Assembly: GCF_036321535.1 (NCBI RefSeq)
Contig: NC_087451.1
Location: forward strand, 41,540,001-41,604,000
Reading direction: 5' to 3'
Origin: Camelus dromedarius
Lineage: Eukaryota
Length of the DNA: 64,000 bases
Under the pieces are notes generated by a model. The model saw nothing but the letters and a program-made list of their open reading frames with translations, was not told the DNA's origin and searched no databases. Both the position numbers and the translations under genes were made by a program. Positions 1 through 64,000 of the stretch are shown here, in pieces (position 1 is the stretch's first letter; each line of letters begins with the position of its first letter).

Positions 1-2902
1 GGGCCTCCTCCTGGGTTGTGTTCATGGGAGATGCAGATGAAGCAGGAAGGGGGCCACCCATGGGTGTAGCCGGCAGTTTTCTCCCAGAGCCAGTGAGCCA
101 GGTCCGGCCAGCCTGCTGCCACCTCGGAGGTGGGAGGCAGAGCTGGCTCCTGGAGATCGCTTAACTTGGATGTGCCCAAGGACAGGGGCCAACCGACGTG
201 GGGCTTTCCTTATCTCACCAGAGCTCAGTGACCGCTGAATGTTATGAGTCTTCCTTCCCCTGACCTCGGTGACTAGGTGCAGGTTAATGAGTGAGAACGA
301 GGATGGAGAAGGAGCCCACCCAGAATCTGCCAGGTGGTAAGGCCTTTGAATACATAGAAGGTTTCTGCCCCTCCTGGACACAGTTCTTCCTGCTTCAGTC
401 AGCCGGCCTGTGCAGTCAGAAAGAGCCGCTACAGTGCTGGGTCTTACAGCAGGAGGCGCGCAGGTGCAGGGCCTGGCCAGCAGCCAGACCCCCTTGAAAA
501 ATGAAGCAGGGATTCCAGACCGTGAATCTGAGCCTCAGAGGAGAGCTTTAGAGCAGTGCTACCCCAAGGGTGGTGGGGACTGGTGCGGCGCTGCAGAGAG
601 TAAGCATGTGGAAATGTTGATGTGAAGCTGTCTTTGCCGTGACAACCACACACATTGTTAATAGACATCTCGCTGAGCGGGGTCTAGACCGGCTCAGATG
701 TTTTCTAACCCTCCAGGAGAGTTGTGTGGTGCAGCCTGCACAGTCATCGTGTGCAACACCATGTGCCAGTCTGCCACGGACTGGAGAAACCCACATGGCT
801 CTTCCACTTAGTGTGAGAAGCTCTGCTTCAGCCAGAGGAGAGCGCACGATGGCTGGCTTATCTGGGAGGGCCCCATGGAGGAGGAGGGTCTGGGGTAATG
901 GTTAGGCTCAGCATCAAGGGGAGGAGTGGGGGACACAGCAGAGACTGGAGGAGGAACCTCACCAGGGAAAGCAGCAGGTCCCACTCATGGAGCTTTGGGA
1001 GAGGACAGGCCCGCTGCAACACAGGCATTTCCTCCTTTATTCTCCCTCATGGTCCAGAGGAGGACCAACCTCTCTAGAGGTTGTGTGACTTGCCCAAGGT
1101 CACCTAGCCAGAAAGTGGCAGAGCTGGTTCCAATTCCACGCCTCCTGCATCCTCAGCTTCAGGGACAGTGCTCCTTCCTTGGGGATGCTCTGCTGCTCAG
1201 GGGTGCACATGTGCTACTGTGTGGGGCCAGAGTTCGACAGCCTGGCAGCAGTGTTTATGGTGAGGCCATTGGAGCCCAGCAATCCAGAGAGAAAGACACC
1301 AAAAGCTGCCCCATCCTCGCCCATAGGGAGCTAGAGGGTAGGGATGTGGACTGAGAGACAGGAGCCCATGGAGGGAGCCAAGAATTGGCCCATTCCTTCC
1401 ACTGGAGTCCTCTGCCCATTTCCTCCTCATCTGCCTATTCCTGCCTTGTAACCAGCGGAACTAGGGCAGCAGTGGGGAGGGATCCCCAGGCTGCCACCAA
1501 GTCTCCTCCCCAGCTCCTGCATGGGGATCAAAGTGCCCTGGACTTACTCTCTGAAGACCCCAGGTTCTGAGAAGGTTCTTGCACCTCTGTCCTCAGCCCA
1601 ACTCCAAACGTCCCTCTTGCAACATCTCCCACCAGCTCTGCCCCTCATGAAACAAAATGCTGTTCTTGCTTTTAGACGTGGACAAACGCCCCGGTGCTAT
1701 GGGGACCAGGCATGGAACATGGGGCAGGAATTGCTGAATGTTACTAAGTGGCACCAACAGCGTAGCACTTGATAAGCCATTGAGTCACACATCCACACGC
1801 AGAGCCGGGGAAACTATCTGTCTAGCTTGTCATTTTCGTGTCTCCTGTCACCATGGCACCTCCATGCGCATAGATAAACGTTCAGCGGGGAGCGGGAGCA
1901 GGGAGATGCCCTCCGTTGAATTCAGCATCTATTGTGTGCCTACTGGGCTTAGCGTACCAGACTAGGTGCTGGGGTTGCAGCCTTTTGTTTTTGTTTTCGC
2001 TTTTATTTTTAAGGAAATCCTCCTGGCCCAGGCAGAGCTCAGAATCTATGGTGGGACAAGGTCTCAGGTTAGATGCAAGTGACCAGGGGTCCGTGTGGGG
2101 TCTGGTTAGTAAATGCTTTGAACATCCTGTGGAGGGATGCCCCAAAGAGCTGGAGGGTCCTGTTGTTGGAGAGCTAGAGGCTCACATGAAGGGACGCAGA
2201 GCAAGCAAAGGAACAACTGGTGAGAGATGGACTTAGACTGGAGGGCTTCCTGGAGGAGAGGGTCAGGATGGTTCAGGAAGAATTTGGTGGACATGTTAGA
2301 CAGGATTGATGCAGAGAGACTGGGGGACAGAAGCCCCAGGAGGAACAGCTTGGCCAAAGGCAGGCAGCCTGCAGAAATGAGTATTCTGTGCGTGGCGGTA
2401 GGACAGAGGAATGGGGCAGAGGGCCAAAGAGAGAATGCAGAGATGTGGGGAGCATCTGGTTCTTTCACCCCTAGTGTGGGACAAGAGGACTCAATGGGGT
2501 CACGCATGTGGACCCTGGCACAGAGGCAGCTCGGAGCATGGCTCATCTGGCCAGAGAAGCTAAGCAGAGTGGAGGGAAAAGGCAAGAGGAGGGGGACAGG
2601 CAGGGCCTCAGACCAAGCCCAGGATGCAGGCGTCCCTCCAAGGGTCAGCCTCCAAGGCTCCTAGCCAGGCGCGTTGTTTTGTGTGGCCAGGGGTGTGGCC
2701 ATGGAGGCTGTCCAAACTGCCATCCACTCCCACTGCTGACCCTACAGTCCCAGGGGCCTAGCTGCTCCTCTGGGAGTCAGTCCTCCAGCCCTGTCCCTGG
2801 GTAGGTGGGTACTGCACACCTGTCTCACCAGTTTGACTGTGCAGTAGCCTCTTAAGGGAATGCTATTATAAATACTGCAAAGGACTCCCTGAGGATACCA
2901 GC

Positions 2903-2905
<3 letters not shown>

Positions 2906-2933
<28 letters not shown>
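2906..2933. repeat. (TG)14 microsatellite in CRHR1 intron 1
   Basis: Direct reading. Confidence 0.97.
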
Positions 2934-2939
<6 letters not shown>

Positions 2940-4052
2940 AGAGACAGACTGCACACTAGGGGCCAGTTAGAACCACAGAGGCAACAGGCTTTGTTCCTTC
3001 TGGACTCAGTGAGGGGGAGCCTGGCAGGCCTGGGACTTGGGGGAGCTCCTTCTCGTGGGTACGTGTCTGCAGCCTCCACACAGCGTGCCTCAAAGCATCC
3101 CTGCTCTCTGGGGCTCTCCTGACCCTGATGTCTGAGGAAGGCTGCGAGCAGCAAGTTAGGGAGGGTGCTGGTAATTCTTGTAAGAAATGGAGAGAGGGTG
3201 TTTCCGGTAAATGCCATCTCTGACTTCAGTAACCAAGGCATGCATTCTCTTGGCTGCTAAGGAGGAAGTACAAAGCAAGAATGACCAAAAAAGACACACA
3301 GGCCTTTTATCTTGCTATCACCTCTTTCTCTCTCCCTTCCTCCTTCTCTCCCTCCCCTTCCCTCCCTCCTCTCTCCTCTTTCCTCCAGGCTTTTCTGTCC
3401 TGATCTCTCTCTCATGCCAGCTTTATCCGGTGGTCTCCATCTCTGCATCACTTTAGTTTTTCTCTGTCTGTCTGTGTGTCCAAATCGTTTTTTTTCCCCC
3501 CAAATCTTATATAAAAATAAAATCGTCTGCCCTGAGCCAGCCCATGGGCACCCAGCTGGCCCTTTGCTTCTGACAGTGGGCTGGGGGGTCCCCAGTGCAG
3601 GGGGGCTTTCTGCTCCTTACACAGCCAGGGGTTTTTCCTTCGACCCTTCCCCAGGGTAGCTGGACTCCTCCTGGACCTGGTTTCCTTCTCCAGCTTGCAG
3701 AGCCCAGCCCCTCATCCCTGGGCCTCCTTCCCTATCCCACCCAGCCCCGCCTGCACAGTGGTGGGGCTGATCCAGGAATGGCTGGTACCTCTGGAAACCA
3801 CCGAGCCCTTCACATACTCTCCCCAGGAGTCTGGGGGGCCATGGATCAAAGCAGGGAAGGGGGAACTCCTGCTGTAAATGGAAATGTCGCAGCCATCTCT
3901 TGCCCTAGCCCATCACCTTGGGCAGCCTGCCCTCCAGCTCTTTGGCTCCATGTACTTGCCAGGGTTACTGAGTAATATGTTGTCTCAAAGGCCTAATCTC
4001 TCAGCACTTACAGATTCAACCAAGTCTCCCACTGTGCCTCACAGTAGCCCTA

Positions 4053-4785
4053 TTTTTTTTTGAAGTATAGTTATTTACAATGCTGTGTTGGTTTCCGATA
4101 TACAACAAAGTGATTCAGTTATATACGTATATATATATTATTTTTCAGATTCTTTTCATTATAGGTTATTACAATCTATTGAATATAGTTCCCTGTGCTA
4201 TACAGTAGGTCCTTGTTTACCTATTTTACATATAGTAGCTTTTATCTGTTAATCACAAACTCCTAATTTATTCTTCCCCACTCCCTTTCTACTTTGGTAA
4301 CCCTAAGTTTGTTTCCTATGTCTGTATGTTTCTGTTTTATAAATAAGTTCATTTATATTTTTAGATCCCACATATAAGTGACAGCATATGATACTTGTTT
4401 TTTACTTANNNNNNNNNNNNNNNNNNNNNNNNNNNNNNNNNNNNNNNNNNNNNNNNNNNNNNNNNNNNNNNNNNNNNNNNNNNNNNNNNNNNNNNNNNNN
4501 NNNNNNNNNNNNNNNNNNNNNNNNNNNNNNNNNNNNNNNNNNNNNNNNNNNNNNNNNNNNNNNNNNNNNNNNNNNNNNNNNNNNNNNNNNNNNNNNNNNN
4601 NNNNNNNNNNNNNNNNNNNNNNNNNNNNNNNNNNNNNNCACGTATTTTTTTGAATTAGAGTTTTCTCCAGATACATGCCTAGAAGTGGGATTGTTGGATC
4701 ATATGGTAACTCTATTTTTAGTTTTTTAAGGAATCTCCATACTGTTTTCCATAGTGGCTGCACCAAATTACATTCCCACCAACTC
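4053..4785 (-). mobile_element. 5'-truncated L1 (ORF2 C-terminus + 3'UTR) in CRHR1 intron 1, containing N gap 4409-4638
   Basis: The minus-strand [38 protein letters not shown] is the classic L1 ORF2 C-terminal motif. T tract at 4053-4061; candidate TSD TAGCCCTA (4045-4052 and 4786-4793). Confidence 0.92.
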
Positions 4786-7700
4786 TAGCCCTACTACCTC
4801 TTAAAACTCACTGGCAGGTGGGCTCCAAATTGTAGTCTGTCAGACTATAACAAACCTTGCCTCCCTGGTTCTTCAGGCACAGAAGTAGCTAGACCAGTCT
4901 GGCCAGTTTCTGTCCTGGGCTCTGACCTAGGCACCCTGGCTCCCAGCCAGATTGGCTGGAGGATGGGAACAGATTGATAGGTGGTGGTGGTGGTGGGGGT
5001 AGGTGTGTGCCCCACAAACCCCACCTCTAAGCACCTTGCTGGGGCTGCTCCCTGGGACCCAGCAGGGCCAGGGGCGGGATGGTGATATTGCTTGTGTTTA
5101 TAGGGCAGAAAGAGCACCCACAAATATCTTCAGTTTCACGGCTCCTGGGTGGATGGTTGCCAAAGAACACATTCACCTAAAGCATTTGAGTCGGTGGTTC
5201 TGTATACATGGGACCCATCTCCCAGAACTGCATCTCAACACGCTCATGTCACAGAAAAGGACGTGCATATCCATATTCCCCAAGTCTTCCTCCTTAGTTC
5301 TCCCTAACCTGCCTTCCAGACTCTTAATTTTGTTGAAGCAGACACCAATTATTCCGAAGAGAAATGGTTAATAATCTGTTGCTTAACAGAATCCAGCTGG
5401 TTATTTTCAAAATAATTGTTGGCATCAGTGAGTTAATCACTTTGTATTATCCTCCCTATTTGTCTCTATTTTAATTGTCAAATGTTTTCACACGTCAGAG
5501 ATGGTCAAGAGCCAACAGCAGGCACCCCTGTCCTTTGACCTTTGAGCTTGGCTGATGGCAGGTGGCCCCATCCCTTCTCCACAGAGACTTTGTAAACGAC
5601 CCTGGGGCAGGAGGAGATTCTACGTTGCCAAGCACTCCTTCCTCCACCTCTCTCTCCCTTACCACTCCTCCTTTTGCTGTTTTTCCTTGGACTGATAAAA
5701 TTTGGTAAGATTTATTAAGTGATTACTATATTTACTATTTGTTAAGCACTTACTTTGTGCCAGACAATGTGCAGTTTTGCCTAGTTTCACACTTGATATC
5801 TCATGAAGTCATTATGATTATCCTATAAAGTAGATACTATTTTTTTTTTACAGGTGAAGAAACTGAGATTTAGAGTAATAACCTAACTTTGTACCAGAGT
5901 TGGGATTCAAGCCCACATCTGCTTCACCTGATGTTCCCACCTGCACAAGATGATGCTGACTGCCACATTGCATGGAGCGAGGGACGTCTGGTCAAGAGGG
6001 ACAAGTCCGAAGACAAGTATTTAAAAAAGACTTGATGATGTTATTTCCAAGGGACTCTGCTGACAGGGGCCCCAAGAGTCTAAGTAGACAGGAGTAATTT
6101 GTAATTAACAAATTCATTCATTGAATATAAAAAACTGCAGCTAAAATCGCAACTTGGCCTTAGCTCCAAAATGGGCTCACTCTTCCTTCTGTTGATGCCA
6201 TGAATGGTGAGGTAGAGTCAGAGCTGGGAGAGATCACCCCACCCTTTCCTTTCACAGAGGAGGAAACAGAAAGGCCCCAGGTCACCTGCTACCAACCTGC
6301 TTTCCTCCAGACCAGCCAAGGTTCCATCCTCAACAGAATCTCCAGATCAGTGGGGTGCTACATCAGCTGTTTGTTACTTTCTTTTCTTTTCTTTTTAAAA
6401 ATAACCATAGTGGGCTTAAGGGGCAGTTCCAATCTTTTCTGCATCAGAGATGGCTTTTCTGCTAGAGTGGTTTTGGCATCTCAGCCTGTTTTGACATGAT
6501 GCCTGCATCTTGGGGGACCAGCAATGGGTCCGCTTCAATCATACAGTACTAAGCTAGAGGAAGCAATGACATCATCCATCTAGTCAGCAAACGTTTGTGA
6601 ATCACTTACTACGTGCAATGGATTATTAGGCCCAGGGTGAAGGATAAAAGAAGCAAAGATGCTATATATTGAATTGAATGTCCAATAGCTTTTCCTAGTT
6701 GTTTTTCCTGCATTATCTTATTTTCTCTGAAGAGCAATCACCTTTCAGCTTTTTCTGAAAACAAACTGTGCCAGGTGCTGTTCCAGGCACTTTGCATGTG
6801 TTAACTCATTTCATCTGTACCTCAACCTTATGAGTTAGGTATTGCCTCCATTTCATAGCTGGGAACATCCAAGCTTAGAGAGGGTACTTCAGATCTTGAG
6901 GTCCCGCAGCTGGGAAGGGACAGAGCTGGGAATTGAATCTGCTGCATCCCACACTTCCCATGTGAGGTTGTGACCCTAAGGACTGTTTTTAGAAACAGAT
7001 CTTTCACAGAGATGTGAATGGTAACAGGGACTCTAGTCCAATATCCCTGTTTATAGACAGAGAAACTGTGGCTCAGAGAGGGAAGGTGACCTACCTGAAG
7101 TCACACAGCTAATTAAAGGCATAGCTGTGACTGACATTAGTTTTGCTAACTCCCAGGCTGTTGGACTTTCCATCCCAATAGTGGCTAAAATGATCAACCC
7201 TGTGCCTAACCCCTTTCTTCTAGGTCACATCATGGCCGGGGCTCAGGCCCATGGGCTTGGCAAGCATCATGGGCACTTAATGTGCTGCCAAAGGGCAGCT
7301 TGGACCCTCCAAACTCCTTCTGTGCAGCTGAACCCCACTGTCTGCTGATGCTCTCCGAGGAGTCAAACGTTAGAGAGGGTGAGCAATGGATTTTCTACTT
7401 GAGCCCTTCTCACTGGCTCTGGGTCGGGTCCTGCTTTTCCGCAAATCTACGCCCTCCTTAAGAACTGGCTGGACCCAAGTCATGCCCCTGCGTGGCATTG
7501 GGCATATCACATCCTGACGGCTTGGCCGGGCTGTCAGCCCCTCTTCTCCTACTTTGCCATCCCCCATGGTTCACTTTTTTGCCTTCATTTTCCCTTTTAC
7601 CAATGCTCCCCTCAAAAACTTGGCACCACATGATTTGTCAACGAAGCAGTTTGGAAATGGCCCAAACATGCATGGATCTAGGCGTGGCAAAGAACAACCA

Positions 7701-8444
7701 TTCCCAGGGAATATGCAGATGTTGACAACCTTCCTCTGGAGGCTCAGGAATAACATGGGACAGACTTGGGCTGTGGCACAGTGAAAGGGTGTTCCTGATG
7801 GCCACAGCTGTGCCCAAACCTGCACTTGCACACACAAAAAATGCCTGCAGGGATTCTTTTAAAAATGGTAACAATAGCTGCGTTAGGAGGGTGAAATTGT
7901 AATAATTTTGCCCTTTGGTTTTTGAAATTTGTGTGATACTGCTAGACTGCTTTTATGACCACAATAGCGATAAAACCAGCTCCCTCCTCAGAACTCACTC
8001 TCCCTTTAAAGCCCACCTGGCCTTGCCTTCTCCACTTCTCACACTCACTCAGACCTGCCTTTCTGAGCCACACTTGGGTCTCCCTGTGAGGAGCTGGTGG
8101 GTAGCTTCACCCAACTCCTTGGCATCCACACACACTCTTACATACACCCCATCTTTCCCTCATTCACACACACAACCACCCTCCCATGCACGCACACACA
8201 TTTCTCACTCCCCCCCACCTCCCGCCCCAGTTCTCTGTATCCGGGACAGTGCAAGGCTCACAATAAGACCCAGAGTAGACCATTTCCCAATACTGGCTGA
8301 CACGGTGAGGAAAGAGCCAGATTTTGGATGAACCCCCCCTAGATTCTGACTTTTATACTGAAAAAAACACCTGCACTCTCCTCTATCAGAGGTCTAGGAT
8401 GAGATTTAAGGGGCTTAAAATATTTTCTGGTAAAAGCTAACAAA

Positions 8445-8640
8445 ACAAGGCCTTAGACTACAGCGCCTGGGTTTGAAATTCTCGCTCCACCACTCATTGG
8501 CTGTATGTGAACAAGTTACTTAGCCTCTCTGTGCCTCAGTAATAACTCTTACTTCCCAGGGCTGTTATGAGGACTAAATAAACTGATATTTGCAAAGCAG
8601 GTAGAACAGTGCCCAGCAAGTTGTATGTGCTACATAAATA
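8445..8640 (+). mobile_element. MIR
   Basis: cctgggtttgaaattctcgctccaccactc..caagttacttagcctctctgtgcctcagt..gggctgttatgaggactaaat. Confidence 0.75.
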
Positions 8641-9222
8641 AAAGGTAAAAGTAATTATTTAATTGAAATCAGCCTTAACTGCCCATTCATTCACTGCCTC
8701 TCATTCATTCAGTATATATTTACTGAGCACCACCTGAATTCATTAGGGTAGCTATACAGGCACACACACTCCCCTAGTAGGAGAAACACACACACAACAA
8801 CAGGAAAAAATATTTTTTTCTTTTAGGAAAGCATCATAATTCTAAGCAGAGATTTGCACATGATTCTAAGAAAGGTCAGAGAAAGAACATTTGCCTATTT
8901 CCATGTAAAGTCAAAAACAAAAGAAAAAATCTATGGTTCAGTCCTTTGAACTTATTGAAAATGTTGAATATCGTCTAACTGATTTGCGGATTTAGACCAA
9001 GGTTTGCGAATATAGACCACTAGCCTTTTGGAAAATATTCCCATTCAGTGCCATTTATCCAGCCTCTCTGGATGTTCTTCTTCCTCCCTTCCAGGGTCTC
9101 CTTGATCACCCAGAAAATAATCTCTGGGTTCACCCCCAGTCTTCAGTGGAGAAGAAGATACGGGTTCAATCAGATCAACCCTCAGTCATTTGAATAAACA
9201 ACTTATAAATATTCGGGAGAGG

Positions 9223-9257
9223 AGGGAGAGAAGGGAGAGAAGGGAGAGAAGGGAGAA
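9223..9257. repeat. (AGGGAGAGA) x about 4 polypurine tandem repeat at the edge of the CpG island
   Basis: agggagaga agggagaga agggagaga agggagaa. Confidence 0.9.
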
Positions 9258-10481
9258 AGCCTCAGAACCGGGAATGTCTCAACTGATGATCTAGCAGCAG
9301 GTGCGTTTTAAAGTCTTGGTGGTTTAATTCAAACCACTTTATGTATTGATATACGTATACTTGGTTTAATAACTGACGGAAAAATGAAATTCAGTCAGTA
9401 CGCTCCCCTCCCCCAAATCCATTCAATTCTTTTGAATGTAATCGCTTTTAAATGCTCTGAATCCAGTCGAGCTGGTGTCTGCTCCGGCGGTCCACACTGA
9501 CCCTGCGGATTCCGGATCCTCAGGCGGGAGCCTCTCCGGATTCCCCCGCGGCGGCTCCGAGGCCCACCTTCCCCTCCCTCCCTCTGCTGCCTCCTTGCCT
9601 ACACCCCGCCAGCCCAATCGTTTTGGGAATCGCTCTGCAAAGGGGAAGTGGGGGCTGTCACTAGCGGCGGACTCGGCTGTCGACCCCCTAATCTTTCCCC
9701 GGGCTCACGGGCAGTCCCCGCCGCCCCCGAACTTTAGCGAGCAGACGCTGGACGTGCGGCTTTCCTGGCGACTTTCCTAAACTCCGGGCGCCAGAATCGC
9801 GTCGCCAGAGCCGGGGCAGGAGCGAGCTGGCGCGGGGACCCGTGAGTGCAAAGGCTGGGAGAGCGAGAGCTGGGCTCCCGCGGGCGGGCCGGCGGCGGCG
9901 GAGGAACGGTAACCACCGCCGGATGCACCGTTTGCTCCCCAGAGATTGCGATATTGATTCAGGGCTCGAAGGCGCCGGGGACATTTATCTCCCTGGACTT
10001 GCAGAGGCTGGAAGGAGAGCCCAGGAACAGGGCGAAGGCGTGCAGAGTTGGAAAGCAGATGAGAGGGTGCTGGGGGCCGTGGGAAACCCCTCTCCAGAGC
10101 CTCCTACCCCGGGAACCTGGTTTACACGGGAGGGGTGGGAGGAGGAACAATGCATCGGTTCCCAAAGCCAAGAGCGATTCCCCGCGCAGAGCTGGTTAGC
10201 CGGGTGGGCGGACCCCCTCCTCCGCCAACATCCCGGCAGCTTCGCCACAACGATTTCTTTTCCCCTACCCTCAGAGTTCTCCCCCCACAGCCGAATGCCT
10301 GCTCCAAAGGTCCAGGAAGAGGGAGTTGGGCCGCCCTTCAAACCGCGGTCGCCCCCGGACCTCGGCACAGTTCTGCTCGGTGACACCCACCCCCTCCGCG
10401 TATCACACTCACAGCCCACCAAGCCCCGCGCGCCGGGAGCTGGGGGCGCCCGCGCTCGAACGCTGACCGGCTTGCTCTTAC

Positions 10482-10514
10482 CTTGACGAGCCGGAGCTGC
10501 GGGCGCCGTCCCAT
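10482..10514 (-). CDS. CRHR1: CRHR1 first coding exon segment (33 nt, MGRRPQLRLVK; start of the signal peptide of the class B GPCR CRF1)
   Basis: The minus strand reads ccgaggATGGGACGGCGCCCGCAGCTCCGGCTCGTCAAG|GTAAGAG: strong Kozak (A at -3, G at +4), 11 codons and a canonical phase-0 GTAAG donor at 10481. The peptide matches the recalled N-terminus of mammalian CRF1 (rat MGRRPQLRLVK, human MGGHPQLRLVK) and the known 33-nt coding part of exon 1. Confidence 0.95.
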
Positions 10515-10530
10515 CCTCGGGCTCGCTCCG

Positions 10531-10563
10531 TCACCGTCCTGGATACCTGGGTTCCTCGGACAT
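10531..10563 (-). CDS. Upstream ORF in the CRHR1 5'UTR, 10 aa (MSEEPRYPGR*)
   Basis: ATG TCC GAG GAA CCC AGG TAT CCA GGA CGG TGA, ending 16 nt before the main ATG, with G at -3. Confidence 0.8.
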   Translation of the reverse strand: MSEEPRYPGR

Positions 10564-11677
10564 CCCAGAGGGGGCGGCGGGCGGTTGCCGGCTCTGGCAG
10601 CGTGGAGTGGGCTGCCGGGCTCCTGTGTAGCTGCCCGGCGCTGAGGTGCCCGGCTCCGCGCTCTCGGGCCCCGCAGCCCGGCCCAGCAGGCTCTCGTCTC
10701 CTTCCCGGGCAAGTCCGGCCGCCGTTTCCCGACTCAGCCCGGCCAGCAGCTGCCTCTCGCCCGCGCGGAGCCCGCCTCGCCCCCGCCGCCTCCCCCTAGA
10801 TCCGCGCCGCTATTAGCCTCGGCTCCCCGCCCCCTCGCTTGGGCGTCCCCTTCCCTCCCCTTTTCTCTCCTCCCTTCCCCTCCGGTCCCTCCTCCTGGCC
10901 TCGCCCCTCTGCTCCCTCTCCCACCCCGCCTCCCCTGTCCCTTCCCCTTTCTGGGGCCGGCTTCCCGCGCCCTCACGGCGCTGACCCCCTTTCCCTGCGC
11001 CCGGGTTTGCGGCAATCGGCGGGGCGCGCTGGCAGTCCTGGCGGCCGCCGCAGCCCGGGGAGAAGCTGGAGACTGTAGGGCGGGGGTGGGGGGAGCGGGA
11101 GAGGAGCCAGCCTCCCGTCTCCAGCCCGATTTCAGGCTGGGGCCTGGAGAGTCCAAAGGAGTCTGGGGAGACTTGATGCGGGCATGTGAATCTCTAAGAA
11201 TGCAGCTATTGGAGGCTGGGGACTAGGGCAGCTCGGATTGAGCAGAGCTGCCACGTTAACCGGGTGAAGCTAGGAACTGCGTTCGGGCAGTTCCCGCCCT
11301 GAAGCCGGCCAGGAGAAGATCCCCGCCGCCCCTACTTCAGCAGGGCGGAGATGTTGGGCCCGATCCCCCGCGCTTTTTGCACTGATGTGCCAGGTGCGCG
11401 CAGAGACTCTAAAGCTCTGCGGAAGGAACCCTTCTCATTCATTCATTGTCATTCATTCATTCGTTCGTTCATCCATCCATTCATTCTACAAACTAAGCGA
11501 CCGTCCAGTTTGGTCCCGGCAAGGGGCTGAACCTGGGATCCCCAAGACGAGGGGAGATGGCGGTGCCCTGCAGAACTAGCGGGCGTCTGAAACCCGTGGA
11601 GGGGAAAGCCGAGCACGCATTGCGCTATTGAGGGGAAAGCAGTTAGGAATCCAACGGGCTTGGTGAGGAGGAGGCCA

Positions 11678-11693
11678 CAGCGCCCCCTCTCGG
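11678..11693 (-). promoter_or_regulatory. Candidate CTCF site about 1 kb upstream of the CRHR1 TSS
   Basis: Reverse complement CCGAGAGGGGGCGCTG versus the CTCF core CCACCAGGGGGCGCTG; the high-information AGGGGGCGC part is intact. Confidence 0.55.
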
Positions 11694-12524
11694 CAGAGCC
11701 CTCAGGGTAGGGTGAGCCGCTCCGACAGACCTCCCCGCCTTTATCCAGCTTGACTCCCTAGTTCCCAATTCCGTCCCCTGCTGGGCGAAGCAGCTCCCGC
11801 TTCCTCCAGCCCCTTAAACTCTCCCCTCCAGCCCTTCCAGTTGGACAGAACTTTTGCCTTCTCCTATCTTTCCCCTCCTCCTGCCGGAGCTGAAAAGGGA
11901 GGTAAAGAAATGACTACCCCACAGAGCCTCCTCGGCCTGCAGCGCCAACCGAAGCACCCCGAGCGGAGCACGGTCCCAGAGTGGTTGTCAGCCGGCGTTG
12001 TAATCAAACTCTGAACCTAACTGCCCTGGATTCTGTGTCCTGCTGCACCCCTGCCTCCTTCCCTCCACCCACATCTCATCACATTGAGCAAAAGCCGGTG
12101 CATTCATGGGTCCAACTGGTTCTTCGTTTAGGAGTTACTGTAAAAGGTCGTATGAGGAAACTGAGGCTCACAGAGAAGTGGTGACCGGTCCAAAGCTACA
12201 TAGCTGGTAAGCCTAGTCCACAGCCTCCTGATTCCCACCTCAAAGTGCCTTTTGAGCTGGACTCTGACGGGGATTGGGGCTCTGAAGTGGGGAGGAGCAG
12301 TGCCCAGGAAGCCATCTGGTCACTCTGCCTTAGCCATTGGGTGGCACTTTCTAAATGAAGCACACAGTCCCAAGTCTTGAAGAACCCCCAGCTGGTTAGT
12401 GTCCCAGAGGTGGTCATATTGAGCTTGGCACAGACTCACCCCAACCAATACCAGAAGAGACGGATGCACCAACCAGATTGCCAAATGCACTTTTCTCAAC
12501 AAAAATTAAATACAGAGTTGTCCA

Positions 12525-12745
12525 GTGTAGCACAGGTTCTGGAGTCAGCCTAAGTTTGAGTCTTAGCTCTTCCGCTTACACGCTGTATAAATCTGAAAAA
12601 TGATTTAATACTGCCTCATCTATAAAATAGGGGAAGGAATACCTACCTCACAGTGTTGTTGAGAGGTTTTAGAAAGTTAATAATTGTAAATGACTTGGAA
12701 CGGTGTCCAGCACATAGCAAGGGCTTATTGAAGGTTACCTGTAAT
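12525..12745 (+). mobile_element. MIR
   Basis: ggttctggagtcag..cctcatctataaaatagg..acctacctcacagtgttgttgagagg..cagcacatag. Confidence 0.75.
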
Positions 12746-13889
12746 CACCATCATCATCATCATCATCAAGTGGACCAGATGCTCAAATGCATGGGCAGCA
12801 CAGCCCCTCCCTCTAGGCAGTGTAAAGCAGAGTTCTTGATTAGAAGGTAACAGCAGCAATGGACTATGGAAACAGTGGAGAGGGAGCTGGCGGGTCCTCA
12901 GGGAGGTTTGCCCAGGCCCTGCAGAGGCCTTGCTCCCCAGCCCTACTTGACCTTGGAGCTGACTCTCCAGGGACCAGACAGTTCCAGATTTCCAGATTCT
13001 GTTTCTCTCTGCTTAATAAACACAATTTCACCTTTCTGAGCCCCTTCACCCTCCCCTTGACATGATCTTTAAATATGCTAATGCTATCGATTAGGCTGTA
13101 ATCAAGTCTTGCTCTTCTGGCTTTTTTAGACCTTCTCTTTCTAAAGGAGCATCTACCTAAAGGGGCATCTATAGATTTCACATTTCACATTTCACCCCCT
13201 CCCAGTTGACTATGTTGATTTCATTGACTTAACCTCCACATTCCCCCCACCCCAGGTAAAAAGAGGAGCCTTCTGTATCACTCCATTACGTTCTTATTTA
13301 TAGTTTTGGCCTTGACCATCCCAGGGAGGTTATGAGAGGCTCATGTTTAACACCCCTTCTGTAAAAGTATCCCATATCCCCTTTCATTTGTCCTGAAATT
13401 GCTTCTTTCCACCTTCAAGAGCCCAGCTCTCATCTGCTCAGCTTGGTGAGGATGCCAGGGCCCAGGGCCTTCCCTGCATTTCCTCCCCTCAGCCCCAGCC
13501 ACTCCAGCCAACCAGCTCAATGGCTCAGGATGTACTCCTTAGGCAGCCTCTCCAACCCTCCTCAGGACACCTCCTGCTCCATCTCAGCATCCTCTTCCCA
13601 GCCAGACCCCTCCCAAACTCTTTGACCCCTCCCTTACTCTTTCCTCTTCCTGTCCAGGCCCAGACCAAAGTCAGCTTTCATTCAGTGAACCTGACAGATT
13701 TGAAAGAAAAGAGAAATATGAGGAATCTAAATCAGAATAAAAGACAATTCCACGTCCTTCCAAACAGTAGGAGAGACAGATAGGAGAACAAATAGTAATG
13801 GGTGGGACCCAGCAAAGGAGGGCTGAGCACGCCCCCTCTGCCTGTGGGGTTTTGTTGGCTTTAACCATGGGCATCCCAGTGAGGTTGAT

Positions 13890-14196
13890 GGTTTGGAACT
13901 GTATTTCTTAGACTGCTTGTGATGAAGAACCAGTTCTTGATTTTTAAATTTCTCATCTGTTGCAGAATGATACTATTGCAACATACAGTGGGAATAAATT
14001 ATTAGAATAAATGAAATAAAAAATAAAGACATACAAAATAGAAGTCCAAATTTCAGAACGATTAGATTCAGTGGACATAAAACTACTCTGTCAAATTGCT
14101 TTAAAATGCCTACCAGCTTACTTTCAGTCTCTGCACCTGTCTTGTCACAGACTGGCAACAAATAGTTTGCAGGCAGATCATGCTTGGAGTAGCACT
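13890..14196. mobile_element. Probable hAT-Charlie DNA transposon relic
   Basis: AT-rich block ending tgcttggagtagcact, resembling the inverted CAGTGCTACTCAAAG terminal repeat. Subfamily not determined. Confidence 0.4.
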
Positions 14197-14289
14197 ACAA
14201 TGCTTCTGGAAGTATGAGGTCAGGAAAACGGCCTCATGGAGGGAGCAACTTATAAAATCACATAAACATAGAGGGAGATGGTGTTAATT

Positions 14290-14570
14290 ACTCAATTCAT
14301 CTGTGCATTCATTCAACAAATGTTTAATGAGCAACAACTATATACCAATCACTGTTGGATGCCCAAGCTAATAAAGATTAATATAGCAAGGCCTTAGCCC
14401 TCAAGATGTTCAGACTGGAAGGGAGACAACCACTTTGATAAATAGTTAAAAGCTAGTGAAATTAGGTCAACAATAGACCAGGCACCATGGGTACAGAGGC
14501 AGAAATATTAATTCTGCCCAGGGCCAACAGGGGAAGGTCTACCGAGGAAGTGATATTGTGCTGGGGTCTG
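14290..14570 (-). mobile_element. L2 3' fragment
   Basis: cattcattcaacaaatgtttaatgagcaacaactatatacca...ccctcaagatgttcagactgg. Confidence 0.65.
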
Positions 14571-15059
14571 GAGGCAGAGAGGCAGCTGTTCAGTTCCACG
14601 TGGCCATCCGGCACTCAATAAATGAGCTAATTTGTGTAAAGGCCTTAGGGCAGTGCCTGGCACATAGTGAGTGCTTCAAAAGTATTTGCTGTTTTTATTA
14701 TTAAATCTTATAAATTATCATCAGCATCAGCATCGTCCTCATCCACCTAGATTTACCCAGCGCTGTGCTTAACTTAGACTTGGGATTGTGGGGTTGTAGG
14801 TAGCTCAACTGGGGGAAAAGGGTGACCTTGACTCACACCCTTTGTCAGAGGAAAGACCTTCTGGAGAATGTGGGTTGAGAGTTGGTACTGAAGGACGTGG
14901 GTGTGGACAAGTGAAGATGAGAGGGAGACCTTATAGGCAGGAGAGTCCCTTAGAGACACAGCCAGGGGAGGAGACTGCTTTAACGGGGACAAGCAATGGA
15001 GGTGCAGTGACTGGGTGATATTACTCATTCTCTCATTTAGAACAACATATAATAACAGT

Positions 15060-15260
15060 ACTAATTAGGATTTGTATGGCAATTTGTGCCTCATAACAAA
15101 CATTTTCTCATTTAATCGTTCTAACAACCCCGTAGAGGAGGTGTTAGTAGTCACTTTACAGATGAGAAAGCTGAACTCAGAGGTTGATACCGTGCCCAAG
15201 GTCACACAGCTGGCTTTAGTACAGTCAGGATTCCAGCCCATGTTCCCAGATCCCACTCCA
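15060..15260 (-). mobile_element. MIR
   Basis: ctcatttaatcgttctaacaaccc..tttacagatgagaaagctgaactcagagg..gcccaaggtcacacagct. Many similar MIR relics occur elsewhere (about 5750, 20640, 33520, 46200, 48500, 50490, 55990, 56330, 58740). Confidence 0.75.
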
Positions 15261-15755
15261 GACATTTTCCAGTGTACTATGGTGGGGTGACCTGAGCCTA
15301 GCCCCGCAGGGAGCTGTGATACCACCTATAGGAGGCCCTGGCTCCAGAAAAATGATGCTCAGGACCAGTCTTTCCCTTTTTCTTTTCCTGGGAGATGCAG
15401 AGGCAAGCCACACAACAGAGCCTGACAGTGACCATAGACAAGGGTGGGCCGCTAGGTCACAAAGACTCCTCAGGTGACCTCCTCCTCCTCCTGAGTCTGA
15501 GTTTGTATTAATCCAGGGCAAATATGCTTACTTTGGGCACAATTGCCGTATTTTTGCATGTATTAAGTGTGGCCAAGAGGGCCACTGAAGTTTGTTTTTA
15601 AGGAAATTTTTTAAAGGTGTACTGAAGTAAGAAGGGTTAACACCCGGGGAAGGAAGTGAAAACAGATCAGAGGTGCCAGCCAGAAGCGCAGAGTCTAAAG
15701 GAAGGGCACACACTCACATACCTTTACAGAGAGATAACGTCCCTTTAGCCTAGAC

Positions 15756-15966
15756 TAGAGGATCTCAACTAGGGGTGCCTCTCCCTCCCAGGTGATGTTT
15801 AGCAATGTCTAGAGACGTTTTTGGTTGTCACAACTGAGTGAGAGCTCCTGCCATTTAGTGGGTAGAGGCCAGGTATGCCACTAAATATCCTACAAAGCAT
15901 AGGACAGCCTCCACAAAATACACTTATCTGATTCAACATATCCACAGTGCTGAGACTGAGGAACTG
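15756..15966 (+). mobile_element. MER20 (hAT-Charlie MITE)
   Basis: gcaatgtctagagacgtttttggttgtcacaact...tagtgggtagaggccaggtatgccactaaatatcctacaaagcataggacagcc matches the recalled MER20 body. Confidence 0.85.
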
Positions 15967-16929
15967 AGGCCCTAGACAAGAGTTTGGTGCCATGGACAGC
16001 AGAAACTCTGGCTTTCCGTGGGGCTATGATCCAAACCTAGACTTTCTACTCCGTCTGAAAATCACAGAAGGGCAAAGGTTTCCCACTCTACACTTCTTGA
16101 ACTCCATCATTTCCAAAACACTGAGGCCCCAAGGAAGGCACTGGGGTAATACCAATGGTGGGGGCACCCTGCTTAAGGCCACGCAGCTGGTAGTTGACAG
16201 AGCCAGAACTTGAGGACTCTGGGGTTTTCGTGAACGTTCCTCACCTCTCTGCCAGGCTACCGCCCAGTCCTCTCCCCTCATCACCTCTTTTGTAGGTATA
16301 GTTTGTCCTTTTTTTCCTATTCATAAAATCCCATTTAGAACTAATAGAGTTCTCATAGAAATCTGCTAGTCTAATAAGCAAGGTGCTATTATTTCCATTT
16401 TACAGATTGCTAATTGAAGTCTAGAGGTTAAATATACAATGTGCCTATCTGTTTGCCTGAAGAGCCTTGAACTCTGGAGGGCCGACAACTCCCCATTCAT
16501 CTCAGCAGTCCCAGCCCCTGGTCAAGTCCTGTGTCTCAGCAGATGCCAAATGAAATGTTTCCAGTTAATAGTCAGTTTTACTGTGGATTAGACCCCAGGC
16601 TCCTGCCTCCAGAGCATAATACTCTGTAGGCATCCATTCTTTTCTGGGTCCCTCTCACCCCCAGTGAGGCACCCCCTCTTCTAGAGTTTGACCTCGCCCC
16701 AGCTCTGAATGGGAGCTCCCCAGAACAGACAGTTATGGCTTCTTGGTGGGAAACCACAGAACTGAGCCTCAGTGAGACCTGTTCACTCCTTCCCTCCTCT
16801 TTCCTCAGGGTCTCAGGGTGGATCAGATTCTCCCTCCATGTCCCTGGGGATGTCTGCACTACCTCCTGAGATGTCCACACAAACTAGCCACCCTGACCTT
16901 CCCTGGTGGCTTACAAGTCGCAGAACAAG

Positions 16930-17320
16930 ACAAAGAGAGACCGAGGAGACCTATCAACCAATGCAATATATGGACCTCATTTGGACCCCGATGCTAACAA
17001 ATTGTAAACAAACGAAAAACCCACCTATAAATAATTGGAAATGTGAATTCTGATTAAACATTTAAAGTATGATAACAGCATTGTGGTTATGTACTTAAAA
17101 TGAGTCATAGTCTTTTAGAGACACAAACTGAAATATTTACAGGTGAAATGACATGATGTCTGGGATTTGCTTTGAAGTAATATGGGAAGGGAGGAAGTGG
17201 ATGAGGATAGTCATGAAACAAGATTGGCCATGGGTTGTTAATTTCTGAATCTGGGTTATGGGTACATGGGGGTTTATGATAACATTTTGTCTATTTTTAT
17301 GTATTTAAAAAATTCACAGC
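16930..17320 (+). mobile_element. Old L1 (L1MC/L1ME-like) 3' fragment
   Basis: gataacagcattgtggttatg...gaaatatttacaggtgaaatgacatgatgtctgggatttgcttt...gggtacatgggggtttatgata is typical of L1MC4/L1ME 3'UTR. Confidence 0.7.
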
Positions 17321-17509
17321 ATGCGACAGTTGCCTGGGCCCACTTACAGAGTATGCAGACCAGGGTTTCCAAATCATTTTTTGTAGAACCTTAAGATTGC
17401 AAAAAGATACTTCAGGGACTGATGCTCGAGATGGGGGTGGGAGGAGGAAGCGGTGATAAGGAGACTGGGGAGAAGGCTCTGAGGCTACACTTTTGTTTGA
17501 ACCAGTTTT

Positions 17510-17658
17510 TTTTTTTTTTAAATTTATTATTTTTTTTTGTAGGGGGAGGTAATTAGGTCTATTTGCTTATTTATTTTTAGAGGATGTGCCGGGGATTGAA
17601 CCCAGGACCTCATGCATGCTAAGCTTGCGCTCTACCACTTGAGATATACCTTCTCCCC
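17510..17658 (-). mobile_element. Camelid tRNA-derived SINE (Vic-1-like)
   Basis: Poly-T, gggggaggtaattagg, ggggattgaacccaggacc (B box), ctctaccacttgagatatacc. Perfect TSD TTGAACCAGTTTT (17497-17509 and 17659-17671). Confidence 0.92.
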
Positions 17659-20189
17659 TTGAACCAGTTTTATACCCTGGAGTTGTACAGGAGATCTCAT
17701 TTTGGGAAAAGGGTTTTTCTCAGAAAAGAAAGCAATTTTTCTAAGACCAGGTGGGTTGTGGCAGAGCTGGACAGAGCCCCGTCTTCTGACTCTGACTCCT
17801 GCACTCTGCACTGCACCACACGGCTGTCCTCAGGCCTGGCTGATGCCCCACAGGACTCAGGGGACCTGAGGCCTAGGTTTAGTGAGCCAACCCAAGATGA
17901 GGGATGGGCCACGCCCCGCCTGCCCTGAGGTGCCCCAGTGGACATGAAGCTTCCATGGGCCACTTATTGCTTGATATCCAAAGTCAGGCCTGTGGCTCAG
18001 AGCCAGCCTCAGCCTTGCTGGCTGCCATCTGGCCAAGCCCCAGGGGCTCACCTGGATGGGAGCCAGAACCTCCAGGCATTCCTGAACTAGAGAAGTGCTG
18101 ACCAGGGCTCAGCCCACCCGCCACATATCAGCCCACCCCAGAAGAAGGCCTGGTGCTTGCCCCTTCCCAAGTCTCTACTGCATGAGAGGACTTTTGGAAG
18201 CTGGCCAGATGGTTCCATCTGGATGTGGTCAGGAGCAAGGGGTGATAAAGGCTGAAGTTATTGGGTCCCACCAGCAGGTCATGTTGAGGAGGAACACAGA
18301 GGGCTCCTGAGTCCGAGGCAGAGAAGGGGAGAAAGAGGGGAAATTACCTGAGACACGTAGGAAATCCATTCACAGGAAACAGCCTGATAGGACTCCTGAG
18401 CTCACAGAGGAAGATTAGGCGTGTTGGCGATGAAGGAGGCCGTGCTGGCTGTGCACAGGATCTCCCATTTGCCCCTCCACACCCACCCTCCACCTTTCCC
18501 TACCTGCTGTCCACCCCATGCCACTGGTGTGAACTGCACCAATGGGCTGCCTCACCCTCCCACTTCCCGTTGGGTTTAGCCAATAGGAAGCCCCAGCTGC
18601 AGATCAGCAGCAGGGAGGTGACATGGGGTATTTAACCCACCAGCTGTCTCCCTGGGGGGTGGCCATGGGCAGGCTGTGTCCCTTGACAGGGGGTCCTGGA
18701 TACTGTCATGGCAGCCTCTCTGCATCACTCTCCTTCAGGGTTCTGGTAATCTTGCCCTCTTCCCACCCGCTCTCTAGCCCCATGATCCTTGTGGTTTCCC
18801 CATCCTGTGCAAATCTTTCTAAACAATCTCTTTAATAAACCCATCTCAATTAGCCAGGTTCAGATAGGCTATTCATTTCCTTGCGAAGAACTTGATTGAT
18901 GCAGGCTGCTTAGAATCTGAGTTTGCAAATGTGATTGCACAATGAATCTTTTTTTGTGAGTAACCCTAGTGAACTAGAGGGTTGATGAGGCCTCCCTGGG
19001 GGGCCTGACTGGACAGAGAGGGCAAAAGGTGAAGGCAGGATGTGAGGCAACCAAAACAAATGAGCAGACACCCCAGAGGAGGGCATCTGGCTAGAGGTGT
19101 GGTTGGTAAATGTATCAGGAGGAGACCTGAGGGTCTTCCGCAAACCTCACTGGAAGGATATTGTTATGGGGCAGGGAAGGGCTGGAGGTGGAGGGGTCCA
19201 GGGAAAATAGCAGCGAGGCTAGGCTCTGCCCGTCTCTCTCTAGCTGTGCTAAGAAAGACAGCTGTGCACAGCACAACTTCATGGGTGCCCTGGGGGCCTG
19301 GGCCTATGGCTGCTGAACTCCCAAGGATGAGCCCCATTGGCTGGACAAGAAATTCCTGCCCAACCTACCTTCCTCTCCTTGCTCTGAGTTCCCCTGGAAG
19401 CAACCTGCTGGAGCCAGAATGAATCCTGGACACTGCCAAGCTCCCTGCCTTGGCACTTTTCCTCAAGCTGTGCCAGCTGCTTGGAGTGCTCTGACCCTCT
19501 CCAGGACAGCTAGACTCACTCCTGAACTGCCACAGCACTCCAGGACAGCCCACCTCTCTCCTCCATCAGTTCCCATCTTACATTAGGGATGTGTTGGCAA
19601 ATTTGCCTGCCAGCCCTTGCCCAGTCATCCACTTGCCGTGTGATTTTGGGCAAGTCAGGTCTCCTCTTTGGATTTTAGTTTCCCTGTCTGTGAAAGGGCA
19701 GTGGTAGTGATGGTATATTAGGGAAAGTCTCCTGCGCTTTGCAGACTTGCATAAATCCACGGATCGATGTCTTCTGTCCCACTGATAGACGATGCCAAAG
19801 TAGAGAGCACGCTTCACTCATTCATTCTGGTATTCCCCACGGCACCTAGCAGAGGGGCCCAGTGGGTAAGGGTTGGTGGATGGGTGGTGGGTGGATGATA
19901 AATCTCCCTAGAGTGGAGAAAGGCAATTCATTCCATGGCTCTAAGTTAATAGAAATGTCCCCTGGGAACGTCCCACCTCCTGACTAATCCTGCATGGTCT
20001 CATTTGTTACCTTTCCTGAGCAGGCCATCCCTTGAAAGATGCATCAAGAACCAGCAATAATTGTTATCCTTTAGAGGAACACAAGACCATTGACCACAGT
20101 TACTTCTGGTGTGTGAGCTTGGGGGTCTTGGGAGAAAAAAACAAATGTTCCTTGTATTTCCTTGTGTTCTCTTTGGATTATTTTTAAAA

Positions 20190-20341
20190 GGGTATTAATT
20201 TTTTTTTTTTTTTTTTTTTTTGGCGAGGGAGGTAATTAGGCTTATTTACTTATTTATTCTTAGAGGAGGCATTGGGAATTGAACCCAGGACCTCATGCAT
20301 GCTAAGCATGTGCTCTACTACTTGACCTATATCCTCCTCCC
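20190..20341 (-). mobile_element. Camelid tRNA-derived SINE (Vic-1-like)
   Basis: Same architecture with a long T tract. Near-perfect TSD of about 20 bp: ctctttggattatttttaaaa (20169-20189) / ctctttgggttattttaaaa (20342-20361). Confidence 0.92.
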
Positions 20342-22598
20342 CTCTTTGGGTTATTTTAAAATCCATAAGTCACTTTTAAAACATAAAGAAGTCCTTTTGG
20401 AAAAAAGTCATAATTTTTTATGACTTAAAGAATTTTTTAAAGTCATGATAATTATCTGTTTGGTTTCCAAGGAGGGGAATTGGATAGTTGAGGATTGAAG
20501 CAGGTGGGGAGCAGGGAGGAGACTCATTGGTCAGCTTATATCCTTTGGTACCTTTGGACTTTTGTACCATGTGTATTCATCATCTATTAAAAAATAAATA
20601 CAAATTGAGAAATCACTAACCCATATATGGATATTCTTACAGAGAAATGAGGCCCTTTCACATGCAGTAGCTTACTTAACCTTCATCACAACCCTAAGTA
20701 GCCATTATTATCCCTATTTTCAGATGAGGAAACCAAGACTCATAGAGGATTAAAGGTTTGCTCAAGTTCCTTAGTTGGTGTGTTGTGGCATTGAGACTTA
20801 CACTCTGGGTTTCTAATCCTAAAGTAAGCTGCCACTGAGGCTTAGCTTGCCAAATATACTTGCATTACAGGAAAACAAATTGGCATTTTGATGTATGACT
20901 CAGTCTCTAGAAGGTTTGTTTAGTGTGAGTCATTCCCACTGAGCTCTGTCTCATTGGAGGCAGCCAAAATAACAAAGTTCCCAATGCTGCAAAGTTGAGG
21001 CAGAGACACAGTGGGCTCCCCAGGGCTGAGGAGACCCCAGTAAAATACAGACATGAGCGGATCCCCAGGCCCCCATCACACTTCAGCTCCTCATCTGGCC
21101 TCTTTATCTTTGGAAATTTTACCTTAAACCTCACTCTCTCCAGGAAGCTTTTACTGACACCCAAGGCTAGCTCTTTGGGCTTCCCCTTGCCATTCAAAAC
21201 ACCCATGTCCAAAGTCTTGTTTCCCTGCTACACCCTAAGCTCTGTGCCTTGTTCACAAGTACCCTCTAGCACAGCTAGCCCTGGGCCTGGTACACAGCAG
21301 GAACTCAATAAATACTTGTCAAATCAATGAATAAACCAATGGCCAGGTCCTTACTCTCCTGGGCTGATCACAGGTGCACGAGTGCAGGCAGGTGGCCACA
21401 GTGGATGGGCCCAGATGACTCCTCAGGTGTTCGTGCTTGCTAACTCCAAGTCTCTGGCAGAGGAGGGGTTGTGGGCAAAGTAGCCACTCATCTTGTCAAC
21501 GAATGAGTGTTTGCCCTTTCCAGGCTGCCCAGCCCCCAGCCCAAATACCCCATAAGGCCCAGGGACTTGGGGGTGGGGGTGCTCTGGTGGGTGGATGAGC
21601 CACGGGCCCCTCCCTGAGGTGCAGGTTCCAGCGTGGCTGAGCTCTGGGGGGTTGGGGGGAGTTGAGGTGGCAGTGGAGGGGGAGGGAGCTGTGGGAAGCC
21701 TCAAATGGCTCCTAGCCACCCCTGAGTAGTGTCACCTCTGATATTAACTCGGCGGAGCTGTGTCCAAATTGCTCATTTCTGAGTCGCCACCTTTCTCATC
21801 TCTCCCTCTATACATCCCTGCCTCACCTCTCTGACCTCCCAAGCTGAGCCACTTCTTCCACAATGACAGGAAGAAACGGAGGCAGAGGGAGACTGAGTTC
21901 CATTCTCTCTGGAGCTTGTTCAGATTTTCAATGAGCCATGGCCCGGCTCTCACCCTGACACCAGGCCCTCAGGGCCCCAGCCCATCCTCCCTCTGACATC
22001 CCCTCCCTGGCGGGCTCCTCCCCTCCTCCAGCCTCCCCTCCTCCCTTCCCGCCCTCACTCCGACTCAGCCACAGGATATCTGCGCCCCGGCGAATGAATT
22101 TCAGCGTTCCGGAAACCCTGGGAAAGCCCAGCCCCACTGGTGAGCTAAAGCTGACTTGGTCTCCAAGCCGAGCTGCTGTATTTATTAACCCTTCACTCCA
22201 GCAAGACCGTCATTGACTCCGCAAATGCTTTCTCATCATTATTCCAACACAACCTTTATTAGGCACCTGTTATGGAGGAAGCTTCATGGGAGGAGGGGGC
22301 AGTGGGGCTGGGGACACAGCCCTCTTCCTCGTGGGTGTACGGTCTTGCAGGAGCAGCTGCAGTGTAAAGGGCTCTGTGCGAGACAAAGGTCGCCTCTGTG
22401 AAGCCAGCAGAGCTGCGGTCTGGTCTGGGTCTTGCCGCCAGCCAGCTGTGTGACCTTGAGTTACTTCCTTCTTCTCTCTGGACCTTGGTAATTCTATTTG
22501 TAAAATAAGGAGTTGAACTAGGACAGCATTTTCCCAACTGTAGTTTGCAATCCATTACAGGATGGTAAAATACATTTAATGAGTCAGAACCAGCATTC

Positions 22599-22623
22599 AA
22601 AAAAAAAAAAAAAAAAAAAAAAA
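22599..22623. repeat. Poly(A) tract of about 25 nt
   Basis: Direct reading; no SINE head visible immediately upstream. Confidence 0.9.
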
Positions 22624-22869
22624 GGAGCAACTACACCAGAATCAGAGCACTGCACATAGTAGAGGTAAGCATTACATAAAGAAACTTCTTTCAGTTATTG
22701 GTATGTGTACATGTGTGTATTTTGTATCTGTGTGTGTTTACAGGTATACAGTTGAGTGTGTACATGTATGCATTGTGTGCATTGTATGCTTATGTGTATG
22801 TGTGTGTGTTGGGTCACAACACAGACTAGATTTCTTATAATGGGTCACAGTCAAAATATTTGGGGTAAC

Positions 22870-23290
22870 GCTGGTTTAGGTGGTCCCTAAGGGTCTTCTG
22901 GCTCCAGTACTACATGATTCCAAATGCTGCTGGAAGAGGGACCCTGGGGGACTCATTCTAGTTATGGAACAGGGAAGGCTTCACAGAAGAGATAGTGGCA
23001 TTTGTACTTTCAAAAATGGATTAGATTTACACCAACAGAGAAATGTGGTGCAGGGACAGAGGGGAGAAGGAGAAGTGGCATTCTAGGCAGGGGCGCCATT
23101 GTGAACAAAGGCCCAGTGGTGGGAGTGTGCTTGCTCTGTTTGGAGAACAGGGAGTTGTATAAACCTGGAGCAGAGCATGACTGGGAGGTCTTGAGGTTGG
23201 AAAGGTGGGCTGGGGCCACAGCTTGTGAGTACCTTTGGCTTCCACGTGAGGGCTTCTCACAGGTGTGGTGGGGAGCCAGGTGAGGCTCCA
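22870..23290 (-). mobile_element. L2 fragment
   Basis: cagggaaggcttcacagaagag...ggcattctaggcaggggcgccattgtgaacaaaggcccagtggtggga. Confidence 0.6.
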
Positions 23291-25480
23291 TGAGGGACCC
23301 CAAGACTCCATGTTTCTCCTTCTCTTCCAGGAAAGGACTTTATAGACTCATTTATACTAAGATGTGACTGACTGACAAGACTTCATGAACATTTTATAGG
23401 GATAGTTGGTGTTTTACTCTTAGCAAGTGGCTCTAAGAGAGGAATTTCAGAATTTTTAGAGCTAGATAGGACTTTAAAGGAAATGTTAAAGTTGTTTTTA
23501 TCCTCCCTCCAGAGGAAAAATTAGTACAAAGGGTCTGACAAAGGATTGCCACTCTGCCTGGTGGTCCCTGAGCGGGTATGCACACTGAGGTGTTGGAGTT
23601 CAGGAACCTTGGTATTTGTGAGGACATTTGGGACAAAATACCAGAAATTGTGAGTCTGCAATGTCTGACAATCCAAAACCTAAACACGTGGACTATTTAA
23701 TCCTTTCTTCTGCAGATGAAGAAACTGCAAACTAGAGAGGAGTGACTTGGCCAAGGTGACACCATGGGTTATAATTCATTCCTAGCCCACTGAATGGTGG
23801 TGCCCATTGAGGGGTGAGTGAGAGTGTGTGGGTGGAGAAGAGGTGGGATCTAAGGAGGCCAACCAGGGTGTCCTCTGGGAAGGTGGCTGCCTACTCCATA
23901 AAGCCTGCACACTTAAAATAAAACAGCTCAGCCTGGCTCCCTGCCCCCACAAAACATGGCCTCCGCCTTGGCCCTGCCAGCTAATTCCTTGACCCTTAAT
24001 GCCCGCCCCAGTATCAGGGCAGGACCCAGACCCCAGGTTTACCCCCTCCCTAACACCAGCGGAGACTGGATGTTAAACAAGGAAAGGTGAACCCACAAGC
24101 TAACTATTTTTAGTCCAAGAATTGGTTGCCAGGGACATTAAGCTAATTCCCTGCCGTATATCAAGAAAGCGACAGTGAAGCCATTTGCAGGGTCTAATTG
24201 TGGGGATTTATTGTAAAATGCAACTTGTCAGCTCAGTGCCTGGGGTTCAATCTCCTTGCTGTGGGAATTTGAGCTATCTGCCGATTCCTTGGGTGGAGGG
24301 GAAGGGAGTGGGGTGGAGAAAGGGCAGGCACTGTGCTCTGAACCCTGGATAACTCTCAGCTGACCTTGCACCAAGAGTTCTTGAGCCCAGGAGAGGGCAA
24401 AGAAGTTAAAACGGACTGAGACTTGACTATGGATCAAGCAAGAAGGGCTGGGGCTGCCAGGCCCACATTTGACAAGACTCAACCTTGACTTTCTTTGTCC
24501 CTTCAGATCTGGAAAAGCCTCCTGCAGGAATCACACTGATAACTTTCCTTCCTGGCTGTGGACCATAGCACAGGAGGCCACAGACTTGGGTTACAGCAGG
24601 ATGGATTTTCAGTTAGACAAAAGGAGGACCTCACTGACATGAGAGTGATTTGATGGAGACAAAGAGGTAATAATGTCTAGTCTTGCTGTCGTTTTTCTGC
24701 CCAAAGGAGCCCACAATGTGCCAGGCACGCAGGGGCACCTTGACAGGGTCTTATTTAACCCTCTGTATCCATTGCACATTGCATAGATTTAGAAACTGAG
24801 GCTCAGGTGAAGAGACTCACCTGAGGTCGCATGGCAGCCAGGAGAGCAGAATTGGAATTTTAAGCAGAATATATACAACTCCAGAGCTCTGCTCACCAAC
24901 TCTCACTGACATAGGATCCTAGGAGACAGAAGGAAGGGGTCTTTTTCCCCTTGTTCCTCCACGCCTAGAATTTTGGGCAAAAAACATCCATCCATCCATC
25001 CACCCAACAAATGTGCCAGGTGCTGCGTCAGGCCTCTGGGATATAGAAATAGAACACGGCACCCGCCCACAAGGAGCCCACGTGGAGAGGTCATTTCATC
25101 CAGCCCCCTGACTCATCTCATCCTCTTCAAAGATAACAGTCTGCATTTCAAACAGCTCAGTAAAGGAAGGGCTGCAAACATCCCTGTGTCAGGAAAATTT
25201 GGGAAGATTCTGGTATCCCAAGTAAGGAGTATGGGAAGGACGGCTTGGACTCTTAGCATCTTGGGGGAAGGCTAGACGCAGGCCTACTTTCTTTATTTAG
25301 AAATGTGGAGTAATGATGCAGAACCACCTTATGGGAATGTTAAATGAGAAAAGAAAGGTTGAACACCACTGGCCATGGGTTCAACTTTCCTGAGACGAGC
25401 TAAATTTGGGTTGATCATTATAGCAAAACTCTGTGATCATGCATCCAGGTATATGGTTACTCTTTACAATTATTTTAAAG

Positions 25481-25481
<1 letters not shown>

Positions 25482-25519
<38 letters not shown>
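25482..25519. repeat. (TA)19 microsatellite
   Basis: Direct reading. Confidence 0.97.
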
Positions 25520-25520
<1 letters not shown>

Positions 25521-25569
25521 CTACCACAGAACTTGTGCATGCTGCAGAAATCAAAAGGTTCACAGAGGA

Positions 25570-26152
25570 TATCCTGAAATTTTTCCTTCCTTCCCTGCGC
25601 TCAGCCTCCTAATTCCTCTCTCCAGAGGCTCCAGGTTTTCAGTTTCCTGGCATACTCCCAGTGACCATCTATTTACATAAACAAGCAATTATGGATGTAT
25701 ATTCTTTTTGTTTCATACAAACCTGATTTTCTGCACTTTGCTATTTTCCACTTAATTTGTCTTGGAGATTATCTCAGATCAGTCCATAAAGAGTGTCCCC
25801 ATTCATTACTTTTTATGGCTGCATAATAGTCCACTGATGGGATGAACCATGATCTACTCAATTTGTCCCCAGCGATGGACATTTAGATGTTTCTCATCCT
25901 TGGCTCTTACAAGCAGTGTTGCAAAACAAACAAACAAAAACCAGCCAAGAACTTCCCAAACACCATAACAGCAAAAACAAAAAAAAACAAAAAAAACACA
26001 AAAAAAACCAAAAACCAACTTGTTTGTACATCCTTTGGTGTTTATAAGAGTATATCTATAGGATAAACTTCCAGAAGTAGAACTGCTGGCCCATGAACAT
26101 GTGCATTTATAACTTTGATACTTATTGCCAAATCATCCCCCAGATAGATTAC
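25570..26152 (-). mobile_element. Old L1 (L1ME-like) fragment with an internal A-rich microsatellite-like expansion (about 25923-26018)
   Basis: ttttatggctgcataatagtccactgatgg...gatggacatttagatgtttc...ataggataaacttccagaagtagaactgctgg...ttattgccaaatc is an inverted L1 ORF2 end/3'UTR. Confidence 0.7.
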
Positions 26153-26163
26153 CTCAGTTTATG

Positions 26164-26410
26164 CTGTCTTAGGGTGGGCTTCCTCAGAAGCACACCCTGG
26201 GATAAGGATTTGAGAGCAGGTGATTTATTTGGGGATGATCCCAGGAAGCCTAGTAGGGAGTAGGGAAGTAAGACAGGGAAGGGGAGGAAGCCAAGCAAGT
26301 TACCCCTGTGGTGACTGGAGCTTAATCCCATCGAGGCATTTGGGGAGCCCATGTGGGATGCATGCCTCAGAGTTATTCCAGTGGGAGGTGCGAGGGTAGG
26401 ACTCCTTAAG
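26164..26410 (-). mobile_element. ERVL LTR fragment (LTR33/LTR16-like)
   Basis: gggcttcctcagaagcacaccctgggataaggatttgagagcaggtgatttatttggggatgatcccaggaagc. Confidence 0.6.
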
Positions 26411-27559
26411 AAAAGTGGATGTCCTGTTGCCCCACACCTTCACCAAAGACATGTAGCTATTCTGGAAGCCCAGTCCTCCTTCCCGTGACACCCCAACCCC
26501 TTGCCCCGTCCTGCTGCCCCATCCCAGGCTGACATCTGATCGGCTGCCCTTGCAGGGTCCCTCCTGGCTGCTGAGCCCTGGAGAAGGTCCAGAGGCATGT
26601 CTGGGGTACCTAAATGCTAGGCTCCCTAAAAGGAAGCTATCTCAGGCCTTTCCTTTGTGCCCTGAGCCCACCTTCTGGGCATTAGTACAGAAAGTGCTCA
26701 TGCCATAATTATTTAATTGGTCCAAGATAAGATTCTTTGTTCCCCAGAACCCAAACCCTGCATGTGAACCCCGTGAAGGGGCAAGGTCATGCGCTGAGGA
26801 CACAAACATAAAGGCCTGTGGAAGCAGGTGGGCAGGGCTGTGCAGCGGAGGTAGGGTTGGCCCTCAGGGCCCCAGGACCCTTTCCCCTCCTCTCCTGGCT
26901 CCCTACTCCTGCTCTCCCAACCCTCTCCCCATCAGGCTGGGACAGAGCTCCAGCCCCGGCCCCCACCTGAGGCCCCTGAAGAAAGCTGTGGAGAAGGGGG
27001 CACTAAGGGGAGCAAACCACCTGTCCAGTAAGTTGCTGATGAACTGCTCTGTGGTGACTTCTCACCTGCTCTCAGGATGCTGTGCCTTCACTTGCCTTGT
27101 TTAATGATGGCTACCCTCCCTGCTAGAACATTAGCAGTCAGCCTCAGATGAAAAGGGGTAAGAGGAAGCACAATACTCTACCCAGGAGGCTCAGACCAAG
27201 ACCATGGTCAGGGGTATTTGCCCATAAACTAAACCTGCAGCCTTCAGTGACATAAACAAGGCATTAAGGTGGGAACAGAAATGACCACCCTGACACTGAC
27301 TGAACCATGCGGACATATTAGCTACGACCCCTTCTACCCAAGTCCTTTTTCTGCTTGACTGTTAAGAGAAATGCAAGAGAGAAAACCCAGCACTCATGAC
27401 AACTGGCTCAGTGTCAAAGATGGAGATAGGGCAAGTTCAAGGAATCTGGAAGCCTGGTCAGCATCCCTCACCCCGCCAAAGCCAGCTGGTGAACATGCGC
27501 CAACGCCTGGCTCCTCCCTAGATTTCAGCTTACTTCTTTGTCAAATAAGGATGCTTTAC

Positions 27560-27880
27560 TAAATTCTATTGATAAATGCGCATTGAGCACTGATGACACA
27601 TCAGGTAGTAGGGAACCAAAACTGAGCAACATGTGGTTCCTGCCTTCAAGGAGCTTTCTGTCCAGTGGGACAGAAAACCAATCAACTCCAACCAACTCCA
27701 CCTGAAAGGAACAGAATAAAGTGATACCTAAGTGTAGTGGGGCACAGATAAATAACTAGTTAATTCTCCATGGGTGGGAAGTAGAGAAACACCACAGAGA
27801 GCCTGAGGACATCTGAAGTAGGTGTCAAAGGATGGGTAGGAGTTTTCCAGAAGGACCTCAGTAATCTTTTCAGTATATCC
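27560..27880 (-). mobile_element. L2 3' fragment
   Basis: gcattgagcactgatgacaca...gttcctgccttcaaggagctttctgtccagtggga...gacatctgaagtaggtgtcaaaggatgggtaggagtt. Confidence 0.65.
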
Positions 27881-30800
27881 AGTGCCAAAATTCTGCTCCC
27901 CAGGCCACCTTAGCTTTTCCAAACTGCATCCTACAAACTCTAGGATCTTCAAAATGTAAATTAAGTGTCCACAAGGAAAAAGAAGTTTCCATGACAGAAG
28001 AGGTTTCGGAAGCGATGAGTTCAAACTAAACAAGTTTCCTTTCGTAGGACTTCTCAGAATCTTTACTGTGCTCATTGCATTATGAATGTCTAGGAAGGGG
28101 CCAGAGACTAAGAATGTCCCTTCTTGCCTATCCTCATCTTGAACCATTCCATGGAGTCCAGCTGCGAAAGGGCTTGCCTCGGGGATTTCCAGGTGAGCAG
28201 GGACTCTGGCAACTGGGCAGAGGTCTGGGCTGGGTCCCAGCCCCCTCCCTGCCACGCAGGTCCTGCAGCTGATTATCCATCCACACAGGCAGGCCTTTAC
28301 GGGCCCAGTAATCTCCAGAGGGCTCTTGTCCTGTTTCCCTCTCCACTTACAGCCAGGCAGGAGGCCCCATGCATGCTAAACAGGCCTGCCCCTCAGGCCC
28401 CAGAATGGAGAGCTGGGCTTCAGATGGAAGGCCGAGGAGGAAGGCGAATGCGTCTTTCACCAGCCAGGTGCCCATATCCCACCTGCCTATGTCAGGATGG
28501 GGTGCTTCTGCTGTCCCTGGCCTCATGCCACAGCTGGCCATGGTGGGCATTTCTGATTCTACTTGGCAGCACAGGGCTTCTGAAGCAATGGTCTCTTATC
28601 TGGAAGCCCCATCTTGCCTCAAGGGAGAGCAGAGCTGGACAGGAGGGGAAATCCAGACCAGGGGAACACAGACTAAGGCCACATTCCCCTCCTCCCCTTC
28701 CTCCCTCCCTCTCTTCTTTCCCTCCATCCATCTTTCCTTCCTTCCCTCATCTCTTCCTCCCTCCTCCCCCCCTTTTCTCCCTCCTTTCTTTCCCTCTATC
28801 TAATCTTATATCCACCCATCCATTCACCCATCCAATTCAAAGTCCCTCAAAGCCCCTATTCTGTACCAGTCACTGTAGAATTCACCAGATGTCTATTGCT
28901 GATAAAGGATTCCTTCCTTTCCTCCCTGCCCCAGTGATTTCTTTCTTTCTCCTCCTCTGTTCCTTCCTTCTCCCTTTCCCACTTCCTCCCTTCCCTTCCC
29001 TTCTCCCTACTTTCCTTCCTCTGCCTTTCTGGACCCAACTCCCTTGGACATGCCCTGAGTGCTCCAGAGGGAAGCTCAATGCCCACCACACTGGATGCAC
29101 CGAAACAGGGGAAAGGGATAGGCTGCTCTGATCCCAGGATAAACTCTCTGGTATTTAAGTGCCCAGGGAAGCAGAATGAAGGAGCAGGGCAAAGATAGGC
29201 CCAGAGAAAGGAATCAAACGTTACTGAGAGCTTACTAGTGCTGAGCGTGTGCTAATTACATACACTAGGTAATTTCCTTGGCTCAAAAATGCAGTGAAAG
29301 TGGTGCCAACATTCACATTTTTGCCCTTGAGGTACCCGAGGCTCAGAAAGGTTATGCTGTGGGCCCAAGGTCACACAGGAGCAAGAGGAGGACAGAGGCT
29401 GTTGACTCCAAAGTGCCTGTTTCTTGGAGGAGGTGACACGGAAGCAGATATTGAAGGAAGTGATGGGCTGGACTGCTGGAGAGGCTGGTGAACCGAGGCT
29501 GAGGGGCAAGAGTGAGTCCATAGGAGGCTGGCCTGCCTGGGGCTGGTGGTGGAATCCACCAGGTTGGGGAACAGAGGTGTAATAGGATGAGAGAAAAGCT
29601 TGCTGAACAAAATTGCTGGCAAGACCAGAGGGAGGGACTGGCTTCCCAGAAGCAGTTCTTCAAAGACCCCATGACAGAAAAGGTTTCTGGCCAAGGTAGT
29701 GGAAGTGACACTGGGGAATCCTTGCAAAAGTCACTCAGACTGTGAAATGTAAGCTTCTTGGATTTATCTGCCTCAGGTTATGTTATGGTATTGATTTTCT
29801 TCTAATACAATTTCATACTGATTTTTTTAAAAAAGAAAAATGAGAATGATGCCAGTGGAGACAGGGAACTTGGCTGTAAATGGTATGATATAAAGGTTCC
29901 CCACGGGCAATTGGGCACAGTCCCCTGGAGGAAGGGGGTGGTCCCTCCACTGGGTGCAGGAGGGTGCCTGGGGTTTGGCGAGTGGGCATGAGAAAGGCGC
30001 AGGGGTCCAAAAGTTCCCCCAGACTTCAGTCCCTGCCTGCTCCCTTTCCTCCCACCATCCTGACTGGGTTGGATCAGACACCACTTCTATCAGTCATGCC
30101 TCTGCTCAGACACCTGCACACATGTTCCTCTGCCTGCCATTGGGGGTCCTTCCCGCAAAACCTGGCTGCTGTGTACCTGGGGAAACCACATCATCTCTCT
30201 GAGGCTCACTTTTTCTGCAAAAAGAGAATAATGCCACTTTGTGGATGCTCTGTCTACTCCACAGGAGTGCTGTGATCACAGAAGATACAAGCACTTTGCA
30301 GAACCTAAAAGTTTCCCCCAACGGCAAGGGAGGAGGTGAGGGGCTGTTGATTCCCACTCACGTGCAGGGCAGGCTTCTCCTGCATCAGATGCCTCCCTCA
30401 TCCACACACTTCTTTTCTCTACACCTAAATCCTACTCATTTTCTGTTCCTGAAATGAAGGTGGCATTGGCAAGGCAGGACTATGCCCTGCAGGGGCTGGT
30501 TGGTTTCCCTTTGGCCACTGGTCCCCAAGTCAAGTAGCTGCTCCCACAGAGCATAAGGAAGAGGGGTGGTTTATTCCTCAGGAGCTGACACAACTCACAC
30601 ATTTCTGTTTGTAAATAGATTTTTTTTCATAAAGCAACAATATTAAAACAATGGTACCAATATTTATCTAACCCCTTTCTTTCTTTATTAAATTTAAAAT
30701 AAAATCTCATTTGGAGCAAGATTTAAAGTAACTGCAGTCCCTGAGTATAGATGGGTGCCTTCTGTCAACAAAACTATTATCAATCTCTGCTTAAGTTAAT

Positions 30801-31804
30801 TCTGGCTTCTTCCTTAGCCTCTCTGGAAATAATTTAGTTTTCAAAATCCAAGATCTGGAACTATCTATCCATAGACATTTGTAAGCAATTTGCAATTCTT
30901 TTAAGAAAGCCCTTCCCGGTACCTCAACCTGTCATGCTAATCCACCATTGAGTACTAATTATCCACGCAATTTACCTGCTTTCCTCTCCACTGCACCTTT
31001 CTAGTTCTTTCTTCTCAAGAAAAATTTGGCCTTTTAAAAAAGTAACCATAATATATCCGAAAGATTTATCATTCCAGGACTTCAGTCTTCTATAATTCAA
31101 GCCTTTCAGTCAGGAACACTCTCAGGCCCATGAGATGGCTTCCTTCCAAACCCCTGTGTTTTCCAGTCTCATCTCCCAACACACCCCTCTTGAGTCAGCC
31201 TCGCCAGCTCCCCACCACACCCTTGCCTCTGCTGTGTCCATGGTCTGGATTGCCCGTCCCTACCTAGCCCTCTTCAAGGCTCAGGACAAGCATTACCTCC
31301 TGCATAGAGCTTTCCAGAGCCCTACAAATGACCATGAATACTCCTTCCATTGAGTTCCTTTACACTCTGCCTAGTTGAGTGGTTAAGGATCAAACTGCCT
31401 GGGTCACCACCCCTGCCTTGCCTCTGCTCTACATGACCTTCATGAGCAGCTTAACTTCTGCAAGCCTGTTTCCCTCTAAAAATGGGGATGATGATAAAGG
31501 TACCTACCCCATAGGGCTGTTGTGAAGATTAAACATAAAAGTCTATGGGTCTGAGCTGACACATGACAATGGCTCCCAAATGATAGCTGATTGCAGTGGC
31601 CCAGACTACAGATCATGTGTAATGCCTGTTCCTTCCATTACACAGTGAGCTCCTTGAGGACACGGGCCAGGCCTTATTCATCTCGCGGCCCATTTATTAT
31701 CCATCAGGCCAGCTCAGGTCTGACCTCACCCATACGACCTTCCTTGAATGTTCTATCCCTCGTGGTCCTTTCTGTTCCCACCATCCTTCATTCTACCCCA
31801 TCAT

Positions 31805-32290
31805 ATTCACTAGGATTAAGTTTGGGTACAAATGAATGACCTAAAAAAAAAAAAAAAAAGGCAGTAGCTTGAAGGAGATGAAAGTCTGTTTCTCATGCAG
31901 AAGTCCGTGCAGGTAGATCAGGTTCGATTTGGTGTTTCCATTTCAGGGCCTCACCCTATTGCCCTACCAGGTATGACCTCCGTGAGCTCATGACTCCCAA
32001 CTTCCTGCTCCCATATGGCAGCACTCATGCCCCTGGCAGCCAGTGGAGGAAGGGACAAAGAGGATGGGTAAAGAGTGCACTGGTACTCTCTTAAGGAAGT
32101 CCCAGGGGCTCTAACAGGACACTTCCACTTATCTATTGGCCAGAACTTAGTCGCATGGCCACACCCACCTGCAAAGGATGTTGGGAAATGTAGTCCTTAT
32201 TCTGGGCAAACTTGCACGCAGCTAAAATTTCTCCTTCTATCAGAAAGAGGGAGAACAGATATTAAGGGGGAGACTAACAATCTCTACAAT
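31805..32290 (-). mobile_element. Old MaLR LTR (MLT1J/K-like)
   Basis: cttatctattggccagaacttagtcgcatggccacacccacctgcaaaggatgttgggaaatgtagtcctt is a characteristic MLT1 segment. Confidence 0.7.
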
Positions 32291-32310
32291 CACTACACAA
32301 TGTAACATAA

Positions 32311-32650
32311 TTATTTTTATATTAAAATTTAAAAATGTTTTAATTGTGGAGAATACACATAACATAAAATTTACCATCTTAACCATTTTTAAGTGTACAG
32401 TTTAGTAGTGTTAAATGCATTCGCATTGCTATACAGTCAACCTCCAGGACTTTTTTCATCTTGCAAAACTGGTACCCTGTACCCATTAAACCANNNNNNN
32501 NNNNNNNNNNNNNNNNNNNNNNNNNNNNNNNNNNNNNNNNNNNNNNNNNNNNNNNNNNNNNNNNNNNNNNNNNNNNNNNNNNNNNNNNNNNNNNNNNNNN
32601 NNNNNNNNNNNNNNNNNNNNNNNNNNNNNNNCATGCTGTCGTGCATGTTA
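32311..32650 (-). mobile_element. L1 (L1MB-like) 3' end containing N gap 32494-32631
   Basis: aacataaaatttaccatcttaaccatttttaagtgtacagtttagtagtgttaaatgcattc...ccaggactttttcatcttgcaaaactg is the hallmark inverted L1MB 3' end. Confidence 0.85.
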
Positions 32651-33324
32651 ATACTTAATTTTATTGAGTCCCAATAGTCATTTCTGCTGTTCCTTGATGT
32701 TGCACTCGCCTCCCACTAGAATTGAAGATCTTTATTCATTTGCCAAAATTGTGTAGGAAGATTAATATGTGCCAACAAGAATGCTAGGTGCTGCGATGGA
32801 GGCTTGGAGCAAGGACAATGTTTGTGCTCCTCTCTGCCCCACAACACCTTTCCAAGGCAGTATTGGAGCATTCTGCTTCTTAATAAATACTTGTTCAGTG
32901 ATTGAAAAATCATGGTAACCTACCATCACTACGGTAGACCAGAGACCCCACAGACCACCTAACCATCTTCTCTCATGCCTTTTACCCAACTGGCTTCCCA
33001 CTTTAGACACGCTATCCCCAAGTCCCTCCTGTGTTCCCTGAAAACCCTTTTACTCAGCCTGTTCCCAGCAGTGTTTTTCCTTGCTTCTCACTGCAGGAGA
33101 AAGAGGGGAGCTTGGGAATGGTTTGGATTCTGTCTCTTGACTGGGGTTGGGAAAGAACAGGTGGGGGTGGGGCCGGGGAGTCAGATATGCCCCTCAGGGC
33201 GACCCCCTCCCCCAACTCACTTCCTCTCTCTGCTTTCTACTCACCAAGATTGAGTATACATATACAGGAGGTGTTCATGTATACACTTTGAACCTCGTGA
33301 GGGTAAAAAAGAAACAAACAAAGC

Positions 33325-33455
33325 CAGATTCTTGAGCCCTACTCCGAACCTACAGAATCAGAATTTCTGAGGATGAGGGACCAGAAATTTTAATTTCTAA
33401 CAAGCTCCCCTGATGATTTCGATGCAGCCAGCTTGGAGCTGGGAACTTCTAGTCT
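33325..33455. mobile_element. MER5-like hAT MITE fragment
   Basis: cctacagaatcagaatttctgaggatgaggg..ttctaacaagctcccctgatgatttcgatgcag. Confidence 0.7.
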
Positions 33456-34199
33456 ACAGAACGTGTCTGGAATTCGACCTCCCTAGGTCTAATGTCAGTT
33501 CCAGCACATATTTGCTATGCAACCTGGCCAAATTACTTAACCTTTCTGAGCCTCTTACCAACACATGCCTTATAAGGTGGTAGTGAAAATTACATGAAAT
33601 AGTGTGTGTAAAATATTTAGCACAGTGCCTGGCAAGCTCAGAACTTTAATAAATGGGGAGCTGATGTTACAGTTATTACTACATCGTTTATTATTATTAT
33701 TAGTTATTATTATCATCATCATTATTATCATGCAAGGGCCTGGCATACCCCACTCTAAGGACTGTAGTTTTGAAGAGTGCTGCCGCCAGGCAAGGCCCCC
33801 AGAGAGGGTGTGTCTCAAGTTGAAAGCCAGCCAGATAAAAGGCAGCAATAGGGCCATTTGCTAGATGCTGGTCTCAATGATAGTAAAAGCTCCAGGGAGA
33901 CCAGGGAGATGAAAGGAAGAGACTCGCCATGTTGGTGACATCACCCCACTGCAGTGACAGCTGCCCAACTCGCTCACCCCAGGTAACTCCAGCCGCTGCC
34001 ACCCAGCAGCTTTCTGCAGCAGAAGAAGAGACTGGGAGAAGCTTCAGAGCAGGGAAATCATTTGGGGGATGATCCTCTGGGCTGGAGCACGTTGCAGCTG
34101 ACACCACTCCAGGACCCCATGCTCCTGGGAGGGAATGGGAGCGAATTGGAGTAAGGTCCATGATGACAGAAGGATGGAAGTCCACGCTGGACTGGAGAT

Positions 34200-34790
34200 T
34201 TTTGTGTGCAGTCTCAAGACAAGGTGCCAATGCTGCCTCCTCCAAGTTGAGTTCAGGATGTCCCTGCACGTTCCTATCTCCACTGTAGCTTTAACCACTC
34301 TGCTCTGATTTTTCACTTGTCTGCCTCTCCCACTGGAGGGCAGCCACTTGTCCAATCTCATCTTAAACTTCTGTCTCCTCAGTCCTGCGCTCCTACTGTG
34401 CTGACCTCCTTTCTGTTCTCAAACCCACTGTGCTGTTTCCAGCCCCAGGGCCTTTGCATTTGCTATGCTCTTTCCTGGTCCTAGTCCCTGGCTCCTGGTT
34501 CTTTCTCCTCAGTCTTCAGGTCCTAGAGAGTTGCTCCCTAAATTGCCCCTGTCCAAACAGGTCACCCAACTGCTTTTTATCACAGCACCTACATATTTGC
34601 TTTGCAGCACCTACACAATCTAGAATCATCTTGCTTATTGGTTATATACTTGCTTATTGTCTGTCTCCTGTGAAGGGGAACATACGAGCTCCATGGTGGT
34701 AGGAATATCTGTCCTATTCGCCTTTCAATATCCAGAACCCCACATGGTGCTTGGTGCAGAACGGGAGCTTAATGCATATTGATGAATAGT
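34200..34790 (+). mobile_element. L2 (L2a-like) 3' end
   Basis: cagccccagggcctttgcatttgctatgctc...gagctccatggtggtaggaatatctgtcc...cacatggtgcttggtgcagaacgggagcttaatgcatattgatgaat. Confidence 0.75.
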
Positions 34791-35846
34791 TTCACTGTCT
34801 AGTCATCCCAGTCCTCAGAACCTGGCTCAGTGCCAGGAACCTGGAGCTGCCTAACGAATGTTCTTTGAATGAATAGTTGATACCCTCAGCCGCTTCTGAA
34901 TTGGTTTATTATTAAGAAATCTTCTCAGTGTGATCCTAGGGCTAGAAATCCATTTATTCAACAATACTTATTGAACAACTATGATATGCCAGGCACTGCA
35001 CTAGGCTCAGGGGACATAGCAGAAATTAGAGCCCTTTCATGGTCTAAATTATGGAGGAGAGGGTTTAGCTGGTGGGTTGTGTGTGTGTGTGTGGCATTTT
35101 CTGGGAGGTGGGTTTAGACGCTCTCAACATGTACTTTTCGTCATGTTCTGTTTTCTGAATTCAGGATGTTCCAACATGCCATCATCATTGTGGTTTTTGG
35201 TTTGGGTGTTTGCTGACAGGTTTTGAATGTTGGAGGCGAACCCCGACGAAATTGCTCTTTGTAGCAGGATCAAAGCAGGCAAAGCTCAGCAACAAATCTT
35301 CTCCCCTCTCCCCATGTTTGTCTCTCTGCTCCCACCCACCTCCAACCCAGCCTGCAACCAGGCACCTTTGTTACGGAGACTGATGGTATATGGACCAAGG
35401 TCTGAGAAAGCTTCTCCTGTGTTTGACTTTTATGGTAGAAATTTAGAGCCCTCAGTAGCCAGATCGGCACAGCTCCGTTAATCTGCGCCTATCAGCCAGG
35501 CTGAGGCAAAGGATTCCTAGGAAGACTTGGAATGGGTCCTGGGAGCTGGGGGCAGCCAGCTGGATGAGGGGCTTCAAAGTACCAGGAGTGGCCTTTCTGG
35601 CCAACATGTGGGGCACTGAGAAGCAGACCTTGAAACAAAACTAGCCCAGGGTGGAAGGGAAGCAGAGAAGATGGGGCAGGAAGTGACGAGAACTTACTTA
35701 TTTGGTACAAGAGAGGAGTCTGGAATTGCCTAAAGACACACGCTGCCTGTGGAGAGGGTTAGGAACCAGAAAGGGTTTCCAGTGACCCTGCATGATCCGG
35801 GGGCTGACAATCCACAGTCTCTAAAACACTAATGCCAGATTCTGCT

Positions 35847-36190
35847 TGCTATAGCCTGAATGTTTGTTTTCCCCACCCCAAAAATCTGTATGTTGAAACT
35901 TAATCCCCATTGTGGTGGTATTAGAAAGTGGGGCCTTTGGGAGATGATTAGGTCATGAAAGTGGAGCCCTCGTGAACGGGATTAGTGTTTTTGTAAAAAT
36001 GATCCCAGAGAGCTCCCTCATTCCTTCCACTATGTGAAGACACAGCAAGAAGATGGCTGTCTATGACACGGAATTTCCTGGTAACTTGATCTTGGACTTC
36101 CCAGCCTCCAAAATTGATAAGTAAATATTTGTTGTTTAAGCCACCCAGATTGTAGTATCTTTGTTATATAAGCCCAAACAGACTAAGCCA
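35847..36190 (+). mobile_element. MaLR solo LTR (MLT1A-like)
   Basis: Starts TGCTATAGCCTGAATGTTTG and ends GACTAAGCCA; internal cttggacttcccagcctcca and gttgtttaagccaccca; 5-bp TSD CTGCT/CTGTT. Confidence 0.9.
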
Positions 36191-36687
36191 CTGTTGATCT
36201 GCCTGGTCCCCTCAAACCTCTGAGGTACAATGACCAAACACACAAATACCCACTTAAGCTGAATCCTCTATTTCTCAGGACCACCCAACTCTTGTAAATC
36301 AGGCTTTCGGCCTGTGGGAGTTAGTGATGCCTATGACCCTGGCATCTTTCTGTGTCCCCCTCATCCCGCTGTAGTGTCCAAGCTCCTGGACTCTAGGAGA
36401 GGACCTCTACCTGCAAATGAGAAATCTCTGCCCAGAAAATTAGCCATGAACCCTGATGTGCCAGAGCTAGAAGGAACCTTGAGATCTTTAGTCCAACCCT
36501 CTCACTTTACAGAGAGAGTAGAGACCTGCCCAAGGGCTGGTGTTGGAATCTGGTTTTCCAGACTCTCACCTCACAGTTCTTATTCTACACACTGCCCACT
36601 ACACAATGGATGCTCTTGGCTGAATAACTGAATGACTCAGGGGCTGAATAGATGGATGGATGAATGGATGGATGGGTGGGTTGCTTC

Positions 36688-37154
36688 TATCAACTGAAAA
36701 TTGGCACTTGCCCTTACCTCTGCTTGGATGAAATCATGAATCACTGCAGCCACTGACCTCCAACACTCTTTGAAAAGAATTCAGGGTGGAGGTCAGAATG
36801 ATTCACTCCATGCTCTGGGAAAACTGATGGAACAGACCTTCGATACTTGGATATTTCCAGGAGAAGATTTTCTGAGCACGAATTCTTACATCTCCTCAAA
36901 TCTAGAAAAGCACTAAAATCATTAACAGTGACAGCTGCTCCTCAGGACTAGCAGCAAGCCTCTGCCTAAATGTGTGCTTGACTGCACGTGTCCCCCCTTC
37001 ACTAAAATCATACATAATATTGAGTTCCCACATCTATTTGGAGCAGTTTCTCAGAGCTTTCTGAAATGTGGTCTCCCACGCTATAGTCCTTATTTTACCC
37101 CAAATAAAATTTAACCAACAGCTCTCACGTTGTGTGATTTTATTTCAGTCGACA
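36688..37154 (+). mobile_element. 5' LTR (467 bp)
   Basis: Starts TATCAACTGAAAATTGGCAC and ends GTCGACA; AATAAA at 37103-37108; aligns end to end with the 3' LTR. Confidence 0.9.
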
Positions 37155-37158
37155 GTTT

Positions 37159-37176
37159 TGGTGACCACAAAGGGAC
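37159..37176 (+). other. Retroviral primer-binding site complementary to tRNA-Arg(TCG)
   Basis: TGGTGACCACAAAGGGAC differs from TGGCGACCACGAAGGGAC (complement of the recalled tRNA-Arg-TCG 3' end GTCCCTTCGTGGTCGCCA) only by two CpG-type transitions. It starts 5 nt after the LTR end. Confidence 0.8.
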
Positions 37177-37437
37177 CGAGAGCAGACTTCTCTCCTTCAC
37201 CTGAACTCTAAGAGGAACCAGAGCCTTGGTGCCAGCAGAGGCCACTTGTGCCCATCAGCCTACTCAAAGAGTCCAGGTGAATTTTAGTAAGTCTCTCCTG
37301 GTTCTCAGATCTCTCATATTGGTTGATGATCTTGACTTTCATTTGGCAGTGTTAACAGGTACCTGCCCCCCCACCCCAGTTGAGAGATACTGGGGAGAAA
37401 TACTCACCCAGTGGAGACATATGGGGGGGGGGCCTGG

Positions 37438-38250
37438 GTGAAATACACCAGGGAAATTCCCACCCCATGGAGAGGCACCTGAGGCCACTGTGAAATATAC
37501 TAGGGAAATTCCCACCCTGTGGAGGGGCACCTGAGGCCACTGTGAAATACACTAGGGAAATTCCCACCCTGTGGAGGGGCACCTGAGGCCTGTGTGAAAT
37601 ATACTAGGGAAATTCCCACCCTGTGGAGGGGCACCTGAGGCGACTGGGAAATATACTAGGGAAATTCCCACCCTGTGGAGGGGCACCTGAGGCCACTGTG
37701 AAATATACTAGGGAAAGTCCCACCCTGTGGAGGGGCACCTGAGGCCACTGTGAAATATACTAGGGAAAGTCCCACCCTGTGGAGGGGCACCTGAGGCCAC
37801 TGTGAAATATACTAGGGAAAGTCCCACCCTGTGGAGGGGCACCTGAGGCCACTGTGAAATATACTAGGGAAAGTCCCACCCTGTGGAGGGGCACCTGAGG
37901 CCACTGTGAAATATACTAGGGAAAGTCCCACCCTGTGGAGGGGCACCTGAGGCCACTGTGAAATATACTAGGGAAATTCCCACCCTGTGGAGGGGCACCT
38001 GAGGCCTCTGTGAAATACACTAGGGAAATTCCCACCCTGTGGAGAGGCATGTGGGGGCCTGTGTGAAATATACCAGGGAAATTCCCACCCTGTGGAGAGG
38101 CATGTGGGGGCCTGTGTGAAATATACCAGGGAAATTCCCACCCTGTGGAGGGGCACCTGAGGCCTCTGAAATATACTAGGGAAGTTCCCACCCTGTGGAG
38201 AGGCACCTGAGGCCTGTGTGAAATATACTAGGGAAATACCCATCCTGTGG
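37438..38250 (+). repeat. 52-bp minisatellite, about 15.6 copies, in the ERV leader
   Basis: Consensus GTGAAATATACTAGGGAAA(T/G)TCCCACCCTGTGGAGGGGCACCTGAGGCCACT. Unit starts at 37438, 37490, 37542, 37594, 37646, 37698, 37750, 37802, 37854, 37906, 37958, 38010, 38063, 38116, 38168 and 38218 (partial). Confidence 0.97.
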
Positions 38251-38398
38251 GGAGGTAGGGAAGAAAACAGACAAGACTCTGGCTTTCTCAGGCAACTGAG
38301 AAATTAGGAGAGTGGTGGAGGCAGATTTCTCATACTGTGCTGTAGTCTGTGTGGTAGTCCCAATAGGAAACCCACTCATTAATTAAGAGTCTCATCTA

Positions 38399-38550
38399 GA
38401 GGGGGGAGGGTATAGCTGAAGTGGTGGAGTGCTTGCTTAGCATCCACAAGGTCCTGGGTTCAATCCCCAGTATTTCCTCTAACTAACTAACTAAATAAAC
38501 CAAATTATCTCCTTCCACAAAAAATAAAAAATAAATAAAAACTTAAAAAA
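38399..38550 (+). mobile_element. Camelid tRNA-derived SINE (Vic-1-like) nested in the ERV
   Basis: Head ggggagggtatagctgaagtggtggagtgc...ggtcctgggttcaatccccag (A and B boxes) and A-rich tail. TSD aagagtctcatcta (38385-38398) / aagagttactcatcta (38551-38566). Confidence 0.9.
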
Positions 38551-38766
38551 AAGAGTTACTCATCTACGGGTCACGTATAAGAATTGATTATTCAGTGATC
38601 CAAGCACCTGTGGTGGTCTGAGACCATTGAAGGGAGAAAATGAGCCACGTAAGAGGGCTGAAACGACTCTGGGGTGATGCCTAGATGAGTTAAGCTCACA
38701 AGGAGCACATTGGCCCACCTCACAACTTCATTAGTAAATTTTATCCTTGACAAATTCAACTTTAAA

Positions 38767-38950
38767 ACGGGAAATAGAACCTCGCAAACACAGAAACAAG
38801 AGGCATCAGAAAGCCAGCCTCCGACGAACACCCTAGCCAGGGTTATGTACATAGAAAATTTATACTTGCAAGTACTTACTTAATTGGGAATTAAAGGAAA
38901 TTTTGCCCTGAAAATGGACAAAAGGGGCTTTTATTGCATATACAGTTAGA
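38767..38950 (+). pseudogene. Decayed gag (matrix) N-terminal remnant of the ERV
   Basis: aaaACGGGAAATAGAACCTCG... translates as (M>T)GNRTSQTQKQEASESQPPTNTLARVMY. This is an MGxxxS myristoylation-like start, followed by frameshifted CKYL..W and ..W.KG.F motifs resembling gamma-like matrix. Confidence 0.5.
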
Positions 38951-40875
38951 GAAAGCTAGCTTGGAAAAAAGACTCTTCAGCATCCTGACACTGAGAGAAC
39001 AAGTCCTCCTAGGAGAACTTGCTTTTCTCTCCCTGTGCTTTGAGACCAAGGTTCTCAGGAACACTTATCTAGACCATCTCTAATTCCTGAGACTGCAAGA
39101 CAAAGAAATGGGGAGAGAGAGAAGAAGCTTTTTAAAATTTAGCTTATTCCAACTGTTAAAACTAGTGTTTATATTGCAGTACCTAATTCATGACCAAGTT
39201 TAGAAAATGAAGCTATGAGGTCTCTAGTTGTGTCTATCTATATGTCTAGGTGTGTATTATATATGTCGTTACCCTTGGATGGTATTATCAAATTTAATTT
39301 GTAAATGAGCTGTACTTAATTGGCTTAAAGGAAATTAAGCACTTATCTCACTTCTGAGAAGTAAAAGGAAACTGTCCAGAATGAATTTCAGGTTCACGTG
39401 AACTGAGAAATATTCAGTATTAAATTAATACCTGGCATTAAAGTTCACTGATTTAATTAATATAAACATGTCTTTAGAGTCATCAACATTAAGTACAATA
39501 CCTTTGTTGTACCTAGGTTTAACAGTTCTGTCAAATAAGATCTTATTATATCTGTTGCAAATCTGTCAGCAAGAAAAATAATTTGGTATGATGAAATTTT
39601 TGTAAGTAAATTGAAGGCAAATGAGGGAAGAGCTTTTAGATAAGTTCTTTAGGAGTAATTATGTTTTAGGAATGTCTACTTAAAAATAACTTTTCCATAT
39701 ATTTGGTAAGTCAAAATTTTAGAGTTGTGCTAAATTAAGCTAAATGATGGGAGCTTATTAAATAATAGCTAGGTCATTCCCAAAATAAACTAAGATGCTG
39801 AAACATTAATTACTGATTATTGGCTTCCTTTTGTAGGGAAACTAAAGGGTTTTAGGACTATTAATAAATACATTTAGTGACAAATTGAGATATTTTCTAT
39901 AACAAAGCACATGGTTTATGTTTGCCAATCTATAGAATGTTTATGTATAAGACAGTTCATAATTGCTTACTTCTTAGTTTTCACTGGAAATTGAGGTTTT
40001 TAAGAGTTTTTTTTTTAAGAGTTTAAAGCTCTGTTTTAAATATTTAATTAAAGCCACTAGGAGAAATAAAAGAAATATTTCAGTATACAGTAGGAAAGTA
40101 GGATGTGTTTTTTCAGTAAAGAAGTTATGAGGAATGGAATTGCATTTTAAGGGAAAAGAAAAGTAGGTTTATTCTATAGCTGGTTATTTCTGGATGGGAA
40201 AGAAATAAGGGGCAAACTAATATGGATACAGAAAGTGATGGAAGGTTTATGGAAAAGGAACCCTGAGAAGAGAGTGTTGTGCATGGAAAGCATTGACTAA
40301 GTTAGAATAAATTTAATTGAATAAATAAAGTGTTTAAAGAAAGCTGGTGCAAAACTTGAATTTAGCTTTTCTTTCTGTTAAGAGGACAAATTTTTCTAAA
40401 AATGTTGATCTGTTTTTGATAACAGATTATAAAATTTCTTTTACGTTTAATCAGAAATCCATTATAACTTTCCATATTTGCCTTTGAAATCTTTTATTAT
40501 CATTTTGGCTAAGTGAATAAGAATTGTTTTACTGTGACCTATGATCCTATCTGACCAAGTGTTTTAAAACCTTTTTGGTATTTTTCCCAAATCAAATTTT
40601 AATGAAGTTTCTTTAACCTCTAGCTAACTTTAGGATGCTTCAAAGGGCTCCTGAAACATCTCAGAGAGAGATATTAAACTAGTCAGATTCATTTGGTAAG
40701 TTAAATTGCATAGGAAGTATTGTCAAATAAGTAATCTTAGGTTGTGTTAGGGAAAATAGTATTATATAAATTCTATCTTCACCTGACCTAGGAATAAGCA
40801 TTCCTAGCACTGCGGGACCAAATGGTCATGAAATGCCTCCCAAACCATGGTCGAATTTATGACCATGGGGGGCCC

Positions 40876-41346
40876 TACCAACTAAAAATTGGCACTTGCC
40901 ATCTACCTCTGCTTGGATGAAATCATGAACCCTGCAGCCACTGACCTCCAACACTTCCTGAAAGGAGTCAGGATGGAGGTGAGGAATGAAGCACTCTGTG
41001 CTCTGGGAAAACTGGTGGAACAGGCCTTCAGATACTTAAATGTTTGCAGGAGAAAATTTTATGAGCCCGAATTTCTTGCATCTCCTCCTATCTAGAAAAG
41101 CACTAAAATCACTAACGGTGACATCTGCTCCTCATGACTAGCAGCAAGCCTCTGCCTAAATGTGGACTTGACTGCATGGGCCCCCCCTTCACTAAAATCA
41201 TATATAATATTGAGTTTCCCCATCTCTTTGTAGCAGTTTCTCAGAGCTATCTGAAATACTGTCTCCTGGACTATAGTCTTCATTTCGCCCCAAATAAAAC
41301 CTAACCCACAGACTCTCACATTGTGTGATTTTTATTTCAGTCGACA
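40876..41346 (+). mobile_element. 3' LTR (471 bp)
   Basis: Starts TACCAACTAAAAATTGGCAC and ends GTCGACA; TATATAA at 41201-41207 and AATAAA at 41293-41298; roughly 85% identical to the 5' LTR by eye. Confidence 0.9.
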
Positions 41347-42049
41347 CTTCATATGTTTAGAAAAGGAACAAGGACATTGTCCTGGTTTCCTGCAGTGTGG
41401 TTAGCTCCACAGACCCTACCTAGGAAAGGTATCGGTAAATCAAATGATCAATTAGACACTACCCAGAAGTGCATAACACACTACACAGCTGGGACCAAAT
41501 TGGCTTTGGGAACAGCAAACTGTGCCAGACCAATTTAGTTTGCTCTCCAGTGATAGAGTGACGGGCTTTACTGGTGAGGGGCAAGGAGGAGTTGTCATCT
41601 ATCTTGATTTCAGGGCGGCTGTTAGTTCTGTTCTACATGACATTCTCATCAACTTGCCAAGAAAACACTGTCTGTTCCAGCTTCCCCCCAGGGGTGGACA
41701 AGCAGCCTGAACCTTCAAGTCCGAGGCCCTGTCTCCATGTCAATTCCTCATGGGCGTTGGGCTCCCAGCCAGACACTGGCTGTGAATGCCTTCACGCTGG
41801 GGCTTTCCTGGGTGTTCACACGCTGAAAACACAGAGAGGTCTGGATGCAGACATGCATGTATACGGCCACATGAATATACACATGTTCTTGCAAACATTC
41901 ATGTGTCACACTGAGATCAGCATGACAAGTATGGGCCATGCATAAGCCCAAGGGGGCTGGCAGTTAAGCTTGAGGGTGTAGGGGGAGGGGAATACAGGGT
42001 AGAGCTGAACTGTCATTCAAGTGCTAGATCAGTGGCTTGCACAGAGACA

Positions 42050-42810
42050 GAGACAGAATTCAAGGGACATAAAAAATTTAAAATTTTCTAGCAGCTACAT
42101 TTATAAAATAAAAAAAAACCCAAAACAGATGAAATTAAAAAATTTTTTTGCTCTTTGCCTTCTGTATTAACTCAACATATCCTAAGTATGATCATTTCAA
42201 CATGTAGTCAATTTTAATAACTGAGATTTAAAAATTATTTTACTTATGCATTTTTAAATTTTTAAAAAGTTTTATTTGGGGGGAGGTAATTAGGCTTATT
42301 TATTTATTTATTTTATTATTATTATTTTTAGTGGTTACTGGGGATTGAACCCAGATCTTGTGCATGCTAAGCACATGCTCTACCACTGAGCTATACCCTC
42401 CCTCCTAATTTATTTTTTAAATGGAGGCATAGGGGATTGAACCCAGGACCTCAAGCATGCTAAGCGTGTGCTCTACCACTGAGCTATACTCACCCCGCCC
42501 CAATTTTATTCTTTTTAAAATTTTGTACATAGTCTTCAAAATCCAATGAGTATTTTACACTTTATACTGAAACTCAGTGTGGACGCTAAATTCAGACACA
42601 AATGTTTTTGTTTGGATATATCAGATCTGCGTTTGGATTCGTTAAATTGACAGTTGAAAAGTTAGGTTCACATACCCAAATTGTTCCTAATATATTTTAA
42701 AGTTTTCCAGTAACTGAATCCACTATCAGTTTTTCAATTTAATGTTCATAAGTGAAATTAAAATTTTGGTTCCCAGTCGCAATAGCCACATTCCAACTGC
42801 TCAGTAGTCA
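42050..42810. mobile_element. hAT-Charlie (MER33/MER3-like) DNA transposon relic, interrupted by the SINE dimer
   Basis: Segments atcatttcaacatgtagtcaat, agtcttcaaaatccaatgagtattttacac and aatagccacattccaactgctcagtagtcatg resemble MER33/MER3. Confidence 0.6.
42250..42501 (-). mobile_element. Head-to-tail dimer of Vic-1-like SINEs
   Basis: Two tRNA-like heads (about 42425-42501 and 42335-42405), each with ggggattgaaccca..catgctaagc..ctctaccactgagctata; only the downstream monomer carries the cctaattacctcccc tail. Confidence 0.85.
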
Positions 42811-44164
42811 TGGGGTTGGGGGTGGCGGGCAACCGGCTACCAGATAGGACTGCAGGCTTGAAGCCCTAGCAGGCTTAGGGTCTGCAGAAGCAAGGGGGCA
42901 CTGCACAGAGGAGGGCAAGTGCCCTAAAGGGAGCCCAGAGTGGAAGGATTCAGGAGCTCTTGCTGGGGACCTGATGGAAGGACAGGCCGGGGTCAAGGGT
43001 CTGGGACCATAGGACCATGGAAGGGCTGCATCCCACAGGCAAGGGGAAGCAACTGTAGGTCTTTAGCAGGTGGATGCTGTGACAACAGGGAACTTCAAAG
43101 GAGTGATGTGGAGGGTGGCTGGGCTGGAAGTGGGGGAGGTGAGGTCAGGGGACCAGAGGGAGGCCAGAGTAAAGGATGGAGTGATGACAAGCTGAGCCAG
43201 GGTCTGACAGATGGATGGAAAGGAAAGGAGGGGTGTGAGGAACCCCAAAAGCAGGAAGCTGCAGCATTTCCTGATGTCTGCTACGGGAGCTGCAGGAGGT
43301 AAAGGGAACAAAGAGGCAGAGGGGGTTCTAAGACTGGACATGGCATCATTAGCCGTCTGTGGGCATCTGCCCAGGACATAGCCTTAGGACCCATTTCCTC
43401 TCCAGGAGGAACCCTGGGGTTGCCTATGACCTTGGCTGGATTCTACCCGGTTCCTTAGCCATGAATCTTCCCACCTCAGCCCATACCCAGAGGCCCCCCA
43501 CCTCTGTCCCGACCTTGGGATCCCTAGGACAAACCTCCAGCCATTTGGGCTTTTGCTGGCTCCAGGTCCATTGCACAGGTCCTGTCCCTGAAAGGTTGGC
43601 CACCCACACCTCGATGGGCCCAGTGACTTCTGCACCCCTGGCAGAAACAGTGGGGTCGGGGGCAGGAAAGTGCCTTAGGAGTGGGTTGAGAGAAGACTCT
43701 GGTTTGGGATGTGCTGGATCTGAGAGATCTGAGGGAGTTTCAGAGGAGAGTCCAGCCGACGTATGGAAACACTGGACATGAGTTCTGGAATGGAGGCAAG
43801 AACAAGCTTTCATCTGAGAAATCATTTCCATAGAGGAAGTCACACAGCCAAGGTGCTCACAAGACTCATATTCCTTCCCCTCCCACTATCCAGTCCACCA
43901 GGACCTATACCAGAGATGGGCCACACGGAATCTTTGCCCTTGCCCAGCATTCCTTAGTTCTTCCCCAAGCAGCCAATTAGCTCTCAAACTGGGCCCCTAG
44001 AAGGAAACTGGATGGGAATTGGGATTGGTCCTGGTTATGGGGGTTCCAGGGCTTAGGAAGGCCTTGGTAGAGGTCTGGGGAGGCAGAGGGGGTGGGTACT
44101 GTCTTAAAGAGGGACGGTCAGGTGGACAGGCATCCTTGGCACTTAAACACGCTCCTTGCCCGGG

Positions 44165-44640
44165 TCCTTGTCTTTACTGATGTGCAACACACAACCCAAA
44201 AACTTAGTGCTTGAAAAAATTTTTCTGTTATCATGTCTCCCAATTCTGTGGTCAGGAATCTGGGCAGCTGGACAGGCACAGAAGGAATGGGTCAGCTCTG
44301 CTCCAGGGTGCTTTGGCTGCAGTTCAGGTAACTCAAATGGCGGGGAGCTGGAACCTGCAGAGGTGGCCTGGCACATCTCCCTCTCCCTGCTCCATCTCTC
44401 CACGTGGCACTGTGGGCTTCCTCACTGCATGGCAGCCTCAGGGAAGTTAACCTTACCTGGAGGCTCAAGGCTCCAAGTCCCTAGAAGCTCAGGTGGGAAC
44501 CACAAAGTTCTTGATATCTTGCCTTAGAAATCCTGAGTGTCATTTCCACCAGTTTCCAGGTCAAGCAAATTACTAAGGAAAGCTCAGATTCGAGAGGAAG
44601 GGAGGAATAGGTTCCACATTTCCATGGGAGAATGGCACGC
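44165..44640 (-). mobile_element. Old MaLR LTR (MLT1F/G/H-like)
   Basis: caacacacaacccaaaaacttagtgcttgaaa...caattctgtggtcaggaatctgggcag...gggcttcctcactgcatggcagcctcaggg. Confidence 0.7.
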
Positions 44641-46529
44641 GTTCAGAGAAAAGGAGGGAGGGAATGGAAGGCAGCCGTCCTGGGGACAAGCTACCTGCTA
44701 CCCCACCAGGTACAGCAGTTGTGTGTTCTGCCAGCTCTCCCACACTCATCAGCCCAATCTTTCTCTTATGCAGTGACATGCTGTAAAGCCTGTCTTACCT
44801 ACTTAGCTAGAACATACACCCTCAGAGAGCTGAGATGTTTCTTTCATGACTTTCAGCCCAGATTCGCTTCCCAAATCGGTGCTCCTCTCCTGGTCCCAGC
44901 CTTCTGCCTCCAGCCACCCACAACCCCAAGAAACAGAAACATTTTTATAAAGTACCCTGACCACCTTTCCCTTCCTGCTGCCCCCGCTCCGCCAGGTGGA
45001 AAGAGGTCTCATAGACTCACTGATGCTGAGATAGATGGAGGAGAGGACAGAGAGGTGGGGTAGACAAAGGGGTAGGTGGACAGAGCGGGAGGAGAATGGC
45101 CGTGGGGCGGTGACCATGGCAGGCCACATCTGAAGGAATTAGGTGCTAGAAGCCACCTGGATTTATGCTCTTGTCATGCACACATGCCACCTCTGCCTGT
45201 ATTTCAGTTCAATGTTGTTGTAGATTTATAATGCAAATTGTGTTGGAGAATTACACTTTTCCTGGGGTGGGGGTAGGTGGTGGGAATAAACAGCAAAAAG
45301 AGGGGAGGGAAATAGCAGTAACTTTAAAGAAATTATTTGTCAAAATATTTGTAAATAATGATGGCTAGAATAGATCTACATTCAAGTCCTTGTGTAGAAA
45401 TACGGGCACTTGCCCTGAGAAAGTGATGTATCCAAATGTATTCTTCTCGCTCCTGGCGGAATGCAGCTGAACAATGAGATTGGGTCAAGCAAAGCAGAAA
45501 CTGGTGATGGAAAAGATGATTTCTGCTCAGAAGGGCAGGGGCTAGCCTCTATCTGGGTCCCTTTCAGTGCTCCACAAAGAGCCCTTTCTTCCTCCCAGGC
45601 TGTGCCGAGTAATAACAACTGAGGACTTTTTCTCCTGCTGGTTTCTGAACCTCTTCAAGTGTCACCTGGTTAGCAATCAAATTCATACCTGGAATAGTGT
45701 CTTTGACCCTGGGTGACTCTGCACATTGCCTAAGTGCCTGGCTCTTTTGTGGAATTCTGGGAGAAATAGCTCAGTTTGGAAATAGGATGAGAGCGGGGGC
45801 TCCCTGAAACGTTTGTCGGTCATGTCTGTACGTTGGGTTTTTGTAGAGTAAACAGTTTTTCTTATTGGTGGCTGTTAGAGTGGAAAAATGTGTTGTCTGG
45901 AAGGAATTGCATAAGCTCTCCATGCCGAGCTCCCACCAGCCACCACGGCCAAGGCGTTTCCTGGCTCCCAAAGTCAGGGCAGTGTCCTGGGGTATTGTTT
46001 AGCTTGGGTTTCTGTCTGCCTATCTTCCAGTCCAGTCCAGAATCCAATCTTGGGTCCCATTTGTTCACCTGAGTATGCCTCACAGCCCTGGTCTTGACAT
46101 TTTGGGTACTTTGCTTTCAGCATCAGTTTGTCTCACCTGGTCTCATCAGCCTTCAGCCACCCATCACGTGAGTGACACTATCACAGAGTAGGGTGGTGGA
46201 GACAGCCCAGTCAGCTTGGGAATAGGGGCTGGATTCGAATCCAGGCTCTACCACTCACTAGTCCTGGGACCTGGGCAGGGTATTTAAGAAGCTAGAACTT
46301 TTGTTTCCTCATCTCTAAAACAGGGATAATAAAAACCTCCTTTTGGGGTTGATGTGAGGTTTACAAGTTTTGCAGGGCAAGGGTCTGGCCCTCTGAAAGC
46401 ACTCAATGAGTGACAGTTCCTGGTGCTCCCTCGCCTTTACTGCTGAGGGTGGCAGTGGGGAATTGCTCCATGCACCTTAGCTTGCCTGGCCAGGGCCTTT
46501 GTAAACAAGCCTGTTTGGCTGCACAACCT

Positions 46530-46578
46530 GAGGGAGCTGATCAGGAAGGGGAGGGAGCTGATCAGGAAGGGGAGGGAG
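46530..46578. repeat. 21-bp tandem duplication (GAGGGAGCTGATCAGGAAGGG x2.3)
   Basis: Direct reading. Confidence 0.9.
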
Positions 46579-49500
46579 AGGGGATTTAGCAGTCACAGAA
46601 CTCCTGTCATGTCTGGGGATTTTGCTGGGAGCTCTGGTTTTCTCATTTAATCCTCAAAGAGCTCTAGGAGGGAGGCACTATAATCATGGTCATTTCACAA
46701 ATGAGGGAGGTGGGACTTAGGGCAGAAGGTAGTTGTAGACCTCAGGGCTGTAGATCTGGGATCCAAACCCACAGCTGGAACTGGGCCCAGGGTGAAGGCT
46801 GAATTTCAATGGAAGCAAGATCACAGGCAACTTGAGTTTGAATCTATGGACCCTTTAAATCCTCATCTGTGAACAGGATCAGAAGGAGAGCCTGGGGATG
46901 GGGTGACCCTGCAGATGGAGGCTGAGCAGTCCCATTGTGGGATGGGGGAGTGCTGGAGGGGCAGAGAGATGGGCAGGACTTTGAGGCCTGTGGGGTCTAT
47001 TTCGCAGTGGTTGGTACAAGATCTAAACATCAAGATTTGTTAACCCATCTGCCAGCTCAGCACGGGTTCCCAGAGTAGCAGCTCCCAGGCAACAAGGAAT
47101 GAGCAGGAGACAGTTGTGGAGGCTAGTGGAAGGGGACACTTTGGCCTCTACGGACAGTGCACTTGAACCTGTCCAGTCTCTCTCCCACCACCTACTTCCT
47201 GGTCCTCCTTCCTCCTTCCCTCCAACCTGCAGCCACCTCCCCAATCACTCTTACTTCTCTCACCAACACTCTGTACCTTTATCTTCCGAAATCACTCCCT
47301 TCTTCCTCCTACTGGCATCCGAGGCCCAGTGAGGTGCCTCACCGGCCTGGAGACACACAGCCAGTCCACTGCCAGGACCTGTCTCCAAGCATCCTGAGAC
47401 CCTGTTCCCCACCCCATCGTCCTAGTCAGTTGCCTCATCCTGGGGCTGGAGTCAAGGCCTGTCTTCTTTTTCCTCCTCCACAGGGGAGGTGGTACAGCCT
47501 TATAAAATGACAATGTTTGTCTTCTCAGTTATAGGCAAGAGCACTGACTGGCTTTTATAGAAACTTCACAGCTCAGGGGAATGCGCCCTATCTTCAATCT
47601 CCCCAAGCTGTGAAACCAAAACACAGAAACAAAGGCCCTTCCTCAGAGGCCCTTAATCTCCGGGCCAATCATGGTCAAGGAGCCCTCTCTCCCTGATCAC
47701 ACCTGCCAGACTCAGGTTTAAAGCTGAGGGCACAGCAGACAAAGAGGGCAGCAGAGCAGGTGAAGACAGAGTGATTGTGTTGCCTGTTCAGTCCTGCGGT
47801 CCCAGCCAGCTGGGAGGGGTGAGGGGTTCTGTTTCACTGTACTTGGCACAAGGTCTACACATCAAGACTTGTTAATTCACCTGCCAGCTCAGCATGGGGC
47901 TCCAGGGCCAGGGGCACCTGTGCTAGGAGGAGGGAGCGGGAGACAGTGGTGGTGGTGGAGGGCCACATTGCAGAATAACAGAGGGGTAAACACCAGCTTT
48001 AGCATCAGAGGATACCCTCCCCGCTCCCTTTTCCCCTGATGAAGGTGGGGCTTAGGGGTGGAGGGTAGAGACACTGTGGTCTCAGCCTCCCTTCATGAGA
48101 ACAGACCCCAAACCCTGGCTCTCCCACCCTGCTGCCTGCCCTGTGATCGGGCAAGCTATTCCCAGGAGTCCCCTGGGATTTCCCAAATGAGCACATGGGC
48201 CTCCTAGTTTGGGTTAGGCGGTCTGCTCTGGTATTTGCAGTGAATGAGGATGTCACAAATTGGAGATCCAACTTTGGTGCTGAGTAACTCCCAGTCTTGA
48301 TGATCGTCATCTGTCACCCTCATTAACAGGTGCTTCCTGGTCTCATGCAGCTGCATGTGACAAATATGGCAGGTACATCCACCCAAAACCCTGGGCGAGG
48401 AGCTTCCCGTGGGGCTGGAGGATAGGGCGAGGCAAGACTTCCGCTGAAAGAGTTCCCACCCAGCCCTGCTGTCCCTCTCGGCCGGCACCTGTGCTTAGAA
48501 GAACGTGTAGCGAGGCGCTGTGGCCAAGGAGTCAACACTGGACTTTGGTATTGGATGAACTGGGTTCAAATCTTGGCTCTGCCACTTCCTGCGGGTAACC
48601 TGATCTCTCTGAGCTGCCATGTCCCTATCTGTAGGAAGGTGAGATGAGAACAGTTTCACAGCTTCCAGCAGATCAAGTGAAGTCAAGCTGTAAAGCCCCT
48701 AGTACACAGAGCCATCTGCACATGGTATTACCAAGATGTCGCATGGGGCAGAGCACAGAGAGTGTTGGACAAATGCTGCCTCATGAGAATGAGAAAATTC
48801 TAGGCTGGCAGCACCTTTTCTGACAACCAGGGAAGCATCTCCCTCTATCATTATTCTTGGAAAGACCCTTGGAGCATCTCTGGAAGTTCGAGGTACCTCA
48901 CCTCCCAGAGGAGAAAGGGAGAAAGGAAAGGGTGCTGCTTCATGCACTCAGGAACCCGGGCTCCCAGCAGGCCCCCAGCAGTAGCAAGGGTGGTCTGCTG
49001 ATGTGCCCAGGGCGGACATGGATGTTCCCTTGGAGGAGCTGGAAACTACCGAGTTCCTCTCACACAGACTCTGTAATGATGTCTGGAGCAGATGGCAAGG
49101 GTGGGTGTTCTCAGCTGGGCTGAGAGAGCCTCATTTGCCTGGAAATTCCCTCCAGTCCTAGGGAATCCCTTCCAGATGTTCTCACCCACAGCCTGGTTGA
49201 ACAAGAGCAGTGAGAAGCTGAAGAGTCAGAGCTGGAAAGCTGAGCCAGCCTTATATATAGACAAAGAAGGCAGCCACCCATAAGGCCAGACCAGTGGCCC
49301 TACTGCTCTCAAGTACCTGCCTATCACCACTTATACCAATTCAGGACTCCACTATTAGATAGCCATTCCTTTGGATAAGTCATTCCATCTCTGGGAGTTC
49401 TCTTTCACACTTTAATCTCCCTGCAAGTGGTAACACATACACCCTTGCCTCTCAAACTATATTCCAGTGACACTGGGCATCACTTGTTAGGCTCTCATCA

Positions 49501-51889
49501 CTTGTTAACTGCTGAATGAGACTATTTTTAAGGGATGCTACACTAAATCATTGCCCCTTAACTTTCTAGAATGCAAGCTCCCAGAGGGCAGGGGGTTTTG
49601 TTTGTTTTGTTCACTACCATATCATCAGTGCCCAAAGAGTTCCTGGCACAAAGCTCATTAAAAACCTTTTGAATAAGTGAATTAACACTGTTTAGAGCCT
49701 AGTTCCCCATAGCCCTGAGAGAAAGGTACACAGGATAGGTAAGTTTTGCTGGGAGAGGAAGGAAGAGGCATTAAAAGGGGATAGTACAAGGGAATAGGCA
49801 CTCTGAGGAGAGGAGGGATGGAAAGGAGGAGAGGGCGGGTCAAAAGTGTGGTGGCCCCAAAATAAGCTTGCTAATTTCTCCTAGAACCAGTGGGAAAACA
49901 GGGCTTGGGAGGAAATGCGGCAAAGCCCTTCTCCCCCTTGAGGTCCTCCTCCTCTGCCTCCACCTCAGTCCGACCCCTCTGGGGCACCTCCCCAAGCGGC
50001 CTCAGCATTCAGGAGCCCCCCCCTCACGATCCCTGAGCCCTTCAGTGCCTGCTGAGTATGCCGTACATTACTCTCTTCCTGTGAGGGTTTGTTTGGACCC
50101 TCTGCCCCTCTGTGCAGGCTGCTCCCTCCGTGTCCCCATGAGATGCCTTGGCCAATGCAGGTGGGTCCTTGGAGGTGGCAGCTCCTAGTACTGATCATCT
50201 TGTGATTGCCAAGCAAATACTTCCATCCCCAGTTGGGGTAACTAAGGCCCAATGAGATAAAGCAACATGGCCAAGTTCATTCAGGTGGGAATGGCAGCCT
50301 AATGCCCAGGGCTCTGCCTCTTGGATTGGTGGTCCCTCTGTCCCACCTTTGGACAGCTCAGGTGTCCCTCCTTTGGGTACCCTAGCTCTTGTGCCTGGTG
50401 ACTAGTAGGTGGGATAATTATGGAACAAGTGAGTGAGAAGCTAAGAGCTCCTACTGGGAGACAAAGGAATGACAAGGGTGTAAAAGCCACTGTAGATCCA
50501 ACTCTTTCTCATGCCAGGCACTGAGCTAAGCATTATGCACAGGCTATTTCTTTGAACTCTTAGAGCAACCCTATAGGGGAGGCACTATTGTTAGCCCCAT
50601 TTATAGATGAAGAAACCAAGGCACAGGGTGAACCTTAATCTTGCTGGGGCTGCCCAAAACTCTAAAGCCCCTGGTCCTCACCAGGATGCTAGGCTGCCCT
50701 CTTTCTTGGCAAACCCTTTTCTTTGAAAGAGGCTACTGCTGCCCACATGACTCTGGCACAGGCTCTGAGCCAGATGAGTTTTTAATTCACTTTGATGGCA
50801 AGCAGAGTGTGTCCCCACTGGCTCATCCCGGAACCTGAGACTTCAAGGAATTCTTTCTGAATCCTGCTGGCAACCTGGGATGCTCCAGGTCCCCAGATTC
50901 GCTCCCAGTGGCAGCTGCTATTCAAATACTAACTCTTCTGCAGGGCTTCATGGACCCTTCAGCCTAAAATAGCACCCCATCCACTCTGCCCCTCTCCGTC
51001 CTCTTTTCCTGCTTTGTTTTTTTCCATAACATAAAGCATTGCCTGACCCTATTGTACAGCTGTGAGTTGTGTTTGCTTTTTAACTATCTCCCCATTGGCA
51101 CGTGACCTCTTTGTGGACAGGGACATCGGCTAGTTTCCTGCTCTCTGTGGATCCTGGCACACAGTAGGTTATCAGTACATATCAACTGAATAAATGAATC
51201 CTCAAAATGTGATACATAAACAGCCCTTGTCTAAATCAGTAGGATTTTGTAGTGATCCTGTGAGAGATGTGCCTCTAGGAATTTGTTAATAAGAGTAAAG
51301 AGCCAACATTTGCCAGAGGTTTACTTTAAAGAAATCCTAGTGATCGTTTGTTCACCCATGGAACAATTACTGAGCACTTCCATGTGCCAAGCAGCATGTT
51401 GGGTTCTGGGCATGCATCTGTGAACTGGCCACACCCTCCAACCCATCCCAAGGGTTGTGTTTTAGGGGGAGATGGACATTAAATAATCCCCACAAAAAAA
51501 ATATTCAAACTGCACTGTAATAGTGCTGGAGCTGATGGAGCATGGATTTGAGGATTTCCCCCCCCCCAAATGTCACTCGAATTTGTCTGCATTCTTGTGG
51601 GTCTTCCTAAGTGGCAGAGAGGGGGCTGGAGCAGCGCTGGCATGGTCCCTTTACTTCTAGGCCATAGGACCCAGAGCTAGGAATGCCCAAGTGGTGGGTT
51701 TAGCGGGGACAACTTCCATTATGAGTGCTGAGGGGAAGACTTTCTCCAGGGAATGCTGGGGCTCTGCTTCCCTGGCTCCTCCCTCCTCTCTGGACCAGCC
51801 TCCCTAGCTTCTGCCAGAAGCTGCTCCAGGCTGGATTTACTGGATTACTGGGTCATGGTTCTGGAGATGTCAGTGCCCCGTTGGTCACA

Positions 51890-52022
51890 CAAAAACCCAC
51901 TTGAGGAACCTGTTAAACACCCAGAGATGCTGATTTAGTAGGTTTGTGGGGGACCCAGGAATCTGTAGTTTATTTTAAAAATCCCAAGTGATGCTGATAT
52001 TCAGTGAAATTTGGAAATCACC
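51890..52022. mobile_element. MER5-like hAT MITE fragment
   Basis: gatgctgatttagtaggtttgtgggggacccaggaatctgtagtttattttaaaaatcccaagtgatgctgat. Confidence 0.65.
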
Positions 52023-53019
52023 CAAGTCCAAAACTTTGAGTCAAAGATCAGAGAAACCAAGACTCAAAGAGGCTACGTTACTTGTCCAAGGTCACACAGC
52101 TAATAAACTGAAAGCAAATATTTGGAGGCTACTCGTCCCCGCCCTCATGACACCCTTCCCATGCTGCAGACATAGGGCACAGACACACACACACACACAC
52201 ACCCCACACATCCCCTCCAGAACTGAGTCTCTCTAGGCCCCCGTCTTGGGGCCTGACTAAAATCTGGTCCCTTTACTTCTAGGCCACAGGACCCAAAGTC
52301 TGAGCCAGAGTAGTCCCTGTGGAGCAGGGAAAGGACCAAGGTTTCTTGGTGAAAGGTATCACCCTTCAGCGGCCAGAGCATGGCATCATTCTGCTGCCGA
52401 GTCAGAGCCCAAGTCACACACCAATCAGTGATGAAACCTGAGCTGCCCCTCCCTGACCCCAGCTGTCCTGGGAGGCTCCAGTGGCCTGGCCCCTCAGCCA
52501 CCCTCCCCAAGATTCAGGTGTCACGCAACTGGGCCCCAAGCCAGGATTCTGGTTCCCAGACTCCCTCTTCCTCTCTCTGAAGCCTGTGGGAATCCCAGGA
52601 GATTTCAATTCTCTCCGTTGGAAATGGCTGCAAGGCTTGGGAGGGCAGAGGGAGGGTGCTGAGGCAGTGGGGCCTCCTTCTGGGCCCCAAGAGAACTCTC
52701 CCTCTGCCAGCAAGCCCCAGTGGACAGGCCAGGTTTTCCAGGTCCTGCCACTCTGGACTGCTGCCTCCAGGCCCTTCACTGCCAGCCCTGTGCCCTAGTG
52801 CCCCTCCCACCTTTGCCCTTGTCTTCATTCTCCTTGACATACTTGCTGACAGTCACCCCTTCCTAATAACTACAGTCCTGAAGTTTCTAGTATCCAGGGG
52901 AATTCTGAGAGACAGTCCTTCTGCTTCTCTAGATTGTGACCGTACCTCCTCCTCACTGGCAGTGGGGGTTGAGGGGGTGCAGCAGAGACAGAAAGGTGGG
53001 CTATAAAATTCTGGGACTC

Positions 53020-53725
53020 ACACTAAAAAGAATAACTAGAACAACAACAACAACAACAATAATAACCTGACAATACCAAGGCCTGGCTGAGTGAGGCAAC
53101 TGGAATTTACATGCATTGCTTTTTTGGGAGCACAAAATGGTACAGCCACTTTTGAAAACAACTTCTCAGTTTCCTATGAAGTTAAACATACATTCCTCAT
53201 ACAACTCAGCAATGCAACTCATAGGTATTTACCCAAGAGAAATGAAAACTAAATACATACAAAAACCTTTGCATGAATATTTACAGAGACTTAATTCACA
53301 ATCATCAAAAATAGGAAGCACTCCCAGATGTCTTTCAACTGGTAAATGGATAAACAAATTGGCATATTGGTGCAATGGAATACTACTCAGTAGTNNNNNN
53401 NNNNNNNNNNNNNNNNNNNNNNNNNNNNNNNNNNNNNNNNNNNNNNNNNNNNNNNNNNNNNNNNNNNNNNNNNNNNNNNNNNNNNNNNNNNNNNNNNNNN
53501 NNNNNNNNNNNNNNNNNNNNNNNNNNNNNNNNNNNNNNNNNNNNNNTGTCTGGGCTGAAGAAGGGTTGACTACCAAGGGGCAGGTAGGAATTTTAGGGGT
53601 GATGGAAATATTCTATATCATGATTGTGGTGGTGATTACATGACTGTGTACATTTATCAAAACTCAAAGATATGTATACTATAAAGGCTGAATTTTACTG
53701 GATGTAAATTATAGTGTAGTTTTAA
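53020..53725 (+). mobile_element. L1 ORF2-end/3'UTR fragment containing N gap 53395-53546
   Basis: The ORF WEHKMVQPLLKTTSQFPMKLNIHSSYNSAMQLIGIYPREMKT is an L1 ORF2 C-terminus; the 3'UTR motif gtggtggtgattacatgactgtgtacatttatcaaaactca follows. Confidence 0.88.
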
Positions 53726-53809
53726 AAAAAAGCCTCTCTCACCTCCCCAACCTGCCCTCCACAGGAACTTTCTGCTACATCCCTGAGGCTTCAGGGCAAA
53801 AACCACAAA

Positions 53810-54075
53810 ACTAAACCATGACTAAATGTAGCATGGGATCCAAGATTGGCTCCTCAAACATAAAGAAGGATATTAATGGAAAACCTGATGAAATCCAAAT
53901 AAAGTCTGGTGTTTAATTAATAGTAGTGTACCAATGTCATTTCTTAGTAGCGACAAATGTACCATGGTAATGGAAGGTGTAAATATTAGGGGAAATTGAG
54001 TGAGGGGTATAATGGAACTGCCTGTGTTATCCTTGCAACTTTTCTGTAAATCTAAAATTCTTCACAAATAATTGG
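53810..54075 (+). mobile_element. L1MC/L1MD-like 3'UTR fragment
   Basis: gaaatccaaataaagtctgg..tgtaccaatgtcatttcttagt..acaaatgtaccatggtaatg..ttgcaacttttctgtaaatctaaaattc. Confidence 0.8.
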
Positions 54076-54129
54076 ATAATATAAATAACATATGTTATGC
54101 ATATGTAATTTTAAAATATTTCTGGAATA

Positions 54130-54725
54130 ATCTCTTTGCATAGAGAAATGAAGACAAGCTCACACAAAAACCTGTACATAAATGTTTATAGCAACTTTAA
54201 TTATAATAGTCCCAAACTGGAAACCACTTGGTTGTCTTTCAAAGGGGGAATGGTTAAATAAACTGTAGCATATCCTANNNNNNNNNNNNNNNNNNNNNNN
54301 NNNNNNNNNNNNNNNNNNNNNNNNNNNNNNNNNNNNNNNNNNNNNNNNNNNNNNNNNNNNNNNNNNNNNNNNNNNNNNNNNNNNNNNNNNNNNNNNNNNN
54401 NNNNNNNNNNNNNNNNNNNNNNNNNNNNNNNNNNNNNNNNNNNNNNNNNNNNNNNNNNGCCACCCATTAAACAGAGGGTAGGTGGAGAGGGAAGTAAGTG
54501 TGGTTATGAAGTGACAACATGAAGGTCCTTGTGGTGATGGAAATGTTCTGTGTCTTGACTGCAGCAATGTCAGTCTCCTGGTTATGAGATTCTAGTATAG
54601 CTTTGCAAGATGTTACCACTGGGAAGAACTGAGTAAAGGGCACATGGGATTTCTCTGTATTTGTTCTTACAACTGCATGTGTAGCTACAATTATCTCAAA
54701 ATTTAAAAGTGTAAATAAATAAATT
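54130..54725 (+). mobile_element. L1 3' fragment containing N gap 54278-54458
   Basis: agagaaatgaagacaagctcacacaaaaacctgtacataaatgtttatagcaactttaattataatag...gatccttgtggtgatggaaatgttctgtgtcttgact-like segment...ttcttacaactgcatgtgtagctacaattatctcaaaa. Confidence 0.85.
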
Positions 54726-57700
54726 TAAACTTGGGAGAGGGAGAAAAAAGGAAAAACGATGCTGCTTCTCCAAGATGAAATAAGAATGGCCAAGGCTTCT
54801 AGACAGGCACCGGGACTCACCTAGAACAGACTTGTTGAATTGGGAGAATGGTCAGCTTCCTCATTTTGCATCCAGTCTCTTCCTGTCTCCAATACAGCCT
54901 CAAGCAAGTCCTCTCAAGCCCTCTGCCTCCTTTCTCCTGCCAAAATGGGAAAAAGCTAATAAAGGCTCTAGTACTAAATCATAGATAATTGTTCAGAGAG
55001 TGAGGGCCTGCTCACAAGAGGGTGTGCATTTTAATGGGAACAAGCCCTATTAAGCTAAAAAGTGAATCTCCGATAGTGAAAATGCTGACGCAACACACAG
55101 AGGAGGGAAGACGTTTATGACAGTTGGAGGAAGGAAGGAACTCAGGAAAACCTGTCAAGTTTGTCAGCTGGGCTCATTCATCAGGCTAACTGTGCCCAGC
55201 GAGCAGAAAGCAGAGACCTAAGCACCTGGGTGGGGGACAGAGGGTGGCGGAATGTAAATTTCAGGAGTGGCGCTTCAGTATTGGATAAGAGTGGTTAGAA
55301 GCAGAGAGAACTGGGATGTGAAAAATAAAAGACATTTATTAATTTGCCCAGAACCTTTCATCCCCGTTTTTCTAGACGAAGCACTGCCCATTTGGACTCT
55401 AGTTAGGGGCTCTGAATGGGAGTGGCCATCTTGCTAAAAATGACTGGCCTGCATGTGATCACCTGGTCCAAGCCAGGCTCTTCATGCTACTTTTCTACCT
55501 CTGGATCCCAAAGATTGATCTGGAAGGTGATGGGTAACCCAAGCCTGGCCAAGTGGAACCTTTCCTTGTTTGTGCATTAGTAACTAAAATTGGAGAAAAG
55601 AGTTTCGGTCCTCAGTGGGGAATTAAGCCTTGGAACAGCAGCATGGGAGAAGGTGTCTGAGCAGGAGGGGACACCCAGAGAATCAGAGATAAAACAGTAG
55701 AGTGAGGCCTGGTGACCTCAGAGGCCCTGGTTCTAGTCATCCCTGAGGCTGGCTGCATTCCTGCCCAGCCAGTGGTTTGGCTACTTGAGCCGTTAAGTAT
55801 CCTCACTCCCCTTTTCCAGAAGCTGGAGGAAAGCTGGGTCTGTACCAGAGGGAGGAAGAGGCTTATGTGGCTGTGCAGCTGGTTCCCCATCAGAAAGTTC
55901 TCTCCCATGCAATGAGCTCTGGCAAAAAAGAAAAAAAAAGTCATTAGGGCTGTCCTGAGGCTCTGAAAGCTGCACTCTGGAGAAGAAGATGCAGTGGAGG
56001 CCATAACGTAGGGATGTACTGAGTACCAGAGAGCACACCCTACAGAGTACGTATTATTAGTCCACTTACAAACGAGGAAGCTGAGGCTCATGGAAGTAAA
56101 GTAAGTTGCTCAAGGTAACACCATAGTAAGAAGCAAAGCCAGGGTGGGGACTTAATTATTTCTGACTTCCAAGCTAGTTTCTTTCCAGTTTGCCACCTTA
56201 TTCTCCAGGAGCACAAAGATTTCTCTCTAAGCAAGCCTCACTTGCTTAGATTAAGCTTTTTACTGACATCTTAGTTACTCTGGACCTCAAAACCAAAGGG
56301 GTCCTGGTAGCCCAGAAGCCTTGGTGGGTAAGATTTGGTATCAGATGGATGTCAGGCAATGTCCAGGCTGGATATGGGACCCTGGGAAAGTTACTTAGCC
56401 TCCCTGAACCTCAGTTTCCCCATCTTCCATTTGAGTGAATAGTAGTAGCGACCTCCTAGGGTTGTCACGCGGGTTAAATGCGACAGTGAATGGAAGGTGC
56501 CAGCATTTAGCGAGTGCTCTGGCAGAGCTCAGGGAGCAACCTCTGATTGTTACGAAAGAGAAACCCAGGGCCAGACATCTCCTGTCACCATGTCAGCCGT
56601 CTGACGTCCCCATTCCCCCAGGCTCTGACCTCCTTCCTCCTCCTAAGCTCAGCCTTGCCCAGGCCATTCTTGTCTAAACTTTCCCAAATGTCACTCTTTA
56701 GTTTTTTTTCTTTTTTATGCTCTGTGTCTTTATCTAGGTGACATTTTTCTTTCCTTCCACAGGGACTGTTATGAGAACAGGAGTGAACAGGGCCTCTGGT
56801 CAGGCTTCCCCAAAGAGCAGGAGGAGGTTTTGGCCTAAAGGCACCCAGAGGGAGTCCCCGGGGTGGGGTGGGGGGGCTGAGCTGAGGGAAGGCTGTGGGC
56901 AGCTCTGCAGCAAAGTCAAAGGGCAGGTCTCCCTCCCTAGGAAAAACTCCACTGATGGGATCTTAATGTGATGAGTCAGTGAAATCCAGCTCTGGAATTT
57001 TGACAAAACAGGCTTTCCATGTAAGAACTTGGGGAGCAGATTAAGATGCTTTCTAGTACTTTCTGTCCACACGTGACTGTGCTGACTGGCTCAGTCGGAT
57101 CAATCCTAGCATCCCCTGGCTGGGTGAAGAGACCCGCATACAGAGCCGGCAGCAATGGGTCCCACCCTAGCCAGGTACCTCGGCCCTGCATTGCTGTGGT
57201 TTGTGGACTCCCCTGTCTTTTCAAGGGGTGTGCGGATTGTCTCCATGGCACCTGGTGCCTGTGATACATCAGTTAGTGCCTCAGTGAAGGTTGAATGAAG
57301 TGACAGAGACCCCTGCTTTCTGGAAAAATGAAGAGTAGGACCTTCTGAGAGGAGGTCTGAGTTGATGGCAGACTCCTTGTGCCCTCCCTGTTCTCCAGGA
57401 ACTGGCCACCCTCAGGCCTGGACCCCAGCATGCTCCCAGCTTACTCCCCACTCCTGTGTTTAACTAATTGGAGCAAAGGAAGACATGTGACTGGAGCTAG
57501 CTAGTCAGATTTTTCTGCCAGGAATTTGACCCTTTTCCCTGAGTGAATAGCAGGTGAGAGGCGTAAATGGTGGCCCTTGGGTTTCTTACTCCCACTACCT
57601 GTCTGTCCATGGTGAGTCCACTGGGGGCTCCGCTTCTAGTCTTCAGCCCTGCCAAGGCCTGGAAAGACAAGGCAGCCCCTCTCTGGGAAACTGCCAGTTG

Positions 57701-57739
57701 GTTGGTCAGTGGGTTGTCATGACAGCAGGAAAGAAAAAC

Positions 57740-58130
57740 ATGGCCTTCCAGAAACAGATCCAGAAACAAAGAAGTGAGTCCAACGAGGTTTATCTGGAAG
57801 GTGCAAGGAACACTGGTATGGAGTGGGAAAATGCAATAGTGAAAGAAAGGCAGCTAATAAAGGGCGCATATTAAGCCAGCTACCACTGTGGGTGAATGAA
57901 CTTCATCCCGTGGAAGAATCCCAGGGAAGTGGTGAGGAACACACGCTAAGAGTGAGCCCACCAGAGGGACGGGAGGGCTAGGTATTTACATCTCAACTCC
58001 CCAGTCATAGATGAGGGGGTGATGGTGTATAATTTCCCGGCACTCTGGCCTGTTGTGCATGCAGGCAGACTGTCTTTTGTGGTCTAGAAAAAGTGCTCAG
58101 GCACAGAGACGCAGACACTGTAGGTAAAAT
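57740..58130 (-). mobile_element. ERVL LTR fragment (LTR33-like)
   Basis: cagctaataaagggcgcatattaagccagctaccactgtggg...ggtatttacatctcaactccccagtcat; homologous to the 26164 element. Confidence 0.55.
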
Positions 58131-58169
58131 AGGCCTGAAAGATCCAAGGGATGTGGGTGGGACACTGAT

Positions 58170-58345
58170 GGAGTCTGCCTCCATGGTGAGTCATACGCTG
58201 GCCCTTCAAGCCTCCACCTGAAAGTGATGATGTCATTTCCACACACATGTCATTGGCCAAAGCAAGTCACGTGGCCATGCAGAGCAACAAAGGCATGGAG
58301 GGTGCAGTCCCACCAGGTGCCTAGATGGCAAGACACCAGAATATG
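58170..58345 (-). mobile_element. MaLR LTR fragment (MLT1K/L-like)
   Basis: tgtcatttccacacacatgtcattggccaaagcaagtcacgtggccatgc. Confidence 0.6.
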
Positions 58346-59067
58346 GGTACAGGGTACACAGCCCATGGATGGCCACTGGGACCCAGTCTGGACTCACTGC
58401 TTCCACAGAAAGCATCTGGACTGACCCTGCCATGAGACACCCAAAATCTTGTCCATTGGCCACGTCTGCTCTCCTACTGGAACCACTCCAGCTCCTCCCC
58501 TCCCCCACCCCTCCTCTCCACCGCGGTCCATTTGGGTTTTTTCTCTCTATTCCTCTCCCTCTCTCTTCTCAGCAAAGTCATTTCCTGGTTGACCCTTAGC
58601 TCTGCCATCACAGATGCCCCAGGAGAATTTCTCAGCTGTTCTTGTCTACCTCTCAGTCCAAATAATGGAACAGTTTCCAATTTTCAAACTGCACAAGCAC
58701 CCACTCTTTCACCTCTTCACCTCAGGTGAAGGGCATCATCTTCCTCGTCTTCAACAGATGAGGAAACTGAGGCACAGAGGAAGTAAATAAACTGCTCAAG
58801 GGTCCATGGCTCTTGGCAGACCTAGGATTTGAAAGTCAGGTCTCCTGGCTCCTAGTCTAGCACTCAACCCTCCCCCACATGGCTTTTCTGAGGTTGGCTC
58901 CTGATGCCACCCTAGGGCCACCAATGCCGCCTCCCTCTTGCCATCCTAACTAACAAGCACCCTGTTACTTCACAACTTCTTGCCTTTGCTTGTGCTGTTC
59001 TCTCCTCCTTGAAAGCCCTCCTCCATCTCCACCAACCAGAGGGCAGCCTAGAACTTGTCCATCTCCC

Positions 59068-59401
59068 TCAGGCCACAAGTGCCAGAGCCCCTGGTTCTTC
59101 TCCCTGCAGGCTGGAAGGGCTAGCAGGTGAATCCCTTCCACCTGCGGATACAGCCACTCAGATGCCAGTTCTGTGGCTTATCGCCTAAATTGCAGCCTAA
59201 ACCTCCCTTCTTCCTGTCCGCGCACTCTGTTAGTTCAGGCCACAAGTGCCAGAGCCCCTGGTTCTTCTCCCTGCAGGCTGGAAGGGCTAGCAGGTGAATC
59301 CCTTCCACCTGCGGATACAGCCACTCAGATGCCAGTTCTGTGGCTTATCGCCTAAATTGCAGCCTAAACCTCCCTTCTTCCTGTCCGCGCACTCTGTTAG
59401 T
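59068..59401. repeat. Perfect 167-bp direct tandem duplication (59068-59234 and 59235-59401)
   Basis: The two copies are identical as read; TCA microhomology at the junction (59402-59404 repeats the first 3 nt). Confidence 0.95.
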
Positions 59402-59919
59402 TCAATGAAGCTCCGCGTGCCTGTGAACGTTGGCAGCTGGCAGTCAGCCCAAGGATCCAGAGTAGCTGGCTCATCCCTACTCCCTCTCTTGAGAGAGCAG
59501 CAACTAGAATCTTCCTGCCTAAAGCACCTTCCTTGGCTCTGCTCTGGGCAGCCCATGGCACTGGCCTGGGCCTCCCTGTGCTGGACCCAGTATGGATCCT
59601 CCGCCCCCACCTCAAGGCTCCAGCCTTCTGAAGACTATGCAGAGGGTCCAGGAGAGGGATGGGGGGTGGGCCTGAGTAAATATTTGAGAGTTGAGGAGAA
59701 ATTGGGTCTCTTGCTACCACTGCACAGTTCCCACCTTTTTTTCCTGCAGCCTCTGCCTTCTGGCTCCCTAGTTACACCAGAACCTACACTTCCTGGGGCG
59801 CCTGCATACAGGTTCTGTGCCACATACTTAACCTGCATTGTCTCCTAGCATCCTCAACACACAACCTCCATTCTATGGATGAGAAAATGGAGAATGAAAT
59901 AGATAAAGAATCAGAGAAA

Positions 59920-61000
59920 AGAGCATTCATTTATCCATTCAAAGAATATTGATTGAGGACTTAAAATGTGCCATTTGCTGTCCTGGGCACCTGAGATAGA
60001 CACAGGAAGCAGGTAGATAATAAATGTCAAGTAATGATAACTGCTCTGGAGAAGAATAGAGCAGAGTCAGGGGAGGCAGCATGGTGGTGGCAGTCAGGGG
60101 TTCTCTCTCTGAGGGGGTAATATTTGATCAGAAACCTGGATAAAGACATCCTGCAAAGCTTGATAGAAGATCATTCTAGGAGGAGTGAACAATGCATGGC
60201 AAAGGCACTGCAGTAGGAGTGATTTTGGAGTGTCTGAGGAACATCAGGAAGGCCGGTGTGGCCAGGACAGAGTGAAGGAGAGGGAGGGATGCGGGTGAGT
60301 GCAGAGTGGGGTGGAGTGGAGCCAGACCATGGGGGCCTTGCATGAGTCAGGGTAAGCCAGCTGCTGTAACACATAGTCACCCAAGTTTTAATGTTGTAAC
60401 ACAATAAAGGTTTATTTTTGTGCTTGTGTAACAGCTCAGTTAGTGTCATCAGAGTGGGGTTAGAGGGGTTTGCTCCACATGCCCAGGGACCCAGGCACCT
60501 CTCATCTTGGGGCTCTATCAACTCCTCAGAGCCCTCATCAGACCCCCACATCTAGCTGGCAGATGGGGACAAATGAGGAGAGGGCACATCCCTCTTAACA
60601 GCCTCAGCTGGAGGCAGCATGTGTCACCTCCACTCGAATTCCATTGGCAAGAACAGGTCTTATATCTCCACCTGCCCCCACCCTCACCGTGCAAGGAGGC
60701 TGAGGAAGGCTGCAGCACTGAGTCTGGGACCAAGGAGAGGATGCAGGCTTTGGTGAGCACTGGCAGCCTCTGCCATGGGCCTTGACGAGGCACTTGGATT
60801 TTATCCTGAAAGTGATGAGAAGCTGTTGAAGATTGAGAACAGAGGAATGAAATGATCCAATTATGTTTTAAAGGCTTGCTCTGGCTACAGGCAGGGAGAG
60901 GTGAGGGGAGGGGCTGGAGTAAAAATTACCCAAGCCACTTGGCTACTTCAGGGAATGGCTGGAATATGAACTCAATCACTCTGACTCCAGAGCCCTTGAG
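59920..61000 (-). mobile_element. L2 relic split by the MLT1 LTR
   Basis: cattcatttatccattcaaagaatattgattgagg...aaaggcactgcagtaggag and, after the LTR, ggattttatcctgaaagtgatgagaagctgttgaag...tccaattatgttttaaagg. Confidence 0.7.
60343..60690 (-). mobile_element. MaLR LTR (MLT1K-like) inserted into an L2 relic
   Basis: gagtcagggtaagccagctgctgtaaca...acaataaaggtttatttt...tgtgtcacctccactcgaattccattggcaagaac; L2-like sequence flanks both sides. Confidence 0.65.
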
Positions 61001-62049
61001 CTTCGTGCCTGGGTCTGCTGCCTCCCGAAGGCTGGTACCTGGATGTCAGCTCTTACCTGGATGGTTGCAAGAGCCAGCTTGCCCATCCACCTTTTAGCGT
61101 CCTGGAAACAGCTCAGCATCGTGGGTAAAGAACAGGTTTTAGAGAAAGTCAGGAAGTGACAGGACCTCTGTGGCCTTGCTCAGCCTTGGTTTCCTACAAA
61201 ATGATATAATAATGTCATGTGCCCATGGGGCGGTTGTGAGCTTTAAATGAGATGCTGTGTATGAGGTGTGGTGCTGGGGTACAGTGACTATACTAGAGAA
61301 TCCAGGAGCAACCTTCTTGGCCTAGTTCTAGTAGCCTTGGGAAGAGAGTCCCTGATCCCCACTGTTTGGCTTCCTTTTTCTGCAAACCTGGGATCCCATC
61401 CCCTGGGTGTAAGGCTTTGCCTCCTACCACCATGCAAAGCACCCTGAGAGAGGTGGCACATTCCAAAGTCCCTGTCAATTCCCTCTGTGCCAATAGCTTC
61501 AGCAAACCCTCCCAGAAGCCTTGAATGAGGGTCTCAAGGCTGTCTGTTGGGAGAGGAATACCAACCAGAAGAAGAATGACCCTCAAATTAGAGCCATAGA
61601 TCTTCTGTCCCTCCCAGGCAGTTTGCCTGCTCTCCTATACCAGAATTTTCTCACATTCCTTGAATTCATTCCAGGGAGAAGTTAGCCAAATTCTGGCCCC
61701 TCCAAGCTCATAGTTGGACCTCACCGGCTAGGACCTTACCAGTGTTAAGAGTTGGGACTGAAAGCTTGGTGTTGATATTTGGGGCTCTGAGGCTCAAAAT
61801 GTTGAGTTTTTCTGATGAATAAATGTTCACAATGATTCAAAGGAGGAAAGCTCCAAACAGATTATAAAAAGCTCTGACCAAAACCTGCTCCTGGTTGAGC
61901 ACATTTTGACATGTTGACTAGTGATGGGTTGAAGAGCCCTGGATGAATATTGAGGGATTATGACAACTCTGTGCAGAAGATGAAGCCTGAGGGCAAAGGC
62001 TGGGGCAGTGGAGTGTCTGGGGTTGTTCACTGGTCACATGCAGGAGCTG

Positions 62050-63080
62050 GAGCTAGAAAACCAAGGGAGGAGCTGGGGAAAGTCAACCAGGAACATTGAA
62101 GAAAACCTGCCAGAATGTTCCCTTAGGACATGCAAAGCTAACAACTGAGATCTAGTAGACAAATGTGGCTTTGGTGTGGAGAGAAGGCGCTAAAGACTAA
62201 GAGGAAGACAAGAGAGAAAAAGGAAAAGAGGGGAGGAGAATGAGTTAAAAAAAAAAAAGAGGTGAAAGATGTGGCATTTCAGAGTCCAGTGGCCATCCTG
62301 AAAACCTCTCCCACTGCCCAGCATGTAGAACACTGGACAAAATACCACAAACACCCTTTCACTGAAGCTGCTGAATTCACAGGCAGGTGAGAGCAATCCT
62401 CAAGGGCCCCCACATGAAGAAAGAATAGGAAGCAAGAATGCTAAAAATGATGTTGAAGGTGGCAGCTTCCCTAGGGCATTAGCCCAATTCCTTAACATAG
62501 GGTCTTGTGTTTTAAAACCCACATGGGGACCCAAGCAAGTTAGGAAGTTGGAATTGAGATCCCAGCATAAAAACCTGGATCCTGAGGGGCTTAAATCCAG
62601 AGTGAAAAATATGCTCCCATCAGCAGAGACTGAAGGAAACACATCTGTCTTGGCCTGAGCTCTGAGTTGAAAAATATCACTCTCCTGAGAATTTGGAATT
62701 ATAACTTCTTAGCTCTGCTGGTTGAAGTTCACACGGACACTGCCTATCTGATTTGGAAAACCCCCAACCAAGAAATTTAGTTAAAGTGGGGACTGATTAG
62801 TAGCACCTTAGGGTGCTAATACTAATCCTCTTTGGAGTTGACATTCTTAATCTAGGCTTCCCAGGAGTCCCACACATAAGGAAAGCCCAGGTGAATATGA
62901 GCTCACAATCTGCAATTACAAGATACACAAGAAAATAAACCACTGCGAGTGAAAATCAACAGATAAAATAAAGAGCAGAATTAGGCATCCAGAGGACTTC
63001 AGATGTTGGTATTGTCAAATTCAGGCTATAAACAAGCATGTTTATGTTATGTAAAGAAAAATACTTAAAAAGATACAAAG
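62050..63080 (+). mobile_element. Ancient L1 5'UTR/ORF1-start relic (L1M/L1ME 5' end-like)
   Basis: The 3' part gaggacttcagatgttggtattgtcaaattcaggctataaacaagcatgtttatgttatgtaaagaaa resembles the start of old L1 ORF1. Boundaries are uncertain. Confidence 0.5.
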
Positions 63081-64000
63081 CTCTTACCCAAACATTATTT
63101 TGTGTCAGCCTCACAAAGCCTTTTTGGTGTATGCGGGTGAAGTTGCATTTGCTTTTATTTACTTATTTATTTTTTGATAAAGTCTCAGAACAGAGGACAG
63201 AAGACTTTCTCAGGATCCCACAATTAGCAACTGGCAAATCCAGGACTTGAAATTCAGGTCTCCTGCCTGTAAAATCAATGCTTATTTCTCAAAGAGTCCA
63301 CCTGTTCCTCAAATGCATCCTCAGGGGCCACTTGGATTGGGGATGGCTTAGCATAGGTGAATTGGCCATGGGCTAGTGTAGACAGGGATGCACACCATCC
63401 TTAGCTGTGACCATCTGGGGCATGGCTGTACACACTGACCCATGGAACCTGGAACTCCATCCTGCATATCCTGTTCTGTACCAGGTGAGGGAACAGGTAG
63501 ACGAAAGAGTGAGGGTGAGGGGCATGGTGAGGATGAGGGAGAAGGAGGAGAAAGGAGAGCAAGGAAGAGGGAGGGATAGTAATAAGGTGACAGATGATGC
63601 AAAAGTCAGAATCACATAAAAAGGACTGTCAGAAGGAAAAAAAAAACTTTTGGCTTCACATACTTTTCAAAGATCCAAAAACTCCTAGTGATCCATCAAC
63701 TTTTATATCCCCTTCTTCCTCAGTAATAAAGCTGTGTCTGAGCACATGAGAGCCTAGCTAGGGACCACATTACAGTTAGATGTGACCTTGGGGCTAAGTT
63801 TTCACCAAGAGAATGTAAGCAAAGAGAGGGGCTCAGTTCCGGGGTGGAGTCCTGTACCTCCATGGAAACCCAGCCATGATTCTTGACCCCAAGACTGTGG
63901 GTCAACAGAGCCATACCACAGAAGGATTCTGGGTCCCTGTATGTCTGTGTGAATAGAGCTGTCCACTGACCTGGAATGTTCATCTCATTACAGGAGAGAG

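Follow-up and report, generated by a model that had tools for sequence, protein, structure and literature searches.

The locus and its LTR element

The window analysed here (the whole stretch of camel DNA, 64 kb in length) contains an LTR element of 4,659 bp (36688–41346; 4.66 kb), within which a 52-bp minisatellite begins 284 bp downstream of the 5′ LTR, and, back to back with this element, a minus-strand exon that is likely exon 1 of CRHR1, the element pointing away from the gene (table 1). The location of the array in an ERV leader, as proposed in an initial reading of the DNA (the sequence-only reading), is borne out by its position within the leader of an LTR-paired element.

Table 1. Features of the window discussed in the text, in order of position.
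Feature	Position	Strand	Remarks
First-exon coding part, MGRRPQLRLVK then GT donor	10482..10514	-	inside CpG island
Left target-site duplication CTTC	36684..36687	+	4 bp
5′ LTR, 467 bp	36688..37154	+	AATAAA at 37103; no TATA-like match; no kB consensus
Primer-binding site	37159..37176	+	16 of 18 bases as in a published HERV9-type site (compared by eye)
Decayed unit ahead of the array	37382..37439	+	closest to units 12–13; without consensus kB site
Minisatellite, 15.6 copies	37438..38250	+	a kB motif in every unit; 10 different sequences among the 15 complete units
AT-rich interior	38251..40875	+	GC 34%; no Pfam gag/pol/env match
tRNA-derived SINE within the interior	38398..38552	+	78–85% like copies at 17506–17659, 20195–20345, 42336–42496
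3′ LTR, 471 bp	40876..41346	+	TATA-like match at 41201; AATAAA at 41293
Right target-site duplication CTTC	41347..41350	+	4 bp

The two LTRs are paired in direct orientation and are 12.3% apart (57 substitutions in 465 aligned columns; K2P distance 0.135, or 0.111 without CpG columns). Both of them end with CA and neither starts with TG, the 12-base inverted repeat at their termini showing 2 and 4 mismatches. The primer-binding site starts 4 bases past the 5′ LTR, and where a polypurine tract would be expected there is only a run of six G, which ends 3 bases ahead of the 3′ LTR. A 4-bp target-site duplication is the rule for class I elements, and the duplication found here, along with the HERV9-type primer site, would assign the element to class I (ERV1). 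The presence of CTTC on both sides is also within the 4–6 bp range indicated for target-site duplications in the available text of PMC11905727, where the HERV9-type primer site is assigned to tRNA-Arg, with an assignment to tRNA-Trp in that of PMC4724089.

Pfam searches of the six frames of the element, at a sensitivity lowered by frameshifts, yielded no family in five of them and, in the sixth, a single DUF6111 match below its cut-off (E 0.086). With no gag, pol or env homology detected, the element is an ERV remnant and not an autonomous provirus. The CpG observed/expected ratio, which is between 0.05 and 0.30 across the parts of the element, suggests long germ-line methylation. No second copy of the element was found elsewhere in the 64-kb window, and an Rfam scan of positions 30000–64000 returned two tRNA-like SINE heads and no other structured RNA. 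The tRNA-derived SINE, which we take to be Vic-1-like, is found outside the element at 17506–17659, 20195–20345 and 42251–42496, with two head sections adjacent at 42330–42493.

Other repeats of the window are an 82-bp direct repeat (46992–47073 and 47824–47905, 79% alike and 832 bp apart), a perfect 21-bp repeat in 2.3 copies at 46530–46578 and a perfect 167-bp tandem duplicate at 59068–59404 (2.0 copies, 100%), the latter pointing either to duplication in the very recent past or to an artefact of the assembly. The window also includes 701 N bases in four runs, in which gaps and masking are indistinguishable and which were therefore left aside in judging the quality of the assembly, and its end lies 25.8 kb from the array.

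Anatomy of the array

Tandem Repeats Finder describes the array with a period of 52 and 93% matches, and its head-to-tail units are well inside the 10–100 bp that define a minisatellite. Fifteen complete units are indeed present, as initially reported; their length is not the uniform 52 bp then indicated, this value being found in 12 of the 15 units, with 53 bp for units 12 and 13 and 50 bp for unit 14. Each complete unit contains one kB motif, the first starting at 37451 and the fifteenth at 38179: GGGAAATTCCC in nine units (1–5 and 11–14), GGGAAAGTCCC in five (6–10) and GGGAAGTTCCC in unit 15. A partial sixteenth unit adds GGGAAATACCC at 38231. The E2-box CACCTG is found in 13 of the 15 units, with CATGTG replacing it in units 12 and 13, and the only CpG of the array is in unit 4. 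The 9/5/1 distribution of the motifs, the 13 E2-boxes and the single CpG had all been given by the sequence-only reading, and the unit-by-unit recount reproduced them exactly. It was also observed that a CANNTG box is kept in 15 of 15 units, with differing inner bases, and appears as CATATG in the decayed first unit; some CANNTG is present in 27% of background 52-mers.

The decayed unit ahead of the array shares 41 of 53 aligned bases with unit 12, a score that was reached by none of 500 shuffles. Both of the 11-mers tested from it are absent from the list of canonical NF-kB sites described below.

Quality of the kB motifs and chance expectation

All four variants found in the array, that of the partial sixteenth unit included, are among the 4,399 canonical NF-kB 11-mers listed in PMC3218832, a PWM-derived set, in agreement with their initial description as consensus sites. 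According to the available text of that paper, the list was computed from a TRANSFAC matrix and 72–84% of its members were enriched in EMSA-Seq; the four array 11-mers are present only in the computed list and were not found in the paper's microarray table. Their best MATCH values are 0.993, 0.881 (1.0 on the forward strand), 0.885 and 0.916. Furthermore, the GGGAAAGTCCC variant of units 6–10 falls within a p65 EMSA probe of PMC6353211, as far as its text is available.

The background was estimated from 60,000 random 52-mers drawn from the rest of the window. A kB consensus was found in 1.8% (loose) or 1.1% (strict) of them, an E2-box in 6.2%, the two together (a pair chosen post hoc) in 0.11%, and one of six inducible motifs in 6.9%. 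The array itself is not due to chance, yet a single motif was copied to give all 15, so that the kB unit counts once in the chance estimate. By taking into account the tens of thousands of mammalian minisatellites (for human VNTRs, 35,638 loci are given in the available text of PMC8096271) and the background kB rate, hundreds of minisatellites with a kB site are therefore to be expected.

History of the array and of its host element

The five outer unit types (1, 2, 12, 14 and 15) differ on average by 10.5%, a value near the 12.3% of the LTR pair, so that several kB-bearing units were likely present at or near insertion. Units 2–11 differ by 3.3% and units 6–10, which form a 260-bp block, are identical, pointing to a later amplification of one interior unit type. 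The difference between units also rises with distance along the array, from 2.9 for neighbours to about 5–7 for units at least seven apart, as expected for local duplication.

With the camel substitution rate of 5e-9 per year, as used in the available text of PMC8605555, the element would be 13.5 My old, and 22–45 My old with assumed rates of 3 to 1.5e-9. The 95% bound on the age of the identical 260-bp block is <2.3 My at 5e-9, <5.2 My at 2.2e-9 and <11.5 My at 1e-9, and the probability that such a block stayed unchanged since insertion is 2e-8. The identity of units 6–10 inside an element with such diverged LTRs is a sign of recent expansion. The overall pattern likely arose in the host through slippage or unequal exchange, and variation in array length would be probable, provided that the assembly is correct.

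Spacing, CpG content and conservation of the motif

The kB sites had been proposed to be phased on one face of the helix. The resultant R of their positions is 0.95 at 10.4 bp per turn, 0.46 at 10.5, 0.22 at 10.6 and 0.15 at 10.2, so that the proposal is true only at 10.4 bp per turn; moreover, of all periods between 20 and 100 bp, 25% come within 0.1 turn of an integer when 10.5 bp per turn is used. Helical phasing was rejected as a sign of design, R being determined by the value of bp per turn that is chosen.

The scarcity of CpG, which the sequence-only reading had taken as a special feature, turns out to be ordinary, with 58% of the 60,000 background 52-mers and 52% of 30,000 GC-matched non-island 52-mers having none, and was also rejected as a sign of design on account of its frequency among the GC-matched 52-mers. 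At one pair of columns, unit 1 has CA where the remaining 14 units have TG, namely the two products of methyl-CpG decay, which this pair resembles. The lack of CpG in the array thus probably records past methylation. Silencing of ERVs by H3K9me3 does not need local CpGs.

Of 53 columns, 16 are variable, two of them among the 11 columns of the motif, a difference that is not significant (P=0.28) and is judged with low power from 16 variable columns. All changes within the motif fall in its centre. The loose kB consensus survives 17 of the 33 possible single changes, and the probability that five old unit lineages would all have retained it is 0.17–0.23.

The neighbouring gene

The only CpG island of the window (about 9300–11800) holds the exon encoding MGRRPQLRLVK, an 11-residue N-terminus that we take to be that of CRHR1. 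This N-terminus, the GT donor and the CpG island make it likely that the minus-strand exon is the first of CRHR1. From the ATG at 10514 to the array there are 26,924 bp (26.9 kb), so that the distance of approximately 27 kb initially assigned to the array upstream of CRHR1 is correct, and the name of the gene depends on these 11 residues; the peptide was absent from the literature matches listed for it. The further proposal that the array could act on CRHR1 was not supported, distance being the sole link between the two.

A single consensus kB site, GGGAAACCCC, is found at 10081–10090, in intron 1 of the likely CRHR1 and within the CpG island, and is the only one in the 8501–13000 interval. 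CTCF-like matches at no more than 2 mismatches from a 14-base consensus number 16, 7 of which lie between exon 1 and the array; these matches were set aside as evidence of an insulator for lack of a shuffle control.

Sequence and literature searches

Metagenome scans with the LTR end plus primer site, and with the repeat unit, gave 0 matches each. A viral scan gave one match, a single 20-mer in L001, where no 52-bp repeat is present, and it was taken as due to chance. When region 36300–41700 was searched against SRA, 16 of the 24 listed runs, from organism A and 7 studies, were found to carry 0.69–0.77 of the sampled words. Four RNA or possibly-RNA runs carry 0.08–0.17 of them, values that are evidence neither of expression nor of copy number; the array by itself would hardly account for shares of 0.15–0.17, since it makes up 9.1% of the distinct 31-mers of the query. 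That the DNA runs reach only 0.69–0.77 may reflect another species or breed, contig dropout or an assembly error. The literature search, in which the coverage of subscription papers was sparse, found nothing on the locus or on any kB minisatellite in an ERV leader.

Interpretation

The best explanation of the data, with a probability of about 0.6, is that the array is a passenger VNTR on which NF-kB likely docks without affecting CRHR1. A short array of a few kB-bearing units probably arrived with the provirus, and its middle probably expanded recently by slippage or unequal exchange. NF-kB binding at the array would then be a sink rather than part of a CRHR1 enhancer, because nothing ties the array to CRHR1 and the motif is without significant constraint. 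The decayed first unit, which has no kB motif, counts toward the same conclusion.

Binding of NF-kB dimers to the naked DNA of the array is predicted with high confidence, and the odds that in stimulated cells the array is bound as closed, nucleosome-covered chromatin are put slightly below even. Clustered kB sites are reportedly bound non-cooperatively (Giorgetti 2010), a point given no weight here. For human endothelial cells, the available text of PMC7835376 reports 31% of RELA binding at constitutively closed regions with about 4 motifs per peak, so that a stack of 15 sites may be bound even if closed. For RELA sites derived from transposable elements, the available text of PMC12212084 takes non-function as the null and mentions a proposal that Alu sites serve for inert docking.

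Counter to a mere passenger are the canonical nature of all variants, the central position of all changes within the motif, the CANNTG box of every unit and the rarity of the kB plus E2-box pair in the background, this pair being post hoc. Furthermore, multiple motifs characterize inflammatory enhancers, and some of the closed RELA regions carry H3K27ac and are enriched near target genes (PMC7835376, available text), so that binding at closed regions is not always inert; in LTR10 the number of motifs correlates with the ChIP signal (PMC466953, available text). The inert repeat that the sequence-only reading had put forward as the alternative to an enhancer is about as good an account as the evidence allows, enhancer activity being neither shown nor excluded.

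A different origin of the motifs, possible at a modest probability, is that the kB repeat was a cis-element of a retroelement family, which aided its transcription when mobile, in which case many camelid copies would carry the repeat and this locus would be a single fossil among them. Each of the five outer unit types contains the motif, and they are nearly as diverged as the LTRs, which points to several kB units at insertion; large clusters of short, ORF-less ERV1 elements are described in alpaca in the available text of PMC8605555. However, the decayed first unit lacks a consensus site, no second copy is present in the window, the two metagenome scans gave 0 matches, and an RNA-structure role is unsupported. 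The latter was considered in the form of a hairpin or packaging role and rejected, with z between −0.81 and +0.93 in eight of eight folds. The block of units 6–10 may also have been inflated or homogenized by the assembly, in which case the true array would have fewer or more varied units and the extent of its recent expansion would be overstated; 260 bp of perfect repeat exceed the length of a short read, and the window has the perfect 167-bp tandem duplicate at 59068–59404 as well. This is rather improbable, given that 10 of the 15 units are distinct and that ordered blocks of variants are not made by simple collapse, and the array would even so retain at least 10 motifs. The family cis-element and the assembly effect are both compatible with a passenger array.

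Activity in the present genome is weighed lower than a role in the mobile family. It seems unlikely that the array acts locally as an inducible element without a target gene, opened by RelA and giving a short or LTR-started non-coding RNA directed away from CRHR1. The 284 bp between the 5′ LTR and the array would suit it, the orientation of the element implies that an LTR transcript would not enter the gene, and TNF can lead to the opening of multi-motif regions (9% of RELA peaks in the available text of PMC7835376); the 5′ LTR, however, has neither a TATA-like match nor a kB consensus, and the low CpG ratio suggests long germ-line methylation. An even lower probability, below that given to the assembly effect, is assigned to a co-opted inflammatory enhancer of CRHR1, where RelA recruited by TNF or LPS would act through a 27-kb loop to the promoter and copy number would tune the response. 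For it speak the 15–16 canonical kB sites, the fact that the likely CRHR1 has the only CpG-island promoter of the window and would be the obvious target of an active array, and the precedents of the LTR10 elements with AP-1 VNTRs, validated by CRISPR (PMC466953), and of a RELA-bound MER81 tested at IFNGR2 (PMC12212084), both as given in the available texts. Against it are the non-significant constraint, a phasing that hangs on the helical value and the ordinary lack of CpG; among the literature matches listed, none points to a distal kB enhancer of CRHR1 and, in the available text of PMC466953, an effect of VNTR length on regulation was not demonstrated even for LTR10. The broadest proposal, and by a shade the least credible, would have a camelid ERV family with leader VNTRs as copy-number-variable NF-kB enhancers, the counterpart of LTR10, with this copy making CRHR1 inflammation-inducible and allele length tuning the stress axis.

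If the array is neutral, as in the preferred passenger reading, it neatly illustrates how the expansion of a repeat can pile up transcription-factor motifs that have no function, and it warns that 15 sites may amount to a single event. An active array would serve as a naturally occurring NF-kB reporter of variable length, connected to the main CRH receptor in one lineage of mammals; it would tie inflammation to the stress axis in a way that can be tested, and might provide a trait marker for camelids. Neutral or active, the array offers a cheap and natural way to test whether the number of motifs by itself opens an old, methylated ERV, and the most valuable question about it is whether the kB unit is family-wide.

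Comparison with known systems

The host element resembles the alpaca ERV1 clusters (Ibrahim et al. 2021, PMC8605555) in being a camelid LTR element, here of 4.7 kb, without detectable retroviral protein domains, a likeness by description only; the main text of that paper makes no use of the word 'tandem'. With the bovine Bov-tA SINEs and MER81 (Wang et al. 2025, PMC12212084, available text) the array shares the status of lineage-specific repeat DNA with NF-kB motifs in an artiodactyl genome, most of which is expected to be non-functional. Those elements are dispersed, have one or two motifs each and are supported by ChIP, whereas the camel array is a tandem stack of 15–16 motifs in one element.

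Like the HRAS1 minisatellite, the camel array is a minisatellite near a gene with units that offer NF-kB sites. The HRAS1 repeat is not known to derive from an ERV and lies close downstream of its gene. It is human, and its binding by rel/NF-kB proteins has been reported (Trepicchio and Krontiris 1992, as cited in the available text of PMC8096271), whereas binding to the camel array is only predicted.

The closest precedent is the set of AP-1 VNTRs of human LTR10A/LTR10F (HERV-I; Ivancevic et al. 2024, PMC466953, available text). These differ from the camel array in the length of the unit (28–30 bp rather than 52 bp), in their location inside LTR10 elements rather than in the leader after the primer site, in the factor (AP-1 instead of NF-kB) and in number (about 990 elements in three subfamilies instead of one locus), and they have been studied by ChIP, CRISPR and population indel data, the camel array being known here from its sequence alone. 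In both systems a fixed ERV contains a tandem repeat, each unit of which bears one motif for an inducible factor, so that the number of motifs follows the number of copies.
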